Shown: positions 1 through 64,000 of the stretch, one piece after another
How positions within the stretch are numbered: the stretch's first letter is position 1
How the letters are laid out: every line of letters starts with the position of its first letter
Program-made: the position numbers and the translations under genes
Source: Marsupella aquatica
Taxonomy: Eukaryota; Plantae; Marchantiophyta
Length of the DNA stretch: 64,000 nucleotides
NCBI GenBank assembly: GCA_973895155.1
Contig: OZ316894.1
Span: 15,182,699-15,246,698 of the forward strand
Direction of reading: 5' to 3'
The notes under the pieces: model-generated
The model's database searches: none
What the model was told of the DNA's origin: nothing
The model's input: only the letters and a program-made list of their open reading frames with translations

Positions 1-283
1 ATTAACTAAATTTTTTTTAAGTGCAGGAGGCAAAAAAAGGTATTATAAACTCATGTTTATAGAATATTCTTTAATATATACCTTTTATAAAGTAAAATAG
101 GTTATTAATATTAAAATTAAAAAATATTATTTGAATATTTTATTTATAAAAAAAGTCTATTTATATTAGGCTAGGATCGCACGTGGTACCCCAAAATATA
201 CACTTAGTTAACCCTCCGAGCAGATCCTCAATAATCAACGCTAGAGCTCCAACAATTCCCTTATGATTCAATCCTCCCATAAG

Positions 284-430
284 TGTTATAACCCATAATA
301 TGACTTAACCCTAGTATAGGATAGGTTAACATTAACCCAACCATGTTAACCCTTCTGGACTATATAAGTCCTTGGCATAATGGAAGTGAGTGGGGATTAT
401 TGACTACTATCATCTTGTGTATTCATAACA
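284..430 (+). repeat. 5' LTR (147 bp)
   Basis: TGTTATAACC...TTCATAACA; contains a TATATAAG box; matches 5930-6076. Confidence 0.97.
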
Positions 431-444
431 CGTTATCAGCGCGA
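431..444 (+). promoter_or_regulatory. Primer-binding site, half-tRNA-Ile type
   Basis: CGTTATCAGCGCGA directly after the LTR; one base from the CGTTATCAGCACGA PBS of Bianca elements, which is complementary to the anticodon arm of tRNA-Ile. Confidence 0.75.
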
Positions 445-977
445 CTTGCTCAATTACATTTTTTTTTACATGTGCTCCCTCCCCAAAATCTGACAACTAA
501 ATAGATCGAGGTCCACACAAAGAAAACAACACAATGTTGTGTGTTTTTTGCTCTAATGGAGAGAATAACCGCCTAACTACCTCCCGAGAATAGAAAAAAC
601 AAGCTTATGATCGAAGAACAAAGAACTGGCTATAGAGCGTCGAGCCTAATCACGAGCGAAGATTCTCAACCTTGAACGAAGGAGACAACGCGACGAGACG
701 CGAAAAACAAAATAAAAGACATTGGCGAAAACTGAAAACTTTGAGGACCGCACACAAGGACATACGAACGAACTCCATCGGGGACAATTTGGATGCGATC
801 CAAGGGGCAGATGAGTCCCGTGCCTTGAGCGAAAGGATCGCTATCGTTTCTCTTTCTTTTGGTTAACTTGATCCATCACAACAGCCGATCGATCGGGCGG
901 GACAAGGCGAAAGTCATAGGCATTTGATACAAAGGAACACCATATATTTATAAGGCCCAAAATCAGGCGAAATAGAC

Positions 978-3900
978 ATGGCAACATTGGAGAAGTTACA
1001 TTTCCCAGCCCTACTAGTAGACGGCAGCAACTACTTGACATGGGCCGTAGATGCGGAAACATACTTCGCATCGTTGGAGCTTGAAGATACATTAATCACA
1101 GACCAAAATCTGACTCTACAACAGAAGGCCAAGGCCGTGTTCCTTTTGCGCCAGCACTTGGTTCCCTCACTAAAATCCCAATACATGAACGAAGTCAATC
1201 CACGACTCCTGTGGGACAAGTTAAAGGCCCGATTCGACCATATGCGCGAAATATGGCTTCCTGAGGCTCGCCGCGATTGGTACAACCTACGAGTGATGGA
1301 TCATACTTCCATTGCTAACTACAACAGCGCTCTATTTAAAATTACCTCTCAACTAGAACTCTGCGGCCATCCAGTCCCAGACGCAGATAAGATCGACAAG
1401 ACACTGAGTACATTCCCCGAATCAAACATTGCACTCGGTACACAGTACCGAAATATGCAATTCACCACATATTCAGATCTTATCGCACATTTACTTGTAG
1501 AAGAGAAGCAACAGGTGGTCGCCATGCAAAACGCCCGAAAAAGACCTGCGGGAACAGAACCACCACCACACAAACCAGAGATAAATTACTATCAGCGAGA
1601 TAACATGGGACGAGGCCGACCAAGAGGCAGAGGCGGATACCAAGGCAGAGGTAGAAACCAATCCTACAGAGGTCGAGGATATCGACAATCATACAACACA
1701 AGAGGCAGGGGAGTAGGCGGCAGAGGCAGGATGAGTGATAATGCATCGGACAACACCAAAGATGACAGGATGTGCTACCGATGCGGAAAAATAGGACACC
1801 TGAAGAAAAATTGTTGGGCATCGGACCAAATAGCCAGGAAACATACAGAATCAAGAGCTAGACTCAAACAAAACCCAGCAGGGAACTACATGGAGCTAGA
1901 AGAAGCAATAGCCACCTACAAAGACCCCGAACAACCTCATGAAGTGGAGACCCACATAGTAACTCCAGCAAGAGGACCCTACACACTACAAGACCCCAAT
2001 CTGGGCATAATTGACAGCGGTACGTCTCATACAATACTAAAGGACAAGAAATATTTCCACTCAATTACCCCATCAGCCCGGCATATGACCACCATTTCAG
2101 GCACAAACCAGATTGAGGAGGGTAAAGGCACAGCCACGGTAATATTCCCAGGAGGCACTGCACTCGCCATCGAAGCAGCGATATTCGCCCCGCGAGCTAC
2201 AAGGAACCTCATCAGCTTCCGAGACATAGTCGCAAATAAATATCAACTGCGCACAGTGAAAACAGACGAGGAAGATACCCTCCAAATCGTGGAGGTTACC
2301 GAACAAGGTATACATATTAAAGAAACCTTACCCCTTATACCACCAGGCCTCTACGCAACTCAAATTCAAGCTCACTATGTCACTGCAGACTTACCTGATA
2401 TCACATACTTATGGCACTGTCGACTGGGACACCCCGGAGTAAACATGTACCGCAGAATTATTCATGACTCCCGTGGAATCCCCCAAGGAGTCAACCCATC
2501 AACAAAACAAAGGCAATGCCTGGCGTGCTCTCAGGGGAAGCTGATTACACGCCCACAAATACAGAAGACAATCTATGCCATCCCGAACTTCCTGGAACAC
2601 CTGAACGCAGATGTATGCGGCCCGATCCACCCACCAAGTGGACCGTTTAAGTATTTCCTGGCCATCATCGACTCTTCGACCAAATGGCTGCAAGTATCTC
2701 TACTCTCTACACGCAACTTGGTCTTCGCTAGGATACTGGCCAACATTCTAAAGCTTAAAGCACAATTCCCAGAACATCCAATTCGGAAACTGAGAGTGGA
2801 TGGTGCAGGGGAATTCACCTCAAAAGCATTCGATGAGTTTTGCTGGGCAGCGGGCATTGACACTGAATACTCAGTCCCATATGTCCATTTCCAAAACGGA
2901 ATGGCAGAATCCGTTATCAAGCGTATACAGATGATAACCAGACCCCTGTTAATGAATTCAAAGTTACCCCTATCCACATGGGGACACGCAGTCCTCCATG
3001 CTGCCACACTGCTTCAATACAGACCATCGGCGTTCAACACAAAGACTCCACACCACTTAGCGTTCGGACTACCTCCAGACCTGTCACACCTGCGGGTATT
3101 TGGATGCAAAGTCATGGTCCCAATACTGGGACCCAAGCGTACAAAAATCGGACCTCAAAGACAAGAAGGAATCTACATCGGAAATGACTCATCCTCGATC
3201 ATTCGCTACCTGGAACCGACAACAGCCGATGTGTTTAAGGCCAGACATACAGATTGTCATTTTTACGAAGACACTTTTCCCACCCTAAGCATAGACAAAC
3301 AAATGACAGGGGACTTGCACCCACACCAGATCAACTGGAACAGCAGAAACTTACTCAACCAGGACCCGAGGACGAAACAAACGGATGCAGAAGTTAGACG
3401 ATTACTCCACCTCCACGAGATGCTGGATAAGATCCCAGATGCATTTAATGATGCAGCAAATGTTACAAAATCCCACAACGAGGCAACCAATGTACCAGCC
3501 AGAGTACAAATGAATACTCCTCCAGCAACAGTAGCTGCCCCTAAGGCGAAAAGAGGTAGGCCACCAGGATCACATGATACCCGACCCCGCCAAAGACGCC
3601 CCCATCAGGTAATTCCTGAAACTACTTTTCACTTCATTAATAATGAATCCGAGACACCAGACATATCGGGTAATGAGGAGATGTCAATTCAGTATAAGCA
3701 TACAGGACAAATTTACACGAGACAAAACACTACTGTCGACGAACAATTTGCTTACCATATAGCTCAAGAAATAACCAATGATACTTCGGACCCTTTAACA
3801 ATCAAAGAAGCACAAACAAGGTCAGATTGGCCACACTGGAAAGAGGCCATTGACACAGAAATGGATGCACTAATCCGTCGACAAGTCTTCGGACCAGTCA

Positions 3901-5591
3901 AACAAGTTGATCCTAACAATGACTATACAGACAGCCGATTTACGTTCATTAAAAAGCGAAATGCAAAAGGTGATGTTATCAGATACAGAGCGCGATTAGT
4001 AGCAAAAGGATACACCCAGATCCCAGGCAGGGACTATGATCTAACATATTCACCAGTAATGGACGTGACGACATTCAGGTATTTAATTGCTTTCTCTCGC
4101 AAACACCAATTATGCAATATCCTTATGGACGTAGTAACGGCATACCTATATGGAGTCTTAGACTCCGAAATTCATATGAAAGCACCAAAGGAATTACTCG
4201 AAAGAGTGGCAGAACACATTCAGGGGAAGCAATACCCGAACCTGAGCAAGGATATGAAGTCGGGAATTGACCAGATTATCCCTAATGATGATTGTAAAGG
4301 CCTTGTGTTGAGCAGTGGCAACACACAGAAAGCACCACTCCAGTACCCCGGAAAACGAAGGACTGGACAGCAGGCATTTGCTGTGCAAGTATTGAAATCC
4401 ATAAACGGCCTGAAACAAAGCGGCCGTATATGGTACCAGAAATTTAAAACCGAAATACAAGCACTCGGATTTATTACAGAAGACATAGCGCCCTGTATAT
4501 TCATCAAAAGAGTAGACACAGAGTTCGTCGTGTTAGCGCTATATGTCGATGACATTAATCTTTTCGGTACACAACGACTATTACGACAAACAATCAACAC
4601 AATGAAGGGCATTTTCGAGATGAAAGAACTGGGAGAACCGACTTACTGCCTCGGCCTTCAGTTCGATCACCTACAGACAGGCACATTCATTAGCCAGTCT
4701 ACCTATACAAACAAAATCCTCCAACAATTCAATATGCAAAAGGCATACCCGGTATCAACACCAATGGAGCTGAGATCCTTAGACACTGCGAAGGACATGT
4801 TCAGGCAAAGACAGGACAACGAACCAATACTAGATTCAGATAAGCCATACTTATCGGCTATCGGAGCCCTCCTTTACCTGGCCAACAACACCCGACCGGA
4901 TATATCCTTTGCAGTGAGCCTCCTCGCACGACATAGCGCGCACCCGACAATACGCCACTGGAACGGCATAAAACGAGTATTCCGATACCTCCAAGGAACA
5001 ATTGACATGGGACTATTCTTCCCCAACGAAAGCGAGGATGAACTTACAGGATACGCGGACGCTGGATACCTCTCAGACCCCCAAGATTCAAAGTCGCAGA
5101 CAGGATACGTCTTCTTGCAGGGTAAAACCGCCATATCTTGGAGAAGCACGAAGCAGAGCCTAACCACAACGTCATCGAATCACGCCGAAGTAATTGCCCT
5201 CTATGAGGCATGCCGCGAAGCGATTTGGCTCCGTAGTATAATCACACATATACTCAAACAGACAGGAAAAACCTTACTCACAAATCCAACCACCATCTAC
5301 GAGGACAATAGGGCATGCGTCGACCAGATAGTTACAGGCTACATGAAGACCGATCGAACCAAGCACATAGACCCGAAATTTTTCTTTACGCACGAACACA
5401 GCGGAAAGCAAATACAAGTAAAGTGGATAAGCTCACAAGACAATTGCGCCGACCTCTTCACCAAGCCGCTACCAGCGACTACACATCGAAAGCACGTCAG
5501 CGCCATTGGAATGCATCGTCTCTCCTCCCTAACCTCCTCGACTAACGACAACTCCCGACACGAACACACAGCCAACGCAAAATCGAAGTAG
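978..5591 (+). CDS. Copia Gag-Pol polyprotein, 1537 aa (Gag-PR-IN-RT-RH)
   Basis: CCHC knuckle CYRCGKIGHLKKNC; protease IIDSGTSHTI; integrase WHCRLGHPG, ADVCGP, RVDGAGEF, QNGMAE; RT RYRARLVAKG and LYVDD; RNase H GYADA, IYEDN, ADLFTKPL. Confidence 0.97.
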   Translation: MATLEKLHFPALLVDGSNYLTWAVDAETYFASLELEDTLITDQNLTLQQKAKAVFLLRQHLVPSLKSQYMNEVNPRLLWDKLKARFDHMREIWLPEARRDWYNLRVMDHTSIANYNSALFKITSQLELCGHPVPDADKIDKTLSTFPESNIALGTQYRNMQFTTYSDLIAHLLVEEKQQVVAMQNARKRPAGTEPPPHKPEINYYQRDNMGRGRPRGRGGYQGRGRNQSYRGRGYRQSYNTRGRGVGGRGRMSDNASDNTKDDRMCYRCGKIGHLKKNCWASDQIARKHTESRARLKQNPAGNYMELEEAIATYKDPEQPHEVETHIVTPARGPYTLQDPNLGIIDSGTSHTILKDKKYFHSITPSARHMTTISGTNQIEEGKGTATVIFPGGTALAIEAAIFAPRATRNLISFRDIVANKYQLRTVKTDEEDTLQIVEVTEQGIHIKETLPLIPPGLYATQIQAHYVTADLPDITYLWHCRLGHPGVNMYRRIIHDSRGIPQGVNPSTKQRQCLACSQGKLITRPQIQKTIYAIPNFLEHLNADVCGPIHPPSGPFKYFLAIIDSSTKWLQVSLLSTRNLVFARILANILKLKAQFPEHPIRKLRVDGAGEFTSKAFDEFCWAAGIDTEYSVPYVHFQNGMAESVIKRIQMITRPLLMNSKLPLSTWGHAVLHAATLLQYRPSAFNTKTPHHLAFGLPPDLSHLRVFGCKVMVPILGPKRTKIGPQRQEGIYIGNDSSSIIRYLEPTTADVFKARHTDCHFYEDTFPTLSIDKQMTGDLHPHQINWNSRNLLNQDPRTKQTDAEVRRLLHLHEMLDKIPDAFNDAANVTKSHNEATNVPARVQMNTPPATVAAPKAKRGRPPGSHDTRPRQRRPHQVIPETTFHFINNESETPDISGNEEMSIQYKHTGQIYTRQNTTVDEQFAYHIAQEITNDTSDPLTIKEAQTRSDWPHWKEAIDTEMDALIRRQVFGPVKQVDPNNDYTDSRFTFIKKRNAKGDVIRYRARLVAKGYTQIPGRDYDLTYSPVMDVTTFRYLIAFSRKHQLCNILMDVVTAYLYGVLDSEIHMKAPKELLERVAEHIQGKQYPNLSKDMKSGIDQIIPNDDCKGLVLSSGNTQKAPLQYPGKRRTGQQAFAVQVLKSINGLKQSGRIWYQKFKTEIQALGFITEDIAPCIFIKRVDTEFVVLALYVDDINLFGTQRLLRQTINTMKGIFEMKELGEPTYCLGLQFDHLQTGTFISQSTYTNKILQQFNMQKAYPVSTPMELRSLDTAKDMFRQRQDNEPILDSDKPYLSAIGALLYLANNTRPDISFAVSLLARHSAHPTIRHWNGIKRVFRYLQGTIDMGLFFPNESEDELTGYADAGYLSDPQDSKSQTGYVFLQGKTAISWRSTKQSLTTTSSNHAEVIALYEACREAIWLRSIITHILKQTGKTLLTNPTTIYEDNRACVDQIVTGYMKTDRTKHIDPKFFFTHEHSGKQIQVKWISSQDNCADLFTKPLPATTHRKHVSAIGMHRLSSLTSSTNDNSRHEHTANAKSK

Positions 5592-5920
5592 AACCTCGAC
5601 AAACTACTAAATCGTAGTATCTAACGAACAGTTTACAGAGAGACACATGTTCCCCCATCATGAATACAATACTACCCCGACTAGAGTAACAAATAAACGC
5701 TTACTTACTATTAGCCCACTGGCTTAGACAGTAATAGGCTACTTTTAGACTTAGAGCATACACATTAGAGACTTTCTGAATTAGGGACCACAAATTGTAA
5801 TGATGGTAGTACTCTTCCTTGAGAGGAAAGCAGCAAGGTTTGATGAGGCTACATCATAAGTGACTCCCACTTTTAAACTAGGGTTAAATGTGTGGTTCCT
5901 TGACACCCGTCCAAGTAACC

Positions 5921-5929
5921 AAGGGGAAG
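5921..5929 (+). promoter_or_regulatory. Polypurine tract
   Basis: AAGGGGAAG immediately before the 3' LTR. Confidence 0.85.
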
Positions 5930-6076
5930 TGTTATAACCCATAATATGACTTAACCCTAGTATAGGATAGGTTAACATTAACCCAACCATGTTAACCCTT
6001 CTGGACTATATAAGTCCTTGGCATAATGGAAGTGAGTGGGGATTATTGACTACTATCATCTTGTGTATTCATAACA
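5930..6076 (+). repeat. 3' LTR (147 bp)
   Basis: Identical to 284-430; followed by TSD ATAAG. Confidence 0.97.
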
Positions 6077-6978
6077 ATAAGCACTTTTTGTAATGCATCT
6101 GCTCGTCTCTTATGCTTATCTCCATCCTTGAATCTTTTTGCGACTAAGGTCATGTTCACCGAAATGAGAGGACAATCTAATATACAACAAGTATACACCT
6201 CTCCTTTGACACCTTTCACGATGCAATGTGCATTTTGCACCTGCTTAGGCTTAAGGAAATGGATACTCCTGACCTCCGGAACTACACATGATGTATGTGT
6301 CCATTTTCAACCACTTTTGATGCTCACATCCCCAAATTGCATAATCTGGTTTGCATATTTTACATTGCTATCAAATTTTGCCATTGCCAGCTCTTTATTT
6401 CACTTTACTAGCAATTCTCTCTTTTGTCTGTACATCCCGAGGTTTCCAAGCAATGTAGTGTCACCCTCCACCACTTTGGCTGCCAAATTATCCCAAACAT
6501 GCTTCTCCAAGTTGAGTGCCAAATTTTCAAGAAATCCTCTCGGTTTCTCAGTTTCATCTTGAAATAACTTCATTTGCTCTTGTGTGAAATTGTCCTCATT
6601 CTTTACTCTTTCCCGCATACAACGGGTTATCTCACCAAGAAAGTTTTTGTATCCTTTTTGTCCTTGTCTCGTGAACTCCCTCTCAAACCTGTCCACCCCA
6701 TATTGCTTTGGTTGAGTGTAGCGATATAGTATCTCTTTTCATATCGCCACTACCACATTGTGTCAAACCTATTTTGCCTCATCATTTGTCCCCCTTTGTT
6801 TTTGCTTCCCAGTCACTTTGCTAGAATCTCTAGCATGCTCTAGAGTGTTTCGAGCACTCTTGAGTGTGTCCAGAGCAACAAGATTTGGCTCATATCCCAG
6901 GTTAAGATATCTTGTAATCACCTCCAACACTTGCCTATACTCTACACTAAAATTATGGGGGCCATGTTTTCCCTTCAC
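6077..6978 (-). pseudogene. Degenerate protein-kinase-like gene interrupted by the Copia; continues at 283-161
   Basis: Removing the Copia restores IVKGVKGEVYTC...LVAKRF...ADALQKVL-MGGLNHKGIVGALAL, resembling kinase subdomains I-IV; upstream exon-like ORFs at 6400-6696 and 6769-6978. Confidence 0.55.
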
Positions 6979-7849
6979 CGGACGGATATGTGAGGAAGGA
7001 ACAAAAGCTTACCGGGATTTAAAAAAACCTTCCAATAAGGCTTCCACAACCACCCTGAAAATCATAAGTCGTATTGTTATTATTTATTCCTGGTGTTTCC
7101 GCAACGCCTTCTATATTTTTATTGCGCACATCATTTTTATTACCTTTGAATATAACAACAATAAAAGAGACAGACAACATTTGTGAAATATCGGAGACCG
7201 AGCCACCCCTCAAGGCATGCACACAAAAGTGTTATTTTCTTTGAAAGTTGTTATATTCTTACTTTGACGTATGTGATATGGCGTCTACAATTTAGCACTC
7301 ATTTGCCGATCAAGTGAAAACACTCTCGACGACTCGTGGTATCCATGCAAAATATCATAGACCAAGCCGAAACTCTAAGCATGTGCACATGGATTCCTCT
7401 ATCTCCACAAGCGTTTCACTCAATGGACAAAGGATACTAAATTATTAAGGTGACATTAAGAAGTTCTTGTACAAAATATCGCAAACCGAGCCGAGACTCA
7501 AAGCATGCATGTACAAGTATTCCTTTATATCCCTCCATTTGGCACTAGGGTTATTAAAAATGAAAACCACGCACAAAAACAACCTTAAAACTTAAATGAA
7601 ACCGCACCAAAGCAAAACACAAATACCAAAACAAAAACACCAAAACAAAACAAAAGCGCTTACCTTAACTCCTCCACTCTACCTCTCCTCCTCTCCCTCC
7701 TTCCACTCTCGCTCCTCCCCCCTCCACTTTCTCTTCCACCTGAAAAATGAGAAATGATGAGTGAAGGGGGAACTCCTCCTCCTTTTATCCCCTCTCCCCC
7801 CGGTCCCCACCCTCCCGACTCTTCCTCGGCTCGAACCCTAATCCTGCAG

Positions 7850-8052
7850 CCACCGCGACCCAGCCCCTACCCGGCCCACTCTCGAGCCGATCCCCGACCC
7901 GGCCCCCTACTCAGCCCACTCCCAAGCCAAGCCCCTATCCACCTCCCACCCTGGACCCGGCCCCCTACCCGGCCCACTCCCAAGCCGAGCCCCTAGCTAC
8001 CCACCTCCCACCCCGGACCCGGCCCCCTACCCAGCCCACTCCCGAGCTGAGC
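7850..8052. repeat. C-rich degenerate tandem repeat (~57-61 bp unit), split by the MULE; continues at 18791-18925
   Basis: Repeated CCCGGCCCCCTACCCRGCCCACTCCCRAGCCGAGCCCC..CCACCTCCCACCCCGGA; the unit resumes in register after 18791. Confidence 0.8.
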
Positions 8053-8418
8053 AAGGAATTTTACGGTGCGAGCAAACATGAGTTTTTGCTAGCGAGGCAG
8101 CATTGTTAGCAAGGCACATTTTATGGTCGAATTCACAACACATTACTGGAAAAAATGACCAAATTTCATTGTTTTCCCTCTCTCAAAGTAATGAAAGTGT
8201 TATAACTACGGAAATTCATGCATGATTGTCATATGCTTTCCATACTTGACTCTGTGCACAACGATATTGGTAAACAATAACCGAATAGTAGGCACTTTCA
8301 TGAGAACATGGTCATTCTTTATACATTGAAAGTATGGATATCCAAAAACCGGCACACAGAAAAAACTATAAGAGTCGATGGTAAGCAGTACAGCCAGTTT
8401 AACACTGAAGCTATTGCA

Positions 8419-11400
8419 TTAGTCATAAACCTCATCTTCTGAATCATCAGATATTGAACTTCTATTGGGATCGCTACTGGTCTCCCTCTCAGTAGACTCG
8501 GCAGACTCATCTAAATACTGGCTAACTATCCCCACTTCATTGTCAATAAACCTTGAACAATCCAGATATCTACGAGCTCCTCTGATTGAGCGAAGCCCTT
8601 TCGCCTCCCAGGTCAAGACCACAGGAGCGTCATCAACCTCCTTCGTCGACTTCTCAGCATAGCACGGAAGAGTGAAAGGCTTCTCTGGAGTAACCACGAT
8701 GGATTCCTCCACTTCCTTTCGAAGATAAAATCTCTCCTCAGAAAACCAATCCACCCTCCTATCACTGAAGCAACCACCGGCATCAGTTGAGGAAGAGCAA
8801 CAAAATGAATAAAACAAAAGAAACCAAATTGGGAGTCCGACACCAGAAGAGGCCAAGTACTTTACTCGAGGTCGAATTTGTCTTTCTCGCTTGAAGGTCC
8901 AGCCTGTTCATCTCCTGGTATCGTGAACTCATCATCAGACCCAGCATCCTGATTACCCTTCTTTTCCTGATCTTTAATCATCTTGGACTTGCTAGAGTTC
9001 CAGAACGCTTGTTAAACCTTTCTGAGCACAGGAATGGAGAATGTCCCTGTCCTCAACACCAACAACGAACCGACCGGAGTATTCCCCTGCGGAAAATGAG
9101 CTTCCATCGCACATAGTCCAGTCAAGGACGATATCTCTCGGCTTCATGAGAAACTCCATTACGGCTTGCATGAAGCCAATTGATAGCCTTTTTGATCCAG
9201 CAACGGCCGCTGTTGGACAGGGGACAATCTTTGGGTAATAGACGCTCAACATTGATTTATGCCTGGCATCTTCCAAAGAAGTCAAAGGAACATAAGCAGG
9301 GTCTTTGGGAATTTTTGCATTAAATTCCACTCAACAAAAGACGTATAGAATGAGAGTGCACACTTGAAGGAAGAATGACATTCTATTAGAAAAGCCTGGA
9401 AACTTTGTTAGCGAGATTGCTAGCAAAAATTCAAAGATGGAAATGAACCTTTCAAAGTGAAAATGACAAGATGTTTGTTAGCAACATCGCTAGCATAAAC
9501 CGCATCAAAAATATCTATATAATATGTACCTCAATATCCATATCGGCTCTCCATAAAGGAGTGGATAATAAAATTGTATATTGTTGTACGTGTTTGAATT
9601 TGTTTTTTTGCTCCACCACAGTAAATATTTGCCGCATGTGATTGAAATCCAAGCTATGAAACACAGCCACATATCCTTTGTTCGAAAGCATGGGTCTCAT
9701 GACTCCAAAAAAGTAATAAGGAAGCTTCTCGCTCCACACATTCCAGGACGGGACCTCTTTGTCTGTAATGCATGTTCTATGCCCTGTTGGAAGAGAAATG
9801 AATCCCAAATGTGCTCCAATCCCAGCATATGGCTTGCCGTTAATGATGACAAGGTTTGGGCATTCGACGCTCTTGGACATCCCAGCAATCCATCGATCTC
9901 CATCTCCCATCCAAGATGGCCTTACTTTCTTTACGGTGATAGAATTTGCAGTGTCGGTTAAATTACTGCGAGCAAGGAAATGTCTCTGGCCATCCATCTT
10001 CAACCCACACATCCGAGCGACGCCTGAGCAACTGAAACTTCATCATCGTCCAAATCCGATAGAATCTGGACATTCCTCTTTCGTTTCAGAAGCTTTATAC
10101 TTCCCAAATCCACTGCGCTCTTTGTTGTTACTTCAACATCTGGGGACTGAGGTTCCTCTCCATCATCTGCCCCGCTCTTCAAACTCTCAGAAGCAGTACC
10201 CTTCCTCCTCTCTGTCAAAAAATAGCTATTAAAATCTGTCTCTTCAGAAACACATAAGATCGTGAAAAGAAAATGAAACAAAACATTAACACACTTACTT
10301 GGCTTTCCCGATATTTGGGACCCATCTTTGGATGTGTCTTTCACTGCACCTTTCCTTGGCTTCCTAGACCGACTCCTATCCACTATTGCAGCTACACCAA
10401 GACAAGCCTTTTCCATAGCCTCGCAACCACCAACTTCAGCGTCAGTGGGTGCCAATTTGGACTCCAAGATGTAAGACTCCGGAAGGAATCCACGATTGAT
10501 CATATGAAGAGCGGCTTTCTCTGCAGTGTCAAAGGTGACAGACCACTTGTCTGAGTCCAAATACCATGGACAGTGAAGAATCTCCCACTCGCTCAATCTC
10601 CTCAAAGCCTCACATCCCTCACAAGGAAACATAGAATAATCCCCAAATTTGTCACCTGTAGGATCCTCTTTAACTCCTGCAATCCATGGGGAGAAGCAAG
10701 CTGGGTAGGACCACCAGTAGAATTTGTTTGCTACTTCTCTGTCTACAAAAAATTGATATGTGTATCTCTTTGCTCTCCTTTGGAACAATGCAATCTCGAA
10801 CTTCTCTCATGTCTTGGGAGGCCAAATCTGCTTGAAGAAACGAGTCTTCACACGAGTCTGGAAATCCTCAAAATCCTCCTCAATGTCAAGGATGAGCGAA
10901 GCTTTGGTCTTTTCTGAAGAACTAAGGATCTGGGACTCTGGGACAGTAGGCATAACCTCAGACACAATTTCAGACATGAGGGAAGACGCAATTGACTCGA
11001 CTTGCTCCCACACTGCCCAACGGTGAAGCCAAAGCTTCGTTTCACTATCTGAAAATTGACCAAGATGAAAGAACTTCTTTCGAAGCTCTGGACATACGAC
11101 ACTGCGCTTCCAGGAGTGTACATCGGAGTTCTGGGGATAAGGACATCATCCCTGTGAACAATCGAGCTCGATGAAGACCACAAGAAACATTTCCTCATCC
11201 TTTGTCATCAGTTCTCTGGGCCTCCTTTCTCTCATTCTCGTAGTAGTTATGCATTTCTACACATTTCTTGAAAAAGTCTCCAAATTCTGGATTCAATAAT
11301 GGACCGATCTTAGGAACTTTCACATTCCAATCAGCCAATTGCTCCTTCATCATCTCCCGCATTGCTAAGTCTTGTGAGGCCTTCGACAGGGGCTCCCCTT

Positions 11401-12322
11401 GAGCTTCCTTCAAAGCAAACTTTTTCTTGAGGTCTTTCGTCTGAGATGCAATGTTAGCAGCGGATAAAATATAAGTGCAGGCATCTAGCGTCATGTTCTT
11501 GGAATACCAAGCTGCCTTCCGCACATTTGCCATCTTTTGCTGGAAAAGTTTATAATTCTCAGCATCGATGATATCCTTGTAAACTGACAAGTCATTGTTC
11601 AGAATCTTCTGGACCCGTTTGGCCTCCAAAACCCAGGAGTTTTCAACGTGACATTGTGTCAACCTGCCAGAGAATTTTCATGTTAGCGAGATCGCTAGCA
11701 GGAAGTGATTAACTGAAACACAAATTTTAGGAAAATGTTATACTTAGAAATTGCACCTGTTCAATGCATGCATTGCCAACTCGATCTGAACAAATGAGTT
11801 TTTATCACCCTTAAAAATCTTGCAAACAACTCGTGGATGGTACTTAATATCTTTCGGATGCTCTTCTGCAAGTTGAGTCCAAGAATACAGTCGATGGTTT
11901 CCATCGAAAACAAAGAACATCTTGTCTTTGAGGACGTGGAAAGATACATGGGAATCACATTCGCGTTTGAACTCCTTGTTTTGCAGCACCCAAATGTCAT
12001 CCCAAGTTTCGCGGATCGCATCAGTACACAATTGGAGCTCTCCATCCTCGTTGGTCATCTGTACGTAAAATCGAGGCGCATCTTCAATGTAACCCTGGGT
12101 CCTGAACTCGGACTTCAGTGTGTCTATCGCAGTTGAATCCTTTTGCAGAGATCGAACAATTTGCATGTTCCTCATCCTGCAGAGAGGAATTTGAGGGGGA
12201 GCAAGAGAAAAACCAAACTCATTCACTCCGAAAGAGTAAAGATGATGGTTTATGACAACAGTATAAGGTTCCGAAGCGCTTGGATCAAACACCGATGCCA
12301 CAACATCTACTGTTGTCACCAT
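8419..12322 (-). pseudogene. Spliced MULE cargo gene: N-terminal ParB/Srx-like domain, central helical region, C-terminal beta-class N4C/N6A DNA-methyltransferase-like domain
   Basis: FFVFDGNHRLYSW (ParB-like); MTase motif-I region KPRDIVLDWTMCDGSSFSAGEYSGRFVVGVE; motif-IV position AHLGFISLPTG; RPMLSNKGYVAVFH; GT-AG introns at 11756-11664 and ~9529-9395; in-frame stops (11195, 10807) and a frameshift near 11075. Confidence 0.7.
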
Positions 12323-13144
12323 CTTGGGTCGTCTTGGAGTCTTCAATCCCGATACTAGCACCTTCTTGTTTGCTGTAGACCTTGTTTCTCTTCTAGTCGA
12401 CTCCCTAACTGGAACGATCCTCTGGAAGAAATACTCTCTAGAGACAACGACGACTCCATGAAATAAAACCCTTCGCCAAAGAGTGTACTTTGCTGAAGAG
12501 TGTTCCTGTACAGAGGATGCAACCCCAACACGAGTGACAAACGTCAACAACAATCAGTATCGGATAGCCGTACAGACTGTTACAAAGACCAGTTGAAGTC
12601 CTAAAGAGGTGTAGTCGTGAATACAGAAGACGATATCAAGTCCGAAGAAGGAATAACAGAAATCTCCTGGCGAAATGTTGTACTTTTGGGAAAATGCGAA
12701 GAACAACTCTCACGGTCGGGAGTGTAATCCATACAAAACAGGAGAGGCGTCGGTCGTAGTTTGTACCATTGACATTTTGGTGCCGTTGACTATTCTCAAC
12801 GGAATCCCAACAGTAAAATTGGAGACCGTTGAAATTACTTTTTGGCTAGCAAGATTGTTGGCCTGAAATCCATAGTCTATATCTACATAAAATCTAGTAT
12901 AATCTTTATAAATATATCCATAAAGCGTGTCGTTATATGCTAGCAATCTCGCTAGCATGAGGACTCCGACGATGCAAGTAGTAAAAGACAAAACAATGGT
13001 CACATCAACGGAAACTCTTTGACAATTTGGTCGATGTGTTGTTTCCGTTGGGATGAAATGAGATTAAACCTTCATCATAAGGGTCATGTCGACGATCCTA
13101 AGCATAGTCATCTTCTTTTGTTGTCATTTAAAATTTTGTCTGGG

Positions 13145-16100
13145 ATGATTGAGATGTCTTCCAAAGTCATTTTGCAGCGTAGAATGACGGGAGATGTAGT
13201 TGTGCTTCCTAGCACACCAGGTTCATCGGAGGTGACAGTGATAGAGTCATTCCTTACAACTCGGTTTGGGCTTCTAGATGGTGATATCATCTGCAAGTTG
13301 TTTGAGTTGTATTGTCAAAATGGAACACGTAGTCACGAGTTGAGAGAAGAGAGTAGTACTTCCAACAGGGTTTGGACATTGAAGGTTGGATCTCATGTAG
13401 AGGTTGTGTCGAGTAAAGATGACATTCCTGAAATCATTCTGGACCATGTGGATTCTCCTCCTGAAGAAGAGACTACTCGTGTGATCGATCTGGAAACGCC
13501 TACAAAAGAAATGGCCCCAGATATCATTGAAATATCTCCCGATAGTCTAAGGCAGGACACATCTTGTGGGTCAGCCAAGTCAGGAGGTGGTTCAGAACCC
13601 GGAGGATTGGTCAAGAAAATGGATGTGCTTACCATGCCAATAGTGTATTGGAGTGCTTATGACGCTTTCCTCAATATAAGTGGCGCAAATGAACTTGCAC
13701 AATTTTGAAGAGGGAATTAGTGGAAGGAGTGCCAGGTTCCTAGTCTGCCATCGACATACAATGGTAACGTTGTTTTTGAACTTCCTCCCATCGAAGGGTC
13801 TGGATGCGGAGGAGGTCTTCAAGATATGGATCGAGAGAACGACGGCTATCCATGGACTCAACTTGTCACTACGTCTGCAAACCTGAAGCCAAGGTTCCAT
13901 TGGTCTGTCTCGAAAGTCTGATGTGCTGGAATACTTGAATGCCAGAATTTGGGATGTCGGAAGTTCAAGCATACGAATGAGAAAAATGCTTGCTCGTTTA
14001 GAGGGAAAGGGTTACTGACTGACATCTTCCGTCTTTGGGAGCACGTGAGTGAGGGTGGCATAGTTTGTGGATTCTGTGAAGAGCGGCCGCTTTGTATTCA
14101 AAATTTCCCGGCAAAACTTTTGTACGTGTACCCTAAGCCAGGTTTGGAGAGTCACATTTCAATGCATATGTCCAGGTTGGCTGTGCATATGGGATTCCAT
14201 GACCATTCGGTTTGGAAGGGGAAACCTTGTTCAGCGAGAAAGACTGCGGAAGATGTCGTTTTAGGGGTCCATAGATTGAATCCAGTATCAACTCCAGCAC
14301 GTGTGAGAAACCAGTCGATTGGCAGCCTTGTCTCACTTTTGCATCCGGAATCATCATCTCAGTTGTCAAGAGAAGAACAGATGGAAATCTGGAGTTCCAT
14401 AGGTGTGGTTTCCACTGCTCCCAAGTTCCAAGCTATACTTCGGAGTATCAAGATGGATAATCCCAAAAAAAGAGAACTTGATGCCCTTCGTGAAATGCAG
14501 TCAAGGAATAATTTCCCTTTTGTGCAAAGGTACCTTTTTCCTGGTCAAGGGAATAAGAATGATCGAGCGCATGTATTCCAAATGAGTACAAACGGACCTG
14601 GATCTGGTGTGGACATTTTGAGGAGCATGGAGTTTGGAGGAGTTTTGGAAGGTGCTTGGGTCAGTTTTGACGTGATGCATCGCATCACTACTGGATGGTT
14701 GACATTCAGTGCACATGTTTATGACCACAATTACCGGGCTCTGTGTACAATTTTTACTTGTAAGTTGAGAGCCGAAGATACTGAGTCCCTTGAAACTGCG
14801 TGGCGATTGATGGTAGATGTGGCATCGGAGAATGGAGTGCATAATCCTGTTATTGGAGGATTCATAGCTGACAATGCAGAGGCTGGTTGGATTGCTGTAC
14901 GACAAGTTTTTTTGGTGGTGTTCAAAATCCTATGAAAGAGCACAACGATGCTTTCCATTTTTCTCAGTCCCTGAGGAGACACACATTGGATGGCATCAAG
15001 GAGGGGTGTCATGTAGAGCATTATAAGATGTGGGAGAAGTTAAGGATTGCCCCAACTTACGTCAAAGGGTATAGAATTGCAGACGACATTCAGAAATGGT
15101 GGAAAGAAGGGAATTGTCATCCTTCAAAGCTCAAATCCCTTCAAGGTTGGATTTCATGGTGGGTTGTGCGATGGAGACAATGGGGGAATTTTATTCGAGT
15201 GGTAAGTTTTATCCATCATTTATGATCCATTTAAGCCAGCGAGATTGCTAGCCTAAATATCGTTGTTTTAACCCTGGCTAGTCTGTAACTAGTGTGCTTT
15301 CTACTAGCAAGGTTGCTAGCCTGAATACCACTAACATTGATTCTATGGCAGACACAAACTGCAAAAGAGTTTGCCTTGATGCCAAACTGCGCGGGGTCTG
15401 AATCTTCTCATGCTTCAATGCGATCGTGCCAACCGAAGAAGAGAATTGGTTTGATGGAAGCATGTGAAGTTGATCAGAATAGAGCAGTTGGACAGATTGC
15501 TCCGTTCACTGCGTATATGGAAGGATGTCATCGTGGTAATGGTCCTACAATATTTGAGCTGGCCTATCGCAATGCAGATACTACGGGATCGTTGGATGCC
15601 TACGAGAAGGCCATCCAATCTACTATTTGAATCCTTTGGAAAGTATGAGTTCTATAGAATAGAGCCTTTACATGGGGATATTTGGACAATGTCAGGAAAA
15701 CAGAAGGGTAATGCTTCCGCGTCTATTCATGAGAATGATTCTCATCGACATGATAAAATATTGCGTACAATGACTCTCCGTCAAGCTTGAAAAGAAGGAA
15801 TCTGTACGCTGAATTCAGTAGTTTCAGAACTGGTTCTGACCTTGGGGGACCGTCATGTATTCCTCATAATGAAAACAGTCCCACCCGCCAGACATATGCT
15901 CTCCCTCGTGAAGTTATCAATATCTCAGATGATGGTGAAGAACAAAGCCTTGGAACAGATGTAGAAGGAACACCGATTACAAATGATCTTGGAGAAATAC
16001 CATCTCCTCAAAATAGTCAGGATCGGATTTGGGATGCCCCCCGAAAGATCCCTTTCATTGAAGAGGTTGATGTTTTGTATGGGACCTGGCATTTGAGACA

Positions 16101-16839
16101 AAGTGGGAAAGGGAGTGGACCCGTGTGCAACGGACTAGTGGATCGGAGTGTCTTTGGTAGAGAAGAATGCCGTAATCTGATCAAGGAAACTGGATATAAG
16201 GCGTTCCGGACTGGAGTTGTTGGTGTGGCCATTCACGGATTGAGGTTGTCCTCCCCACATCGTCAGCTTCTGTACTTCTGTCCGAATAATAAGTGCCATA
16301 AAACAGGTGGAAGAAGGACTCTTGCCCAACTTTCGCAACCACCTGAGGCACTGCAAGTCCAACAAGGAACTAGGCTGACCCCTGAAGAGATTGATTTTCT
16401 CCTTCAAAATGGCTTTCAAATCAGAGGGTTATCATACTCTGATGCGACGCCAATCAGGTCATTCTCTCCTGCAAGTCGTCTTGACCTCTGAATTGATGTG
16501 AACGCCTTCCCCGAAAGGGTTGACATTGCTTATCCAAATTGTTGATTGAAGACTCGAAATGGGAAAGGCGTTCAACAACGTTTCTAGAACACCCCTGAGC
16601 TTCTCAAACGCATTTGATCTGCAACTGTCGAACAAATGAGAGTCATTGGAAGTGACAAGATTTGCACAGGAAACGGATGGGGATGGCAATATTTCATCGC
16701 TACTCACGAGAGTGACTCTAGAATTGCACACAACTACTGGATTCAAGTGTGCTGCTTCCCTTGTTGCTCTTGTGATGACTTCTACAAGAGGCACACGCAA
16801 GGAAGACCCTACATGTCTTGTAAACATCTCTTAATCTAG
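13145..16839 (+). pseudogene. MULE transposase with GCM/WRKY-like N-terminal Zn domain, DDE core and SWIM finger; disrupted
   Basis: CAGILECQNLGC...CGFC...HMGFHDH (GCM-like); FDVMHR, FIADNAEAGWIAVRQVF, AFHFSQS, GSESSH (D-D-xxH-E); YWIQVCCFPCCSCDDF...CKH (SWIM); stops at 13706, 13718, 13918 and a frameshift near 14910. Confidence 0.85.
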
Positions 16840-17432
16840 AGAGAGACAATCTTGTGAAACAGCCAATTCTGACTGTTGGTGAACTGAGGAGTTTGATTCC
16901 GTTACACAGTAGTTGAGTCCATCTCTTTTATCCGTTAAGGTGGACGTTTAAGAGTACCTGTTTTTGTCGCATTCCAGGTTTCAAAACCTGAACAATGGAT
17001 ACTTTCCGAGTAATAAGAATGTTGATGGTATGTTAGCGAGGATCTTCTGCATATTAAGTGTGGGTCCTAAATGTTGCCTATTTTAACTAGCGATGTCGCT
17101 AACAATTAACAACACATACAAAGATGTAATTCAACCGAACTTCTGTGAAAGTTTAACATACATGGAGTGATTGCATGCCATCCACAACAAAAATCACTCA
17201 AGTACCGGTAGGCAATATTTACTAGCGATCTCGCTAGCAAGGTATGCACTCATGAAATTGAAAAAACTTTCGAAGCTTTATTCAGATATGTGTCCAATCT
17301 TTATCAAAACATCTGTAACTGACAAAATGTTCGTGTCCTACCGATCATTTCATTGTAAGGTCACGGACTTGACAGAGATTAACTTTAAAACTATGGGGGT
17401 TCGCAACGCGGAGTGTTTGTCTAGGGTACTAT

Positions 17433-18159
17433 TCATGGAGATGCTGCCTTGTAGGCGTCTGAATCTGTGTCCAAATCCGTATCATAATCGGACGAAGCTA
17501 GGATGTCGGATGTCCAGTAGTTGTGTATGTCGATGTCCCTCCAGTAAGACTCCTCCTCCTCTCTCTTCCGCTTCTTTGAAACTCCCTTAGAAACGGATAC
17601 GTTTGTGCAAGAAGACATCGGTGGTCTGGAAACAATGCTTGAGCTTGAAGTTGTTTCCTTCGGCGGTGCAGGTCGCTGAGTTGAAGCACAGACAACAAGC
17701 GGTACCCGACTGGATGCTGATCCAGTCTTGAGCGGAGGGGGTACACTCTTCCTTGCCGGAGGAGAGCTTGGTGGCGAGTCCAATGGGCCGTCAGTTTTGG
17801 CGTTGTATCGGCGGACCTCCACAACCCATTTGGCTTTTGGAGCGGAAGAGTCATCGTTCTTTGCCATTTCTGTCTATAACAAACGCTGCTATGTATCATA
17901 TTACTTTCTCAACATGTGTTTACCAAATAGAAATAGTCACCTTCAAAACATCCAAGCTCATCGAGTCAAAACGCGCAAAACTACGAGAAGGAAAATAGAA
18001 CTGGGAAAACCAGACTTTCTCATTAACAATAACGCTACTTGCTGTGAAGAGGTCTCCAGGTATCGAACTTACCTCTCCTTGTGTGACAAAAACTTTGCGA
18101 TAATGCGACACACTCGAGAACACCAGATCCCCTCCTCGCCCGTGGATATGACAACACAA
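17433..18159 (-). CDS. Third MULE-internal gene of unknown function (probably two exons; S/P-rich, KKRKR NLS-like motif, acidic tail)
   Basis: ORFs 17920-18159 and 17433-17867 separated by a short AT-rich intron-like gap; convergent with the transposase. Confidence 0.35.
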
Positions 18160-19432
18160 GCTCGATTGAAGTTACTCTGCGATGCGAAGACGATCGCGAA
18201 AGAGTGAGGAGACGATGAAAGTCAGATAATGAGAACACTGTTAGGGAACACTGTTAGGAATGGAGATGAGTTGAAAGGTCCGAATGACATATAGTGCATT
18301 TCGGGAGCCTCGGATCCTCTGAAACGGTTTCGAGTTTCACGCTTCACTCATGAGGAAGGGGACATTGGATTCTGTCGTGATATGATCCGGTGTAGTGCTG
18401 TTGCTGCAACCGTTAACACCCGTGCTTTCTAATGAGTGCTTTTCGTGTGGGTCATGACCGCACGAAGTATTTCGTGCGAGAATGATGGGCAGAGTTATGG
18501 CTAGCGACTTCGCTGGCCTGATGTACGTTGGAATTATATATTGAATTATGGTGCCATCGATGACCGTTCGTGTCAGGGGAATACGTAATATGTACCAATC
18601 CATGGTCGGGATCGCTTTTAAAACCCAACGGGAGTGAAATAAATAGGTGGAATAGAAGGTTCCTTTTAGGCTAGCGAGAGTCACTTTATGCTAGCGAGGT
18701 TGTTTTTGTGCCAAATTTTGGGTATTCCAAGGAGAAAATGATCCCGTGCGAGGAATTTTTTTACTGTTTCCTCGCACGCTACAATGACCCGAGCTGAGCC
18801 CCGATCCACCTCCCACCCCGGACCCTACCCGGACCCAAACCGGCTCCCGAACCGGCCCGGCCCTCCTCCGACCCTCCCCTGACCCGGCTCCCCTACCCCC
18901 GGACCCCAGCCGGACTGCTCCCGAAGGTTGACGGCTTGCCAATTTGACGCTGTTTTTCGACCCATTTGACGGGCAAGATCAAACCGGCATTAAAACTTAC
19001 AGCTGGGAGTCCAATCAATGGATAATCGATAGACATCGACAAGGACCATAATAATTGCTCATCACATGGACCTTAAAGGATACGAAAGGAAGACCGGTGC
19101 TTTTTCCAAGTGAGAAAGCTTGTGAATCTTGGCTTTCGCCAGGACAGGGAAGCTTGATGAAGTGGATGTGAAGCTCAAAAGATTGGAAGGTTGCTAGGAC
19201 ATGGGTCGCTCTCGTGTGGCAGGTGGTGCTCGACCATTACGTTTTCAATTATGATCTGATGTATCTATTTTAAAGACAAAGCGCTGCAGTGCTTTAGAGT
19301 CCGTTGAAATTTATCCAGTTCATTCGATGGCAGAAGCTGACCTCCGCGAATTGGCGCTGAAATTCTCAACTGTCTACCAGTGACCAGTGGTTGTGGTTGT
19401 GGAAACCTTGTATCTATTGTAGAGAAGTGATC

Positions 19433-22400
19433 ATGGGATATTGGAGTACTCGTTCTGGTTTGCACGTTCCCACCAATTTCCGCAGTGTCTCAACGGGAAA
19501 TGTAGCGATTGCAGGGAGTAGGAATGCCAACGTTGTTTTAGGAGGACATGGCCATTTTCGATCCAGAGAATTGATGAACATTTCAAATTTCTTGTACTCG
19601 AAGCCCCGCTCTGCTCTCTCCATCTCCAGCGGAAAGTTGTCCGTCAGTAGGCGCTTCCCATTGATGGTGATCGGATGTCGACCCATGCGATCGATCCCAG
19701 AATTACTTTGTCAGGCGTCTGACATCCAGACCACAAGAAGTGAAGGGAGCGCGAAGTTTTACAGTACGTGGACTTCTTTCAGCATATCGCTGGTTTCAAG
19801 TTATGTCGTTTACTCCCTTTGGCTGTTTTCGTAGAGAAGCATGCTTAGATCCTTTCGATTAATGAATTTACAGAAACCTGTGAAGCATAGATTCAAGCTC
19901 CAATTGCTAACGTGTCTGACGCAGGAAACGGGGAAGATTTACATAAGCTGCTTGAGTTGTTGCCGGAGGATATGAGAACAAAACTGCTAGTACACGAGGA
20001 ACTTGAAAACCTTGTGGAGTTTGTTTTGGACCTCGGTCGAAGACCATTGGCACGCTTTCCCTCCGGAGATTGGTTCATATCACGAGATGTTGTTTCTTCT
20101 GCAGATTTGGGGCACGCAGTGTCACTAGTAAGTACCTACTTGATCCATATCTGTGGTCAAACAAACGCTCTCCTGATGTTCGCGTATCAGTGCTCAGCCT
20201 GTGGGGGGAAATAAAGTCCTCATTTTTGTCCAGAGTTCGTACATATTTGGTAGCAATGAAAATTTTAGCAGTTAGCTGGCATCACAATGCGAATGCGGGT
20301 TGGTTCATCAGACAGACGGAATATCGTACCGGACGATGTTATAGGAGTGATACAGAATATTTCAGCTGCTGTCTAATGTAATATTCATGTCAATGAATGG
20401 GCGCTAAAGACATCTTACAAGAAAATCCAGAAACACAGATTTCGGCTTACATCAGACTTAATAATTGCGAAGGAACTATGCTATCTACAATATTAAATAT
20501 CGAACGCAGGTTGGAGAATTCGCAGATGACAACAGAGCTGGCATGGATCGTACATTACATCGAATAAGTGCAATACGAAATAGGGCGGGATTCATCGTCG
20601 GACTCACATGCCGGGCGGGTCGTGCAATTTCTGGCAGTGCGGAGATGGCCCGTGACTTAGTAGCTGGCGGGGGATCCCTGTTGCTCATGGGGCCACCTGG
20701 TGTGTGAACTTCTTACGTATTGCCTGCCGGACCAGATCTTCATTTATTTCCATTTCTGTGGATTTCATCTCTGAGCGAATCTTAATTACGTTTTTTAATT
20801 GCAATTCCAGGTGTTGGGAAAACCACTGCTATAAGGTCAGTTATTGGGCTTTTCTTGATTGTGTTTCCAAGTTCATGGTCTCTGGTAACGAATTTTGGTA
20901 GCTCGTTCACTTGTCGTCTCTATTTTCACATTTTGGTTTTGATCAAGGGACTGCAGATGTTTAGTGCAACAGATCTGTTAAGAAGTTCCAATATTAATCA
21001 TGTTTTTCACCCTTCATTGCCTGTCTACCTGTCGTCGGGAATCATATGATCGCTTCGAGATCCTTGTTCAGGGGTAGTCATTTGTCCTTAGCCTGAATTA
21101 CGATTGCCTGCTCCTTGTATCGCCTTTGATAATGACCTTTTTTATGTAACTCGTTCTTATTTGTAGAGAGGTTGCAAGGATGCTAGCAGATGAGTATTAC
21201 AGAAGAGTTGTAGTAGTTGACACGTCCAATGAAATAGCTGGTGACGGTGATATTCCCCATCTTGGAATTGGGCGAGCACGACGAATGCAACTCCCTCAAG
21301 TACACATGCAGCATGAGGTATTTCTGTTCTTGTGAGATGCAACTTGGCATTCTATTAACTTTTCACCGTTTTAGCTCAAATTTCTGGGTTAGTCGGACTT
21401 GTTTAAATAATTCTAGAACTAGGTAATTGCTTCTTATTAGCATGGATGTAACGCATATCTCAAACGCCACGTAGACTCTATTGGGGTCGAATGTGATATT
21501 GTTTTGTTCTTCACTGCACACTGTTGATGTAGGTCATAGTCATTAGAATTACCGAGAACGCCGTTGGTAAGAAATATTCGTCTGCCACAGTGCTTTGACA
21601 TTTAGAGAGACATTAACATGCAGATTATGATAGAGGCAGTGGAAAACCACATGCCCCAGACGATTGTCATTGATGAGATTGGAACAGAATTGGAGGCTTT
21701 TGCCGCGGGTACCATTGCACAAAGAGGTGTTCAGCTAGTTGGAACTGCTCATGGCATGACAGTGGAAAATCTCATCAAGAATCCATCTCTTAATTTGTTA
21801 GCTGGTGGCATCCAGGTTAGTGTTCTCTAGGTAACTATGTTGCTTGATGGTCATTGCCATGGTTCGTCTTTCTAGTGTTTGAAGTTACCAGACCTAGTTT
21901 CATCTAGGAAGTCTACGGTATGTGAAGTTACCTCTGATGCAAGCTGCTATTGTCCAGTACTATTTTCTCTGAGGGGAGGCTACTTAGAAGACTCTCGTTG
22001 ACATGTGGAGTTGGAGGTGGTGTGAAGAGTGTTATACTTGGCGATGAAGAGGCTCGGAGGAGAGGAATGCAGAAAAGTATTTTAGAGCGAAAGGAACCTC
22101 CAACCTTCACAGCTGCTGTAGAGATGGTGTCTCGGAATGTATGGCATGTCCACCATAGTCTTGCCGCAACTGTCGATGCTATCCTTGCAGGTTAGCAGGT
22201 GCTGACTGTGCATCCCTTTGGAGGAATAGAGATGTTCTAAGTCATACGAATGCCGTGATAGTTGAAATGATAATGTCTTCTATCCACGACTGTCGTTGGT
22301 ACTGCTTAGAATTTGTCAATGGATCTCACCTGGTTCTGTCGGATTCTTGGGACTTGACAACTTGAGCAGGGAGAGAGCCCCAAGTTGAAGTTCGAATGAT

Positions 22401-23968
22401 GACTGATTTGGGGAAAGTCATAGCTGGAGGTAAAGGCATGGCGGAAGAACCAGAAAAAATTGTAGGACAAGGTTCGCGTTTCACTGAGGACAAGAACGGC
22501 AATGAAGATAGTGACAGCGAAGATGAAGATGGAGAAGCAGATGACGAATATAATGCAGCTGGGGGACCATACGCAAAGCCTCACCAGCGATGGGGAAATG
22601 GAGATGCTCCACTTTTGCTGTACACTTATCAGGTGTATAGTCTGTCCTAGCCCATGGCATCCTCTCCTGCAAAGGATTTTTCGAAGAAATCATTTACGCC
22701 AGCCGTAGATACGCGGGTCTCGCAGATTTGAATCCTAGTTGGCACGACTCGTTAGTGTCTTATGTTGATCAAACTTATGAAGCAGTGCAGGGTCGGTAAG
22801 AGAGATGCTAAATAAAGACGAGCTGAAGCTTGTTGTTGTCTCGTTACTAACTGGGAACGATTGTGGAAGTGGACAGGTAGAAGAGACATCTCTGAAGCAA
22901 GTACTGGAAGTCATGGGACTGGACGAGTGTGTCCAGCTTACGGATGACATTGGCATAGCAGATGCTGTGTTGGCCTTGCGGTCCAAGCTGAAGTCTAATG
23001 GCTGGGTCCGGGGAATGGCCAAATACCGACAACTGCCTGTCTTTGCAATTAAGGTGCTGTGAACCATCTTCTTTGAACAAGTTTCTCAAGTATCCTTGTC
23101 TTGTAGACGTGTAACATTCGACACAGTTGTGTTGACTGCAGGCAAACACAATGGCCCAGATGGTTAGAGCTATGCGAACAATTTTCCAAATGGAATCATT
23201 GGCACCCAGCACGTTACTGACTACTCATCAGTTGGATGGCAAAACCACTTATGCCGATTTTACTGGATTTCAAGATTTAAATCGCAAGTTGACATCGGAG
23301 GACAAAATTGACGCACTTGAGGTGTGTATGCTGGCTAAGTTTCGTTTCTCAATCTGCTTTTACAACAGTGTAACTTTATGAAGCTGTATTTCAGATACTT
23401 TCCATTAAATACCAAACTGTTGGATGACCCATGCACCCCTACATTCTCCCTGGCAAGTTGGAAGTGCTTAATCTGACTTCATACCCTCTTTGTGGCTAAA
23501 TTTCGGTTGCGTTGAAGGAACAAAGGCAATCGTCGTTAGCTATGTCAAAGTTTTCAGATAGATGAGGGAGAAACGAAGTAATCACTATTGATATCGGTCT
23601 GTACATATTGTTTGTTCAACCCTGTTCCTTGCCATGATATGCATAAGCTGAGGAGCGTCTGTTCCATGTACGTGCAGGAGGCGAGGCTGGCAATCGAACA
23701 ATTTGTCATACCGTATGGGCAGCCTGTGGAATTGCTCCCTAGGACATTAGAAATAATGGCTTTACAGATTAAACTAGTTGAGGGTTACCAGCTTCAAACA
23801 GATCAAGCTGGCACAAGCGTCGCTTCTCGTCTTCGGATTCTCCCCTCACATGTTCTTTATAGCAATGATTCACCAGATGAGAAAGATATCAAGAAATCCA
23901 CGTTGGGGCCAGATATGAACATTCAAAGTGGAACGAGTGTGAGTAGGTTACCTGTATTGCCCACTTAA
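19433..23968 (+). CDS. ycf45: Nuclear ycf45-like / SpoIIIAA-like AAA+ ATPase with C-terminal R3H-like region and probable plastid transit peptide; ~11 exons
   Basis: Approximate exons 19433-19763, 19925-20127, 20510-20699, 20811-20835, 21167-21317, 21624-21815, 22027-22191, 22370-22632, 22877-23053, 23142-23321, 23678-23968 with GT-AG borders; motifs [81 protein letters not shown]. Confidence 0.92.
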
Positions 23969-23989
23969 TAATCAAGTGGGCGTTAGTAT

Positions 23990-24041
23990 GATATATATTC
24001 CAAGTAACATGCCTAGATATATATTCCAAGTAACATGCCTA
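23990..24041. repeat. 26-bp tandem duplication in the ycf45 3' region
   Basis: GATATATATTCCAAGTAACATGCCTA x2. Confidence 0.85.
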
Positions 24042-24265
24042 TCCGTAAATGCGATGCCTCATTTCATACGTCCTTAGAATGGAAATGTTGTAGCAAGGCT
24101 AGTCCCAAAGGCACCTCGAACTTTTGATTGTTTCTTAGAAAGGTCCAGCAAAGGTTCATTTAACCCTGGCTATGTGTTGGAAGTGAATCACACTCTAGTA
24201 ACCTCTCACGTCACAATCATGATCTGTGGTCAACAAAGTTCTTATCTCGAAATTACTATTGAGTC

Positions 24266-24560
24266 CTTCACAGGGGTGCTCTAAGGACCTTCTAGCATTT
24301 ATGAGATCTTTTTAAAATCAAAACTAAGATTTCAAGTGTTGAGTCATTTTTCGGCTCAATTTAGTTATCTATTCTAACTAAGAATGGAATATTTACTACC
24401 CTACCATAAAGATTTTATTTATTCCTTGACACTTTCTTAGAAGATCATATTTTCTCCTCAACATTATTTTTGTAGTGGCTTTCTCTAGTTACTTAGGGTT
24501 ATAAACCCTAAATATTTTGTTAACATTAAAACATCTTTCTTATTATTCCTTCTCTAAAAA
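24266..24560 (-). repeat. Dispersed AT-rich repeat; diverged inverted copy of 41130-41417
   Basis: CTTCACAGGGGTGCTCTAAGGACCT... aligns along its length with the reverse complement of 41130-41417. Confidence 0.8.
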
Positions 24561-24744
24561 AAATTTTGATTTATATTTTCACTTAAGGTACTATTGAACC
24601 ATTCCACAAGGAGTTGGGTGTTGGAGTCTAAGTGTTTAGGTAGTCAAGTTCTACAATTATCTCTGACAAACAATACAAGACATAAGTTATTGAGTGTGTT
24701 ATTCATGATTGATAATTGAAGGGGGAAAAGGTTCAATAAAACAT

Positions 24745-26950
24745 AATCACCTGACAGTCTATCTTGGCCACATATATGGGAACAAACATGACAACGTTAT
24801 GCGTACATATGCACTAGAATCTTTTGGATTCTTGATAAGCAACAATGACTTGAGACATGGGATAGTACTCACTATTGTGCAGAATTGTGATGACCCCATC
24901 GTCTGATAAAAAAGGGTGCATGGATTTGAAAAAAGATCTAGCCATAGAGTGATCTGGTGTGTTCCATTTTGGAACTTTCTTGTCAAGGATCGTCGGTTGG
25001 AACCCCGTTGGAAGGTAAATGAAGCCCTCATCGACTCCAAACAATCTTTCTTTTCCTCCCTCAACGATGCCATTTTCTTTGTATCCCTAAACCCTAAATC
25101 CTTCCACCACTTCTCGACATTATTCACCCAATCTGGCTTCTCCTATTTGTTAAAAATTGAGTCAAAGAATTCAAAGATGCTTGACTCAACCATACAATGC
25201 AGAGACATTGTACTCTTGAAGTTCCCAACTTCACATTGGAGACCATTGGCAGCAACACTCTCTCTTGAAGAAGGTCCACTTTCCACAACCCTCTTTCTCT
25301 TCTTTCTAGTATTTGTTGCATCTATGGGAACAATCAAGTTCCCTTTATTGACAGGAGTAATGGGGTCGGATCAAGCTCCCATATTTGCTTCAGAAACTTC
25401 AGGGGTAGCATCCACCTTAGCTTCTCCGGTTCCCGCAGTATTTGACTTCCTCCCTCCTAAAGCAAGAGTACAATGTCACACTCAAAAGATCATCTTCACA
25501 AGGTTTACAAAACACTAGCGCCAGGCGCTAACCAAATTAGGAGCCCCATATATCTTGCAACTGTAAGAGAATTGCAACAGACAAAAGACCACCAAGTAGG
25601 AGTTGCTTCAGAAGACATCCTATAATAGCGCCAAACACTGGCCAACTCAACAATAAAAATACTCACGTTTCCTCCCCTTAGTTGACTCGTTGGGTGCTGC
25701 CAACTCTGCTTTCCCTTTGCGGCTATGGTCAACGTGGACATTAGTGGTTTCATAGATGGTTTTTGATTCAGTGGCCGACTTTTAACATCGTCAAAAAGAC
25801 CCTCCTTCATGTCAGAAACAATTTTGGGCTTCAAAAGCTTATGGAATGCATCCTTTTTCCGTCTGATCAAAAGCTGAATCACATCTATCTGTATCAAAAG
25901 ACCATGGACAATGAGTTCTCTCCCATTCTGTCAAAGGTCTCAGTGGAAAAATTCCCTCCGCGGGGTACATTGAATACAAATCAGCCACAACATCATCCTT
26001 AGATATGATAGCCCACTTCATAAAAGCTGCGGGATATGCCCAAAAGTAATATGGTTTTGTTACTTCCATCTGGATGTAGAAGCGGTAGAGATACCTTTTT
26101 GTCTGCTTCTGATTCTTGAGAGTGTAGTCCTCTTTATTAGGATACTTTGATGGCCACATAGTGTGAAAAAACTTACTCTTCACTGCATCGCCATACTTTT
26201 TGAAATCGTTGTGACAACATCAACGAGATCATCAAAGGAATCACAGTTCCACTCTTGCAACTGACTCCCGAGAATGGTTTGTTGTACTTCTCAAAGAGAA
26301 TACTATAACATTCCAATAGCAATTCCCTCCACATTATTCCAAGTGATCCAAGTGTGACACCATTGTTTCACTGGGTTGACGCTAAAAGGATGGAAAAACT
26401 GCCTACAAAGCTTTGGATTACAATGTGCCACAAGGAATGTACTCCTCAACTTTGGATCAAGTGCAAAAACTGCAGTGAGCAATTGGGTGCGGTCCATTGT
26501 ACACAACACCATGTTGGGCTTCTTCTCTCTTTTGTTTCTCTCTGTGATAGCATACATTTCCGCACATGTACTCAAGAAATCTTCAAATTCTGGACTTAGC
26601 AAGGGTGTGATTTTTGAAGTCTTCATTGCCCACTCTTTGGTCGTATCCTTCATCATTAACGCATTTGGAAATCTCCTCCACTAACCAGGGACTCCCTTGG
26701 GCCGTGGCAGACTCCATGTCAAGCTTGAATTGGTGCGAATAAAACTTTATCTTATTCTCACATAAAATGTAAATAAGAGATTCCTGTGGCATCTTCTTCG
26801 TATACCATGACCCCTTCCGCATCTTAAGCCAAATGTTCTCAAACTTCTTGAAATTAGCAGGGTCAATCAGCTTACTATAATACTCCAGGTCATGAGTCAA
26901 AGTCCTTTTGATTCTATCCACATCTAGAATCCAGGAGGGTTTGGCCCAAG
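24745..26950 (-). pseudogene. Second, truncated copy of the ParB-MTase-like cargo gene (family 2)
   Basis: Collinear protein similarity to 8419-12322: SWILDVDRI/SWVLEAKRV, YYFWAYPAAF/FYWWSYPACF, LRPLTEWERTHCPW/LRRLSEWEILHCPW, GFIYLPTG..VPKWN/GFISLPTG..VPSWN. Confidence 0.8.
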
Positions 26951-29559
26951 GTGGATGGTGGTCTTGGACTGAAGGAATTTTGCAGCCATTCAAATGCATT
27001 ACTAAGCAAGTGGTTCAATGGAGCATTAGATCAGGAGGCTGTGGTCACAGATAAACTTACTACTGACAAAATGGCGTAACTTTAAGACTATGTAGAAGTC
27101 ACTACTCACTGCAAGATAAATTACTTTTGAGCACCCCTTGTTCCTTTGGTAAGCTCACCTATACTAGATAGACTTGGAGTGCATGGGAGCAGGTGAGGAG
27201 ACATTCAATTTTTTGCCTAAATACTAGTGCCATCCCGGGGCACTAGGGAGTGGAAGACTTGCTCCAATGTTTACACAGATTCTGTTTTCTTTCTGAAAGC
27301 ATGAAGGCATAAGTTGTTATGGTCTATGGCAGGTTAGGGATGAGGAAAGTCCATAACTTCTGGTCTGCACCCAACCTCAATGGAAGTGCCTCACCAACAA
27401 GATAGTGGTGGACCTTGCCACCAGTGCCCTCACCAATCCCAACACTCACGCCTAAGTGCCCTTGGTGCCCAAACGCCTCCACGGAATACCTCAAGCAAGT
27501 AACCTAGTGCCCCTTGCACCGCCAGTGGCCCCTCCCATACGAAGCCGCACTTGCTCTCTAACACGACCGCTACTAAACGGTCCTCCCTATCTGCACAAGC
27601 AACCAAACACCTCGGTAAGTAACCCTTTAGGATCTAGAACTCGCCAAGTCTAGCATCCTAACTCAAGCTCAACAGACGTTGGTAAATAGGTCAACGATAG
27701 GTCCTCCCGATGCCATAAGCCGGAACCAGAACCCACGCCCACTGTTCGCCCAGAACAGTTCCTTCCTTGGGCGCAGCCCGGGTTCCCCCTCGTACCTATC
27801 CATCACCAACTGACCGCCCTGACCTCAGGACATGCTCATGGCCCAAATAGCGTAGCTTGTCCTAAAGCTTGTCCCAAGCTTGTTCCAACACGCCGGGACC
27901 AGAACGGCCCCGACTCTAGCAACCGCTCCCGGTTTGCCCCACTGGTGGTCTAGGGGCCGAGCACATTTGGAACTCAGCCTCCGCACCTACTTGGCCTTTC
28001 CTCCCCAATGCAAGCTCCCTTGGGAGACTGAACGCGGCTTGGCTGCTGTTCGGCAGGATTTGGCAAGCGGGCGAGCTAACACCCGCAAACCACGAGAACC
28101 CACGGCACCCCCAGACCCAGATGAGATCAGGAAGACGTAGCCCTCCTCAAGAGCTTTCCAACGCACCCACGAAGTCCTCCAACGGACTTCCCATTGGGAA
28201 GATATCGCCAATTCTGTTTGGCGGTTTCCCTTAGTGTCGCGACCGCCGCGGCTCACGACTTCGGCTCGGCCTTAGCCCCCAGGGAGACACCACTCCCCTC
28301 ATATATGTTTCTGGAGACCTGCCACCCCCGGACCAGCTTTGGTCCCTAAACATTTGGACCCCAACCCGGATCCCATCGCGCATAAGGGGCGCGCCAAGAA
28401 CTGGCAACGCCCATAACTTTCTTGATAGGCATCCGCAAGCGGAGTGCCTTAGCCCGTTGTGACCGGGCCGACCCAGTGCTCATGCCTAGGCCGTCAGGTC
28501 TGATCGCCGGTCGGGGCCCCCGATCGGCCCAACCCGGATCGGGCCACAACTTGCGCCCCAAGCGTCCGTTGCCAATGGCGTCAACTCCATTGGCCTTGGG
28601 CCCAAGAGGAGCTCACTCCCAAGCCCTCAGAACTCAAATTCCATCCGAAGGTCCGGACAGCCATCCTTGAGCCCGGCCCATTTCCCCTTGACCTGACCAG
28701 CCATAGGCTAGTCCAAGTCCTTAGTGTGTGTTGGGGCTTGGCTCCTTTCCTCGCTAGTGCCACGTCTCATCGCCCACAAGTCTCCCCATGCTAAGTCCTC
28801 CCCGGATGGCCTATTCGGGCCTGGACCATAAGGGAGCTCGGCGTCGAAGTCAGCGACGCCGGAGCTAAGTGTTAAGGTAGTCGAGTTCCGCGACTAAGAT
28901 GCACAGGCTGCGTGGATTAACCAAGGCTAATAGGACCTATTGCTTGGCCTTTTTTGATGCAATTCAAAGAACTGTATATCATGGGAACAATCTGGATTCA
29001 TCTGCTAGGAAGTGGCGGAGTAAAGCTACATCATCAGTTATCAGTGTTTTTCATCAATCAACCTGATATCAGTCGGCACATCATCTCAGAGAAGCCGCCA
29101 AGTTGGGGTGCCAAAAAAAATTGCAAAAAAAAATGAATTTTTTTTCTCAAAATTTGATGGAGAAAAAAACTTTTAAAAAAAAAATTCACTATGGGTTTCG
29201 TACCATACGGATACCACATCTCGGCAAGACCCGTTGAGACAGACAGGTGTCCGTACGGTACGGTATGGTACGGTCACATAATTTTGTCGGAAGTTTTTCA
29301 GGTTTTTTTTTTAATTTTTCAAATATAAAGAAATTTTCCCATTTTTATTTGTCCTTACGCCGATCTTGGCGAGGTCAACTGAGATTGAGTCAATCTCAGC
29401 TGCCCCAGCTGAGATGCGCAAAAGTGCGAAGGCCCTATCTCAGTTGCTCAGTTGAGATTCAAAAGTTTCAAGGCGGCAAAACTGATAACTGATGATCCTC
29501 GCTACCCCCAACAGGCGCTGGAATGATGTGGATTCTTAGATTAAATCATTTGCCTTACC

Positions 29560-30513
29560 GAATCATAATCTACAATTTATTTGCGCACAAAGGGCACACA
29601 TTCTCCCAGACTCAACAGGATCTGGGATGTTTCCCTGTCTATTTCTGAATGGAGTGAGGGCTTGGCAGATACTGTGGATCTCTGACCTATCCTCCAGGGC
29701 TAAAACCTTTATATGGAGGATTATCGCTCAGGGTCTCTTTTCCGGATCAAGAGCATTTAGGATTGCAAAGTCTGATGGGCTATGTGTGCTAAGATGTGGA
29801 GTAGTGGAGACCATTCCACATATTTTCTTTCAATGCCGACATGCACTTAACTGCTGGAATGAGGTTAGTGGATGGCTCAATGGACAGCTTACAGGCCAGC
29901 CTGTGACTATTATTGGCCTTCTACTTCTTCTAAACGCTACGCGCTTTTTTGATATACAAGATTCTTCGTTGCCTTTGGCTAGCACGGAACGGCCAAACCT
30001 TTGACCTAGCCCTAAAGCATGTCTTCAATCCAATTTCAGCTTTTTGTGAGACTTTAGATCATTTGTCTGTTGTTGCTACTACATCAGGCTCTAGCCGGGA
30101 ACATACTTGATTGGTTGGGTGTTGTTTCTCTCTTGGAAGAAGAACGAGATAGGATTTTGAGAACTGGTGCTAGGCAGATAGAATCTTTATGACAAATCAG
30201 GACCTGATGCAGCGATACTTAGTTAGATTTAGAGGTCATATCTGAACTCTATCACCTGTCCTTGTTGATCTGCCTGAATGAGGTTGACAAGGCTAAAGAA
30301 TTGCACAATAGTGACCCTTGCTGATGACAGTTCTTGACTGAGTTGCGTGTCTTATCTGGTCTATTGACCTTGACTTACAACTCATTGAACTTGTCTTTCT
30401 CTTATGATCTTTATGATCTTTTTTGACCTCTTTGAGGAGCGTTGCTTTTTGGCCTGCTTGGTCCCCCATCTATGGGGCCCCGCAAAATAAATGAAATTAA
30501 AAATTAAAAAAAA
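29560..30513 (+). mobile_element. 5'-truncated L1-type LINE (zf-RVT region and A-rich tail)
   Basis: WQILW..RAKTFIWRI..CVLRCGVVETIPHIFFQC; A-rich end at ~30484-30513. Confidence 0.75.
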
Positions 30514-30799
30514 CCAGGAGGGTTTGACAATGGCTTGTCCTAGCCTACAGGAAGAAACACAGTTTATTAGGAAAAAACAAGGAGCAATCTACAAGTAGCG
30601 TTAGGCAATCTTAAAACTAAGACACAGAGATTTAAGAAGACAATGGAGATCAAAGACAACTTACTCGTTGATGGTGTGCATCGCCACTTCAATTTCAATC
30701 AGAGATCCCTTGTCTCCCTTAAATATTGTATAGAGCACACACAGGCGGTATTTTGGATTTTTGGGGGTTCTCCTTTGTGATTAGTGTCCATGAGTACAA

Positions 30800-31030
30800 T
30801 CGGTGATTTCCATCAAAATTTGAGAACATTTTATCCTTCTAAATGGCAAAATCTAGATTTGCCTCACATGTGGCCTCAAACTTCTTGTTCTCCAATTGCC
30901 ATATTGGATCCCAACTAACATAAATCTCCTGCATACAGATCAAAATCAATCCATCCTTGTCCGTTGGCTGAACATAAAACCTCATTCCTATGGATGAGTT
31001 GTAACCCATGCACGAAAAGAGTCTTTTAGC
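30800..31030 (-). pseudogene. Highly decayed Copia-like RT remnant
   Basis: Minus strand gives frameshifted MGYNSS..FYV..GLIL..LYAGDL, resembling the LYVDDL region. Confidence 0.3.
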
Positions 31031-31849
31031 TTTTCAATGGAAGAGTTGTCTTTCTACAGTGTGCGGACCACCTCCATGTGAATGAATCGACAGAGAGGAA
31101 TCCTAGGCGGCTCCTTGTCAAAACCACAAGAATTATTCCCAAAAGACATGACATTTTTGGAAATGAGACCAATCTCTGCTAGCGCACACTCTACAACATC
31201 TTGAATTGCAAATGTGTCAAGTTCTCCATCTTTCTGCGCAACGGCTTGGGAACTGAAACGCAACTAACAGAGATGGGAGGAAGCAACTTTGTAGACCTTT
31301 TTACACGATGTGTATACACTGAACCACTAAACAAAGTTGCAACAATTTGGAATGAGCCCAAGTGTCTTGATCTGCAACTACACTATACCCTTTGGTCGAA
31401 GATGGGAATACCTCCATTGACTTCATTGAAGAATTGTACAAACTGTTGTACATTGAAATTATGAAACTTGACTTCCTCTCAAAAGTACCGTATGTGTGTT
31501 ATATTCTAGAAGGAGTGGGATGTTCAGCAAAACATTTTGGTTAAAGTCTTGATTTAGTATGTTTGGCCAAACCCAATGTCTTTGATTGGAGAACTCATTT
31601 ATCTAAATCAAGAGGAAGTAGAGGCATAAGTAACACATGACTCATAAGTTACCGTTAAATATTACCATTATGATACCTTTGGTCCACTCGACAGGAATTT
31701 TAGCATTGGGCACTATTATAAAGTTGGACGTTATAGATGAAAAATTAAGATTGTCCTAAAGATAGTGCCAGGAGCGTAAAAATATGTTAAAGATAATTAC
31801 ATGTAATGGTTTTTTCAAGTAAATGAATTCACCTTAAACCTACCAATTA

Positions 31850-33960
31850 GGAGAATTTTATTGGTGTTTATGTCTTTCCTCTCAAAATGAGTTTCTATCA
31901 GTACTAGCACCATTTTGATCCCCCACAAAAAGCCCCACGGGAAGGCCGACAGACCAAACGCAACAGACCCCACCAAAGGACTGCCACATGGGCACCGCAA
32001 CACCCCCACCCACGGGTGGAGGGGAAAAGGAGAGCCAACCCCTAGTACGCCGCTCATCAATCCAGACTTTTGCCCTAAGTAGTTGTTGGGTGCATTTCCT
32101 ACCCAGGAGAGAACGATGACTAACCGCAGATAGACTCTTTGTTGCCTCAGTAAGAACCAGGCCCAGATCAAATGAGTGTCTACCATGCAACTGGAACATA
32201 TGTGTGTTTCTCCCCATCCATAATCTCCACAGAATTTGATGCAACACAAAAAGTTGTGCAACCTGCCTTGCATCTTTCCCACAAGCCTCCTCCAACAAGA
32301 CATTCAGTCCTTGTCCAAATGGCATACCCAGTCAATTGAGAAAATCCTGACAAATGCTCTAGCTTCCAATTGCACGTGTACACCTGAAAAAAATATGGGG
32401 AATAGTCTCCAATACCCCGCTGCAAAGTTTGCAATCTCCATTGCTTACATTGATTCTAAGCGCACGCTCCCCAGAGAAAAGACCCCACTGCAATATTTCT
32501 CCATATAAATGTCTTGCCTTTGACTCACAAATCAGACCTCCATAGCTTGGCCCAGCCCATGTTCCAAACCAGCTCCGGTTGGGAGAGAGACCAAATCCTT
32601 TTAAATTGCTCTTTGGTCTCAAAAAATCATATACCTGACAGTTCTCAATCTTGAAGTCCTTCAGCTTGACTCCCACACCCGCTCCCGCATTGTGACTCCA
32701 ATGCCCGCTCCAACGCCATTTCTTGGAATACAAGTAGTATTCAGAACAACAGTAATTTGTGCTCCACAGACGCTCCAAGAAAGTCCTGGCCAGCAGACAA
32801 TGCTCAGCCAAAACACCCAAAATGTTGTGCCATCTCAGAGGAAGGTCCATACCCAAAATGTTGTGCCATCTCAAAGGAAGGTCCATCCAGCAGCCGTCCT
32901 CCGCCAACCATCCGCCCCAACAGCCCTCATTCCCAGTCTGCCACAAATAGCAGCAATTGCAGTAATGGTCGAATTTGTCAGCCAATTGAAGCCCACTCCT
33001 TTGAGCTTCAGCCCCCCTAACTCCTTTGAGCTTGAAGCGTGGTGTTTGACAGGGCTGCCCTTTGTTGTTGCTGCTTTTTGTGATTTCCACAAAACCACTC
33101 ATGCATGGATTTTCTTGCTGCAAAGATGGAAAGAGGAAGATTAAATGGTCTGCAGATTACAAGGATTTCAAGATTTGCTATAGACTCTTTGCTGATGACG
33201 TGGGGATGTTTATCCCGGCTACAAAAATGGATTTTGAGGATACAAAAAGTGCCCTGGAATGCTATGAGACAGCCACTGGTGCAAAGTTGAATCTGGAGAA
33301 ATCAATGGTGATTCCTTTGGCTATGGAGATTGTGCCAGAGTGGCTGAGAAGTACAGGTTGCCTTATCAGAAGGAGAGGTGAGATTCAAAAGTATCTTGGT
33401 GCACCATTAGGGGAGGGGCTGCATACTAAGCAACTTCACCAATTCTGCCTTGACAAGATCAGCTCTAGGTTGTCTACATGGTCAAACAAGCTACTCTCTT
33501 TCACCGGCCATTCCCTGCTTGTGAAGCAAGTCTTGCTAGCTATTCCTATTTATCACGTAATGTACTGCAATGCCTCTATAGGATTAGCCAAGAAAGTAAT
33601 TGCTCTTAGTTAGCAGAGACTTTTTATGGGGTTATAATGAGGTTGGGGGAAAGAACATTCCTCTGGTGGCGTGGGACAGGATGGCACTTCCACGGGTGGA
33701 AGGTGGATTGGGATTCAGGGATTTTTGTAGTCACTCCAATGCTCTGCTTTCACAATGGTTCACTAAGGCACTCAACTCCCTGGATCTAGAATGGTCTCGG
33801 ATGCTGGCAACCAACTTATTGCTGATGGGCTGGATGAACTACAAGGGTATTAGAAAAAATGGTTCCTACTCCATACACCTCGTTCCTTTAGTGGTCTCCC
33901 CTACACAACCGGTTTGTGGAGGAGCTAGGAACTAGTTAGAGCTCACCTTTCCTTTGAACC
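31850..33960 (-). mobile_element. L1-type LINE with 5' inversion (3' part on minus, RT part on plus)
   Basis: Minus 32359-33090 has zf-RVT CKLCSGVLETIPHIFFRC; plus 33090-33960 has LFADD, LNLEKS, KYLGAPL, FLWG, VAWD..GGLG. Confidence 0.75.
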
Positions 33961-34199
33961 TGGACAAATGGGACCGCCAGCGTGGTGGGGCATCACTGAC
34001 ACTCTTAGAGGGCAATTAATGTTTTTGTGTTTGAGAAGCTCCCATACCCAGTCTCCTATTCTTGGTGTTCCTTTCATTATGGAGCTGTCAGTGGAGACCA
34101 TGGTCTTTGATGATGGTACACACATGGCTAAGGTGAAAAGCAAGGATGATTTAAGAAAGATTCAGTTGAATCCTACACTTTGACCTGGGAGTACAAGAG

Positions 34200-35090
34200 A
34201 TTGTTAGAATTGAGGACAGTTGAGGAACTCAAAACAAATCAAACCATGAAGGTTTTTGGTTAGACGTCCCACTAGAAGAAGCAAGCAAGCAAGATGCCAA
34301 GCCTTCAGTCTTGCCATGGGTGGAAACAAATTCATCATTTGTACAGGTGTGTGTAGAACTAGTAGAATGTGCTATGTTCAAAGTAGTACATGGTGTGGAG
34401 AGAAGATCTCAGAGAGAATTGGAAAAGCAAGAAAAGTATATGTTTGTGTTAGGAGTGTTGAAGGAAGATGAGAAGATAGATGGGGTGCTAGAAGAGAAAG
34501 GAATATCACCTTCTCTTAAGGAGATTATTGGAGACATCAAAGAAGAGAAAGGAGATGTAGAAGTGGATAGGAATGTGTATGCTTGGATTGAGAAATTTGC
34601 CCGAGTGCACACAAAGTATAAAATGGTGGACAAGAAGGTGCAACCAGCCGCAATTCCATTGGCACCTCAGGCCAAAACAATATTGAAAAGGGCAAAGGAG
34701 GAGTTGGATCTTAGGGATTGTACTAAGATTGAGCACACATTCACAAAGGAAACATTACTCAAGTTAAAGATTGGTGATCATGGGGCGCAATTGGAGGAGG
34801 AGCTCTCTAGGTCCATAGTTTCTTTGAGGACATAGTTGTCCTCTTCTGAGCAATCTCTTTTGGTTGCTCTTTTCTTTGATTGCATTGTACTTTACTTTTT
34901 GTGGCAGCTCCTTTGACTTTCATGGTCCCAGAGCTTATAATACATTACCATTACCATTACCATTACCAGCAAAAAGCATTCAAGAAGATGATAGTTTCAA
35001 CATGGGAAAGCATTTGCATTCTCCATTGAAAAGATTGGATGTGCTGATACTTGGGATCTTAAGCCAATTCCAGTCCCGAGGGAATTGATG
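34200..35090 (+). pseudogene. Decayed Ty3/gypsy pol fragment (protease-RT linker)
   Basis: VHTKYKMVDKKVQPAAIPL...LKIGD...HGKAFAFSIEKIGC; split by a LINE fragment. Confidence 0.55.
34802..34968 (+). mobile_element. Severely 5'-truncated copy of the RTE-like LINE at 56207-58471
   Basis: Near-identical to the reverse complement of 56207-56362; ends in (TTACCA)4. Confidence 0.92.
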
Positions 35091-35332
35091 CCTACGTTAG
35101 TAGAGTTGCAGAAGGAGAAGTTGGATGCAAAGATCCTAGAGACTTGATCAAATGCTCCATATTCAAACTGATAGTTCATTGTGAGGAAAAAGAATGGGAA
35201 GTTATGATTCATTCAAGACAATCAATCATGCAACCACCAAATAAGGTCACAATAATAAATATGGGCATAGAACCTGTAGTAGATGAGTTTGTAAAAAAAG
35301 TGCAACGAGAGCCATCTCTCTATAGGTGTTTT

Positions 35333-37800
35333 TGTTAGGAATTGACTCTCAGTTCCCAACTTCTAGTTAGTTTGGCCTTACTAGGGTTAGTTGGCCCTTA
35401 GTTAGTGTAGGATAAGATCTACTTATTTAGGCTCACACATCTTATATTAGTTCCCCTTGGGGGTATAGGTTGGAGGGAGAGCATTATCTCCCTCATTTTA
35501 CACATGTACTCTCATATGCTATGGATCCTTTAGGAATTTCTCCCCTTGGGGTATCTTGTCGGTGTAGCGTTTGATTGAGTGTATCTCTCATGTTCCACAT
35601 TGTTGTCTAGTTTGGAGTTGACGGTTTTTTACAAGTGGTATCAAAGCTTTGTGTTCAAGGTTCGGTGGCCTGGGCAGTGGTGAGAGCATTCGTGTGTTGG
35701 ATTGTGGTGAAAGATTGAATCATTGTCGACAATTGTGTGATCTTTTCATTGGTCATTTTGCGTTGATCATTCCGTGTTTGGAAGAGGTGACGGTTTCCTG
35801 ATTGAAACTTTGTTGAAGTATTAGAGGAGTTATTGTGTTTTTTCAAAGCGTACTATTGGCTGGACAATCCGGCGATTTATTGTGTGCATCGACGGGCACT
35901 TTGTCTCGATGAAAGTTTCACAATGTTTCATCCGACGAGTGAGGAGCAATTAATATTGTTTTATGTTTTGTTGTTAAGAGCATTAAACTCTTTGGCTATG
36001 GTGTTTATGTGTTCCACTTAATCTCTTGTGGGGCCTGTGGGGTCCCCTTTCTTTGTGCAAATATTGTGGTTTTTTGGTCGAAGTTGATATTTTTGATCCC
36101 CTTTCCTTTTGATTGCCGCACACAACTCTTTGCAGTGAGTCGGCTGGGACAAGGCAAACTAAGCGACAGTGGAGGTGCGCAGGTATGAGGGACACTTATT
36201 GCCCTGTATTTGTGACCAAGTACGAGGTACAAAGAGGGGCAAAGGGTGAGGGCCTGGCACGAGGCCCTATGTATCATTAGGTGGGGGCCCAATGTCTGTG
36301 CAGGTATGACTGTACCTATAGGTACAGTCATAAAGTGAGGGGAGGGGGAGTTCAAAGCTCCCTTCTCTCGGGAGCTTTAAAGGGGGCCCATTGCAGGTAT
36401 GACTGTACCTATAGGTACAGTCTTAAAGTGAGGGGAGGGGGAGTTCAAAGCTCCTTTCTCTCGGGAGCTTTAAAGGGGGCCCATTGCCCTATGCTGAAAG
36501 AGCGAGAAGGGGGGGGGGGCCTAGGCCAAAGCACATCAAGGAGTGAAAGGGGGAGAGAGCCTTAATTGCTCCCTCCTTTTGGGAGCACTTGATAACCTGG
36601 GCCCGAGGCCCTATGCTATGCAGGAGCAAGGAGGGGATTTAATGCTCCCTCTTTCCAAGAGCTTTAAAGGAGGGCTCAAAGCCCTATGACAAGCCAGGAG
36701 GGCTCAGAAGCACGTTAAGGAGGAGCTCAGGGGGCGCAAGGCCCTATGCAAAAGGAGCAAAGGGGGGAGACAATTTTGAGGCCCTAAGTTGGGTCCTTTT
36801 GGGTTGTAAGGGGCATTTAATTATGCTTGGGTCCCTTTGTACTTAAGCTATCGCAAGGGGGACTGATCAGGGTTTTTTTGTTGCAAGCAAAAAGGATAGT
36901 CGAATGTGTGTTGCCCTTAACCTTTTGGTTTTCCTTTTGTTTCTTCCTTTTTTCTTTTGCATTCTGGTGATTTCTTTTAAGCCAGACAGGTGTCAACACC
37001 TGGTGATTGCTGGAAAAGATACTTTTCTAGAGAGCTATTTTTTGGCCAAAAATTCCAAATTTGGCGGTCATCAAGACAGAATTTTTTTTGTGTGGCTTTG
37101 CAAGGGGATACTTAAGGGAGTTGAGCATGAGCTTGTGGAATTGATTTGCAGTTAACTATTGCGGAATTTTTTTGGGACCTAAGATACCCGACGGGTCAAA
37201 ACAGCCATTTTGGCCCCCCTTCAATCCGGGTCAAATAAGTTTTTGCTGAAGAAGGTTTTTGCCAAATCGTTTTCAGATTTTGGTAATGTACCTTGCAGGC
37301 TACACGGCAGTGCATTCCATTTCCACTTTTGCCATCTTTTATTTTTTGGTGATTTTTTGGGTGGAGGTATTTTGGTTCCTTGTGTGTTTGTGGTAGCATC
37401 CATGGCTTCCCGAAAGCTTGTGGCACCAAAGTTTGAGGTGGAGAAGTTTGACAGGAAGGTCAAATTCAACCTTTGGACTTGGAAGGTGATCAACGTGTTG
37501 ATTCAGTAGGGTCTTAAGACCATCACTGGAGTGAAGCCCTCAAATCTAACAGATGAGGAGTGAGATGACATGTCAGTGCAAGCGTGTAGCACAATTGAGT
37601 TTTTCTTGGCAAACAACATTCTCAAGAACGTGTTGGGGATGGGCCATAACGCTAAGAAAATATGGGATATGCTTACTCAGCTATACCAGAGTACTTTGTT
37701 GACTACTTGTATTTACCATTTGGAGCAGCTGTTCAGGTTGAGGTTGAAGGATGGTGGAAACATGCGTGATCACCTCAGTCTCTTCAAGAGGTACACAACT
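35333..37800 (+). mobile_element. Truncated Copia (Tork/Tnt1-like): 5' LTR 35333-35633, Met PBS, long leader, decayed gag
   Basis: TGTTAGG...TTACA followed by TGGTATCAAAGC (35636-35647); gag KFEVEKFD..FNLW..VLIQ, AKKIWDMLTQLYQ, LFRLRLKDGGNMRDHL. Confidence 0.75.
36299..36484. repeat. 93-bp tandem duplication containing a long palindrome and a hairpin
   Basis: TATGACTGTACCTATAGGTACAGTCATA (36305-36332) is a perfect palindrome; AAAGCTCCC-N7-GGGAGCTTT hairpin. Confidence 0.9.
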
Positions 37801-38249
37801 TCATCAATTATCAATGACTTTCATTAGTCACTGATATCTGTCCGCACACAAAAGTCAACGACACCGCCAACATGGACTTAATTCACACTTGCAGTCAAAC
37901 CCTATGTCGACACCCACTCTGACATTATTTTGGGTTGTGTAGTTTGGACAATTAGTAATGTAGGCTGCCTCTCTGACTTCTCATGGGGACCATCTTGGCG
38001 CCCTCTCTGAGATATCCTTGGGGTGTTGTTCCATCTTGGCTGAGCTTGCCAAGATGAAAACATAATGAGCAACGTGTACAACATAGCATACCAAATAGGA
38101 GCCACATTTAGAACATTTGGACGACACAATTTTATTAAGCTTTGTACAGTTACAACGATGTTGTCTATCTTAATTTTCTCAACTAAATTCCACTAGGCTG
38201 CGTCTCCATCTTCCATCCTCTCTGCAAGCCAATCGTCTAGCAGACTAGG

Positions 38250-38900
38250 TCCACAACAATCTTTTGCCGCATGATGCCTATAAGTTTAGGGTCAAAGGTC
38301 AGTCAGCGCCTCTAGAAATACGCTCCATGTAGATAATGATATGTACACCACAATTGTAATCATCCCCCTTGACCTGGAACGTTATCTTGGTAAATACGTG
38401 GCCAATCTAATGGACATAACATGGGACGACCCCGCAAGATGGCGAGGTCCAAAAGAAATGACCATCCTGCATTTTGGGCACAAGCAGATCAAGTAAATGT
38501 AGTTGCCACAAGGCAGTATGCCCTGCCAATATGCCAACGCTGCATTGAAGTTATATTCTGGACTTGTCATCACTTGGTAAAAATGTGTTGGCAATAACAT
38601 GGTCTTGGGTCTATCAAGGGTTTGTGCTCTTCATTCCAGTAAAGCAATGTAAGCATTGATGACGTTGCAAGTAAGCCATTTTTTTTGGCCAAGCATTTTA
38701 AATGTGCCCTTGTCAAGTGCGCGTCCTTGATTGTCACTATGACCTCTTGTTGGTCCGCCTTGGGGTCCAATGCCTTGTTCACTATCACCAAAAATTTGAA
38801 TGCTTGCTGTTGTGAGGGCACTCCTTTGTTTGCAAGCCCCACCTCTTTCACTCTTGGCCAGGGTCTCTCTTGAGCTACAATGAAGGTAAATTCACTCAAA
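38250..38900 (-). pseudogene. Decayed Ulp1-like (C48) SUMO protease, typical MULE cargo
   Basis: Frameshifted LKCLAKKxWLTCNVINAYI, LLPTHFYQ, VPGQ..DDYNCGVHII. Confidence 0.6.
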
Positions 38901-39327
38901 CATTACTCTTCAGAACTGGAGCTTGATAAACTTATACTTACATGGCGAGTTTGGAGTCTGTCACTTCCTACCGAGCTACTCTCATCCGATTGAGCTTCTT
39001 TTGCCCTATCATCGACAAATGTGAGAGTTTTCCTTTTTCTCTCTTTTACACAACAAGGCATTATTTCTTCATGATACGTATCAGCAGTGTAGCACGGAAG
39101 GGTTAACTTCTTTTGCGAGAAATATGCCAAAGGTTCCTCCCACACAAGCTTGACAAGCCGTCTGTCCTAGCTGTCCCATTCTGATGTAGCTGACTCGGTA
39201 ATCCTGTCGGGAACTACTACTTAGTTATTCTTAAATCCAATCAAATCATGTATTGCGCCCAAAACAGACGAAAACAAGAAGGCATTTGTGGACATGGATA
39301 GCCCAATAGAGATTGACCATTCCATCC

Positions 39328-39765
39328 GGATGGATCTTGGAGAGGGCAGCCAAGATTGACTCTTCCATCGACGGATCTTGGAGAGGCCAGCCAAGATGAC
39401 TCTTCCATCGATGGATCTTGGAGAGGGCAGCCAAGATTGACTCTTCCATCGACGGATCTTGGAGAGGCCAGCCAAGATGACTCTTCCATCGATGGATCTT
39501 GGAGAGGCAAGCCAAGATGACTCTTCCATTGACAGATCTTGAAGAGGCCAACTGAGATTGACTCTTCCTGAGACGGATCTTGTAGAGGCCAGCCAAGATG
39601 ACTATTCTTTCAGAGCGGATCCCAAAGAGGCCAACCGAGATATATTGACTCTTTGTGAGACAGATCTTGGAGAGGCGAGCCAAGATTGACTCTTCCTAAG
39701 ACGGATCTCGGAGAGGCCAACCAAGATGACTCTTCCTCAGACGGATCTTGGAAAGGCCAGCTGAG
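39328..39765. repeat. Minisatellite, ~41-42 bp unit, ~10 copies
   Basis: GAYGGATCTTGGAGAGGSCAGCCAAGAT(T)GACTCTTCCATC head to tail. Confidence 0.92.
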
Positions 39766-39811
39766 TACTCAACAATGTCAGCCGCAATGGACTTGTAATG
39801 TGTAGAGGAAT

Positions 39812-39990
39812 GAATCTTGGCGAGGTCCACCAACATGCATCTCAAGTTAGGACTTGCTCTCACTTGTAGAGGAGGCCAAACATTGTGAATGTTGGCAAGG
39901 TCCGCTAACATGCATCTCAAGTTAGGACTTGCCCTCGCTTGTAGAGGAGGCCAAATGCTATGAATGTCAGCAAGGTCAGTCGACATGCAA
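39812..39990. repeat. 75-bp tandem repeat, ~2.4 copies
   Basis: GAATxTTGGCxAGGTCC..AACATGCATCTCAAGTTAGGACTTGC..TTGTAGAGGAGGCCAAA. Confidence 0.85.
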
Positions 39991-40041
39991 ACATCTTGGC
40001 GAGGCCACTGACTTGTATTTTTCTATTGTCAACCATTGTGA

Positions 40042-40376
40042 GGGTTTTCACCGTGACAGCATATAGCAAACAGATTTACTGTTACAAGCAAAACTTTTCC
40101 TGTTACGAGCAAAAATTTACTATTACGAGCAAACTAGACAATCTAAAAATGTGTCATTAAAAGTCACAATTTTCAAAATAATTTAAAACATGACAATTTT
40201 TTGCTAGTGTAAGGCGATACTATTACTAGCTCCGGGCGCTAGCCAAAACATATTGACTCACAAAAAAAAATTAATATTTTTTCCCCAAAAAAAAATTCCA
40301 AAAAAAATTCCAAAAATTTTACCACCCGTTTGCTGTTACGAGTAACTATTTGTTGTTTGCTGTCACGGTGGTTATA
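40042..40376. mobile_element. Mutator-type MITE related to MULE family 2
   Basis: Inverted CACCGTGACAGCA / TGCTGTCACGGTG near the ends; flanking direct repeat ACCATTGTGA (40032-40041 and 40376-40385; TSD 8-10 bp); central family-2 palindrome at 40225-40243. Confidence 0.75.
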
Positions 40377-41129
40377 CCATTGTGATGAGCAAGCATATAT
40401 GAAATGAACAACATCAAATGCCAAAAAACTTACATGTTGTTGGGAAACAGATCTTGGAGAGAAAACTTAGATGTTGTTTGGAATATTGCCGGCTTTTTCT
40501 TCTTGCACTTTTCTAGATTGGCTTTTGAACGGACCACCAATACCTCTTTCTCCTCCACGGAGAGCACTCCAACTAGTTCTAACAATTGGTCTTTTGCACA
40601 AGTTTCAAAGTGCGGATAGGATTTAGTCCCAAACACAATCCACCCGTAGTTCTCACCCGCCTTGAATATTTCCCCAAACTGTGCGTTGAAAGTGAGGACA
40701 TTTTCCCTTGGCTGTGTTGTATATTCTATGATACACTAGCCCCATGCCCGTGTGTTGCATGAAAGATTTTGAGTGAGGGCAAGATTTTGAAGTGAGGGCA
40801 CAATGTCGAGGCGAGGGCAAGATGTCAAGGCAAGGGCAAGATTTTGAGGGGAGGGAAAGATGTTGAGGCAAGACAAAATTGTTGAGGCAAGTTTAGATGT
40901 TAAAGTGAGGCAAAGATGTTGTAGTGAGGCAAAAATGTTGAGGCGAGACAAAGAAATGTGTGTCCACCAAAGAAATCTAAACAATGCAAAGAAATGCAAG
41001 TAGGGCAAGAAAGTTGTTTAAACATCTCAAATGTTGTTGCGACTATGTTGTCATTGTTGTGATAGCTATGTTGTTGTGGAATGGCTCGATATAGGTTTAT
41101 GTAAGAAACTTGTCATTTTTTTCTTGTTG

Positions 41130-41417
41130 AACAAGGAATAGTAAGGAAGATGTTTTAATGTTAGCAAAGTATTTAGGGTTTGCAACCCTAAGTAGCTAGG
41201 GAAGGCTAGTAGGAAATAATATAAGGGAGAAGATATGTTGTTCTAAGAAAGTGTCAAGGGATAAGTGAGGTCTTTATGGCAGGGCAGCAAATATTTTGTC
41301 CTTAGTTAGAATAGACGACTAAATTGGGCCGGAAAATGACCCGACAATTGAGGTCTTAGTTTTGGTTAAAGATTTTTCCCATAGGTGCTAGGAGGTCCTT
41401 AGAGCACCCCTGCGAAG
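41130..41417 (+). repeat. Dispersed repeat; inverted homolog of 24266-24560
   Basis: Direct sequence comparison. Confidence 0.8.
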
Positions 41418-42507
41418 TATGACGTCAAGTGGGGTCTCAACCTAGGGTTTCCTTGTGTTTTGGTGAGACTTAAATTAACAAAATAACGGATCCCGGGGAA
41501 AATAGCTAATGGGCAAAAAGTTAGGGTCTAAGTAAAAATATAAGTTTACTAGTGTCCCTTCTATTCCTGGAAACTTGTGGGAGAATTTGGTTACCTTTGG
41601 TTACTTTTTGGGAGCATCTCAAAGTTGAGAATTTTTTTGGAAAACATAAGAATTAACTCTCTTTACCTAATTATAGAAATTTAAATTGATTACAGTGTTT
41701 TGTTTAGATCTTAGTAAACCGGGACATATTCCTATGTCCAAAGAACCTATGGATCTACTCACAAGTCATTTTGGACTCATGGGTGAGTTTTTGGGGCGGT
41801 CCAAAACAGCTAGGGAAACAGCTAGGGAATGTTGTTTTTTCCAAATCCGAAAATGTTTTCTAAGTGTAAAACCGTCGACGCAACTACGACGAAACGACGA
41901 TGAGGTAGGCAATAAGCACGTGATGCTTCATGGCTGAGTGGAAAATTGAAGCTATGGTGGGCTATGATGTTGGTTGGATGATTAGGACACGAGAGATGCT
42001 ATGAAGGTAATAGACTAGTAGTGATTGAAGTTGAAGGGTGAGCTCAGACTCAACTATGGCTGTTGTGATTCGAAGCTGCTGTATGGCTGCTATTGGGCTG
42101 CAAAATTGAGAGGGCTGGCTGCTGGAGAATGGAGCTATGGCTGGCTACACTAGGTGCTGCTATAGCCAGCCTGCTAATTGAGGGCGCAGCTGTAGAATTC
42201 AAGATCGATGCACCAATTAGAAGAAGTGTTGGCTCTCGAATCAATCTGTGAGCTATGAATTGAAGAAGCTATGGATAGTTGCAAAATTGACCAGAAGAGC
42301 TACAAATTGAGTTGTTGGCTGCAAGCTATGCAGGACTAGTATGGCAAGTTGCTGACCAACAACACGAGATTCATGTTGTTGCTTTATCCATGGTGCTCCT
42401 TCATTCACGATCCTGCTGTGGGAAGAAAAAGAACCATCCAAATATATTTTTAGCCAAGGCCAAGCGGGGGTTCCGATAGCTTGCAAACCAGAGCCGACAT
42501 AGGGAAT

Positions 42508-45500
42508 TGTGATGCCTAGACAGGAATCACTCGGCCGGTTAAGTGGGTAAAGCAGGAAGGCACCCTAGGAACACCTTAGTATAGGGACAAAACAAGGAAA
42601 ATATAAACAATTAGGGGCAACCATGGAACCCGGGCAGAGGCCGGAGGTAAGGCTGAGGGTGAAAACCCGATTAGGGTTAGGGCGCGTTAAGCGTCGGCGG
42701 CTAGGAAGGATCAACGGGAAGAAGGACCGGCAGAGGAGAGGGGTAAGGAGCGCTTGCAGGAGATGGTGGCTCATTTGCGAGCACGAACTAGGCAGACGAC
42801 TACGGGAGGCCAACTACTGTCAGCTGCTTAGGCAAGCACTCGGGGAGAGAATAGATACCGACGATCGACCTAAGGAGGGTATGAGCAACGTCAATCAAGC
42901 GGCACATTTCTGGGGATGCCTGTTCGAACGGGCAACTGAGTACATCAAGACTTATGAGGACGAGGAGTCAGAAAGGGCAGCTCGAGAACGGCAGGAGCTC
43001 GCTCGATTGTGGGAGCTGCAGAAGACGGCTTTCTTAGGAGGCGAACTCATCAAGGGGGAGTTCCTGTGGACGCCTACTTCCAATCAACTCGACGATCTTC
43101 TGTTTTGCAAAGACAGCGTCGTCGGCATCCGAGAGGCCATCAAGAACTGCAACGACATACACTGGGAATTAAAGGGTAGCACGGAAAGGTGGACCCAGGC
43201 AACGGTGCTAGGAGAAACCTCCACGGCAGCAGAGATGAAGAGGAAGGGGGCCGTCAACGATGAAGCCACCCCGGCAAAAAGAACGAGGTCGGCGGCACCA
43301 AAGAGGCCAGCCGAGCAGCAGAGCAGGAGGCAGGGAGAAGCCGAAGAGGAGGAGGTCGATCCCATCAAGGCCATTCCAACAAACGATGACACCTGGAAGG
43401 GCTGGGCGGCAACCCTACCGGTGGAGGTGCAACTACATTTTGCACGGGAGGAGGATGCATGCTTTACGGCCATGCAGACCAAGAAGTACCAAGGCTTCAT
43501 GGCCGGATCCGGCTTGGAGGCCTTTGTAAGATTACCATGGCTGAAGCCGGAGGTACCGGAGTCAGACCTATTAGAATTCGTGGGGTCATGGGAACCCGAG
43601 ACCAATTGCACGAGGATATATGGGAAGGATTTCTATCTTACTCCCAAGGTAATTGCCGAAGTGTTTGGCTTGCCGATAGGCAATAAGACCAAAGTTGATA
43701 CCAGGAAGACCTTGCCTGACAAGGAGTTCCGGTCGTTCCCCGGGCCATCAACGAAGAATGGCTTCTTCCGGAACACCTGCACCAACCCGCACATAGGAGA
43801 GATGATCGACTTCTTGCGGGTGACCATGCATTGTAACTTGCCGAGGGCAGAGATCGGCAAGGCACAGGTCTATCTGGCAGAAAGGCCAGACCCAAGCCGG
43901 GACTACAACGGGTACCTCCTCAACCAATTGAAGAAGATCTTAAAGGAGGAGCAGCAGGTAATCGGCATGGGGAGCGTGTCGCGGCTTGGCTATCACATGC
44001 CGCTGTTGTGCCGGTATGCCAGAGATCAGACTTTTGCCCCGGTACTTCCCCTGTAGGTAAGGGCACCCGAGGAAGCTCCAACGCCGAGGCCGTTGGCTGA
44101 GAAGCCTCAACCACCTGTTAGTCCTACGATCGAGCAGGTGTTTAGGCCCAGGAAGGAAGACTTGCCGATGCAGCAACCAGGCATGCAGAGTCTGCTGAAA
44201 CTACTGGAGAAAGAAAAGAAATCGGCATCGGCAACAACAACGGCAACGGCAACAATGCAGGACACTACTACAGAGGTAGGCCTACACCGGCTCACAAGAG
44301 AAAACCCCTTTGCTGGAGACAAGGAGAGAATCAGGCCGGAATCCAAGCCAGGTGTTCGAATGTACGTGGGAACCTCAAGCTTCGAATCTGAGGCAGAATT
44401 GCCTGAAGCTCCTACCGACGAAGAGGAGAGGGAGAAGCCGGACGTCCAAGAGGTAGAGGAGGCAGTGGAGGACTGCAGCCATGATAATTCCGGCTATGGG
44501 TCGGACCATCACGTTCCAGGAGTAAGGACCTGTGGCCGGTTTGTCCCCACACTTCCAAGGGTAGTGTGAGGGGACCCCAACCAGCAGAGTAGCCCTGAGT
44601 CTCCCCCACCAGATGTTGCTCCCCCGAGCTTCGACGGCATAAAACAGACGGTGCAGGAATTTCAGGAGCGAATCAAGCAGGAGGAGGAGGCCGCCCTGGC
44701 TAAGGAAAAGGATTTACCAGGAGGAGATTGGCCGGAGGACATCAGGCGGCTAGCCGAAAAAGGAAGCAAACCTCTAGCCACGATTGAAGAGATCCGCAGG
44801 ACGGCTTGGGAGCAGAGGCCACGATGGGCGATGCCGATCACTTCTACTTACTCCACCTACGCTAAGAATAGAGCCATGGAGTATGGTGAGATGTGTGGGG
44901 AACTTGCGCTCGGCATCTTTGGAGAGGAGTTGGAGGTAGGACCCTTTTTCCATAGGGAGCAGTTGGAGAAGCACCAATTAGAAGAAGCGGTGGCTTTAGA
45001 GAGAAGCAAGAAGGACGAGGTCATTCGGCGGCTTAGGAGGATGGAAGCCGAGATTGAAGATCTAAGGGCGGCCAAGAAAGCCCAAGATGAACTGCGGATT
45101 AAACGACATGAGCTGAACATCATGCAGGGGCAGTTGGACACCGCGCAGGCTGATAATCAGAATATCAAGGATAAACTGACTCAGACGCAGGGAGAGTTGG
45201 CCGATACGATCAAAGAGAGGGAGAAGTGGAAGCAAGAGCTGAAGAATACAGAGGAGGCCCACATAACAGCCAACAGCCGGGCCATGGCGGAGACCCAAAG
45301 AAAGGAATGGGCGTTGAAAGGGGAGCTCGAGAAAATCCGCGGAGCCCTTGAGCAGAAGGAGGTCGAGTTAGGGAAATCCTATCAAGGGATTATGGCGCTG
45401 CAGCAGGAGCTTGCGTCCCTGACGGCCAGCTTCAAGGCCGACCTAAGGGAGAAGGACGAGATGCTCGAACAGACTTACGCCAAGATGAACCAGATGGAGT

Positions 45501-47167
45501 CTGTCATCATTGCAGAGCTCGACAAGGAGCTAAGAGCAACCCAGGAGGAGAGGGCTACCTTGAAGAAGGAATTGGAGGAAGCCCACAGGGAGCAGGAGGA
45601 GGCCAAAAACGAGCTGGAGGGGGCACGTAAGGACCTGGATGAAACCCAAGAGGAGTTGGAGGAAATCACGAGGAAGATGGAGAACCTACAGCGGCGGGCC
45701 GACAACCAAACAGAGCGGCTGAAGAAACAAGCCGCAGTATTTAAATGCTTAGCTGCAGCAGGTCCATCTCCCGTTGGGACAAACCAGTTACTAGGGGTGG
45801 TAATTGCCGAAGGACAAGCCGCACCACCTGCACCAGTGCCGGAAGTAAGTGGGAAGGGGAAGGGACCAGCTGCCGAGCCACCAACGAAGAAGAAGCGGAA
45901 ACCTTCAGGGTCAAGGAGTAATACGACTTCACAGGCCGTGGTGATCAAGGAGGTAGACCCAACACCGACCCCAGACAGGGTCACGGCTAAGGATCCAACT
46001 ACCCTAGGGGAAGGGGAGGCCGAAGCCGAGGGAGTGGCTGAAGCCGAAGCTGTGGGAGTGGCTGAGGCCGAAGCCGTGGGTATTGCCGAGGCCGGTGTCG
46101 AGGCTGAAGCCGAAGGTGGACCCAGTCAGGCCGAGGGAGAGTTGACTCGGTCAAGGGCAGGTAATCTGTCAGTAGGCGGGCCAACGGCAGTGGCTGAGGA
46201 GGAAGTGTTGGGGGCGTCCATTAAGGATCCACCACCGGTGTCGTGACGGTGCAAGGGCGCCGTTCCTTTTAGGGAGGGCGGACGTGGAGGGAGGAGGCGT
46301 GAGTGGGCAGGGCGGGCGCGGATCTCCACGTTTAGGATTAGGATCAGAACCAGGAGCGGCCCTGACACTTAGCTTAGTGGGATTGCGGTTCCACTGGTAG
46401 GAGCAACACTTGTGCTCCTGCCTTGCTGTACATAGGTAGATTCGGGCAAGTAGATTACTGTCAGGTAGATTAGGCTTACGATGCAAAGAATGGCGGATCC
46501 ACTACCAGGATAAGTACCTGGGCAGCGGGGAGCTCAGGGCCTCTTCTTTAGCAAGTTTTTAGTTTGCACCAGCCGGGCTGGGATCAAGTAGTACGAGAAG
46601 CTCTCGGTTAGTCATACAGTGACCCTTGTGTATATTCATGTTTCCTCATGCCTAAGAGCTGAATAGAGTTGGCCTCACGGCTTAGTTCGCAGAACTTGTG
46701 TATGAGATGTACTGTTTGTATGGCAAGAGCATGGTATGACTCAGTCAGAATGAGTCATTTTGCTATTTGTGTGTCGCATTAACTTGTGTGAAGAGTGCCC
46801 ACATCAACAGAAGGAAGGAAAGTAAGCAGGGGAGTGAGAGTTGGATGTGTCGAGCTGAGAGAGGTCTTAGCGGCTTAACCAAGCCTATTGGGGATCATTC
46901 CGGCGGCGGAATCCAAACATACCTAACAAGACGGAGGGGAAGACAGGGGAAGACAGGGGAAGGCCTATATTAGGCCGGCTACGTATCTCATGACCCGATG
47001 AAGGATCTGTCCAGTATATGTGTGTAAAATGTTAATAGTAGTAGTAGAAGGTTAGCAGCGTCCCATGCCGCTAAGCCGCGGAAACTGCCTCGCCAAGCAC
47101 GAAACCTGCGGGAATCGGCTTGAGCTGGGGGGTTCCTTGGGTTTAGGGAGCCATGGGACGCACCACA
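42508..47167 (+). mobile_element. Element A: 4660-bp TG...CA element with 5-bp TSD (giant solo-LTR-like)
   Basis: TGTGATGC...GCACCACA termini; TSD GGAAT (42503-42507 and 47168-47172); collinear with 51310-56048. Confidence 0.9.
42623..46246 (+). pseudogene. ~1207-codon ORF: PMD/Transposase_28/32-like domain plus long coiled coil; two in-frame stops
   Basis: ORFs 42623-44056, 44093-44569 and 44651-46246 share one frame; the stops are sense codons in copy B; EFVGSWEPETNCTRIYGKDFYLTPKVIAEVFGLP resembles the PMD W-x-P-E-T...GLP block. Confidence 0.75.
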
Positions 47168-48811
47168 GGAATGACCACCAGATTTAGGGACTCACTTTTC
47201 TCGCACCCATACCACTTTAGTTAGGATATAGGGAAGGTTACTTACCTTTGGTCAAAGGTGTAAGGCCATCAAGCTAAGAGAAGTAAGTATAGGGGGTAGT
47301 TTACTTAGGGTAGTAAAATAAGGCCAACTTTGACTAAGCATAACTTGAGACTCACTCACTCTTTTTGAGAGCTTTCAAGTGGGTTGGAAATCTGGTGAAG
47401 AGGACCATAAGTGGGAGCAACTCAAGTGTGGCATATTCTAGGGCTTGGAGGAGTCAAAACAGCAGGTTGTAGAGTGGGCTATGAAGTATAGATTTGGACT
47501 TTGTGTGTTAGGAGGACTTGGGAGAGGTGTATTTTGACCCCAGGTTGAGTTTGGTGTGGTTTGGAAGGAGAATAGTATATAATGAGAAAGTTTTCCTTTG
47601 TTAGGGACCAGAATTCTCAGTTCTCGAAGTAGAGGCTCTACCTTGCTAAGTTGGGGCTAAGTTTGAGAAGGAGATGAGGTTCATACTTAGTGTGAGGATT
47701 TTATAGAAGATCTTTTGTTGTAAGGATTGAGTATGCAATGAAAAGAGTCTTCCAATCTTCATTGTGACCATTAAGTGTGAGAGAATTTGAAGTGTATGAG
47801 GGCAAGAGAAGAGTCCATATTTGGGTGCAATCTTGGTCTAAGCTTGAAGGGGATGTGCTGGTACACAACCAAGGTCAGGGAGGCAAGGCTAAGGTGGAGC
47901 ACTACTTTGGGACTTAGAGAGGATTGTATCTTGAGGATAGAAAGTACCTTGCCTTGAGTGAGAACAAGAGGGAAGAGTCCTTAGAGAGAAGAGTTGTCTC
48001 TAAGAGCTCAAGGCAGGGTACTCTTTGACAGTTATTGAGGAGAGAAAGGATGTGGGAGGGGGAGAGGGAGTGCAAGAGCTCAGGTGATGGTCCCTTGGGG
48101 CTTTGCAGGGTCAAGGTGTGATTGCACAATGCTATTGGGAGGGGAGCATTTTAATTTTTCCCTTCCCTTTTTTGGGGAATTTACAAACGACAGCAAATAG
48201 ATAACAGTAACAGCAAACAGTTACTGTTATCAGCTAAAAGAAACTGTTACCAATGAATAGTGTTTGGCTAGCAGTGAACAGTGATCATGAAAAAAGGGGA
48301 CGAAAGGTGCATTTCAAACTACTGGTATAGAAAGTAAGACGACCAAACTTGCGTGAAAGGAAATTGGACAAAACGGAGACATGAATTTCACAATTGAGAT
48401 AAACAAAATCTGAGACCAATATATGTCAAAATGCCCAAGGAGAAAAGAAAATTGTCATATATAATCACAAAGTACAAAACGTGCTCAGCGTAGGTCCTAA
48501 AAATGCAGTTATAAGTTAAAACTTGGAGGCCTAGAAATCCGATATACAAAAGCCACGGTCGATCCCGACTGAGGATTGCCAATAAAACATAAGCAGCGCT
48601 CGGCGCTAGCCAACCATTGAATGAAAAACTATGTGTTTCCTGAAGACAACAACCGGGAAAACCCTAACAACTAAGCCAAGGTTGACTCCGTCCCAAAACA
48701 TCGAAAAGAGCATAAGCAGTGCTCGGCGCTAGCTTAAAGTGATCACCAAATTGAACAATGCTACATCGTTCTTCGTGCAAAACTATAGGAACAACAAATA
48801 CGACTTTGTAT

Positions 48812-49300
48812 CTAGTTTTCAGAGTTGCAATCATCCTCCACTCCTATCGCTTCTCTCCTCCAATCTTTCTTGAATCCAAGACCACGCCATCGAATGTATC
48901 TCTCAAAAGGTCCCCGATGCACTGCCCTCATAAAACCTCCATTTGGAATATTACTGTCCTTAAAGTCAACTTGCCCAAACATTTCTTGCACTCTCCTATT
49001 GATTGGCAGTACACCATCAATAGGAACAGCCTGATGAGACGAGAACCTACTTGCAAATGGGAGTGGAGGAGAATTGACAATCCACGGGATGTTCTTCTCT
49101 CCAGGACTAATAGCCTCATCATACGGTAGAGCATGAAGGTTCCAAAAAGTAGAGGTTTTAGTCTCTTCAGTCTCCATCTGTGACTCAAAAGAGCTGAAAT
49201 GGCTCTCTTTCGGACGCACACGAGAAGGAAGGAATGCTGCCTCCCAATCCATGAGCTCACCGTTTCTCACCATGTTGAATAGAGCCCAATCAAATGTCAA
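48812..49300 (-). CDS. Hypothetical protein inside MULE family 2
   Basis: 162-codon ORF with protein-like composition, flanked by family-2 palindromes; no recognised domain. Confidence 0.3.
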   Translation of the reverse strand: MTFDWALFNMVRNGELMDWEAAFLPSRVRPKESHFSSFESQMETEETKTSTFWNLHALPYDEAISPGEKNIPWIVNSPPLPFASRFSSHQAVPIDGVLPINRRVQEMFGQVDFKDSNIPNGGFMRAVHRGPFERYIRWRGLGFKKDWRREAIGVEDDCNSEN

Positions 49301-49859
49301 CTTCCCCTCTCACAAAATGCAAAAAGTGTCGCCCGCAAAAGGTCCAAAATCTATCGTCCGCAAAAGGTCCGCAAACGATCGTCGGTCCAAAAACTGTCGA
49401 CCGCAAAAATTGTTGCCCGCAAAACGTCCCCAAGCTGTTGTCGGTCCAAAAACTGTCTTCAACAAGAGGACCAAAAATGTCATCCGCAAAAGGTTTGAAA
49501 GTTTGGGGTATCCACTAGCACTTACAGTCCATGTGGGGTTTCCTTTGGCAAACTAACGGACACAAACCAAATGGCCGTTGGTATCCAAAACGTATAATAT
49601 ACTCTTTATTGCCTACTATTTGTCTCATTATGAAGACCGTTGGTAGGACACGACAAAGACCAAACGGCCATGACACACCAATAAAAGCGGGAAATATTTG
49701 CTTTATGAATCACCATTTGGCGAGCACCAGGCGCTTGTAAAAAACACAAGTAATGAGACATCAATTTATAAGGACCCTCAACAGAGGAACTGAATACAAG
49801 TTGGTACTAGCGTCGGGCGCTGCTAAAACATTTCACCTAAACTTCTTCAATATGTGTCA

Positions 49860-51309
49860 CAATTCTGAAGATTTTGATTCGGAACCAAAATCTGTACTTT
49901 GGGATTTGTCCGTGGACACAGCCTCATCATCTACGTACTGGCTACAGGAGAAGTCATCAACATAAGGATGTTTAATGAACTTCCTGTCAACACCCCTTCG
50001 TAACCAAAGACCTTTGTTTTCCCAGCAAAGCGTCCTGGTACTCTCGGCTTTCCTTGCGGCTTTCTCTACATAGGAGGGAAGAACAAAAGGTTTTTCTGGT
50101 GTTTCTATGTTGTGTCTAGCAACCCTCCTTCACAGTTTGAAACGTCTCCTCGCATTCCGCTCTGACCTGATGAAACAAAATCCAGCACGTTAGGTGCCTT
50201 TCGCCAGAACAACACAAAAATGGTACAAATTGACGGGAATGGAGAAAGAAGCTTACGAGTTTATGAACATTACTCGGAAGAGTCATCACTATCGGTTTTG
50301 TCCACGCCTCCACGAGGCTCTTCCTTTTCCTCCTCCGAGTCCCCTGTACCTTGTTCCTCTCCACCTTCATTGGACTCATCATCAAAATCAAAATTGAGAA
50401 CCAACCGAAGCTTATCTCGCTTCTTTCTGTCGGCAGTAGGAACAGGTGGAGGTAAAACCACAATCTCTTTGGGAGACAACAAATCCATAAAAACCTTTGA
50501 AGGAGTTTCAATAAATTCTTTTCTATGTTCTATCCCGAGTACAAACCGCCCGGAGAAGTCTCTAGCAATGAAGGAGCTTCCAGCCCCAGCAGTCCAATCC
50601 ATAAAAATATCACAAGGTCGGCTGACAAGCTCGATCACAAATTGAAATAAACCCGACAGACAGGCGAGCATTTCCAGCAAACTCCATTTGCGGGAATGGA
50701 TCGGATTTGAGAGAAGGGAGTCCGATCAAATTGGTGACCAAGGGTCCTCATTGATGGAGATTGGACGGAATTTAGGGTCTTTGGAAATTTTACGTTTCCC
50801 ATTAATTCGACCAAATATGTCCAGTCTGAGGGTAAACATCTGCCGAAAGCAATCCGAAGTGTCAAATGGCAATTCCGGGTTACACAAGTTTTAACTCAAA
50901 ATGGGAAATAGTAAAGAGTAGATAATTACCTGATGGTCTGTCTTTGCCGCGTACGTGGGGACAGACATTACAACATTATGCATGCATATACATTGGAATC
51001 TTCTTGACTCCTGACAGGCAGCAATGACTTGAGACATGAGATTGTACTCCCCATTGTGTAGAATTGCAAGGAACCCATCATCTGATAAAAATGGATCCAT
51101 GGATTTGAAAAAAGATCTAGCCATGGAGTGATCTGGAATGTTCCATTTAGGAACCTTCTTATCTATGATCGCTGGTTTGAACCCGGTCAGTAGGTAAATG
51201 AAGCCCGCATCCACTCCAAACAATCTTTTTTTTCCGCCCCACACAACACTTTTCTCTTTATATCCCGACTTAACGAGATCCTTCCCCCACCTCTCCACAT
51301 TACTAACCC
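49860..51309 (-). pseudogene. Third copy of the cargo gene: MTase-like domain and C-terminus
   Basis: GVDAGFIYLLTG, DPFLSDDGFLAILH, SRPCDIFMDWTAGAGSSFIARDFSGRFVLGIE, TPEKPFVLPSYVEK, SQYVDDEA; DNA-level similarity to 24745-25130. Confidence 0.8.
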
Positions 51310-54300
51310 TGTGATGCCTAGCCAGGAATCACTGGGCTAGTTTAAGGGGAAAAGGGAAGTGTACCCTAGAAACACCTTAGTATAGTTACATAAATAAGGA
51401 AAATATAAACAATTAAGGGTGACTATGGAACCCGAGCCAAGGCCGGAAGTAAGGACGCCAGGGGAGAGAACACGATTAGGGTTAGGGCATGCTAAGTACC
51501 GGTGGCTAGGGGTAACCAACGGGAGGGAGAACCAGAGGAGGAGACGGGTAAGGACCGCTCGCGAGGAATAGTAGCTCATTTGCAAGCACGAACTGAGCAG
51601 GCGACTACGGGCGGCCAACTACTATCAACTGCTTAGGCAAGCGCTCAGGGTGGGAACAGATACCGACTATCAACTCGAGAAGGGTATGAGCAACGTCAAT
51701 CAAGGGGCACATTTTTGGGGATGCCTGTTCGAACGGGAAACTGAGTACATTGGGACTTACGAGGACAAAGAATCGGAGAGAGCAGCTCGAGAACGGCAGG
51801 AGCTCGCCCGATTGTGGGAGCTGCAGAAAGCTGCCTTCTTAGGAGGAGAACTCATCAAGGCTGAATTCCTGTGGACGCCTACTGGCAACGAGCTAGACGA
51901 CCTGCTGTTTTGCAAAGACAGAGTCGTCGGCATCCGAGAAGCCATCAAACGCTGCAACGACATACACTGGGAGTTGAAGGGTAGCACGGAGGGGTGGACA
52001 AAGGCAACCGTGCTAGGAGAGACATCCACGGCAGCCGAGATGAAGAGGAAGGGGAACAACAACAAAGAGGCCACCCCGGCAAAAAGAACGAGGTCGGCGG
52101 CACCAAAGAAGCCAACAGAACAGCAGAGCAGGAGGCAGAGAGAAGCCGAGGAGGAGGAGGTCGACCCCATCAATGCCATTCCAACAAACGATGACACCTG
52201 GAAAGGCTGGGCGGCGACCCTACCGGAGGAAGTGCAATTACACTTTGCACGGGAGGAGGATGCATGCTTTACAGCCATGCAGACCAAGAAGTACCAAGGC
52301 TTCATGGCCGGATCCGGCTTGGAAGCCTTCGTAAGATTACCATGGCTGAAGCCAGAGGTGCCAGACTCAGACTTGTTAGAATTCGTGGGATCATGGGAAC
52401 CCGAGACCAATTCCACGAGGGTGTATGGGAAGGATTTCTATCTCACTCCCCGGGTGATTGCTGAAGTGTTTGGCTTGCCGATGGGTAATAAGACCAAGGT
52501 TGATACCAAGAAGACCTTACCTGACAAGGAGTTTCGGTCGTTCCCAGGACCATCAACAAAGAATGGCTTCTTCCGGAACACCTGCACCAACCCGCACATC
52601 GGAGAGATGATCGATTTCTTGCGGGTGACCATGCAATGTAACTTGCCGAGGGCAGAGATCGGCAAGGCTCAGGTCTACCTGGCAGAAAGGCCACACCCAA
52701 GCCGGGATTACAACGGGTACCTCCTCAACCAACTGAAGAAAATCTTGAAGGAGGAACGACAGGTGATCGGCATGGGAAGCGTGTCCCGGCTTGGCTATCA
52801 CATGCCGCTGTTGTGCCGGTATGCCAGAAGTCAAATCTTTGCCCCAGTACTTCCCCTATCGGCAAGAGCACCGAAGGAGGTCCCAGAGCAGAGGCCGGCA
52901 CCAGAGAAGCCCAACCAGCCCGACAGTCCGACGATCGAGCAGGTGTTTAGACCAAGGGAAGAAGACTTGCCGATGTAGCAACCAGGCATGCAGAATCTGC
53001 TGAAATTGCTGGAGAAGGAAAGGAGACCAGTTCCGGCAACGGCAACGACAACGGCACCAATGCAGGACACTGCTCCAGCGGTAGGCCTAAGCCGGCTTAC
53101 AAGGGAAAACCCCTTTACTAGAATCAAGGAGAGAGGGAGGCCGGAACACGAGCCGGGAGTCCGGATGTATGTAGGAGCCTCAAGTCCCAAAGCCGAGGAA
53201 AAGCAGGCCGTAGGTCCCGGCCACGACAAGGAGAACAAGAGATCAACACGGAAGCCGGAGGAGGAACCAAGACTGGTGAGAGGTGAAGCCGTGTTTACAA
53301 CAAAACCAGGAGAACAGCGGGAGAAGCCGATAGTCCAAGCCGAGGAGGAGGCGGTAGAGGACTACAGCAATGATGACTCCGGCTACGGGTCGGATCATCA
53401 TGTTCCAGGAGTAAGGATCTGTGGCCGGTTCATCCCCATGCTCCCAAGAGTAGTTCGAGGAGACCCAAGCCAGCAGAGCAGCCCCGAGTCTCCCCCACCA
53501 GATGTCGCTCCCCCGAGCTTTGACGGCATAAAACAAATGGCGCAGGAATTTCAGGAGCGAATCAGGGAGGAAGAGGAGGCAGCCCTGGCTAGGGAAAAGG
53601 ATTTACCAGGAGGAGAATGGCCAGAGGACATCAGGCGGCTTGCAGAAAAACGAAGCAACCCTCTTGCCACCGTAGAAGAAATCCGCAAGACGGCTTGGGA
53701 GTAGAGGCCGCGGTGGTTGATGCCGATGACTTCTAGTTACTCCACCTATGCTAAGGATAGAACCATGGAGTACGGGGAAATGTGTGGAGAGCTGGCGCTC
53801 AGCATCTTTGGGGAGGAGTTGGAGCAAGGACCCTTTTTTTAGAGGGAGATGTTGGAGAAGCGCCAATTAGAAGAAGCGGTGGCTTTGGAAAGAAGCAAGA
53901 AGGACGAGGTCATCCGTCGGCTTAGGGCAAGGGAAGCCGAAATCAAAGACCTGAGGGCGGCCAAGAAAGCCCAAGATGAGTTGCGGATTAAGCGGCATGA
54001 GCTAAATATCATGCAGGGCCAATTGGATACCGCACAGTCTGATAATCGGATTATCGAGAATAAACTGACTCGAATCCAAGGAGAGTTGGCCGATGCGATC
54101 AAGGAGCGGGAGAAGTGGAAGCGAGAGCTGAGGGATGCAGAGGAGGCCCACATAACAGCCAACAACCGGGCCATGGCGGAGACCCAGAGAAGGGAAAGGG
54201 CATTGAAGGGGGAGCTTGAGGTTATCCGCAGAGCCCTTGAGAAGAAGGAGGCCGAGTTAGGGAAATCCTATCAAGGGATTATTGCACTGTAGCAGGAGCT

Positions 54301-56048
54301 TGCGTCCCTGACGGCCAGCTTCAAAGCCGACCTGCGTGAGAAGGACAATATGCTCGATCAGACTTACGCCAAGATGAACCAGATGGAGTCTGTCATCATT
54401 GCAGAGCTCGACAAGGAGTTAAGAGCGACCCGGGAGGAGAGAGGTGCGTTTAAAAGGGAGCTGGAGGAAGCCCAGAAGGAGCTGGAGGAGGCGCGCAAGG
54501 ACCTGGACAAAGTGCAGGAAGAGTTGGAGGAAAGCACGCGGAAGCTAGAAAACTTACAACAACGAGCCGACAACCAAGCGGAGTGGCTGAAGAAACAAGC
54601 CGTAGTATTTAAGTGCTTGGCTTCATCAGGGCCAACTCAAATTGAGGCCACTAAGTTACCAGGAGTAGTACTAGCCGAAGGACAAGCCGCGCCATTTGCA
54701 CCAGTGCCGGAAGTAAGTGGGAAGGGGAAGGGGCCAGTTGCCGAACTAGAAAAGAAGAAGAAGCGGAAACCTTAAGGGTCAGGGAGTAATACGGCTCCAC
54801 AGGCCATGGTGACCAAGGAGGTAAACCCAGCACCGACCTCAGGCAGGGTTACGGTAGAGGATCCAACTACCCTAGAAGAAGGGGATGACAAAGCCAAGGC
54901 CAGGATACTTGGTAATGAAGCCGAGGTACCCAATCCGCCACTTGAGTGTGTGGGGGAGGCCGTAGTCGAGGCTGAGACCGTAGCCGAGGTTGATGTTGAA
55001 GCCGATGCCGATGCCGGGGGTGGACCCAGTCAGGCCGATGGAGAGTTGACTCAGACAAGGGCATGTAATCTGTCAGAGAATGAACCTACGACAGTGGCTG
55101 AGGAGGAAGCGTTGGGGGCGTCCATTGAGGAATAGACACCGCTGCCATGACGGTGGTGGAGGGCCTCTCCTTTCAAGGAGGGCGGACGTGGAGGGAGGAG
55201 GCGTGAGTGGGCAGGGCGGGCTCAGATCTCTAAGTTTAGGATTAGGATCAGGAGGCGGCCCTGACACTTAGCTTAGTGGGATTGCGGTTCCACTGGTAAG
55301 AGCAACACTTGTACTCCTGCCTCGCTGTACATAGGTAGATTCAGTTAGGTAGATTAGGCTTACGCTGCAAAGAATTAGGCGGATCCACTACCAGGATAAG
55401 TACCTGGGCAGCGGGGAGCTCAGGGCCTCTTCTTTAGCAAGTTTTTAGTTGCACCAGCCGGGCTAGGATCAAGTAGTAAGAGTAGCTCTCGGTTAGTCAT
55501 ACAGTGACCCTTGTGTATATTCATGTTTCCTCATGCCTAAGAGCTGAATAGAGTTGGCCTCACGGCTTAGTTCGCAGAGCTTGTGTATGAGATGTACTAT
55601 TTGTATGGCAAGTGCATGGTATGACTCAGTCAGAAGGAGTCATTTTGCTATTTGTGTGTCGCATTAACTTGTGTGAAGAGTGCCCACATCAACTAATAGA
55701 TGAAGGAAAGTAAGCAAGGGAGTGAGAGTTGGATGTGTCGAGCTGAGAGAGGTCTTAGCGGCTTAACCAAGCCTATTGGGGATCATTCCGGCGGCGGAAT
55801 CCAAATATACCTAACAAGAAGGAGGGGAAGACAAGGGAAGGCCTAGATTAGGCCGGCTACGTATCTCATGACCCGATGAAGGATCTGTCCAGTATATGTG
55901 TGTAAAATGTTAATAGTAGTAGTAGAAGGAGGTTAGCAACGTCCCATGCCACTAAGCCGCGAAAACAGCCTTGCCAAGCGCGAAACCTGCGGGAATCGGC
56001 TTGTGAAGGGGGGTTTCTGGGGTTTAGGGAGCCATGGGACGCACCACA
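51310..56048 (+). mobile_element. Element B: 4739-bp second copy of element A
   Basis: Same termini; TSD AACCC (51305-51309 and 56049-56053). Confidence 0.92.
51425..55135 (+). pseudogene. Copy-B PMD-like/coiled-coil ORF with several in-frame stops and no frameshift
   Basis: ORFs starting at 51650, 52988, 53849, 54350 and 54806 share one frame; stops correspond to CAG/TGG/TCA/CAT in copy A. Confidence 0.75.
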
Positions 56049-56206
56049 AACCCATTCAGGTTTTTCCTCCTTGTTGAAAGTTGAGTCAAAAAATTCAAAT
56101 AGGCTTGTCTCAACCATGCAATGACAAGACACTGTAGTTTTGAAGTTTCCAACTTCATGTTGGACACCAGATGCTGCAACACTCTCCCTTGAAGAAGGTC
56201 CACCTT

Positions 56207-58471
56207 TGGTAATGGTAATGTATTATAAGCTCCGGGACCATGAAAGTCAAAGGAGCTGCCACAAAAAGTAAAGTACAATGCAATCAAAGAAAAGAGCAAC
56301 CAAAAGAGATTGCTCAGAAGAGGACAACTATGTCCTCAAAGAAACTATGGATCTAGAGAGCCCTGAAAGATTTTCCAAACCTATTCTCCTTTCCCTATCC
56401 ACCGCAAAGATATATCTTCCAAGTTGCTGAGGGGGCAGACCAAACAATGCATACAAATCTTTCACCAAGATTTGAGATGCCATCCTAACCCCCTCATAAA
56501 ACTTGCAAGCAATGAATACATGATATTCATTCTCTATACTAGAGCTATCACATAGTTGACAAACCCTCTTTTTCCTGTCAATATCCTTCCATCTCCCTTG
56601 TTCTACTTCAAGGTGGTGTGAGCTTAGTCTATACTGAGCAATAAGTTGTCTAAGTTGTACTGAGATAGTGCTAGATAAGTATTCTTGTTCTCGATATTTC
56701 TTCATGGGGTTCACATCTCTCATGTAGTATTGCTGCCGTGGGCTAGGTTCATGCCAAAGTTTGTGCAAAGCCTTTTGCTCAAGTTTTGCTCTTAGCTTGG
56801 TTGGGTGTGTTGGCCATTCATGTTCAGGAAAATCCCAAGCATGGGCCCACCTGCACACATCTGCATACCACCCTTTAGCTGAAGATGAGCGCAAGGCATG
56901 AAAAGGAAATCTGTTTTCCTCCAACTCTCTTACACGCATGATGTATTTGAGTGTGTGGAAGAGTGCCTCCACCTCCAAAGGAAACAAGCCTGCCTCTGCA
57001 AGTGTAAGTGCATATGGGGTTTGTGACTTGATCCCAAGCTCCATCTCAAGAAATAGCTTTTGCAGCCCCTCAATCTGTTGCCACCCAGATTTAGACACAC
57101 CTGCTCCCCAAATTGGTGCTCCATAAAGAATGACTGGTTTCACCAAAGCTCCAAAGAGATGTTTCCTTAACCTCCAAGTGTGTAGACCAGCTCTTTTGCA
57201 TTTGTTCATGAATGCATAAAAAGCTCTGTACCCATTGGCAGCCCTAGATTTTACACATGAGGCCCAACTCAAGTTTTGAGAGAACTCCACCCCAAGGTAT
57301 TTGTAGGTCCTCACAAATTCCACCAGATTCCCTTGGAAGTAGAGCTCTGGATTTTGTCGTGTGCCAATGCCCAAACACTTGGTCTTCTTGAGGTTGACTA
57401 CCATCCCTGTTGCTTGACAAAACTCCTCCAAGGCATTGAGATGTCTTTGCAAAGCTTCTTGAGCATGAGCAAGTAGGACCACATCATCTGCAAATATAAG
57501 AAGTTGGAGGACAAACCTACCCAATTGAGTGCCAACTCCACCATGCTCCTCCAAAATGTTGTGTAGCTGATCAATGAAGATGCCAAAGAGAGTTGGTGAG
57601 AGAGGACAACCTTGGATCACCCCAAGAGTGCTCCAGATTTCTTCAGAGGTTTCCTTTGAAAGTTTGATGCGCACTTCTTGGTACAATTTAGAAACAGCCA
57701 ACCTGAGCTCTTCAGGCACTTCCAACTCCACCATCCTATCCCAAAGCTTGGATCGGGAAACTTTGTCAAAGGCCTTGGAGAAGTCCACAAACAAGCAAAA
57801 TAATGGTTTATGTGGAGATTTGGCCTTTTCACACAACACCCTCAAGCAGAGAATGTGATCCATAGTGCTGAATTCTCTCCTAAAACCTGCTTGTGAAGGT
57901 GCCCTTTTCATCTCACTCTCCAACCAAGAGCTTAATCTGGCTTCAAGTAGTCCTCCCAAAACTTTAGCAAAAGTATTGCCTACCATGATGGTTCTGTAGT
58001 TGTGCACATCGTCCTTGTTGCCTGCCTTGAAGATAGGCACCACTCTTCTGGTCATCCAAGCTTTAGGTAAACCTAAAGCCATTGCTTGATTCAGCTCATG
58101 CACCAAGTTTGTTAGTAAAGAGGGTCCTCCCCACAAAAGAAGCTCCAAGTTCAGGCCCAACAGATCTTTAGCTTTCCCATGTTGCATGTGGGAAAGATGC
58201 ACCTTCACCTCCCTCTTTGTAAACTGAATGGTGTCCCCAAGGGGCAAAGGCATGCCACTAGCATCTGGAAAGAAATACAAGGATGTGACATAGGTTACCA
58301 GGTCCTGGTGATCCAAGGGGGGAGTAGTCTTGCCTGATTGCATTCTCTCCCAAAAACGTTTTGGATGTTTGATGAACTCCTCACATAGTGATTGTTGATG
58401 ACTCTTCAAGAAGCACCTCTTCTTGTGTTTGATGAAGTTCTTGCCATAGTGAATTACCATTACCATTACCA
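56207..58471 (-). mobile_element. 5'-truncated RTE/RTEX-like LINE with (TTACCA)n tail
   Basis: RT ORF, ~100-bp 3' UTR, and tandem-repeat tail at 56207-56220. Confidence 0.9.
56328..58453 (-). CDS. LINE reverse transcriptase with C-terminal CCHC finger (endonuclease truncated)
   Basis: VVPIFKAG, NYRTI, QAGFR, FVDFSKAFDKV, GVIQGCPLSPTLF, IFADD, YKYLG, CQLC..ENEYHVFIAC; no internal stop. Confidence 0.93.
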
Positions 58472-58871
58472 TAAGAACTTTACCCTCTTTTGAACTGTTT
58501 CCTTCACAAGGGGTTTGCAAACCCTCAAAATGTGACGGACCTCCTCGAACATGCTTAGTAGTACGAAACGAAAGAATATCATTACTTTGTTCCTTCTCCC
58601 TCGCCACATGAAATTTGTTACGTACATGCAGAGGGGTGAATTAACAACCAGAGTATCGAGTGGAGTGTCATTAGCGCCTTGTGCCACGTTAGCACGTTCC
58701 AGGAGGAAAAGGTACTCACTGATTACCGGAAATTGAATTGATGGACCTCCACTTTTGCCAGAAGTCTAGGATAGATTTTTGCCCAGGCCATCCTCACTTA
58801 AGCCAAAAGTCATTGATGGTTTCATTCACATCAAAATCTCTTGGTTTGTTGTAGAACCCTATCTCGTTCCT

Positions 58872-59005
58872 TAGCATCACAATTGCTACCAATAGAGCCA
58901 CTACACAAATATTTCAACATTCTCTCGTCCTTATGAATAGCATCACAATTGCTACCAATAGAGCCACTACACAAATATTCCAACATTCTCTCGTCCTTAT
59001 GAATA
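58872..59005. repeat. 66-bp tandem duplication
   Basis: TAGCATCACAATTGCTACC...CCTTATGAA x2. Confidence 0.9.
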
Positions 59006-59737
59006 TCTTGCTGTCCAAAACCTACATCACCAACATCCATTGATATTTGAAGACTTGTCATCTACTCCATCTAGCAGCCCAGGAATAAGAATTGGAGTAT
59101 CATGTAGTTTGAAACACTTAGGATCATTTGTGGTGCTCTTTGATATAAGATCATTCCCTCACACACTTGCTCACACAAAGTTGTTCACTTATGGTCAAAA
59201 TAACAGGAAATTTGTGTGAGTGGTGTCACCGCAAGAAATTGTTTAAAAAAAGTGGATGAGGGTGAAATTGTATCCTCCTCATGATGCAGGTCTTTGGAGT
59301 TGTTAAGGATCCCCGGCCTGGATTTGACAATAATATATTTCCTAATCCAATGGACCCAACAACCTCATGTGCATGCTATGCTACAAAAATGGTTCACTTA
59401 CACACCAAGATCAGATTCTCATGATTGTTCATTTCACCCACGCAATCTCCTTCCTCACACATCTATTAAAAGATGTTGAAATCATGTCAGGTCCTTGGCA
59501 AAAATGTGTAATGACATCTTATACATATACTGTGATCAGGGTTGTCTCCTGACTTTTCAGACAAATACGTGCAATAAACTAGGTGGAGACCACCATGTTT
59601 TAACATGAATATTCGTTGATCTAGCAGACATATATAGGGATCGTTGTGCTGCTGGATCATGGGAAAAATTCAATCATCTTCTGGATTGTATTGTCTGTGC
59701 ACTCTGCTAAATTGTACTATCTGTCTCATGCGTAGGC

Positions 59738-60290
59738 ATGGCACGCCCTAAAATCCGAGCCAAGAAGCGGGGGACAGAGGTGAGCAACACAGGTGTAGTT
59801 GGGCCAGATGGTAGTAACTTCTCCGCAAGTCAGATTTTCCAGAAGGCAGCTCATTGTTGTGCCATTTGTGACGATGGTGGTGGCTTAGCCATATGTGAGG
59901 GCCCTTGCATGAGGCATTTCCACCTCAACCCGGAGTCTGACCTTGCTGCAGAAAACAACTGTCCAGGGGTGGGCCTCCCGTCAGCACACCAGGGAGGCTG
60001 GATGTGCACTGATTGTTTGGAGAAGCAGGCTAAGTGTGCACAGTGTGGGAAGTTGGGGTCTTATGAGGGCTCTGTTGATGCTCCACCACTTGTTAGGAAA
60101 TGCCCTGACAGATATTGTGTGAGGTTCTTTTGTTTTTCATGTTTGCCCGATCTTGCCACAGCTTGCCCACTTCATAAGTGCAAGGCATGTGGTCAGCACG
60201 ATGAAGATTTCTGGGTGGACATAGTCCACTGTGTTAGGTGTCCCACCATGTGGCACTTTCATTGTTTGAGGAGCGTCAAGCAGAAGGCTA
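59738..60290 (+). CDS. EDM2/NSD-type tandem PHD-finger exon
   Basis: CAICDDGGGLAICEGPCMRHFH..WMCTDC..KCAQCGKLGS..CPLHKCKAC..CVRCPTMWHFHCL follows the EDM2 PHD pattern. Confidence 0.8.
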
Positions 60291-61000
60291 TGCTTGTGAC
60301 AGACACATCTATGATCACTCTGCACATGGTGTTGATCGATGGATCTTCTATTGTCATCGCCATGCCATAGATCCTACTTTGCACACTCCCATGAGAGATC
60401 ACATTTCTTGGCTTTGAACCTGAATAATGTACATGCATAGTGCACCTGATGTGGATACCTTGGAGATTGCGGACATTCCAATTTTGAGAAGAAGGACCTC
60501 TGTAGGAGAGGATGCTTAGGCAACAAGTACCCTAAGTTCATTACTTGTTCTTGGGTACATGCCTTCAAAAACTCCCCTTAAGCCTTCTAGGAACTTTTTT
60601 AACTCTGCAATCATTTTGATCACGACTTACATGACACTGCTTAAATTAAATCAGGACTTCTCATTATGAGCATATAAGTTACAAGGCTATTTAATTTGCG
60701 AGAATTCCCTTAAAGTGTACCAACATTTTGTATTCTCATTGAATGTCTGCCCATTTACAACATCTGTATGTGGCATCACAAAACAATTGCACTTGTCACC
60801 TTCAATATTGTGAAGGCACATATTCAAATTATGAGGTGCATGCTTGCAGGTGTCTAGTACGTTTGTCCCAATATTTCTCCCGTTTGGAATCGGAGCAGAG
60901 ACTCACCAGACGACTGGACTGGACCAAGTTATAAACGCAGCATTTTAAGGGCCCTCCGATTATCAGGTGAACGCATTATCTTCCGGTCTGCAGTGATTAG

Positions 61001-61867
61001 GTGGCCCGTGTGTACATGGCCTCTAGGAAACGTACAAAGGTTGACCACCCGCCTCTGTTGGCTGGAATCAAAGCCATTTTGATTCCTGGCCACTATGGGT
61101 TCACCCAAGTGAGTTGGCCAATCGTACAAAAACGATTCTCAGAGTTTCATGGGACTGAAGTCAAGGACATCACTCCACAGACTACACATGTTGTTGCGGG
61201 GACATGGCTGGATGTGATGAACAAGTGGTCATGGTCCTTCATTGATTCTGCCATTACCAACCAAGGTCTAAAAGTAGTTGAAGTCTCTTGGCTGACCGAT
61301 TCTGTTAAACATAGGTGTGTACAGAGTACTGAGCAATATGAGTTGTGGGAGAGTGTCAAGGAGGCCACTGCAGAGGCTTTGGCTGAAAAGGAAGCCTATG
61401 AAGCAGCGGCAGAGAAACCCAACTTTGCTTCTGTCCAATATGGACCTGTTGTCAACATAGGACACCATCCTATGCGTGCAGATGCTATATTGAATGAGCA
61501 TGGCAAGGAGAGAAATACCATTATGAAGGGGTTCAGTGTGGTATTTGCAGAAGAAGGAATTGGGGAGACTAAGTGCAGACTGTACAAGTCTATAGTTGTT
61601 GAGCTAGGTGGGACAGTGGAGGAGAGTCTAACACAAACCTCCACTCATGTTGTAGGTCTGTCATACATGAAAATATGCAGAAAATTCTTTAAGACAATAG
61701 TGTGTGATTTTGTCATGAACAACAATCTTTGGGTGCTTTCCCCTGATTGGCTTCTGGAATCAGCAGCTAGAGGGAAGCGACAGAATGCTTGGGACTTTGA
61801 TATTTTTGAGGCCTGGCCCTCCAAGATTCAGCGGAGATGTATGCTTAGCAAAGGTGGGAGAGAGTGA
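61001..61867 (+). CDS. Tandem BRCT-domain ORF (possibly spliced to the PHD exon)
   Basis: Two repeats: FHGTEV..TTHVVA..VVEVSWLTDS and LGGTVE..STHVVG..VLSPDWLLES. Confidence 0.8.
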   Translation: MARVYMASRKRTKVDHPPLLAGIKAILIPGHYGFTQVSWPIVQKRFSEFHGTEVKDITPQTTHVVAGTWLDVMNKWSWSFIDSAITNQGLKVVEVSWLTDSVKHRCVQSTEQYELWESVKEATAEALAEKEAYEAAAEKPNFASVQYGPVVNIGHHPMRADAILNEHGKERNTIMKGFSVVFAEEGIGETKCRLYKSIVVELGGTVEESLTQTSTHVVGLSYMKICRKFFKTIVCDFVMNNNLWVLSPDWLLESAARGKRQNAWDFDIFEAWPSKIQRRCMLSKGGRE

Positions 61868-62007
61868 GGAGTAGGAGTCCCTCATATTTTTGTATAAATC
61901 ACAATTTTGTAATAAATGTGATCCTTGAACTAACTCATCTTGTCATGGTTGGTCACAGTTGAAGTGATTGTTGTTTCCTGCTGCGTGGGGTGTGACTGTG
62001 AATCTAC

Positions 62008-62577
62008 TTGCTGGGCTCTGTTTGGCTGAAGACTTTGGTGGGTATGCTGCCTCTTCCAGACCGTCAGGCCCTATGTAGGGTCCTCCTACGGGTTGCATCG
62101 TGCATGGCTACTGCTTGGGCTTACTTGTGTGGATTGGTAACTAGACAGAGTGTAGCTCCATCCGAGATAATGCCTGCAGACCTTGGATGTGTTGTGAATG
62201 CTGTGGTGAATGAGGATGCACAGTCGGAAGAGGACATTTACTTTTCAGCAGATGAGTTAGACAAGCACGATGCTGTAGGTGGTTCCTTGTTGCCTGATTT
62301 GGCAGATGATATAGTTCTTACACATGTCTGGCCGAGGGTTCTTGTGGTGTCTGGTGCACAAGATATCTGCAAATATAGACTAATTAGTACCCAGTGGAGG
62401 GACTTGGTAGCAACATGTGCACCATGGAGGGCACTGCTGCCACTGCTTGTAGGCACGGATCGAAGACCACCATGGCATGAGCAGGGTTTAGACCTTGATG
62501 ACTTAATGTACATGCCTGAGTACCTCAGGGCTGAGTGGCATCGACAACAGGATTGGTATCCGTATTTGATGTGGTAG
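62008..62577 (+). CDS. F-box-like small protein
   Basis: SLLPDLADDIVLTHVWPRV..YRLISTQWRDLV resembles the plant F-box LLPGLPDD..RxVSKxW. Confidence 0.55.
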   Translation: MLGSVWLKTLVGMLPLPDRQALCRVLLRVASCMATAWAYLCGLVTRQSVAPSEIMPADLGCVVNAVVNEDAQSEEDIYFSADELDKHDAVGGSLLPDLADDIVLTHVWPRVLVVSGAQDICKYRLISTQWRDLVATCAPWRALLPLLVGTDRRPPWHEQGLDLDDLMYMPEYLRAEWHRQQDWYPYLMW

Positions 62578-62903
62578 TAAGATGAGGACATCTCACACCG
62601 GTCTCGCACCTGGCACCTGTGTCTATGACTATACATGATTGGACTCTGATATGGTCATGGATGTACGTGCAGAGGCAGTACATGTGAGGACAGCGGAGGA
62701 GTTGACACCCTCAAACATTTAGGAATTTTGTCTCATTCACTTGAGAATAGGTACATGACTCAGGCACCTATATTTTTTGTTTTTTTGTTTTTTTGGAACG
62801 TTACGTATTTTGGCAAGTACAGTCGGGGGTGAAATCCTTAACAGGAAGTGTATTTTTCACTTGCATAATAAAATGACAGGGTGCTGAGTGCGTGTGTATA
62901 GTG

Positions 62904-64000
62904 ATGGCTCCAAGGTTGCCTCTTCACAACCCATTTAGGATTAGGCATCATGATTCTAAATTGTGGATGCGTGAACAAGCCCGGGCCGCCCAAGGTAGGA
63001 GTAGGAGGATGAGATGCCCATGCACACAGTGCCAAGGATTCAAGTCGTTGAGTTTGAACACTGTGCACCTTCACCTGCTGCGGCATGAAAGGCACCCTCG
63101 GTGGAGGGTTTGGAATGTACCAGCAGAAGAAGACTCCTCTGATGAAGAGTGGAGAGCTGACTTTGTGGATTCTAATACAGCTAGGCGTAGAGACTACGTA
63201 GAGCAGGACATAGACTGTGCAAAGGATGGTCCTGGGGTCCAACATGAGAACGTGGATGACCAAGATGGAGATGGAGAGGCAGTCACTGAGGACGGTGGGA
63301 TGGATGTCCCAAGAATGGTTCAAGAGATTTTTGAAGACCTTGATGCTTTTTACGACACAGTGGAATCAGAAGAGGACAATGAACCGCAGCCACACATTGG
63401 CGACGGCCAAGCTGAACCTGACTTTGACATTGGGGAAGGTGCAGCAGAGAGGGAGTGGGTGTTTGGGGGCCCAAAACACATCAAAGAAGCTTGCATTCCT
63501 ATCTACGAGGGGTCGAACTGCTCCAAGCTGGGTTTTGTCGTGTTGTTGTTGAACATCTGTGGCAATCACAATGTTCCCAATATATTTGTGATAGAGTTGT
63601 TGACCTTCCTGCGCCGAAATGTGTTACCAGATGGTAATTCAATTCCAAAAACTATGTACGAGGCTAGGAAATTGATGTCTAACCTTGGGCTGAACTATGT
63701 GTCTATTGACGCATGCCCTGATGGGTGTGTTCTCTTTCGCAAAGAGCATGCAGATAAATTGACATGCCCTCATTGTGGTAAGCACAGGTACAAGAATGTA
63801 GGGAAATGTACACACCCTGCCAAGGTTCTTCGTCATTTTCCTCTCATTCCTAGACTACAACGTCTGTTTAGATGCCCTGCCATTTCCAAGCTGATGACAT
63901 GGACTCCTGATAACAAGAGCAGTGATGGCCTGCAGCGTCACATTGGAGATTCCAACCATTGGAAATTTGTTGATGAGAGGTGGCCACAGTTTGCTGCAGA
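62904..64000 (+). CDS. CACTA/En-Spm transposase (TnpD, Transposase_21), 5' part; runs off the window
   Basis: Open from ATG 62904 to the window end: CPCTQC (transposase-associated domain), LPDGNSIPKTMYEARK, IDACPDGCVLF, CPHCGKHRY, KVLRHFPLIPRLQRLF, DSNHWKFVD. Confidence 0.93.
   Translation, partial: MAPRLPLHNPFRIRHHDSKLWMREQARAAQGRSRRMRCPCTQCQGFKSLSLNTVHLHLLRHERHPRWRVWNVPAEEDSSDEEWRADFVDSNTARRRDYVEQDIDCAKDGPGVQHENVDDQDGDGEAVTEDGGMDVPRMVQEIFEDLDAFYDTVESEEDNEPQPHIGDGQAEPDFDIGEGAAEREWVFGGPKHIKEACIPIYEGSNCSKLGFVVLLLNICGNHNVPNIFVIELLTFLRRNVLPDGNSIPKTMYEARKLMSNLGLNYVSIDACPDGCVLFRKEHADKLTCPHCGKHRYKNVGKCTHPAKVLRHFPLIPRLQRLFRCPAISKLMTWTPDNKSSDGLQRHIGDSNHWKFVDERWPQFAA

Follow-up and report, generated by a model that had tools for sequence, protein, structure and literature searches.

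The closest described counterpart of the locus analysed here is the transposon Sola1-1_Ec32 of the brown alga Ectocarpus, whose accessory protein of about 1100 aa, encoded opposite the transposase, combines a ParB-like domain with an N4C/N6A methylase and was suggested to act on its own transposon by binding and modifying it; the accessible part of that source mentions neither target palindromes nor catalytic residues (PMC12477816). PAG2 and PAG3, the cargo of red-algal Plavaka transposons and of Mutator elements of Chondrus, comprise a PF01555 methylase and a ParB-like domain, and in Plavaka arrays of inverted repeats adjoin the ParB gene, as described in the available portion of the preprint (bioRxiv 10.1101/2025.02.11.637652). 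VANC, the accessory protein of VANDAL elements, binds motifs that lie in introns, between genes and in terminal non-coding DNA, in some cases repeated in tandem, and causes demethylation, with no mention of a ParB or methylase fold in the sections of the article at hand (PMC5735166). Two active host enzymes, DN4MT1 of Marchantia and N4CMT of rotifers, carry the motifs TSPPY/SPPY, and the excerpts available on them do not mention a ParB domain; the activity of N4CMT is abolished, according to the same excerpts, by a change of SPPY to APPA. Green-algal cases are reportedly covered by Iyer 2011.

The window (the whole 64-kb stretch of Marsupella aquatica DNA that was analysed) contains a Mutator-like element of 10.7 kb (8053-18790), with a 9-bp target duplication, a transposase gene and a divergent five-exon cargo gene. 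As in Sola1-1_Ec32, compared by its description as far as that is accessible, ParB and an amino-methylase are joined in one protein encoded opposite the transposase; unlike that Sola superfamily transposon of a brown alga, the present element is a MULE in a land plant. PAG2 and PAG3, to judge from the available text, share with it the methylase and ParB-like cargo, Mutator elements included, and the inverted repeats near the ParB gene, whereas they are two genes, with SET and 2OG-oxygenase partners, in place of the one fused gene found here; set against them on this basis, the liverwort element differs in having palindromes scattered in introns and a motif IV that departs from the canonical form. 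The ParB-methylase architecture is thus no novelty, as it had already been described in Ectocarpus in the part of that report we refer to, and since such cargo is known from algal transposons, the liverwort element represents a new land-plant variant. No earlier land-plant description of such cargo was found in the openly accessible articles and listings searched; one may exist in subscription journals or bioRxiv supplements.

The element is bounded by the direct repeat GAGCTGAGC, identical over 9 bp on the left (8044-8052) and on the right (18791-18799), a length within the range of 9-11 bp used for MULEs. Inside it are degenerate terminal inverted repeats of 26 bp (8053-8078, + strand, and 18765-18790, - strand), with 18/26 positions alike, and next to these lie half-sites of the palindrome described below, at 8086-8112 on the left and at 18670 and 18690 on the right, that is, within 130 bp of both ends. 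Four public runs cover the element in 30/30 bins. In run X4, 27 contigs exit the element at exactly 18790, with unlike flanks beyond (agreement 0.4), which confirms the right end and shows that the family exists in multiple copies; among the matches listed, it is at this right end that dispersed copies share a fixed boundary. A repeated word, [GC]AGCAAA, is common to the ends of the element, of a 335-bp mini element and to the terminus of cargo copy 3. The description of a complete, duplication-flanked MULE in the original prediction is right for the ends but not for the genes, both of which contain stops and frameshifts. Among the differences listed, C-to-T and G-to-A changes prevail in this copy of the element (24:6, 20:10, 24:10, 32:12), and any protection therefore did not last here.

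The gene of the MULE-type transposase (13034-16836, + strand, start uncertain) contains stops and frameshifts, an intron at 15202-15351 and a DDE core from about 14669, as well as Cys/His regions that we take to resemble GCM and SWIM fingers. In the ESM Atlas the core matches MULE clusters with a best score of 0.93, the 10 best family matches of the transposase all belong to the MULE clan, and PF10551 is present in 19% to 89% of the members of the matched clusters. Pfam searches with this decayed copy matched a relevant family with 0/5 pieces of the element and then with 0/7 further pieces, and comparison of transposase pieces with the collected homolog proteins gave no match. The predicted Mutator-like identity is nevertheless well founded in the 9-bp duplication, the ESM Atlas matches and the right end fixed in other copies. 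A search of the 64-kb window for a further transposase was negative, and none lies beside cargo copies 2-4.

The cargo gene runs on the - strand, divergently from the transposase, and is broken in this copy. Exon 1 (11757-12553, with an uncertain start, perhaps up to about 12775) encodes the ParB/Srx domain with the conserved Arg and DGNHR and has a frameshifted 5' part. It is followed by exon 2 (10299-11663), a helical central region with stops at 11195 and 10807 and a frameshift near 11095, and by exon 3 (9530-10211, frameshift near 10024), which encodes a low-complexity linker and then the first of the two halves of the methylase fold, including the motif IV site SLPT at 9796-9785 (-). Exon 4 (8866-9363, one stop and a frameshift, acceptor placed according to the family majority) contributes the second methylase half with motifs I-II (DWTMCDG; GVE), and exon 5 (8419-8764) a conserved tail (P..LP.YA; F[IV]D[DN]E). 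Of the features read originally from the letters, DGNHR near the N-terminus was located at about 11903-11889 (-) and the block PRDIVLDW...GRFVVGVE near the C-terminus at 9141-9052 (-); the order of motif IV before motif I, typical of the beta class, is also right, because the motif IV strand (9805-9782) lies upstream of that block. None of 7 cargo pieces of the element matched a relevant family in Pfam.

The first cargo exon is predicted to fold like ParB/Srx. Its model has a pLDDT of 94, and the 30 best-ranked rows listed from Foldseek, down to rank 31, are chains of the ParB/Srx fold, the best with E 0.036 and probability 0.99 and none at E 0.001. In VIA, proteins of the same fold occupy the top 12 of 15 rows, and the best match, KorB, reaches Z 7.4, with 91 residues superposed at an rmsd of 2.6; these scores are individually modest, with all Z under 8, though consistent. 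An alignment of 106 rows contains DGNHR in 67 and EGNHR in 11, and among the ParB homologs the conserved Arg is kept in 84/96 rows and the G and R of the nucleotide motif G-x-x-R in 95/104 and 86/103, respectively. We take GNHR to stand in the place of GERR, the consensus of bacterial ParB, and the Asn to occupy, presumably, the position where CTPase ParBs carry Glu. In common with bacterial ParB/parS, KorB and Noc are the ParB/Srx fold, the Arg and G..R motifs, and dispersed palindromes of similar length, whereas no ParA partner was seen with the liverwort cargo. Sequence-based searches were negative: Pfam ParB did not match the cargo, a word-index search of the exon against longer proteins returned nothing, and no solved relatives were found by sequence for P0153 alone or for the ParB profile. 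A profile comparison with SopB for a helix-turn-helix had too little power to be informative, missing the ParB domain itself. The predicted fold, together with the conserved Arg and GNHR, upholds the ParB/Srx reading.

The permuted Rossmann fold of the methylase half, with motif IV before motif I, was found on Riccia homologs, to which the window exons are linked by sequence (E 8e-9 and 2e-5). The predicted beta-class amino-methyltransferase fold agrees with the matches of these homologs to CcrM by fold (P0154, E 2.9e-6) and to PF01555 (E 1e-5 to 5e-5), and of the family profile to M1.HpyAVI (E 7.5e-5); the structure model is that of a Riccia protein and is poor (pLDDT 52.5). The catalytic motif of the N4C/N6A class is defined as [DNSH]PP[YFW] (PMC4738411). 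This motif is absent from the cargo copies in the window, where motif IV reads SLPT in the element, YLPT in copy 2 and YLLT in copy 3 (3/3 non-canonical), and in Riccia, where 44 proteins were examined, it reads D[LM][PS][TS] in 34/34 sites, with an aromatic fourth residue in 0/34. In ferns, one protein reads DVPF and another DFPI at this position, and both may be active as methylases. In the element and in the family majority, motif I lacks its first Gly (DWT[VM]CDG, among the differences listed), which is kept in copy 3 (DWTAGAG) and in most Riccia copies (DFAGGWG). The methylase exon is under purifying selection, with dN/dS of 0.15 over 111 codons between copies 2 and 3; most other pairs are saturated, and copies 1 and 2 give 0.39 at dS near 2. 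Judged by its motifs, the cargo methylase is likely a catalytically inactive pseudo-methylase, so that self-marking with 4mC or 6mA is unlikely in this element. Nor does the element appear to be a vehicle for DN4MT1 or N4CMT, as had been suggested. The beta-class amino-methylase fold in a eukaryote is common to both, but those enzymes carry TSPPY/SPPY, which the cargo lacks in the window and in Riccia, and N4CMT ranked only 38th in the fold search with P0154, below bacterial 6mA enzymes.

All four cargo copies in the window are broken. The two further homologs originally placed at 24745-26950 and 49860-51309 are present, but their extents are larger. Copy 2, of another family, spans 24745-31167 (-), with the ParB exon at 31167-30667, then an insertion, then 26950-24745. 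Copy 3 is a 3' half (48176-51309, -) about 80% identical to copy 2, which continues at 56050-56206 beyond an insertion and has a MULE-like terminus near 48176, for which neither a partner end nor a target duplication was found. A fourth fragment (about 38950-40735, -) comprises the last two exons, recognized through weak matches (E 1.7e-4 and 0.13). A non-autonomous MULE-like element of 335 bp (40042-40376) has a 9-bp target duplication and inverted ends.

Beyond the window, the ParB-methylase fusion is annotated, without a gene name, at many loci of Riccia sorocarpa, and cargo pieces are present in Adiantum ferns. The entire five-exon layout is colinear with the Riccia proteins at about 25-37% identity, and 8/32 long homologs align with the beginning and the end of the cargo, in that order, as expected of the true fusion that had been predicted. 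In the ParB tree (92/106 rows), the window protein and Riccia fall into one group of 26 rows. The searches point to no particular donor, because no relatives of the ParB exon were found in IMG/VR or among INPHARED phages and the phage matches of the methylase are weak and lie in the motif I region (E 0.004-0.06; best PHROGs match 4e-9). A metagenome scan yielded 6 loci from 77 candidates, four of eukaryotic type, too short for neighbours, and two phage ParB-like; among 30 matches looked up, none bore an algal name.

The palindromes differ between cargo families and are confined to non-coding parts. Palindrome 1 (GYTAGCRANNTYGCTARC, 18 bp) occurs ten times in the element and nowhere else in the window (0.06 expected), and a motif-free test gave 9, a value that none of 35 shuffles approached more closely than 4. 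All ten copies are non-coding, although about 61% of the element is coding. Two are located in cargo intron 3 (9407 and 9477, within 9407-9494), one in cargo intron 1 (11682-11699), two between the divergent genes (12845 and 12939, within 12845-12956), two in the transposase intron (15235 and 15303, within 15235-15320) and three downstream of the transposase (17086, 17221 and 18500, within 17086-18517). At 9418 and 9483 the family-majority letters restore palindrome symmetry, with 7 changes between both sites, among the differences listed. Palindrome 2 (TAGCGCCNGGCGCTA) has 7 matches in the window (0.77 expected), of which all except that at 58672 adjoin cargo copies or sit in the mini element: 25516 in an intron of copy 2, 49808, 49722, 48717 and 48594 in the region of copy 3, and 40227 in the mini element. 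For palindrome 3, a pattern taken from an independent metagenome intron, there are 14 matches (0.88 expected); 10 of them form one tandem array (39334-39911) in the last intron of copy 4, and three (29218-29415) have no adjoining cognate cargo gene and no target duplication that could be found around them. A palindrome is present in the intron directly behind the ParB exon at 2/4 unrelated loci; at L001 (short) and L004, intron 1 contained none that could be seen, nor did that of copy 2.

By analogy, the palindromes look like family-specific docking sites comparable to parS or to VANC targets, and the ten in the element are likely the docking place of the cargo protein. VANC resembles the cargo protein, in the sections of its description that are available, as a MULE-borne accessory protein with family-specific motifs in non-coding parts; its motifs are short, asymmetric and head-to-tail, in contrast to the liverwort palindromes of 15-23 bp (PMC5735166). 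We propose, and give an even chance to the proposal, that the protein, predicted to combine a ParB-type domain with a likely inactive methylase, binds the ten palindromes of its element and probably counters host silencing there. Such a protein would dimerise, with the helical central region recognising the palindrome, and its ParB domain, with Arg and GNHR kept, would bind a nucleotide and may let the protein spread along the element. The methylase fold would not write marks but would contact DNA or act as a scaffold, and members of the element's family would be expressed or mobilised as a result, as VANDAL is through VANC. What is left of the suggested self-marking or anti-silencing module is thus self-recognition or anti-silencing, a live hypothesis with candidate palindrome sites, but not self-marking by an active methylase, for which SLPT and a motif I without its first Gly, also in the family majority, are unfavourable.

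Since transposases can themselves activate cognate copies, the palindromes may belong to the transposase, bound by its N-terminal zinc region, with the cargo protein doing something else. AtMu1 transposase alone activates cognate copies, according to the available part of the source, each end has half-sites no more than 130 bp away, and the mini element retains a palindrome as expected of a transposase site; against this, [GC]AGCAAA at the ends is the more natural transposase site, and the palindromes change from one cargo family to another and are met again just behind the ParB exon in 2/4 unrelated loci, which leaves this explanation unlikely. A slightly smaller chance is given to the cargo protein acting as a transposition helper that binds the palindromes and, by bridging or compacting the long element, brings its poor ends together, leaving chromatin unaffected. 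ParB proteins bridge and condense DNA, the element ends are short and degenerate, and such cargo is found, as far as the sources at hand go, in giant transposons of several superfamilies. The sites, however, cluster in introns and between genes like VANC targets, not at the ends, and a conserved methylase fold would be left unexplained.

That the cargo is, after all, an active 4mC or 6mA writer marking its own element, the main idea of the original prediction, appears improbable. It would fit the beta-class fold and motif order, the initial Ser shared by SLPT and SPPY, the Asp retained in Riccia with DFAGGWG in most copies, the near-canonical DVPF of a fern protein, and purifying selection on the methylase exon. 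It is at odds with the aromatic fourth residue missing in 34/34 Riccia and 3/3 window sites, Tyr as the initial residue of the motif IV site in copies 2 and 3, and the motif I glycine missing in the majority of the element family. Least probable is a passively captured fragment of the Pack-MULE type with palindromes as by-products of local duplication, as might be read from four broken copies out of four and from the tandem array that makes up most of palindrome 3; the entire five-exon layout is colinear with the Riccia proteins, dN/dS is 0.15, and the sites of palindrome 1 are scattered and, among the differences listed, better conserved than the adjoining sequence.

Returning to the palindrome-binding, anti-silencing protein, the window offers three candidate protein-site pairs, a land-plant version of such systems, which make the idea of self-recognition directly testable by swaps. 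We can speculate further, though we consider this doubtful, that MULEs of liverworts and ferns carry a eukaryotic ParB/parS, loaded at its own palindromes and spreading as a nucleotide-gated clamp, whose dead methylase blocks host methylation, a second anti-silencing system of land-plant MULEs, of an origin independent of VANC, with writers possibly still active in ferns. For annotation, dozens of Riccia sorocarpa gene models mislabelled 'trimethylguanosine synthase' are likely transposon cargo. If the proposed explanation is true, a prokaryotic ParB-type DNA-loading mechanism would be at work in plant nuclei, the methylase half could persist without catalysis, and the protein would be a sequence-specific tool for lifting silencing.

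The Mutator-like transposon (MULE) occupies 8053–18790, where the original prediction had placed it, and is flanked by a 9-bp repeat on either side and bounded by 26-bp degenerate inverted repeats, alike at 18 of 26 positions. A C-rich tandem repeat surrounds the insertion point (7800–8052 and 18791–18920). In each of four public sequencing runs, 30 of 30 bins of the element are covered, and at position 18790 27 contigs of one run depart into dissimilar DNA, which marks this end as fixed and the family as multi-copy. The plus-strand transposase gene has no match in a Pfam search; its MULE identity is borne out by its DDE core, which groups with MULE clusters in the ESM Atlas, and its Cys/His regions presumably resemble GCM and SWIM. 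Both the transposase gene and the cargo gene are broken in this copy. A minus-strand, low-complexity frame of 146 aa with a KKRKR stretch (17436–17873), for which neither a Pfam match nor a homolog was found, is possibly a third gene of the element.

The minus-strand cargo gene comprises five exons with GT-AG introns, one acceptor being visible only in the family majority (the commonest letters among the relatives of the element). This copy differs from that majority chiefly by C-to-T and G-to-A changes, an excess that, as expected, fits host cytosine methylation. HMMER found 230 relatives of the ParB exon at E 0.001 (150 of them listed); the 30 whose source was checked comprise 10 from Riccia sorocarpa, seven from Adiantum ferns, and 13 from metagenome or run assemblies. 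Judged by these relatives, the window probably derives from a seed-free land plant. The structure model of this exon (pLDDT 94) resembles ParB, Noc, KorB, PadC, and sulfiredoxin, with a best Foldseek E of 0.036 and a best structural Z of 7.4 (rmsd 2.6 across 91 residues). The individual scores are not strong, yet the single fold shared by the top matches, the DUF3723 and ParB_N clusters in the ESM Atlas, and the conservation of Arg56 and GNHR in the family point to the predicted ParB/Srx-like N terminus. The best Atlas feature matches are fungal DUF3723 clusters. DUF3723, known as a gene of fungal Starship elements, may also be ParB-type cargo; no paper combining ParB and DUF3723 was found in the literature searched.

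The Riccia gene models contain both halves fused: in 8 of 32 long homologs, a match to the window ParB exon is followed by one to a methylase exon, in agreement with the proposed fusion within one gene. The C terminus of the Riccia homologs matches PF01555 with E between 1e-5 and 5e-5, slightly below the cut-off, the methylase family profile matches M1.HpyAVI and CcrM, and a low-confidence model of the Riccia homolog P0154 (pLDDT 52.5) matches CcrM by fold with E of 2.9e-6, rotifer N4CMT being rank 38 in the same search. Through these homologs and this model, an amino-methyltransferase-like C terminus is predicted. Searches with the C-terminal domain returned 13 and 26 proteins, Riccia sorocarpa throughout. 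Many Riccia models (P0151, P0153, and P0154 among them) bear the automatic label trimethylguanosine synthase, and in the fern model P0103 the cargo is joined to an FCP1-type phosphatase domain, possibly by a gene-model error.

The catalytic motif of amino-methylases is [DNSH]PP[YFW] (available text of PMC4738411), and N4CMT loses activity when SPPY is changed to APPA (available text of PMC8885841). The motif IV site reads SLPT, YLPT, and YLLT in the window copies; among the differences listed, the family majority has only a silent change there and DWTVCDG at motif I. This site is present in 34 of 44 Riccia proteins, with an aromatic fourth residue in none of the 34, and reads DVPF and DFPI in two fern proteins. 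Between two further cargo copies (2 and 3), dN/dS is 0.15 across 111 codons of the methylase exon. The simplest reading of these sequences is that liverwort-type elements carry a conserved pseudo-methylase. The suggestion that such cargo could be a vehicle for amino-methylase folds in early land plants gains no support for DN4MT1, since this enzyme has a TSPPY motif and groups with prokaryotic 4mC enzymes (available text of bioRxiv 2021.02.12.428880).

Two further homologs had been recognized in the window and are present, but their extent and number were set too low: copies 2 and 3 are longer, and copy 4 is added. The ParB exon of copy 2 (31167–30667) is separated from the rest by an insertion, copy 3 resumes past another insertion and terminates close to a MULE-like terminus at about 48176, and copy 4 is a 3' fragment at about 38950–40735. 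No other window region matches any piece of the transposase. Immediately 3' of copies 3 and 4 lie minus-strand open frames (48815–49309 and 38573–38902, respectively) without a match in a Pfam search, the latter possibly resembling the beginning of the Ulp1-like proteases that MULEs carry. Two inverted copies of a 300-bp repeat, 80% alike (24266–24563 and 41121–41417), truncate or abut the cargo fragments of copies 2 and 4. Another element, 4.7 kb long, is present in two copies about 85% alike (42508–47167 and 51310–56048), the second interrupting copy 3; its long coiled-coil frames have no convincing Pfam family. The window also holds a Copia-type LTR retrotransposon (281–6076; identical 150-bp repeats, 1545-aa open frame), a minus-strand LINE-like reverse transcriptase frame (56328–58640) whose 3' end is repeated, 99% alike, at 34802–34956, and a plus-strand cluster of frames (59711–62577) that may be cargo of another transposon, with an NSD-type PHD finger, a double BRCT, and a weak F-box.

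Palindrome 1, GYTAGCRANNTYGCTARC, occurs ten times in the element and not once in the other 53 kb of the window (0.06 expected). All ten copies are non-coding, lying in introns of the cargo and transposase genes, in the stretch that separates these two divergent genes, or downstream of the transposase, although about 61% of the element codes. Because this pattern had been fitted on the element, a motif-free test was run, in which the element scored 9 and none of 35 shuffles scored above 4; the scores of four other window tiles were 5, 8, 4, and 3, the tile scoring 8 containing palindrome 3. The pair in intron 3 is more symmetric in the family majority than in this copy, and the DNA between its members has 7 differences. 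Palindrome 2, TAGCGCCNGGCGCTA, borne by copies 2 and 3, has 7 window matches versus 0.77 expected, 6 of which adjoin cargo or sit in a mini element. This 335-bp, non-autonomous, MULE-like element (40042–40376), with its own 9-bp target duplication and inverted ends, is inserted within an intron of copy 4 and contains one palindrome 2. Palindrome 3, taken from the metagenome locus L002, where it lies in the intron that follows the ParB exon, has 14 window matches versus 0.88 expected, 10 of them in one tandem array in an intron of copy 4. No palindrome was seen behind the ParB exon at two of four such loci inspected, and four palindrome matches do not adjoin any cognate cargo gene. Three palindrome 3 matches (29218–29415) lie within the insertion splitting copy 2, with A-rich tracts as in the mini element; neither element ends nor a target duplication was found there.

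Most likely, the cargo protein would recognize and bind the palindrome of its own family, load through its ParB domain, and help to keep the element active by means of a methylase fold that acts without catalysis. The layout of the palindromes matches that of VANC targets, as far as these are described in the available text of PMC5735166. Alternatively, the palindromes could be bound by the transposase instead (available text of bioRxiv 2026.08.24.746577), or the cargo could be a transposition helper. Other, less likely roles are those of an active methyl writer, to be set beside the degenerate motif IV, and of a passive passenger, to be set beside the dN/dS of the methylase exon.

The feature is real, and ParB-methylase transposon cargo is already known. 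In the available text of PMC12477816, Sola1-1_Ec32 of Ectocarpus encodes a 1104-aa protein with ParB and N4C/N6A methylase domains opposite its transposase, and similar proteins are cited from green and red algae. In red-algal Plavaka and Mutator elements, which have inverted-repeat arrays, each of the two domains has a gene to itself (available text of bioRxiv 2025.02.11.637652), whereas the window cargo has both in one. No land-plant description of such cargo was found in the literature searched. What appears new is the land-plant MULE carrier, the degenerate catalytic motif under selection, and the family-specific palindromes, the last of which render the idea of self-recognition testable.

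Follow-up and report, generated by a model that had tools for sequence, protein, structure and literature searches.

Element E1 and its palindromes

The window (the whole 64-kb stretch of DNA that was analysed) contains a 10.7-kb Mutator-like DNA transposon, which we call E1. It is flanked by a 9-bp duplication, GAGCTGAGC, and its ends can be aligned in register; the terminal inverted repeats are short, degenerate and in register with the target duplication. The same duplication length was seen for a 335-bp non-autonomous element elsewhere in the window, and it fits the 9-11 bp of Mutator-like elements. E1 encodes a ParB-type accessory protein and, on the other strand, a transposase. The present copy is defective, since the accessory gene is disrupted by frameshifts and stops and the transposase is broken. 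The family is multi-copy in all four sequencing runs examined. The features of E1 are as follows.

8053..18790, no strand: E1, Mutator-like DNA transposon
8044..8052, + strand: left target-site duplication
18791..18799, + strand: right target-site duplication
8420..12780 (ends approximate), - strand: accessory gene, with a predicted ParB-N fold, Noc/ParB-like helical domain and degenerate N4/N6 methyltransferase
13147..16840 (ends approximate), + strand: transposase, with a GCM-like N-terminal domain, Mutator-type D, D, DxxH, E residues and a SWIM-like finger
17433..18253, - strand: possible third gene, short and of low complexity; gene model uncertain, no Pfam match
9407..9424, no strand: palindrome copy 1, accessory-gene intron
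9477..9494, no strand: copy 2, same intron as copy 1
11682..11699, no strand: copy 3, accessory-gene intron following the ParB-N exon
12845..12862, no strand: copy 4, divergent promoter region
12939..12956, no strand: copy 5, divergent promoter region
15235..15252, no strand: copy 6, transposase intron
15303..15320, no strand: copy 7, transposase intron
17086..17103, no strand: copy 8, intergenic
17221..17238, no strand: copy 9, intergenic
18500..18517, no strand: copy 10, upstream of the third ORF
8088..8112, + strand: two lone half-sites (8088, 8105) within the left end of E1
17032..17039, + strand: lone half-site, intergenic
18670..18697, + strand: two lone half-sites (18670, 18690) close to the right end of E1

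A preliminary description of this DNA had reported ten copies of an 18-bp palindrome, GYTAGCRA-NN-TYGCTARC, confined to the non-coding parts of E1. All ten are present, four exact, five with one mismatch and one with two, and none occurs in the window outside 8053-18790. Chance is ruled out as their origin: shuffled sequences averaged 0.06 copies and never held more than 1, and none of 100 shuffles reached 10. The restriction to non-coding sequence was also borne out, with 10 of 10 copies in intervals that make up 24% of E1 (P ~5 × 10−7); these intervals were drawn from ORFs, homology and splice sites placed by eye, with splice coordinates approximate by a few bases. Half of the copies lie outside introns, so the overlap of copy 3 (11682) with a sense-strand CTAAC that resembles a branch point, about 20 nt before an acceptor, does not extend to a general explanation by branch points. 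Nor can the TAG within the motif account for its absence from exons, as it would be a stop codon in just one of the three frames. The copies are spaced along E1 in clusters every 1.2-2.3 kb, and all are internal, the closest to an end being 270 bp away. As for lone half-sites, those previously listed near the termini at 8088, 18670 and 18690 are there, and 8105 and 17032 had been overlooked. Exact half-sites are concentrated in E1 (22 of the 27 in the window, P = 3 × 10−13), a count that overlaps the full-site evidence and is not independent of it. With the half-site core held fixed, one spacing gave a peak of 9 matches, and any other of 14 spacings gave at most 4.

The sequences flanking the palindromes are unrelated (mean best identity 35%, maximum 54%, 45 pairs) and no tandem array covers any palindrome in E1. 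Thus, the palindromes are not debris of tandem repeats or MITEs, and a tandem-repeat origin is contradicted. Within the half-site, A4, C6 and A8 are invariant in 20 of 20 halves. Decay of the CpG is one-sided: G7>A is found in 8 halves and C6>T in none (two-sided binomial ~0.008, calculated by hand). Neutral deamination does not predict an 8:0 ratio, which points to selection. At three positions where E1 deviates (15237, 15246 and 15303), other copies of the family restore the palindrome. Comparing contigs, conservation of the sites did not differ significantly from that of the neighbouring intron (Fisher p 0.05-0.43, depending on counting). Prokaryote genomes contained 88 stretches with the exact site against ~139 expected, and none of the loci listed held two, so that nothing suggests a site with this sequence in prokaryotes; viral contigs gave 32 pattern matches and no relatives.

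Sister elements and variant palindromes

Two further ParB-methyltransferase elements, E2 and E3, and the 335-bp element lie in the same window.

24742..31263 (24742-27014 and 30640-31263), - strand: E2, fragments of a second ParB-methyltransferase gene, interrupted by other repeats
25514..25532, no strand: motif 2 copy in E2, in an apparently non-coding stretch
40042..40376, no strand: 335-bp non-autonomous element with 9-bp duplication CCATTGTGA; ends related to E3
48174..51315, - strand: E3, a third ParB-methyltransferase element, of which the left end and the methyltransferase half are present, resuming at 56050-56206 past an LTR insertion

These sister elements carry a variant palindrome of 19 bp, motif 2, CTAGCGCC-N-GGCGCTAG. 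The window has 7 matches to it against 0.63 expected, 6 of them in E2, E3 or the 335-bp element, for a pattern picked after seeing the sequence. E3 holds copies at 48592, 48715, 49720 and 49806, and the 335-bp element one at 40225 and a degenerate one at 40202. An independent contig obtained through transposase homology, L001, contains three copies of a third variant, GCTAGCGC-NN-GCGCTAGC. They sit in the same transposase intron as in E1, the first at a position identical to that of copy 6. L001 spans 2 kb and only the transposase, and so it is silent on which protein the motif follows. C6>T is present in the variant motifs. Across one window and one contig, we see a family-specific motif enriched in non-coding regions. 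The TAGC-type palindrome was absent from 8 of 9 related loci, the majority of them short or decayed, and a locus with a ParB-like gene divergent from its transposase (L009) had no palindrome in at least three exact copies.

Short repeats of another kind mark the termini. Four of the 8 GTGCGAG matches in the window fall within 320 bp of the ends of E1, and 5 of 6 CTGTTAC matches are at family-2 ends. The transposase is thus offered distinct sites of its own.

The element-encoded proteins

Protein models were those of Riccia relatives ~30% identical to the broken protein of the window. A ParB N-terminal fold is predicted in such a relative (Z 8.9, rmsd 2.3 Å over 99 residues against Caulobacter ParB), and the window's own ORF has the DGNHR box (GxxR motif), conserved in ~70 of 77 rows. 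Directly behind this fold, a Noc/ParB-like DNA-binding domain is predicted. Residues 137-348 of the relative P0040 superpose on Noc residues 125-230 from the Noc-DNA complex 7ol9 (Z 5.8, rmsd 3.2 Å, 106 residues); this match ranks third of 178 chains, and the tool warns that Z below ~13 for helical domains can reflect a common arrangement. The Noc match was missing from the top 50 of a wide structure search, Foldseek returned no E below 0.001, and with a second model generic helical hairpins filled the results of both. Aligning with hhalign to 27 bacterial ParB proteins gave nothing even for the N-terminal domain and is hence uninformative on the helix-turn-helix (HTH), and a block-scan of sequence profiles put 2 of 9 blocks best at the expected place. 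From sequence, the nucleotide preference of ParB-type proteins is not predictable (PMC12704722).

The C-terminal part of relatives, P0158 and P0159 included, matches Pfam N6_N4_Mtase (PF01555) with E of 1e-5 to 5e-5, just under the cut-off, and this domain is annotated on several Riccia proteins. Genes that are almost complete occur in Riccia sorocarpa, P0158 among them. Its catalytic motif precedes the SAM-binding motif, as in beta-class N4C/N6A enzymes. The canonical DPPY-type motif, (D/N/S)PP(Y/F/W), has a base-stacking aromatic. E1 and nearly all close relatives covering the position read D/S-L/M-P-T/S-G and lack that aromatic; in two relatives further removed, an aromatic residue or a second proline-aromatic pair is retained (DVPF, DFPI). 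Since the SAM-binding motif is kept and the catalytic aromatic is missing, a role as reader or scaffold is likelier for the tail than one as an ordinary DNA methylase.

A HMMER library search found 231 relatives of the accessory protein. Searching with the ParB ORF among longer proteins gave none in 795 candidates, Pfam on 17 ORF pieces of the window returned nothing useful, with no VANC-family match, and sequence searches of the PDB gave no meaningful match. In the transposase, the D, D, DxxH, E residues and the SWIM-like finger were read by eye in an alignment; no Pfam MULE match was found in the 11 members scanned. The GCM-like assignment of its N-terminal domain is a weak lead (atlas score 0.90, GCM on 12% of the cluster).

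Candidate binders and comparison with known systems

We think it probable, at roughly 0.6, that the ten palindromes are family-specific, parS-like loading sites for the element-encoded ParB-type accessory protein, serving self-recognition or anti-silencing. A dimer of this protein would dock on the palindrome in double-stranded DNA, each subunit reading one GCTAGCRA half-site. Nucleotide binding would then shut a clamp, which may spread along E1, and the coated element might escape host silencing or be regulated or licensed for transposition. Related families have different palindromes, as expected for a protein and a site that co-evolve. The preliminary description had proposed cognate sites for the ParB-type protein or the transposase. 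The family-restricted cis element, the ParB-like fold with a predicted Noc/ParB-like domain behind it, and the different palindromes of related families support that proposal in part, with the accessory protein as a candidate binder. A more ambitious idea can be put forward only tentatively: that land-plant Mutator-like transposons adopted a complete bacterial-type ParB-parS switch, in which an NTP-gated sliding clamp on dispersed family-specific palindromes coats the whole element, the methyltransferase-like domain marks it or blocks silencing, and site and protein co-diverge.

The main competitor for binding is the transposase, whose N-terminal domain, resembling GCM/FAR1-type DNA-binding domains, could bind the palindromes as a dimer, activating or regulating its own element or assembling a transposition complex. 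On its own, the transposase of AtMu1 binds its cognate copies and activates them (10.64898/2026.08.24.746577), half-sites lie close to both ends of E1, as transposase sites would, the 335-bp non-autonomous element retains motif 2, and L001 ties the motif to a transposase gene. However, AtMu1 was bound at terminal repeats (10.64898/2026.08.24.746577), whereas the full sites of E1 are all internal; the ends of E1 carry their own distinct repeats, the terminal half-sites have no mirror symmetry about the element, and two-fold symmetric sites of 16-18 bp are explained more simply by an element-encoded ParB/Noc-like domain (PMC7383237). We therefore regard binding by the transposase as unlikely, while giving it more weight than any other competitor.

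A variant of the accessory-protein reading makes the palindrome a methyltransferase substrate: the ParB part docks and an active enzyme deposits N4-methylcytosine or N6-methyladenine within the site or next to it. The Pfam match in relatives, the invariant A, C and A with a CpG cytosine that never decays in E1 sites, and the DVPF and DFPI motifs are in its favour, and both binding and modification of the own transposon have been proposed for Ectocarpus (PMC12477816). The loss of the base-stacking aromatic in nearly all close relatives and the C6>T of the variant motifs speak against it, and we consider it improbable. Less credible still is that the palindromes are host-factor sites, hairpins, splice signals or neutral relics of internal duplication. 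The motif differs between families of one genome, which does not favour a conserved host factor. The 18-mers can fold as RNA hairpins, down to -10 kcal/mol, but in the transcribed strand of the five intronic copies the deviations produce 6 mismatches and 2 G-U pairs, so that pairing is not maintained, and an Rfam search gave no match; the RNA hairpin was rejected. Splice signals have the CTAAC overlap of copy 3 for them and the extra-intronic sites against them. Duplication relics would fit motif-2 copies 48592 and 48715, which have ~10 bp of flank in common, but not the ten E1 sites with their unrelated flanks.

Transposon proteins with a fused ParB domain have already been described in algae, where self-binding has also been suggested: two algal genome papers of 2025 propose it, and we found no binding site named in them (PMC12477816, 10.1101/2025.02.11.637652). 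One of the two calls VANDAL/VANC the only transposon system known to bind and modify itself (10.1101/2025.02.11.637652). In our literature search, ParB-fusion transposon proteins did not turn up in any land plant, nor was a site defined for them. New here are the variant palindromes in sister elements, the 335-bp element and the independent contig. With the E1 locus there is now a defined candidate site, together with three family variants that can be swapped and a land-plant lineage whose relatives are tractable. If the accessory-protein reading is true, this would be a second, unrelated transposon self-recognition system, and possibly a ParB clamp on eukaryotic chromatin.

The accessory protein of Ectocarpus Sola1-1_Ec32 (~1100 aa) likewise joins a ParB-like domain to an N4/N6 DNA methyltransferase on the strand opposite the transposase. 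Unlike E1, it belongs to a brown alga and the Sola superfamily, and the likeness is one of described architecture; the main text of that paper lacks the term "palindrom", and we found no binding site given there (PMC12477816). Red-algal accessory genes with a ParB fusion pass from one transposon superfamily to another and are found next to arrays of inverted repeats. The accessory gene Bostrychia Plavaka PAG3 resembles that of E1: it too is ParB-like, is carried by a eukaryotic DNA transposon and adjoins inverted repeats, and self-binding is proposed for it. PAG3, however, is of a red alga and the Plavaka lineage, its ParB is fused to a 2OG oxygenase with the methylase on a separate gene, and its repeats are tandem arrays beside one gene, where E1 has dispersed single palindromes (10.1101/2025.02.11.637652).

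Arabidopsis VANDAL/VANC, to which the palindromes had been likened, shares with E1 the Mutator-like type, accessory genes and family-specific motifs enriched in introns and between genes (PMC5735166). The likeness holds for placement and family specificity and fails for anatomy: VANC motifs are ~9 bp, share one orientation and have multiplied through tandem repeats (PMC5735166), while those of E1 are dispersed 18-bp palindromes with unrelated flanks. E1 encodes a ParB-type protein, and Pfam detected no VANC homologue in the 17 ORF pieces. Compared with bacterial ParB-parS and Noc-NBS, the E1-type site differs in sequence and has a 2-bp or odd spacer, GNHR replaces GERR, the helical domain has large insertions, a methyltransferase is fused, no parA was seen, and the carrier is a eukaryotic transposon. 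These systems nevertheless share with E1 a multi-copy palindromic site of similar length and a protein with an N-terminal GxxR fold followed by a helical DNA-binding domain, here a predicted one, and their specificity switches through a few half-site base changes, which we liken to the family variants of E1 (PMC7383237, PMC12704722).

Distribution and nature of the E1 palindromes

The transposase of E1, the element at 8053-18790 that carries the palindromes, has five longer relatives at 26-52% identity. Pfam scanning gave no MULE match and its N-terminus offers only a weak GCM-like lead, so E1 is provisionally classed as Mutator-like from its 9-bp target duplication and residues read by eye. 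The ends are short, degenerate and inverted, and the insertion target is a GC-rich 62-bp tandem repeat (7837-8052 and 18792-18900). In all four of the public runs examined, family contigs (310 to 2613 per run) covered all 30 bins in many divergent pieces, and E1 is therefore a multi-copy family in three organisms.

Features of E1
8044-8052 and 18791-18799: target duplication, 9 bp
Plus strand: transposase, broken in this copy
Minus strand: accessory gene, divergent from the transposase, broken in this copy
Within E1: possible third gene, short
8088, 8105, 17032, 18670 and 18690: lone half-sites

A pattern scan of the window with GYTAGCRANNTYGCTARC, allowing up to 2 mismatches, returned ten matches, exactly the positions reported in the preliminary description; shuffles gave a mean of 0.06 and a maximum of 1. 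Every match lies in E1. Their proposed confinement to non-coding parts was borne out, as 10/10 fall in the non-coding ~24% of the element (P about 5e-7), a share drawn from ORFs, homology and splice sites placed by eye. Single or paired at 68-135 bp, they form clusters every 1.2-2.3 kb, end to end. The half-sites seen earlier near the ends (8088, 18670, 18690) were recovered, with 8105 and 17032 in addition. The intron-rich host gene at 19800-24000, which by eye we take to resemble a ycf45/SpoIIIAA-type AAA ATPase, indeed has no full palindrome. On the other side of E1 lies a Copia LTR retrotransposon (281-6076, 1545-aa open frame). Its 150-bp direct repeats show 100% identity, and its insertion is thus very recent.

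The ten copies sit in unrelated flanking sequence (over 45 pairs, the best identity averages 35%), and no tandem array spans any palindrome. Across the 20 half-sites A4, C6 and A8 are invariant. G7 is replaced by A in eight half-sites and C6 by T in none (about 0.008 by hand calculation), an asymmetry that would not be expected from neutral CpG decay. On the transcribed strand of the five intronic copies, deviations are mostly mismatches, with fewer G-U pairs, and an Rfam search gave no match; a double-stranded DNA site is thus more likely than an RNA hairpin. Among transposase-intron contigs of the family, variants at 15237, 15246 and 15303 restore the palindrome. Within the sites, 3 or 6 of 32 positions are variable there; the comparison figures are 14 of 50 for the sequence between sites and 17 of 90 for all non-motif positions, and the conservation excess is not significant (p 0.05-0.43). 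The palindrome is a real, family-specific cis element, apparently under selection.

Variant palindromes in related elements

E2 and E3, fragments of two further ParB-methyltransferase genes in the window, lack the E1 motif. TAGCGCC-N-GGCGCTA gave seven matches (up to 3 mismatches) versus 0.63 expected, with P-values that are optimistic because the pattern was chosen after reading the sequence. Of the seven, six fall within E2, E3 or a non-autonomous element of 335 bp, which has its own 9-bp duplication and ends resembling those of E3. An independent test came from L001, one of nine loci retrieved by transposase homology: in an unbiased scan for palindromes, the matching transposase intron yielded three copies of GCTAGCGC-NN-GCGCTAGC. 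The first is positioned as E1 site 15235, in an intron otherwise diverged and longer. The TAGC-type motif was not found in the other eight loci, which are less closely related and for the most part short or decayed. When the three motifs are compared, the outer GCTAGCG is common, and the inner base and spacer differ.

L009, a moss-like, decayed relative, has a ParB-like gene divergent from the transposase, the layout of E1. Its ATTCCAT...ATGGAAT-type inverted repeats (1676-1700, 12895-13005), apparently non-coding and not significant in the scan, may be its own candidate site.

E2 gene pieces appear permuted within 24266-41417, where ~300-bp inverted repeats (24266-24563 and 41121-41417, 80% alike) stand 17 kb apart. 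Bordering one arm on its inner side is the motif-IV exon, and bordering the other a last methyltransferase exon (40571-40732), whose match is weak. An array at 39276-39766, made of about 11 units of 40 bp, contains another spaced palindrome, ATCTTGG-N9-CCAAGAT, which also occurs dispersed at 38032 and 29362. E3 has short GTCGCCCGCAAAAGGT-like repeats at 49320-49494, between an unassigned ORF (48815-49309) and a methyltransferase exon. It is interrupted by an LTR-type element (51310-56048) that is 85% identical to a copy at 42508-47167 and has no Pfam match. At 59711-63998 a PHD-finger ORF, a BRCT ORF and a CACTA-type transposase-associated domain follow in series; the two ORFs are possibly cargo of a CACTA element.

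Candidate binding proteins

The ParB-like ORF of the window has 231 relatives (E up to 0.001), with named ones in Riccia sorocarpa and the fern Adiantum, which makes a non-seed land plant the probable host; P0158, a full-length Riccia protein of 1207 aa, can be aligned along the E1 accessory gene. The model of P0045, another Riccia relative, matches the Caulobacter ParB N-terminal domain (Z 8.9, rmsd 2.3 A, 99 residues), ParB and Noc entries stand among the top nine rows of its structure comparison, and DGNHR is conserved among the relatives. In the model of a third, P0040, the helical domain after ParB-N superposes on the Noc DNA-binding domain from a DNA complex with middling scores (Z 5.8, rmsd 3.2 A, 106 residues), a match not recovered by wide structure search or profile methods; the predicted domain order and coverage fit a Noc-like reading. 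The C-terminal domain resembles N4/N6 methyltransferases in fold and has a SAM motif; in E1, as in close relatives, its catalytic motif is missing the aromatic residue.

We put at roughly 0.6 the probability that the accessory protein recognises both half-sites as a dimer, in the way ParB and Noc do on parS and NBS (PMC7383237), and occupies E1 against silencing or for control of expression. With sites present in almost all of the larger non-coding gaps, the protein would cover the whole element; we infer loading, spreading, nucleotide use and a chromatin effect, and ParB-fold proteins are described as binding CTP, ATP or GTP unpredictably (PMC12704722). The main rival, that the transposase binds the palindromes, seems to us rather unlikely. 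The AtMu1 transposase is reported to bind and activate cognate copies, but it does so at terminal repeats (10.64898/2026.08.24.746577), whereas the E1 termini bear other short repeats, unlike the palindrome.

Relation to known systems

The preliminary description had proposed parS-like or VANC-target-like sites. The likeness to VANC targets stands for placement and family specificity and fails for arrangement, VANC motifs being described as tandem-repeat arrays (PMC5735166), unlike the E1 palindromes. In the literature covered, mostly from outside subscription journals, neither a MULE with ParB in land plants nor a defined site came up, and ParB is not among the other MULE accessory ORFs in the part of PMC6446971 covered. 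ParB-HTH-fused methylases are mentioned for chlorophytes and chytrids (PMC4738411). Ectocarpus Sola1-1 carries ParB plus an N4/N6 methyltransferase on the strand opposite the transposase (PMC12477816), and the red-algal Plavaka PAG3 a ParB-oxygenase with tandem inverted repeats adjoining (10.1101/2025.02.11.637652). Self-binding was proposed for both algal systems, and a fuller account of the repeats may stand in the supplements of these two papers. The E1 palindrome would, on our reading, be a further form of this proposed transposon self-recognition, which can now be tested directly.

Follow-up and report, generated by a model that had tools for sequence, protein, structure and literature searches.

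Algal transposons have been described that carry genes combining ParB and methyltransferase (MTase) domains on the strand opposite the transposase (PMC12477816; bioRxiv 10.1101/2025.02.11.637652). For Sola1-1_Ec32 of Ectocarpus, the ParB-MTase was proposed to bind its own element, and the authors predict a working methylase (PMC12477816). We analysed a window of 64,000 nucleotides from the liverwort Marsupella aquatica (contig OZ316894.1), in which a probable Mutator-like element resembles Sola1, as that source describes it, in having opposite its transposase-like gene an accessory gene with ParB-like and MTase-like parts (in Sola1, ParB-like plus N4C/N6A MTase, ~1100 aa). Sola1 is from a brown alga and is described with a 4-bp target-site duplication and a 282-bp terminal inverted repeat (TIR), whereas in the plant element the duplication measures 9 bp and TIRs are all but absent. 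The red algal Plavaka/Mutator elements are likewise DNA transposons whose accessory genes, PAG2 and PAG3, encode ParB-like and N6-adenine methylase domains, and inverted-repeat arrays are proposed there as ParB sites (bioRxiv 10.1101/2025.02.11.637652). As described, the fusion partner of ParB is a 2OG oxygenase and that of the methylase a SET domain, and the repeats form tandem arrays; at the present locus, in contrast, a ParB-like part and an apparently disarmed MTase-like domain belong to one gene, and palindromes are dispersed in introns. For transposon proteins of the ParB-methyltransferase kind, binding and marking of the element that encodes them is so far a proposal; the present case is from a land plant, with candidate sites mapped as an 18-bp palindrome whose spacer is family-specific. 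Our literature search found no catalytically disarmed ParB-MTase transposon protein from a land plant.

A further parallel is VANC21, whose binding motifs lie within introns and between genes of the Mutator-like element that encodes it (PMC5735166). The VANC/VANDAL system, as presented there, shares with our locus the Mutator-like class (probable here), weak TIRs, an accessory gene, and short family-specific motifs in intronic, intergenic and terminal non-coding DNA. Binding and hypomethylation are demonstrated for VANC, whereas the sites here are candidates, and VANC recognises a 9-mer that commonly occurs in tandem repeats rather than an 18-bp palindrome. No accessory exon matched any Pfam family, hence no VANC homology is seen at the Pfam level.

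Two other groups, both treated in PMC4738411, bear on the MTase-like domain. That of DIRS1 is also transposon-borne and is judged inactive in all copies, but it is a Group-2 (PCIF1-related) domain within a retrotransposon polyprotein, whereas ours has the group-1 permuted fold and sits on a DNA transposon. The Group-I clade 2 SLPD methylases have the permuted fold, begin motif IV with S-L-P as copy 1 does, and are without HPTxKP; they are described with an invariant SLPD together with FYQTD, whereas SLPD occurs in none of our 40 homologs.

The element and its accessory gene

The element spans 8053..18790 (10.7 kb) within a C-rich tandem array. A 9-bp target-site duplication flanks it, at 8044..8052 and, as a perfect copy, at 18791..18799 (both read on the plus strand). 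These ends had the top terminal-repeat score among 140 flanked pairs; the TIRs are short and degenerate, with 13 of 20 positions matching where controls reached 10-12. The empty site rebuilt from the flanks gave a gap-free alignment of 101 bases, over the junction, to upstream units of the array. Mutator elements (MULEs) make duplications of 8-11 bp, typically 9 bp, the length found here, and the element quite probably belongs to the Mutator class. It is multi-copy in four runs and shows no clear CpG excess over the neighbouring host gene (observed/expected 0.69 versus 0.70).

A divergent and broken transposase-like gene (13019..16840, plus strand), read by eye, combines a Cys/His-rich N-terminus, a D..D..D(2)H pattern and a SWIM-like Cys/His cluster near 16750, a pattern that we take to resemble MULE motifs. 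Its separate frameshifted pieces had no match in Pfam, NCBIfam, PHROG or PDB, and a plasmid search with the DDE piece returned only matches of E>=1.

Divergent from this gene, on the minus strand, lies the decayed accessory gene of copy 1, with ParB-like, helical, middle and MTase-like parts. Its ParB/Srx-like N-terminal exon (11747..12322) contains a DGNHR motif at ~11890-11905 that occurs in two families (copies 1 and 2), and has weak profile matches to a PHROG ParB-like family (E 0.051) and to a DGQHR domain (E 0.071). It did not match the halovirus ParB-MTase gp11, and its structural model, at pLDDT 37.5, was too low to use. As judged from the motif and profile matches, the accessory N-terminus is probably ParB-like. 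A match of the exon to the halovirus HRTV-8 (E 4-5) sits among tail genes and was taken as chance. A helical-looking exon (11198..11677), homologous to 26525-26936 of copy 2, and a middle domain (10270..11145), 40% identical to copy 2 and bearing an in-frame stop, follow; neither belongs to a known family. Gene model P0053 places the C-terminal part of the middle domain before the MTase-like domain. The N-terminal half of the latter (9530..10012) is separated by an intron (9364..9529, minus strand) from its C-terminal half (8995..9363), which holds motif I, the motif II Glu and one stop near its start. All three copies, as well as the metagenomic locus L013 described below, have the GT donor of this intron at an identical codon; its acceptor is eroded in copy 1. 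A conserved C-terminal tail exon (8422..8742) is homologous to 49890-50240 and, on visual comparison, to the end of P0053.

The other copies in the window, also on the minus strand, are broken too. Copy 2, of family 2, retains helical and middle parts and the MTase N-terminal half (24740..26936) and ends at ~24740, without the SAM loop; a ParB-like exon at 30667..31167 is probably its own, with ~3.7 kb of other DNA between. Copy 3, of the same family, comprises the MTase N-terminal half, intron, C-terminal half and tail (49890..51309), and its upstream part resumes at 56050-56206, past a 4.7-kb insertion. A fourth, more eroded fragment of an MTase C-terminal half lies at 40571..40732.

Named homologs are liverwort proteins. 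No intact full-length gene was found, the longest homolog match (643 aa) being without the ParB part, and word-index searches for longer proteins, run with the MTase N-terminal half and the ParB-like exon, gave no matches. Viral contigs had no match to the ParB exon, to the DCPN-type alignment or to the motif pattern. A metagenome motif scan returned three loci, of which L013 (1059 bases) is the sole homolog, 37% identical in protein; the other two, L011 and L012, come from bacterial DNA and match by chance.

The methyltransferase-like domain

An AF2 model of the homolog P0010 (pLDDT 71) had CcrM as its best Foldseek match (E 3e-7), and each of its VIA matches at PDB ranks 1-11 was beta-class (Z of 10.5-12.7, with 171-218 residues aligned at an rmsd of 3.5-5.0), with METTL-type folds below these prokaryotic enzymes at Z 7-9. 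As modelled, the domain is a beta-class amino-methyltransferase fold, a permuted Rossmann with motif IV before motif I. Sequence searches gave fainter signals: the C-terminal half matched PF01555 in 5 of 50 members (best E 2.7e-5) and had weak beta-class matches in single-sequence searches, profile A3 had no match among PDB sequences at E<=1, and the N-terminal half as sole query had no usable match in the Atlas. The fold and motif order are those of CcrM, M.MboIIA, M.BceJIV, M.PvuII and M.RsrI (PF01555). Compared with these prokaryotic beta-class enzymes, the domain is without [DNS]PP[YFW], has DWxxGxG in place of DPFxGxGT and RxS in place of HPTxKP, and carries a spliceosomal intron and a fusion to a long N-terminal part.

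The preliminary description had quoted three motif IV strings and two SAM-loop strings, and all five were located on the minus strand of the window. GFISLPTG of copy 1 starts from 9805 (motif IV region 9782..9805, SLPT at 9796-9785), GFIYLPTG of copy 2 from 25026 and GFIYLLTG of copy 3 from 51205. Because the structural searches return ranges rather than residue pairs, placement of the motif rests on sequence profiles. HH-align of the family (31 sequences) against seven phage beta MTases (Prob 92, E 5.8e-7) paired FIFLPNS with VFCDLPYG, and a HMMER profile made the same pairing, at a low score (1.7 bits over this segment), with a single phage enzyme of the DLPY kind; used by itself, the three-sequence alignment from the window failed to align to a phage enzyme. 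Since two alignments set xLPTG on phage DLPYG/DIPY, we take xLPTG to be motif IV. The claim that the motif is non-canonical is confirmed, with a qualification: what departs from the norm is Asp to Ser/Tyr at position 1 and Tyr to Thr at position 4, while the LP is ordinary, annotated phage beta MTases having DLPY or DIPY. The LPTG described as shared is found in two of the three copies, copy 3 having LLTG.

A canonical motif elsewhere in the copies, or in homologs, was sought and not found. Strings of the form [DNS][ILVP]P[YFW] were absent from all minus-strand frames of the six copy spans scanned. Among 46 homolog matches, 40 span motif IV (five do not cover it, and the repeat protein P0045 was set aside as a spurious match); none of these 40, and none of the three window copies, has [DNSH]PP[YFW] or DLPY/DIPY. 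Position 1 in the 40 is Ala in 12, Tyr in 10, Phe in 8, Ser in 4, Cys in 3, and Arg, Thr and Asp in one each; position 4 is Thr in 29, Asn in 6 and something else in five singles, and is never aromatic. Pro at position 3 is kept in 38, and P, T/N, G and a following W-N-x-W-D are conserved. Close copies in the four runs show no variant above 4% at 9787-9800.

Motif I is altered yet conserved. DWTMCDGSS of copy 1 (9123-9097) and DWTAGAGSS of copy 3 (from 50599) both exist as quoted; the Cys of the former is unique to copy 1 among nine C-terminal halves read and probably reflects decay. All nine retain the motif II Glu together with the pattern D-W-x-x-[G/C]-x-G, in which W-[TSR] replaces P-F, the Asp and Gly are kept and the Trp is invariant. 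The motif III Asp is mostly Ser. Between copies 2 and 3, over 112 codons, dS is 0.74 and dN 0.12, a ratio of 0.17 (bootstrap 0.09-0.29), and the MTase-like domain is under purifying selection. This ratio, with the absence of a canonical motif from all 40 homologs, makes the change family-wide rather than a product of decay, and upholds the earlier views that it predates the decay of these copies and that the domain is not a normal writer. Because the MTase domain stayed under selection after loss of its catalytic residues, DNA marking does not suffice to explain this class of proteins.

Asp persists in a few relatives, namely two Riccia sister proteins with DIPT and sequences of the DCPN type. 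In a tree of 45 rows, the Asp-bearing sequences and P0035 fall on one side (branch support 90/84) and the other 34 are joined at 83/67. The aromatic residue may have been lost first and Asp second, an order we offer as a suggestion because neither branch is starred.

Palindromes and candidate roles of the accessory protein

Between 7500 and 19000, GCTAGC-N6-GCTAGC (spacing 12) occurs 10 times, against a mean of 0.08 and a maximum of 1 in 60 shuffles; GCTAGC pairs at spacings of 10, 11, 13 and 14 are absent from the same interval. All ten lie outside coding spans, which occupy half of the region: two in the MTase intron (9407..9424, 9477..9494), one between the ParB-like and helical exons (11682..11699), two between the divergent genes (12845..12862 and the perfect 12939..12956), two between transposase-like coding pieces (15235..15252, 15303..15320), two downstream of that gene (17086..17103, 17221..17238) and one in the right subterminal region (18500..18517). 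Single half-sites occur at 8088, 18670 and 18690. Variants of the palindrome with a spacer of 7 lie beside families 2 and 3, at 25514 in copy 2 and at 40225 near the fourth MTase fragment. The enrichment of family-specific motifs in the element's non-coding DNA that marks VANC systems is thus found here, and L013 has an identical palindrome in the corresponding intron.

Our preferred reading, to which we assign a probability of a little under one half (about 0.47), is that the accessory protein ends in an MTase fold without catalysis and is a predicted binder of its own element's palindromes, protecting the transposon from host silencing. Its parts are not equally secure. The domain is, on its motifs, very probably a pseudo-enzyme that transfers no methyl group, and its remodelled, conserved SAM pocket with the invariant Trp would have a structural or regulatory role. 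That the accessory protein is what binds the palindromes has about an even chance of being right. The base-flipping reader and the shield against host 5mC methyltransferases suggested in the preliminary description stay candidate roles. A VANC-like self-binding role draws indirect support from the dispersed and element-specific occurrence of the palindromes, although we hold it with slightly less than even confidence; that binding would keep the element unmethylated or transcribed, in the fashion of VANC, is an analogy we put forward more tentatively. The family opens a conflict between transposon and host to direct testing in liverworts and, if the anti-silencing reading is true, would provide an epigenetic shield that is specific in sequence and has no relation to VANC.

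The same pseudo-enzyme might instead assist transposition, the transposase binding the palindromes and the accessory protein acting as scaffold or integration factor in the manner of MURB, with no part in silencing. The terminal repeats of the element are poor and half-sites cluster at 35-120 bases from either end, which fits a transposase binding there; mudrB is described as apparently required for integration, and a 2026 preprint presents Mu transposase as itself a sequence-specific activator. The full palindromes, however, are mostly internal, in introns and between genes, which is the VANC pattern; in L013 the palindrome accompanies the accessory-gene intron; and ParB-type proteins are described as binding inverted repeats (bioRxiv 10.1101/2025.02.11.637652). 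We consider assistance to transposition rather unlikely. Less likely again is altered chemistry, in which SAM is still used at a non-standard site (another base, RNA, protein, or as a SAM sensor) and xLP[TN]G is functional. Retention of the SAM-loop pattern and motif II Glu in nine C-terminal halves is as expected of an enzyme, and conservation around motif IV, the Asp of the sister sequences, and the SLPD clade on record (PMC4738411), with Atlas look-alikes most common in Myxococcota, point the same way; the conserved pocket and the recorded clade are why this reading is retained at all. By the account in PMC4738411, the canonical mechanism requires residue 1 to be polar and residue 4 to be aromatic, and a position 1 drifting freely over five mostly non-polar residue types (Ala, Tyr, Phe, Ser, Cys) in the base-binding site is a poor fit to a new catalytic residue; loss of the motif III Asp also tells against it. 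The one SLPD member scored, gp12, reached -2.3 bits against the family profile, where ordinary DLPY/DIPY/DPPY enzymes reached 9-16, and the single match from a genome scan for further members, 13 residues long, was spurious.

The domain might pair with an active host enzyme, such as a liverwort 4mC writer, recruiting or poisoning it: METTL14 is the classic inactive partner, METTL3/14 and MTA1/9 share the fold, and beta-type 4mC enzymes carrying TSPPY are present in Marchantia. The element holds no second MTase gene and METTL-type folds score below the prokaryotic enzymes, and we regard such pairing as improbable. The broken state of every window copy, LLTG in copy 3 and the Cys in the Gly loop of copy 1 could also be taken for an ordinary MTase eroded after insertion, or for a true motif IV lying elsewhere; against the homologs, the absence of a canonical string in the copies, the dN/dS ratio and the conserved placement of the motif, this has very little probability.

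The preferred reading, a palindrome-binding pseudo-enzyme that shields its element, has a bolder form that we think unlikely to hold in full. A phage-type ParB-methyltransferase would have been rebuilt by liverwort Mutator-like transposons, loading on intronic parS-like palindromes and spreading, with the dead domain gripping or flipping bases and excluding host 5mC enzymes, and with protein and spacer co-diverging. If true, it would be a second, independent land-plant origin of VANC-like sequence-specific anti-silencing, a bacterial writer turned shield.

Altered motif IV in a beta-class fold

Judged by the model of a homolog, the MTase-like domain adopts the beta-class fold of amino-MTases. 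Searching 1.84 billion proteins with a profile built from the three N-halves (the part of the domain that carries motif IV, on one side of its intron) gave 46 matches at E<=0.001; sources were checked for 20, including five from Calypogeia and one from Riccia, and the named homologs belong to the liverworts Calypogeia fissa and Riccia sorocarpa. The spliced Calypogeia gene model P0010, with structure predicted from a 50-row alignment (pLDDT 71), found CcrM as its top Foldseek match (E 3.3e-7). CcrM, M.MboIIA, M.BceJIV, rotifer N4CMT, M.PvuII and six further beta-class chains lead in VIA-align (Z 10.5-12.7), with METTL3/MTA1 types ranked below them. PF01555 matched five of 50 family members (best E 2.7e-5), and an Atlas search returned PF01555 clusters at 0.94.

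The three motif IV strings and two SAM-loop strings of the preliminary description all occur on the minus strand (9805, 25026, 51205, 9123 and 50599); copy 3 has LLTG in place of LPTG. Identity is 74% between copies 2 and 3 (family 2), and 30-32% between either of these and copy 1 (family 1). Copy 2 stops upstream of the SAM loop, and every window copy contains stops or frameshifts.

Seven annotated phage MTases, chosen by tblastn with P0010, have DLPY, DIPY or DPPY at motif IV. HH-align set the phage VFCDLPYG opposite FIFLPNS of the family (Prob 92), and HMMER gave the same register, with the family's WNxWD opposite NHWD in one phage enzyme; the non-canonical string lies at motif IV, as first proposed. 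The register rests on sequence profiles, since an alignment limited to window sequences failed to pair with a phage enzyme and the structure tools return no residue pairs. Because phage enzymes carry DLPY and DIPY, LP has precedent, and the real departures are Asp to Ser or Tyr and Tyr to Thr.

Forty of the 46 matches span the motif, one spurious match and five fragments being left out, and none of the 40 is canonical; DPPY and SPPY do not occur among them. Position 1 is A12 Y10 F8 S4 C3 R1 T1 D1, position 3 is Pro in 38, and position 4 is Thr in 29, Asn in six and aromatic in none. A second search (14 matches among 7997 scored) adds sister sequences that retain Asp, two of them Riccia proteins reading DIPT and others showing DCPN-like strings; the aromatic residue is absent here too, and a tree sets these sequences apart weakly. 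Between copies 2 and 3, dN/dS is 0.17 (0.09-0.29, 112 codons). Four public runs show the Mutator-like element to be multi-copy (575-1266 contigs per run). The contigs covering motif IV (27, 26, 23 and 5) have five variable places, none at 9787-9800, one of which changes Thr to Ile in a fraction of the copies of two runs; among these close copies no variant restores Asp or Tyr.

The motif IV change is real, ancient and under selection, and it predates decay of the window copies, as had been supposed. The canonical mechanism requires a polar first and an aromatic last residue, according to the available text of PMC4738411. Position 1 varies between Ala, Tyr, Phe, Ser and Cys although the flanking residues are constant, which is most simply explained by a site freed from its catalytic role. 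The earlier suggestion of a pseudo-enzyme is well supported. Counting against release, all nine C-halves read retain the SAM pocket, both the D-W-x-x-G-x-G loop and the Glu of motif II; Cys replaces the first Gly of the loop in copy 1 only.

The carrier element and its palindromes

Copy 1 forms the end of a multi-exon minus-strand gene in which a ParB-like exon is followed by a helical exon, then by a middle domain, the split MTase-like domain and finally a tail. The ParB-like exon has a DGNHR motif and weak matches to PHROG (E 0.051) and DGQHR (E 0.071). Copy 2 keeps this domain order, and the homologous gene model P0053 unites the middle, MTase-like and tail parts. On the plus strand, 13019-16840 holds a broken gene, transposase-like in its D..D..D(2)H pattern and in a SWIM-like cluster; the profile libraries searched gave this reading no support.

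A scan for duplicated flanks found a perfect 9-mer at 8044 and 18791 enclosing 13 of 20 inverted matches, the best of 140 pairs, where 26 control regions reached 10-12. When the flanks are rejoined, 101 ungapped bases across the junction match neighboring units of a C-rich array. The duplication and junction alignment therefore place the element at 8053-18790. Its 9-bp duplication and putative weak TIRs resemble those of VANDAL-type MULEs (PMC6446971, in part). The insertion target is the C-rich tandem array itself (7837-8052 and 18791-18915, ~60-bp units). Inside the element, a 146-aa low-complexity open frame with an acidic tail at its end (17433-17875, minus strand) is possibly part of a third gene.

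With up to 2 mismatches allowed, 7500-19000 contains 10 occurrences of the palindrome GCTAGC-N6-GCTAGC, where 60 dinucleotide shuffles average 0.08, and enrichment there is limited to N6 spacing; the remaining 52 kb holds four weaker matches. All 10 lie outside coding spans drawn from ORFs and homology (5705 of 11501 bases). Apart from one outside, the extended half-sites all lie within the element ends, the first at 8088 and the last at 18690. The metagenome locus L013, whose protein is 37% identical, has the same palindrome in the same intron. Spacer-7 palindromes stand in one of copy 2's introns (25514) and beside the fourth, eroded fragment (40225), a pattern of two cases.

Candidate functions

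Most likely, the gene product would be a transposon accessory protein that binds palindromes of its own element, acts without methyl transfer and keeps the element active much as VANC, the anti-silencing protein, does for VANDAL elements, whose motifs occupy introns, intergenic stretches and terminal DNA (PMC5735166, in part). A shield role is plausible, and the mapped candidate sites now open it to test.

The transposase might instead bind the palindromes, leaving the accessory protein as a transposition helper; a Mu transposase presented as a sequence-specific activator (bioRxiv 10.64898/2026.08.24.746577, in part) favors this somewhat unlikely arrangement. Altered chemistry, which the known SLPD clade of methylases makes conceivable (PMC4738411, supplement part 6), is more doubtful, one clade member showing no match to the family. 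Marchantia TSPPY enzymes (bioRxiv 10.1101/2021.02.12.428880, in part) could supply a host enzyme for which the protein is partner or decoy, an improbable role, and decay of an ordinary methyltransferase is very improbable indeed.

ParB-MTase accessory genes and inactive transposon-borne MTases have already been described. PMC12477816 reports that in Ectocarpus Sola1 accessory genes combining ParB with an N4/N6-MTase face the transposase, a layout like the one predicted here; such genes are said to exist in green and red algae (PMC12477816; bioRxiv 10.1101/2025.02.11.637652), and DIRS1 carries inactive MTases (PMC4738411). A literature search covering few subscription journals turned up no account of a liverwort element with such a build, of the xLP[TN]G motif or of the palindromes. 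Halovirus HCTV-2 (3554-5782 of its locus) encodes a ParB-MTase fusion immediately upstream of an SLPD-type MTase; similarity of either to window proteins was not detected.

Neighboring features

The window is eukaryotic, plant-like DNA, rich in repeats and with spliced genes. One kb from the Mutator-like element's right end, ~19890-24000 (plus strand) holds a spliced host gene for a P-loop ATPase (GKTT...DEIG), presumably ycf45-like. A copia-type LTR retrotransposon encodes its polyprotein at 978-5591 (plus strand); the uninterrupted 1537-aa ORF and identical 150-bp repeats (281-430 and 5927-6076) indicate recent insertion. CpG o/e is 0.82 in copia and 0.69 in the Mutator-like element, and is strongly depleted (0.14) across the LINE-type reverse transcriptase region (56328-58607). 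Adjoining the latter, ORFs at 59738-61867 (plus strand) encode PHD fingers of NSD type (E 4e-6) together with BRCT domains (E 1e-13); they may belong to a host gene or be cargo of an element. A 4.7-kb element with coiled-coil-like ORFs of no clear Pfam family occurs in two copies 85% identical (42508-47167 and 51310-56048), the second interrupting copy 3 of the MTase-like gene. Tandem repeats with units of ~78-84 bp lie at 39300-39765.

Follow-up and report, generated by a model that had tools for sequence, protein, structure and literature searches.

Two 4.7-kb TG...CA insertions with a selected, now decayed open reading frame are probably solo LTRs that carry an accessory gene

Analysis of the window, a stretch of 64,000 nucleotides from Marsupella aquatica, revealed two related insertions, A and B, that we interpret with a probability of roughly 0.78 as solo LTRs of a high-copy Ty3/Gypsy element of the Athila/Tat type, the 4.7-kb LTR of which would include an entire accessory gene of ~1120 aa under selection, similar in its placement to the sag gene of MMTV. 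Several components of this interpretation are direct observations: (i) the insertions with their ends and target site duplications (TSDs), (ii) purifying selection on the open reading frame (ORF), (iii) a large family of copies with the same ends, and (iv) the decay of A and B. The features are as follows.

42503..42507, no strand: left TSD of A (GGAAT)
42508..47167, + strand: element A, 4660 bp, TG...CA, likely solo LTR (empty-site contigs, sharp ends)
42599..42607, + strand: TATA-like box AAATATAAA of A, candidate promoter of the accessory gene by its sequence (in B, 51401-51409)
42881..46246, + strand: accessory ORF of A, 1121 codons from MSNV, interrupted by stops at 44054 and 44567
43364..44035, + strand: most conserved domain, resembling the Transposase_32 and ATHILA ORF-1 accessory domains (94% A/B identity, dN/dS 0.09-0.13)
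44972..45746, + strand: predicted coiled coil (21-nt periodic repeat, an A/B indel of 21 nt or one heptad, sub-threshold Pfam match of coiled-coil type)
46351..47167, + strand: conserved non-coding 3' block, candidate promoter/R/U5 (A/B divergence)
47058..47161, + strand: predicted terminal hairpin in A and likewise in B, with a 10-bp inverted repeat as closing stem (folding z-scores)
47168..47172, no strand: right TSD of A (GGAAT)
51305..51309, no strand: left TSD of B (AACCC)
51310..56048, + strand: element B, 4739 bp, TG...CA, likely solo LTR (uninterrupted target paralog)
51686..55150, + strand: accessory ORF of B, 1154 codons, stops at 52976, 53702, 53840, 54290, 54773 and 55133
56049..56053, no strand: right TSD of B (AACCC)

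Both insertions are real, each having TG...CA ends, a 5-bp TSD of its own and evidence of an empty site. For A, contigs from sequencing runs X1 and X2 pass directly from one flank into the other and leave out 4664-4674 bases; the target of B is a repeat, and a paralog at 24743-25282 joins both B flanks around a single, uninterrupted copy of the target. In A and B alike, the left end is TGTGATGC and the right end is GCACCACA, the inverted tips comprise 8 bp without inward extension, and the two copies are ~85% alike overall (86% and 85% in the two aligned blocks). Terminal direct repeats are absent from both, the largest repeats lying within the ORF; the TRIM, LARD and TR-GAG groups of non-autonomous LTR elements, which are defined by two terminal direct repeats, were therefore rejected. 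Pfam detected no gag/pol domains in A, B or the tested ORFs between them, a Gypsy pol used as tblastn query had no match in the window, no tRNA gene was found there, and an Rfam search gave no match. The spacer between A and B was also rejected as an internal region, because A and B are each bounded by a separate TSD and no pol lies between them. The flanks of A and B consist of the TSD and host repeats, with no adjoining PBS or PPT. All these observations agree with the preliminary description of this DNA, which had reported two ~4.7-kb TG...CA elements with 5-bp TSDs, common and nearly inverted ends, a TATA-like box ~90 bp inside the left end, no terminal direct repeats and no gag/pol. The TG...CA ends, the 8-bp inverted tips and the 5-bp TSD are consistent with an LTR integrase; 5-bp TSDs are found in 95% of Athila elements and, according to the accessible part of PMC6317226, in 93.4% of plant LTR elements.

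The ORF occupies 72% of the 4.7-kb unit and bears the marks of a gene that was kept by purifying selection and has now decayed in both copies. Over alignment codons 87-1045, dN/dS between A and B is 0.20-0.31, and differences affect 88 of the 396 four-fold sites versus 108 of the 1113 second codon positions. All five gaps in the ORF alignment are multiples of three (84, 21, 9, 21 and 6; chance 0.004), as compared with 4 of the 10 gaps outside the ORF. A contains two stops inside the ORF and B six, none of them shared, so neither copy is intact. The first 86 codons counted from the upstream ATG (42623) show a dN/dS of 1.0-1.4 and two stops in B; thus, the selected gene starts at MSNV (42881 in A, 51686 in B) and its size is about 1120-1150 aa. 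The single gene of ~1200 aa described earlier is accordingly upheld as one frame per copy and shortened by about 80 codons, to about 1120 aa. The differing stops, the frame-preserving indels and the many synonymous differences in that description all hold, and the dN/dS comparison it had proposed as a check for a functional ORF gave a value well below 1.

Two non-coding parts of the unit are also conserved. The TATA-like box is preserved amid a region that is otherwise 20% diverged between A and B. The 3' block is diverged by only 4.3% (34/789), versus 22% at the four-fold sites of the ORF (Fisher p 2e-20). The last 120 nt, which include the predicted hairpin, have folding z-scores of -4.5 in A and -2.9 in B, the lowest of 38 windows in A but only the fifth of 39 in B.

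The predicted protein combines the conserved core domain and the putative coiled coil with basic NLS-like stretches and an acidic tail. HMMER retrieved relatives of the core domain with E-values down to 3e-49. The nearest named clusters in the ESM Atlas are Transposase_32 and ATHILA (similarity 0.89-0.91), a feature-search lead only, as scores of this size were also reached by 4-10 in 100 shuffled proteins. None of A, B and 22 relatives matched PF20167 (Transposase_32), PF03078 (ATHILA) or PF10536 (PMD) at the curated Pfam thresholds. Sequence searches of the PDB with the protein and of the Atlas with its N-terminal domain returned no match, and the AlphaFold model (pLDDT 48) was unusable and gave no fold match. 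A word-based homolog search with the read-through protein retained none of the 5361 candidates, alignment against longer proteins none of 3000, and scans of viral contigs with three proteins yielded no usable loci. No transmembrane helix was predicted (the top 19-residue hydropathy is 1.1), which argues against an env-like membrane protein. Three proteins of Calypogeia fissa (P0013, P0032 and P0033) share 24% identity across the core domain (pairwise E 2e-12), and their C-terminal halves have no BLAST match to the A/B ORF. In one C. fissa gene model, a Gypsy RT-RNaseH-integrase is followed, in sense, by the C-terminal half of a protein distantly related to the ORF product, a link that consists of one gene model at 24% identity and may fuse unrelated neighbours. 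The pol of this model is presumably Athila-like. The A/B protein might be a nuclear regulator of its own family, acting for example on chromatin or silencing; this is the weakest step of the model, and we put it at somewhat below even odds.

Contigs from the sequencing runs contain a large family with identical ends. In runs X1-X3 the whole unit, including the ORF, is present at similar depth, and depth drops sharply at 47167 (in X2, summed depth falls from 628,868 to 15,843); thus, the 4.7-kb unit itself is the repeat. Runs X8 and X14 gave no contigs on the right end, which may be a false negative. Family ends also occur inside other copies of the same family, and the left-end summary (4 contigs, agreement 0.52, the chance level) does not reveal a distinct polypurine tract.

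The sequence behind the right end bears on the nature of the parent element. Most X2 contigs leaving this end have unrelated flanks, with an agreement of 0.38 among 33; this value lies above the 97.5% limit of 0.368 for random flanks in the same number and is that expected if 5 of the 33 shared one sequence. The summaries behind 47167 for X2 (33 contigs) and X3 (4 contigs), which come from separate studies with different organism codes and represent majority letters of mixed flanks rather than single contigs, have the same letter at 17 of 30 positions, and 13 of these matches fall within positions 5-21. The probability of this agreement is 0.0003-0.001 if the flanks are independent and 0.05-0.08 if the four X3 flanks all represent loci that X2 contains as well. 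The common letters look like a 4-nt T-rich spacer followed by a tRNA primer site of the TGG-CGC type, as after a 5' LTR, with the reservation that position 7 is C in X2 and X3, where TGG requires G, and is G in X6 alone. The continuation may be of the tRNA-Asn type, an assignment made after the data had been seen; tRNA-Asn serves as primer in 12% of Athila elements and in 15% of TatII. Athila/Tat elements in general are characterized by primer sites for tRNAs other than tRNA-Met (Asp, Asn, Arg or Lys), preceded by an AT-rich spacer. The tRNA-Asn motif found no confirmation in the literature, in the accessible supplement files of PMC6317226 or by tRNA scan, and a scan for tRNA-end patterns gave 11 loci and no tRNAs. 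In X6, the five contigs listed for the right end include one of greater depth (21.7, versus 2-9.6 for the others) that runs 206 letters onward; it could be a duplicated locus. The primer-site pattern has two weak matches in the window (1.27 expected) and 29 in metagenomes, about the chance number. The exact last 28 bases had no match among metagenome contigs, and the junction motif had at least 120 matches among viral contigs, none related to the element by BLAST. Two metagenome matches near a Gypsy pol were rejected because they lie on the opposite strand, where the motif overlaps a likely start codon.

On the solo-LTR reading, full-length parents would have two 4.7-kb LTRs around gag-pol and measure 15 kb or more. 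The integrase of the parent would have made the TG...CA insertions with 5-bp TSDs, and LTR-LTR recombination would then have removed the middle, leaving the solo LTR. Since the putative primer site lies behind the right end, the element would read on the + strand, with the accessory gene in sense. This gene would most likely be part of U3 and have a promoter of its own at +92, and the conserved last 800 bp would serve as promoter, R and U5 of the genomic RNA. The normal place of such an accessory ORF, between pol and the 3' LTR, was presumably the original one; a move of the second-strand priming site to a position upstream of the ORF probably brought the gene into the LTR. Neither the window nor the read contigs, which are short, showed a full-length element, gag-pol or a polypurine tract. 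A Tekay/Del origin, the left end being loosely like TGTAACACCC (PMC4029996), was set aside, as Tekay elements are mostly primed by tRNA-Met.

The preliminary description had left the choice between giant solo LTRs with a coding LTR and an LTR-less non-autonomous element. The former gains support from the primer-site-like sequence behind a minority of right ends, from the grouping of the ORF family with Gypsy accessory ORFs, and from known plant LTRs of up to about 5 kb (accessible part of PMC6317226). The latter is disfavoured and appears unlikely. In that model the 4.7-kb unit would be the entire mobile element, and an RNA-derived copy or an excised DNA form of it would be integrated in trans by a Gypsy enzyme recognizing the 8-bp tips. 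The model would account for the solitary state of A and B with their perfect TSDs, for the unrelated flanks of most right-end contigs and for the ends located within other family copies, and the terminal hairpin could serve priming. However, solo LTRs look identical, long LTRs reportedly have a greater tendency to become solos (Du et al. 2012, cited in the accessible text of PMC7251063), and some right-end flanks have the primer-site-like sequence in common. Moreover, a transcript starting from the TATA box at +92 could hardly remake the left end without a terminal repeat.

Two further explanations concern the origin of the unit itself. It could have arisen repeatedly by deletion or recombination within an LTR family, such as one of split-repeat or tandem elements, so that an accessory ORF from the internal region came to lie between LTR parts; the true LTR would then be shorter and non-coding. 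The last 800 bp, five times more conserved than both the silent sites and the 5' leader, do have a mosaic-like appearance, and in X6 the right end reaches a depth of 49-57 versus 14 in parts of the ORF. We nevertheless consider this origin quite improbable: A and B, 15% apart, have the same layout to the base, with the left TG directly abutting the TSD, depth is even across the unit in X1-X3, and template switching in R between subfamilies would produce a mosaic as well. A non-autonomous DNA transposon of the Ginger/GingerRoot type with a captured Gypsy accessory gene is very improbable. TG...CA ends are known from Ginger and from 5 of 77 elements of GingerRoot, a group that carries cargo, but the TIRs of GingerRoot measure 100-150 bp and its TSD 6 bp, and the TSDs of Ginger1 and Ginger2 are 4 and 6 bp (PMC6839031), whereas A and B have an 8-bp inverted repeat, a 5-bp TSD and no DDE domain.

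Plant LTRs are treated as non-coding, and reviews, in their accessible parts, assign accessory ORFs to the internal region; our literature search, with subscription papers mostly outside its scope, found no precedent for an ORF inside a plant LTR. If an LTR is indeed three-quarters gene, solo-LTR formation spares the gene and an intact element carries two copies of it. Genome annotation would probably list such units among host genes or unclassified repeats, and LTR finders that work with short size windows would overlook them. A coding LTR would provide an alignable marker for LTR evolution and a test system for the Athila/Tat accessory proteins, the function of which is called unknown in the accessible literature. 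As a speculation, which we hold more doubtful than not, a plant lineage may have made its LTR a self-contained 4.7-kb cassette, each solo comprising a promoter and a large nuclear regulator, so that a gene with a helper or anti-silencing function in trans outlasts the main route by which the host deletes the element; in the most extreme version, the solo would move without a full-length parent.

A and B can be compared with several known systems. Extra ORFs of plant Gypsy elements in the OTA group include Athila ORF-1 (PF03078), the plant mobile domain of Ogre, TRP28 of Retand and gene23 of Grande, and are described in the accessible parts of PMC6317226, PMC7264820 and PMC11963269 as internal, mostly between pol and the 3' LTR. 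The A/B ORF resembles them in its Transposase_32/ATHILA-like domain (a lead), coiled coil, nuclear-type features and likely own promoter; it differs in falling below every Pfam threshold and in lying inside the TSD-bounded unit. A and B have the 5-bp TSD of Athila/Tat, and the position of the extra ORF within the LTR would be a variant feature. The core domain is also shared, at 24% identity, with the C. fissa proteins, and a relative is fused to Gypsy pol in one C. fissa gene model. ATHILA solos, which number 4,124 versus 2,050 de novo intact elements, are similar in their frequency, 5-bp TSD and, putatively, junction, an AT-rich spacer of 3-6 bp before a PBS starting with TGGCGC (bioRxiv 10.64898/2026.03.20.713144); the candidate primer site here differs after the first six letters, and the accessible part of that source gives ATHILA LTRs as 1-2 kb and mentions no LTR-borne ORF. 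Giant non-chromovirus LTRs of up to about 5 kb match A and B in size and are described as expanded non-coding sequence (PMC6317226, accessible part). The sag gene of MMTV sits within the LTR, in U3, as proposed here for the A/B gene, and survives mostly in solos (490 of 527 sag contigs), with a dN/dS of 0.289 inherited from the active element (PMC4667437, accessible part). MMTV is an animal retrovirus with an unrelated protein, whereas A and B would represent a plant retrotransposon in which an ORF of ~1120 aa fills 72% of a 4.7-kb LTR.

Insertions A and B start with TGTGATGC and end with GCACCACA, with an inverted tip of 8 bp, and are 85-86% identical in nucleotide sequence. In agreement with the preliminary description, they have common ends, separate target site duplications (TSDs) and no terminal direct repeats:

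42508-47167: element A, TSD GGAAT
51310-56048: element B, TSD AACCC
50922-51309 plus 56050-56206: target repeat split by B, paralog at 24743-25282
42881 (A) and 51686 (B): start of the selected gene (MSNV)

Both are true insertions, since (i) the intact paralog (~80% alike) of B's target repeat joins both flanks around a single target copy, and (ii) contigs from sequencing runs X1 and X2 connect the left and right flanks of A, skipping the element. The family is large. Contigs matching the A region number 15,707 in X1 and 27,335 in X2, the depth within A is >100x that of the left flank (these depths are sums, not copy numbers), and family ends are also present within other family copies in the run contigs. 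At least part of the family sequence occurs in 15 of the 17 listed runs (10 studies), and at least half of its words in six. The right flank of A (47173-about 48150) is itself a multi-copy repeat, deeply covered in X1 and X2.

The window is eukaryotic, repeat-rich and CpG-depleted, and contains other features:

284-6076, + strand: intact, very young Ty1/copia element with identical 147-bp LTRs (284-430, 5930-6076), TSD ATAAG and a single 1545-codon gag-pol frame (954-5591); its primer site is presumably of the Bianca half-tRNA-Ile type
13922-14935, + strand: 337-codon frame without a Pfam match, which by eye resembles a DDE transposase fragment; frames 10000-13708 and 15757-16491 may belong to the same element
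32359-33156, - strand: 265-codon frame that matches zf-RVT and probably forms the end of a further LINE
34802-34956, + strand: 5'-truncated copy (155 bp, 98.7% identical) of the LINE at 56207-58640
56207-58640, - strand: LINE just right of B, with a 770-aa ORF, reverse transcriptase at 56328-58640 and a short CATTAC-repeat tail
59711-60370, 61001-61867 and 62002-62577, all + strand: NSD-like PHD fingers, two BRCT repeats and a weak F-box, either host gene pieces or transposon cargo
36299-36487, 39300-39765 and 58872-59005: tandem arrays with periods of ~93, ~81-83 and ~66 bp
24266-24551 and 41133-41417: two 290-bp repeats, 81% alike, in inverted orientation

Two metagenome contigs (L124, L130) with ~600-bp direct repeats on either side of a Gypsy pol were rejected as chance motif matches unrelated to the family.

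The single long frame described earlier opens in A at ATG 42623; its first 86 codons evolve neutrally (dN/dS 1.0-1.4, with two stops in B), and selection is clear from MSNV onwards. Over alignment codons 87-1045, dN/dS between A and B is 0.20-0.31 depending on the chosen transition weight (0.29 at weight 4, bootstrap 0.23-0.37), well under 1; it falls to 0.09-0.13 in the core domain, the most conserved part of the protein, and reaches 0.7-0.95 in the acidic tail. Two further observations of the preliminary description hold: all five ORF alignment gaps preserve the frame, one being exactly one coiled-coil heptad, and the internal stops (two in A, six in B) are never shared. Most of these stops are of the type expected from methyl-cytosine decay, and the stop at 44567 is absent from most of the family depth in all four runs. 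In active lineages the gene was functional, with decay following insertion.

A Pfam search of the ORF protein revealed no significant family. HMMER against 1.84 billion representatives gave 22 matches with E values of at most 0.001, the strongest having 42% identity over the core domain (E 3e-49); one match, a bacterial adhesin (P0014), is spurious. Species names were found on two of the 10 relative clusters looked up, both Calypogeia fissa, and a profile search retained three proteins among 7996 candidates, all from Calypogeia; this liverwort provides the only named relatives, which makes a bryophyte-like land plant the likely source. One of them, P0032, is 24% identical to the core domain, and another, P0033, comprises Gypsy reverse transcriptase, RNase H and integrase, behind which come 471 residues that share 96% identity with P0032; this pol looks Athila-like. 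In the ESM Atlas, residues 160-391 have Transposase_32 and ATHILA clusters as neighbours (0.89-0.91), which we treat as a lead only. No membrane helix is predicted, so the protein is not strictly env-like. Basic stretches at ~residues 120-135 and 1003-1008 resemble nuclear signals; structure prediction gave no usable fold.

Outside the gene, the 5' leader has diverged about as much as silent sites (76/372 vs 88/396), despite which the TATA-like box previously noted ~90 bp inside the left end is retained at +92. Only 34 of 789 sites differ in the last 817 bp, which reflects either strong constraint in cis or a recent exchange among subfamilies, and a hairpin is predicted in the last 110 nt (z of -4.5 for A and -2.9 for B). 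A GC-box-like G-rich tract (46270-46320), kept in B, lies directly after the ORF stop at the border of this conserved block; it could mark a second promoter.

Two readings had been offered for these units, a giant solo LTR that itself encodes a protein and an LTR-less non-autonomous element, and we compared them indirectly through the letters that contigs carry past 47167 in different runs. Most of these letters belong to unrelated flanks, as a family with many insertions would give. The X2 (33 contigs) and X3 (four contigs) summaries nevertheless agree at 17 of 30 letters, 13 of them in positions 5-21; simulated P is 0.0003-0.001 for independent flanks, 0.006-0.013 if two of the X3 flanks come from loci shared with X2, and 0.05-0.08 if all four do. 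Internal agreement in X2 (0.38, random bound 0.368) fits ~5 of 33 contigs with a common sequence, with a possible contribution from target-site bias. In all three runs the shared letters can be read as a T-rich spacer of 4 nt and then, from position 5, a TGG-CGC primer site, putatively of tRNA-Asn type. At this offset 13, 11 and 8 of 15 letters match (other offsets, at most 7), a partly circular fit, as the motif was chosen post hoc and its last five letters come from the same data; position 7 mismatches in X2 and X3. ATHILA junctions have the same spacer-then-primer-site anatomy (bioRxiv 10.64898/2026.03.20.713144), and tRNA-Asn use is given as 12% in Athila and 15% in TatII. In X6, one contig leaving the right end is ~3x deeper than its neighbours. 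The window holds no close match to the shared sequence (best 20/30), and left-end contig letters contain no clear purine tract. Taken together, these observations favour an LTR read on the + strand over the LTR-less element. The very large selected gene is real, and the units that contain it are most likely solo LTRs (probability about 0.78).

Under the solo-LTR reading, a full-length Gypsy parent carrying a 4.7-kb LTR at each end would have integrated by its own integrase, and LTR recombination would have left solo units; long LTRs favour solo formation (work cited in PMC7251063). The gene would more likely lie in U3 with its own promoter, because transcription from +120 would call for a 4.5-kb first cDNA piece, and genomic RNA would start near the conserved 3' block. 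The Calypogeia gene model suggests that the gene may have originated as an accessory ORF downstream of pol, drawn into U3 via a shifted second-strand priming site. Our best guess for the protein is a nuclear regulator, by analogy with Grande gene23, Retand TRP28 and plant-mobile-domain proteins in silencing.

Among known systems, TRIM and LARD elements require terminal repeats, which A and B lack, and Ginger/GingerRoot features (PMC6839031) are absent from A and B. Phrase searches of the literature covered turned up no case of an ORF within a plant LTR. Athila/Tat accessory ORFs encode a similar protein type, a likeness that does not by itself assign the family, whose own pol was not found, to Athila or Tat; they lie in the internal region (PMC6317226, PMC7264820, PMC11963269), whereas the ORF of A and B lies within the unit. 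Liverwort Tat elements lack aRH and have a layout near Athila (PMC13468544). The MMTV sag gene works alike: located in U3, it survives mostly in solo LTRs (PMC4667437).

Follow-up and report, generated by a model that had tools for sequence, protein, structure and literature searches.

Two related transposon families occupy a 64-kb stretch of Marsupella aquatica DNA (hereafter the window, meaning the whole stretch that was analysed), each with its own short palindrome in several copies, and the question that this locus raises is which protein reads these palindromes. An earlier note had proposed that the cargo protein of each family recognizes the palindrome of its own family like a key in a lock, as in plasmid ParB/parS specificity groups. 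In our preferred reading, to which we assign a probability of roughly 0.6, it is indeed the cargo protein, rather than the transposase, that binds its family's palindrome.

The window is transposon-rich eukaryotic DNA with pieces of Copia, LINE-type and other retroelements in a Pfam scan, and both families are probably decayed plant DNA transposons of the Mutator type (Table 1). Mutator (MULE) elements produce target duplications of about 9 bp and have terminal repeats that start with G, and the family-1 element displays both hallmarks, with a duplication that sits inside a C-rich repeat and is of less certain length. The Mutator type is deduced from this duplication and from what we take to be acidic-triad-like and SWIM-like Cys/His motifs in the transposase-like gene, picked out by eye; a search of the broken window pieces for the MULE transposase domain gave no Pfam match. 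An assignment to Sola, which duplicates 4 bp of its target, was not adopted because the duplication here is 9 bp long. Family 2 consists of two fragments (24740-27014 with 30667-31167, and 48175-51310 with 56049-56222), and no transposase of this family was found within the 64-kb window. The 165-codon frame between its sites gave no Pfam match and has no counterpart in family 1.

Three other features of the window are recorded here in their own right. A 155-bp inverted duplication (34802-34956 and 56207-56361, 99% identical) borders a LINE-type RT and, at 56222, the family-2 fragment, and a 28-bp perfect palindrome occurs at 36305-36332 and 36398-36425 within a 93-bp tandem duplication. At 59738-61867, plus-strand ORFs encode NSD-type PHD fingers as well as BRCT domains; they are adjoined by a transposase-like stretch from about 63200 and are possibly the cargo of another DNA transposon.

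Table 1. Features of the two families and their palindromic sites in the window
Feature	Position	Strand	Remarks
Family-1 element, full length	8053..18790	.	26-bp imperfect terminal inverted repeats in register; 9-bp target duplication
Family-1 cargo gene, broken	8422..12553	-	ParB/Srx domain, helical middle, methyltransferase-like domain
Family-1 transposase-like gene, broken	13019..16836	+	Head to head with cargo gene; putatively Mutator type
Ten family-1 palindromes (TGCTAGCGA-N2-TCGCTAGCA)	9406..18518	.	9406, 9476, 11681, 12844, 12938, 15234, 15302, 17085, 17220, 18499
Family-2 cargo of copy a: middle part and N-half of methyltransferase-like domain	24740..27014	-	Frameshifted
Family-2 palindrome	25514..25532	.	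Sole perfect 15-mer; predicted cargo intron (~25460-25667, splice sites by eye)
Family-2 palindrome, decayed	25624..25642	.	G>A changes in right arm; same predicted intron (~25460-25667)
Family-2 copy a ParB/Srx-fold exon (DGNHR)	30667..31167	-	Frameshifted; cut off from the rest by an insertion
MITE, 336 bp	40042..40377	.	Imperfect terminal inverted repeats; 8-10-bp target duplication; ends resemble family-2 end at 48175
Putative terminus of family-2 copy b	48175..48260	+	Similar to MITE ends
Family-2 palindrome	48592..48610	.	Core AGCGC-TCG-GCGCT; no variant listed over 19 bases in contigs of 4 runs
Family-2 palindrome	48715..48733	.	CpG-type decay in this copy; 48720 is C in 76-90% of contig depth, 4/4 runs
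Open frame, 165 codons	48815..49309	-	One pair of family-2 sites on either side; contigs of other copies cover it well
Family-2 palindrome	49720..49738	.	CpG-type decay in this copy; 49726 is G in 89-100% of contig depth, 4/4 runs
Family-2 palindrome	49806..49824	.	Directly beyond last coding segment of cargo; mismatch and PWM scans
Family-2 copy b cargo, 3' part and acidic tail	49860..51310	-	Resumes at 56049-56222 past insertion
Methyltransferase-like halves of copy b cargo	50894-51310, 50500-50725	-	N6_N4_Mtase E=0.13
Insertion of 4.7 kb splitting copy b	51310..56048	+	Second copy of 42508-47167, 85-86% identical

The earlier note had placed family-2 palindromes at seven positions, and at all seven the motif or a decayed version of it was recovered, well over chance; a PWM scan of the whole window puts the sites at 25514, 25624, 40225, 48592, 48715, 49720 and 49806, the third being the one central site (40225-40243) that the MITE holds. 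The 15-mer in the title of that note, TAGCGCCNGGCGCTA, has four matches in the window with up to two mismatches against 0.02 expected, and the 17-mer CTAGCGCCNGGCGCTAG has five with up to three mismatches (null mean 0.04 and maximum 1 in 100 shuffles) and six with up to four (null 0.64). The palindrome is real, but the 15-mer is exact at just one of the seven sites (25516), for which reason we dropped it as a consensus and preferred AGCGC-N3-GCGCT, the fixed core of the family. Six substitutions fall in the fixed columns of this core over the seven sites, and five of them are C>T or G>A, a pattern that fits decay of methylated DNA, from which such changes are expected. The decayed states at 49726 and 48720 are minority states within family 2 in contigs of four runs from two studies, some of which match the window almost exactly and may be its source. 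The sites at 48593 and 48716 have common flanks (CATAAGCAG) and are thus not independent copies.

Family 1 has the consensus AGCGA-N2-TCGCT. All ten of its sites lie outside the coding segments, which were drawn approximately and cover about two thirds of the element, and nine lie more than 1.3 kb from an element end. Half-sites (GCTAGCGAG) are also present at 8080-8115 and 18665-18700, within about 120 bp of both element ends.

The two families differ in spacing, with AGCG-N4-CGCT in family 1 and AGCG-N5-CGCT in family 2, and scans for the two forms bore out the claim that family 2 has the same arms around a core one base longer. TAGCG-N5-CGCTA, with at most one mismatch, gave four matches against 0.37 expected, all in family-2 pieces or the MITE, and TAGCG-N4-CGCTA gave eight, seven of them in the family-1 element and one, a loose match that the family-1 PWM does not score, at 31180 in the region of the family-2 ParB exon. 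PWM counts were ten family-1 and no family-2 sites in the family-1 element, seven family-2 and no family-1 sites in the family-2 pieces, and one of each in the remaining 46 kb of the window; since these elements served to train the matrices, the own-family counts are circular, whereas the zero cross-counts are not. Mixing of both motifs within a single element, by which the earlier note's claim would have been refuted, is absent from the window, where the comparison covers a single family-1 element, two fragments of family 2 and the MITE.

A scan of metagenome contigs extended the comparison to 79 loci (from the best 80 of 81 stretches), 49 of them distinct. Neither window motif was found in the nearest relatives of the window families (L002-L004, on 1.2-kb contigs), and both were absent from the 79 loci save for chance-level matches with four mismatches. 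Among the 31 distinct loci that reach 3 kb, a de novo search revealed other clustered palindromes, which fall into seven classes (A-G) of 20-22 bp; the matrix of each class was built from a single locus. In an IQ-TREE phylogeny of 51 ParB domains, in which stars mark 23 of the 48 inner branches and for which a long-branch warning was issued, class A occupies 12/12 rows of a clade with 100/99 support (10 with at least three sites), with at most one site in any outside row, and its matrix found sites in all 11 held-out loci of this starred clade (9 with at least three). Class B is present in seven of the eight rows of a 100/100 clade and in 6/7 held-out loci, class F in 4/4 rows and 3/3 held-out loci, and class G in 2/2 rows and the one held-out locus. 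Class C was found in two of five rows, the remaining three having about 520 bases or less upstream, and class D in L049, inside the clade that holds C, with six cross-matches to C, whose threshold was low. The sites are concentrated 0.3-2.7 kb upstream of the ParB exon, and clade A has a second concentration at about 2.3-2.8 kb downstream; in L033, L048 and L080 the upstream region is the space between divergent transposase and cargo genes.

When a row was labelled if it had at least two sites within 5 kb (28 of 51 rows), parsimony required eight changes for nine classes, which is the minimum; the 23 rows without a class lie on short contigs or had none found (e.g. L078, L013 and L038). Class S1, a 25-nt palindromic satellite, was excluded from the labels because it also lies 6-8 kb from the gene in unrelated clades. 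The congruence that the earlier note had suggested checking is therefore seen in the wider family, where motif class tracks the cargo-protein tree. It does not prove co-evolution or lock-and-key binding, since protein and motif are linked on one element and inherited together, and since the upstream DNA within clade A is alignable at 68-85%, any inherited repeat would follow the tree.

Some of these loci have further repeats. About 2400-2800 bases downstream of the ParB match, L020 and other clade-A loci carry a class-A array with a 51-base period, which in L020 is open in one frame for more than 100 codons and may double as a 17-residue protein repeat. Long arrays of short palindromic satellites, with a 25-base unit AATGGCC...GGCCATT and related AT-rich units, are located near or several kb from the ParB exon in L026, L031, L034, L069, L057, L051 and L064. 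GGCGCC-like hexamers with CpG-type decay occur in several palindromes, at the centre in classes A and E and in both arms in class C and family 2; they may represent a common sub-site or simply follow from symmetry in GC-rich sequence.

The palindromes might be inherited repeats, or host transcription-factor sites in promoters and introns, that follow the tree by descent and have no element-encoded reader. Besides the alignable non-coding DNA within clades, it is in keeping with this explanation that many arrays are tandem repeats and that two of the family-2 sites are duplicates of each other. However, nine different sequences retain one form, 19-22 bp long, two-fold symmetric and clustered by the same gene, and in a palindrome-blind search the top repeat upstream of the ParB exon was more self-complementary than in controls (medians 0.60 and 0.50, p=1.7e-4; 25 loci after removal of three near-duplicates, against the 31 of 45 controls that had a family). 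Values of at least 0.7 were reached by 8/25 loci and 0/31 controls, the loci being related rather than independent and six of the eight belonging to clade A; a cruder first version was weaker (10/22 against 1/12 at 7/10 pairs, and 3/22 against 0/12 at 8/10). Conservation across the window sites is 0.80-0.82 in the motif and 0.47-0.53 in the flanks, which are unrelated, a difference that arises partly by construction. Across family-2 copies, one of 38 motif positions at 48570-48750 is variable compared with 26 of 104 positions between the motifs (p=0.0015), or p=0.019 against all 143 other positions; the support for constraint on the motif is only moderate, since the ends of the stretch are likewise invariant. 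With these points taken together, we regard pure descent as quite improbable.

A role in transcripts, as RNA hairpins or splice signals, is scarcely credible. Several sites are intronic, and one arm of the family-1 palindrome near 11681 can be read as CTAAC, which is similar to the branch-point consensus. Against this, 198 sites in nine classes show no G-U strand bias (182 vs 195, p=0.54), a result that favours double-stranded DNA sites over RNA hairpins, no family-2 pair has a double change, and many sites lie upstream of the gene. The symmetry of the sites, their non-coding internal placement and the lack of a hairpin bias are pointers towards a DNA-binding site.

If the palindromes are protein-binding sites, the cargo protein is one candidate reader. 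Its first exon matched 231 protein clusters (the best 150 listed), and five of ten homologs that were looked up are from Riccia and three from Adiantum; the Riccia protein P0153 (1207 aa) runs colinear with the cargo gene of family 1 over its whole length. The cargo proteins of the two families are homologous and strongly diverged, as had been stated, with 51% identity in the ParB domain and 32-52% in the other compared segments, and copies a and b of family 2 are 77% identical in their sole common segment. One Adiantum homolog (P0109) is fused to an FCP1/NIF phosphatase-like domain.

The analogy to ParB/parS has gained a structural basis, as the modelled N-terminal domain (pLDDT 96.5) is shown to have the ParB/Srx fold. 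Foldseek gave ParB, Noc, KorB and Srx as top matches (probability up to 0.99, best E 0.046), and a second structural aligner had ParB/Srx-type proteins in its top eight rows, with KorB as the best (Z 7.1, rmsd 2.9, 94 residues aligned). The fold has a characteristic GxxR box (PMC12704722), which is present as DGNHR in both window families and retains its arginine in 12 of 14 aligned rows; it counts against the cargo as a reader that some proteins of this fold have enzymatic activity and do not bind DNA (PMC12704722). Searches with the ParB domain against solved structures, by sequence and by profile, gave nothing meaningful, no longer protein was recovered when the ParB exon was used in a word-index search, and no relative was found in viral contigs, L001 being a false match that was dropped.

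The C-terminal domain is N6_N4 methyltransferase-like (beta-class), with PF01555 on 4 of 26 Riccia homologs, a CcrM match at E=0.0095 and a score of 0.95 in a further comparison; in the related metagenome loci it gave three weak matches of 10-16 bits and was not confirmed there. Motif IV of beta-class N4C/N6A methyltransferases is of the (D/N/S)PP(Y/F/W) type and occurs in none of 13 rows, which have SLPT in family 1, YLPT or YLLT in family 2 and D(L/M)(P/S)(T/S) in Riccia, and on this ground the domain is predicted to be inactive. MpDN4MT1 was rejected as a model, as it has TSPPY and its paper does not mention ParB.

The middle part, placed where ParB has its DNA-binding domain, gives only a hint of a helix-turn-helix-like unit in a model of the Riccia homolog P0183 (pLDDT 83). 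Residues 84-213 align to SorC, DeoR, LsrR, a small terminase and part of a sigma factor with Z scores of 4.0-4.5, which is background level, with helix-turn-helix alignments of rmsd 2.2-3.4 over 46-53 residues; no ParB-type DNA-binding domain is among the matches listed, and the middle-domain model had no Foldseek match and no NCBIfam family. As a lead only, residues 85-480 have Atlas neighbours at 0.76-0.80 that include DUF6551, DndB and fungal DUF3723 clusters, and no paper treating DUF3723 and ParB together was found.

The other candidate reader is the transposase of the element, alone or in a complex with the cargo, for which the palindromes would serve in activation or synapsis. Its linkage to the motif is no looser than that of the cargo, with which it is encoded head to head in the window and in L033, L048 and L080, and a Mutator transposase can suffice on its own to bind cognate copies and activate them, with family-specific motifs in the case of TnpA (10.64898/2026.08.24.746577). 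The family-1 half-sites near both ends and the single site retained by the 336-bp MITE also fit a role in transposition and count against the cargo. The full sites, however, are internal, intronic or intergenic, and not in the terminal repeats, whereas the AtMu1 transposase and TnpA bind termini (10.64898/2026.08.24.746577). Moreover, inverted-repeat arrays also adjoin a ParB-like gene in red-algal elements with a transposase of another superfamily, which makes the ParB domain the shared factor. A transposase reader is in our judgement unlikely. Of the lock-and-key claim, the separation of motifs and their agreement with the cargo tree have held up, but that agreement is expected from inheritance and the transposase is equally linked.

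In the mechanism that we propose for the cargo protein, the palindrome, which marks family 2, would be bound by a dimer of that family's own ParB-fold cargo, with contact made through the predicted helix-turn-helix-like unit directly after the ParB domain. A nucleotide-dependent clamp, comparable to the CTP-dependent clamping and spreading of ParB/parS systems, would then spread out from the sites, the purpose being the self-marking of cognate copies. The likeliest benefit would be that the shared promoter region and the element are kept from silencing, in the manner of VANC, which causes cognate copies to lose DNA methylation. Divergence of the protein would go hand in hand with that of its site, and cross-activation between families would thereby be avoided. 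Given its predicted inactivity, the methyltransferase-like domain may work as a binder or shield rather than as a writer of 4mC/6mA. Clamping and anti-silencing, like the binding itself, are inferred. The broadest form of the proposal remains tentative and is in our view doubtful: that a ParB clamp of phage origin, joined to a catalytically dead methyltransferase-like domain, serves Mutator-type transposons of land plants for self-recognition, with at least nine parS-like specificity groups and with nucleotide-dependent loading and spreading that shields them from silencing. If true, it would constitute a ParB/parS-type switch in the eukaryotic nucleus and a second, independent anti-silencing system beside VANC.

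Two algal genome papers of 2025 proposed, without a test, that ParB-like accessory proteins bind and mark their own transposons, and the present dataset offers nine protein-site pairs on one tree for such a test, among them two close neighbours, families 1 and 2, whose spacing differs by a single base, as well as the related classes C and D. Should binding prove orthogonal, this would show how transposon families avoid cross-activation, extend ParB-type switches to the plant nucleus and provide orthogonal 20-bp tags for chromatin targeting.

Algal ParB-methyltransferase accessory genes and adjoining inverted-repeat arrays are already known, and searches of open-access PubMed Central and bioRxiv gave no paper that treats a land-plant version or the congruence of motif and tree. 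By domain make-up, there is a close likeness to Sola1-1_Ec32 of Ectocarpus, which has an accessory gene of about 1100-1200 aa with ParB-like and N4C/N6A amino-methyltransferase domains on the strand opposite the transposase; similar proteins are cited there for green and red algae, and binding and modification of their own element are proposed (PMC12477816). That paper lacks the string 'palindrom' and names no site, and the elements described here differ in their land-plant host, their 9-bp target duplication, their putatively Mutator-like transposase and the absence of motif IV from 13/13 rows. The PAG3 protein of red-algal Plavaka elements (Bostrychia) likewise has a ParB-like N-terminal domain and neighbouring inverted-repeat arrays, with self-binding proposed, but its fusion partner is a 2OG oxygenase, and the methylase is encoded by a gene of its own; the main text reports no family-specific motif or tree congruence (10.1101/2025.02.11.637652). 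VANDAL elements share with ours the Mutator type, which is probable here, an accessory protein and family-specific, often tandem motifs in non-coding internal DNA, where VANC21 binds introns and intergenic DNA (PMC5735166). The VANC motifs, in contrast, are non-palindromic words of 8-9 bases, compared with palindromes of 19-22 bp and a predicted ParB fold here, and no VANC-type Pfam domain was present on the window pieces or 30 homologs.

The ParB-HTH fusions of chlorophytes and chytrids described by Iyer et al. belong to another methyltransferase group (PMC4738411). In bacteria, ParB binds palindromic parS through two symmetric DNA-binding domains, and ParB and Noc bind related yet distinct palindromes as dimers (PMC7383237). 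The plant elements resemble ParB/parS and Noc/NBS in having a ParB/Srx fold that includes the GxxR box, palindromes in several copies in linkage with the gene, and putative specificity groups. Unlike the bacterial and phage systems, the cargo is eukaryotic and intron-bearing, with a long helical middle and a degenerate methyltransferase, and no ParA-type ATPase family was seen among the scanned window ORFs, which are fragments; a role in segregation is not expected. A survey of the fold whose main text contains neither 'plant' nor 'transpos' found fusions of ParB to PF01555 (N6_N4 methyltransferase) to be enriched in phages (PMC12704722), and a phage fusion of this kind is a likely source of the cargo.
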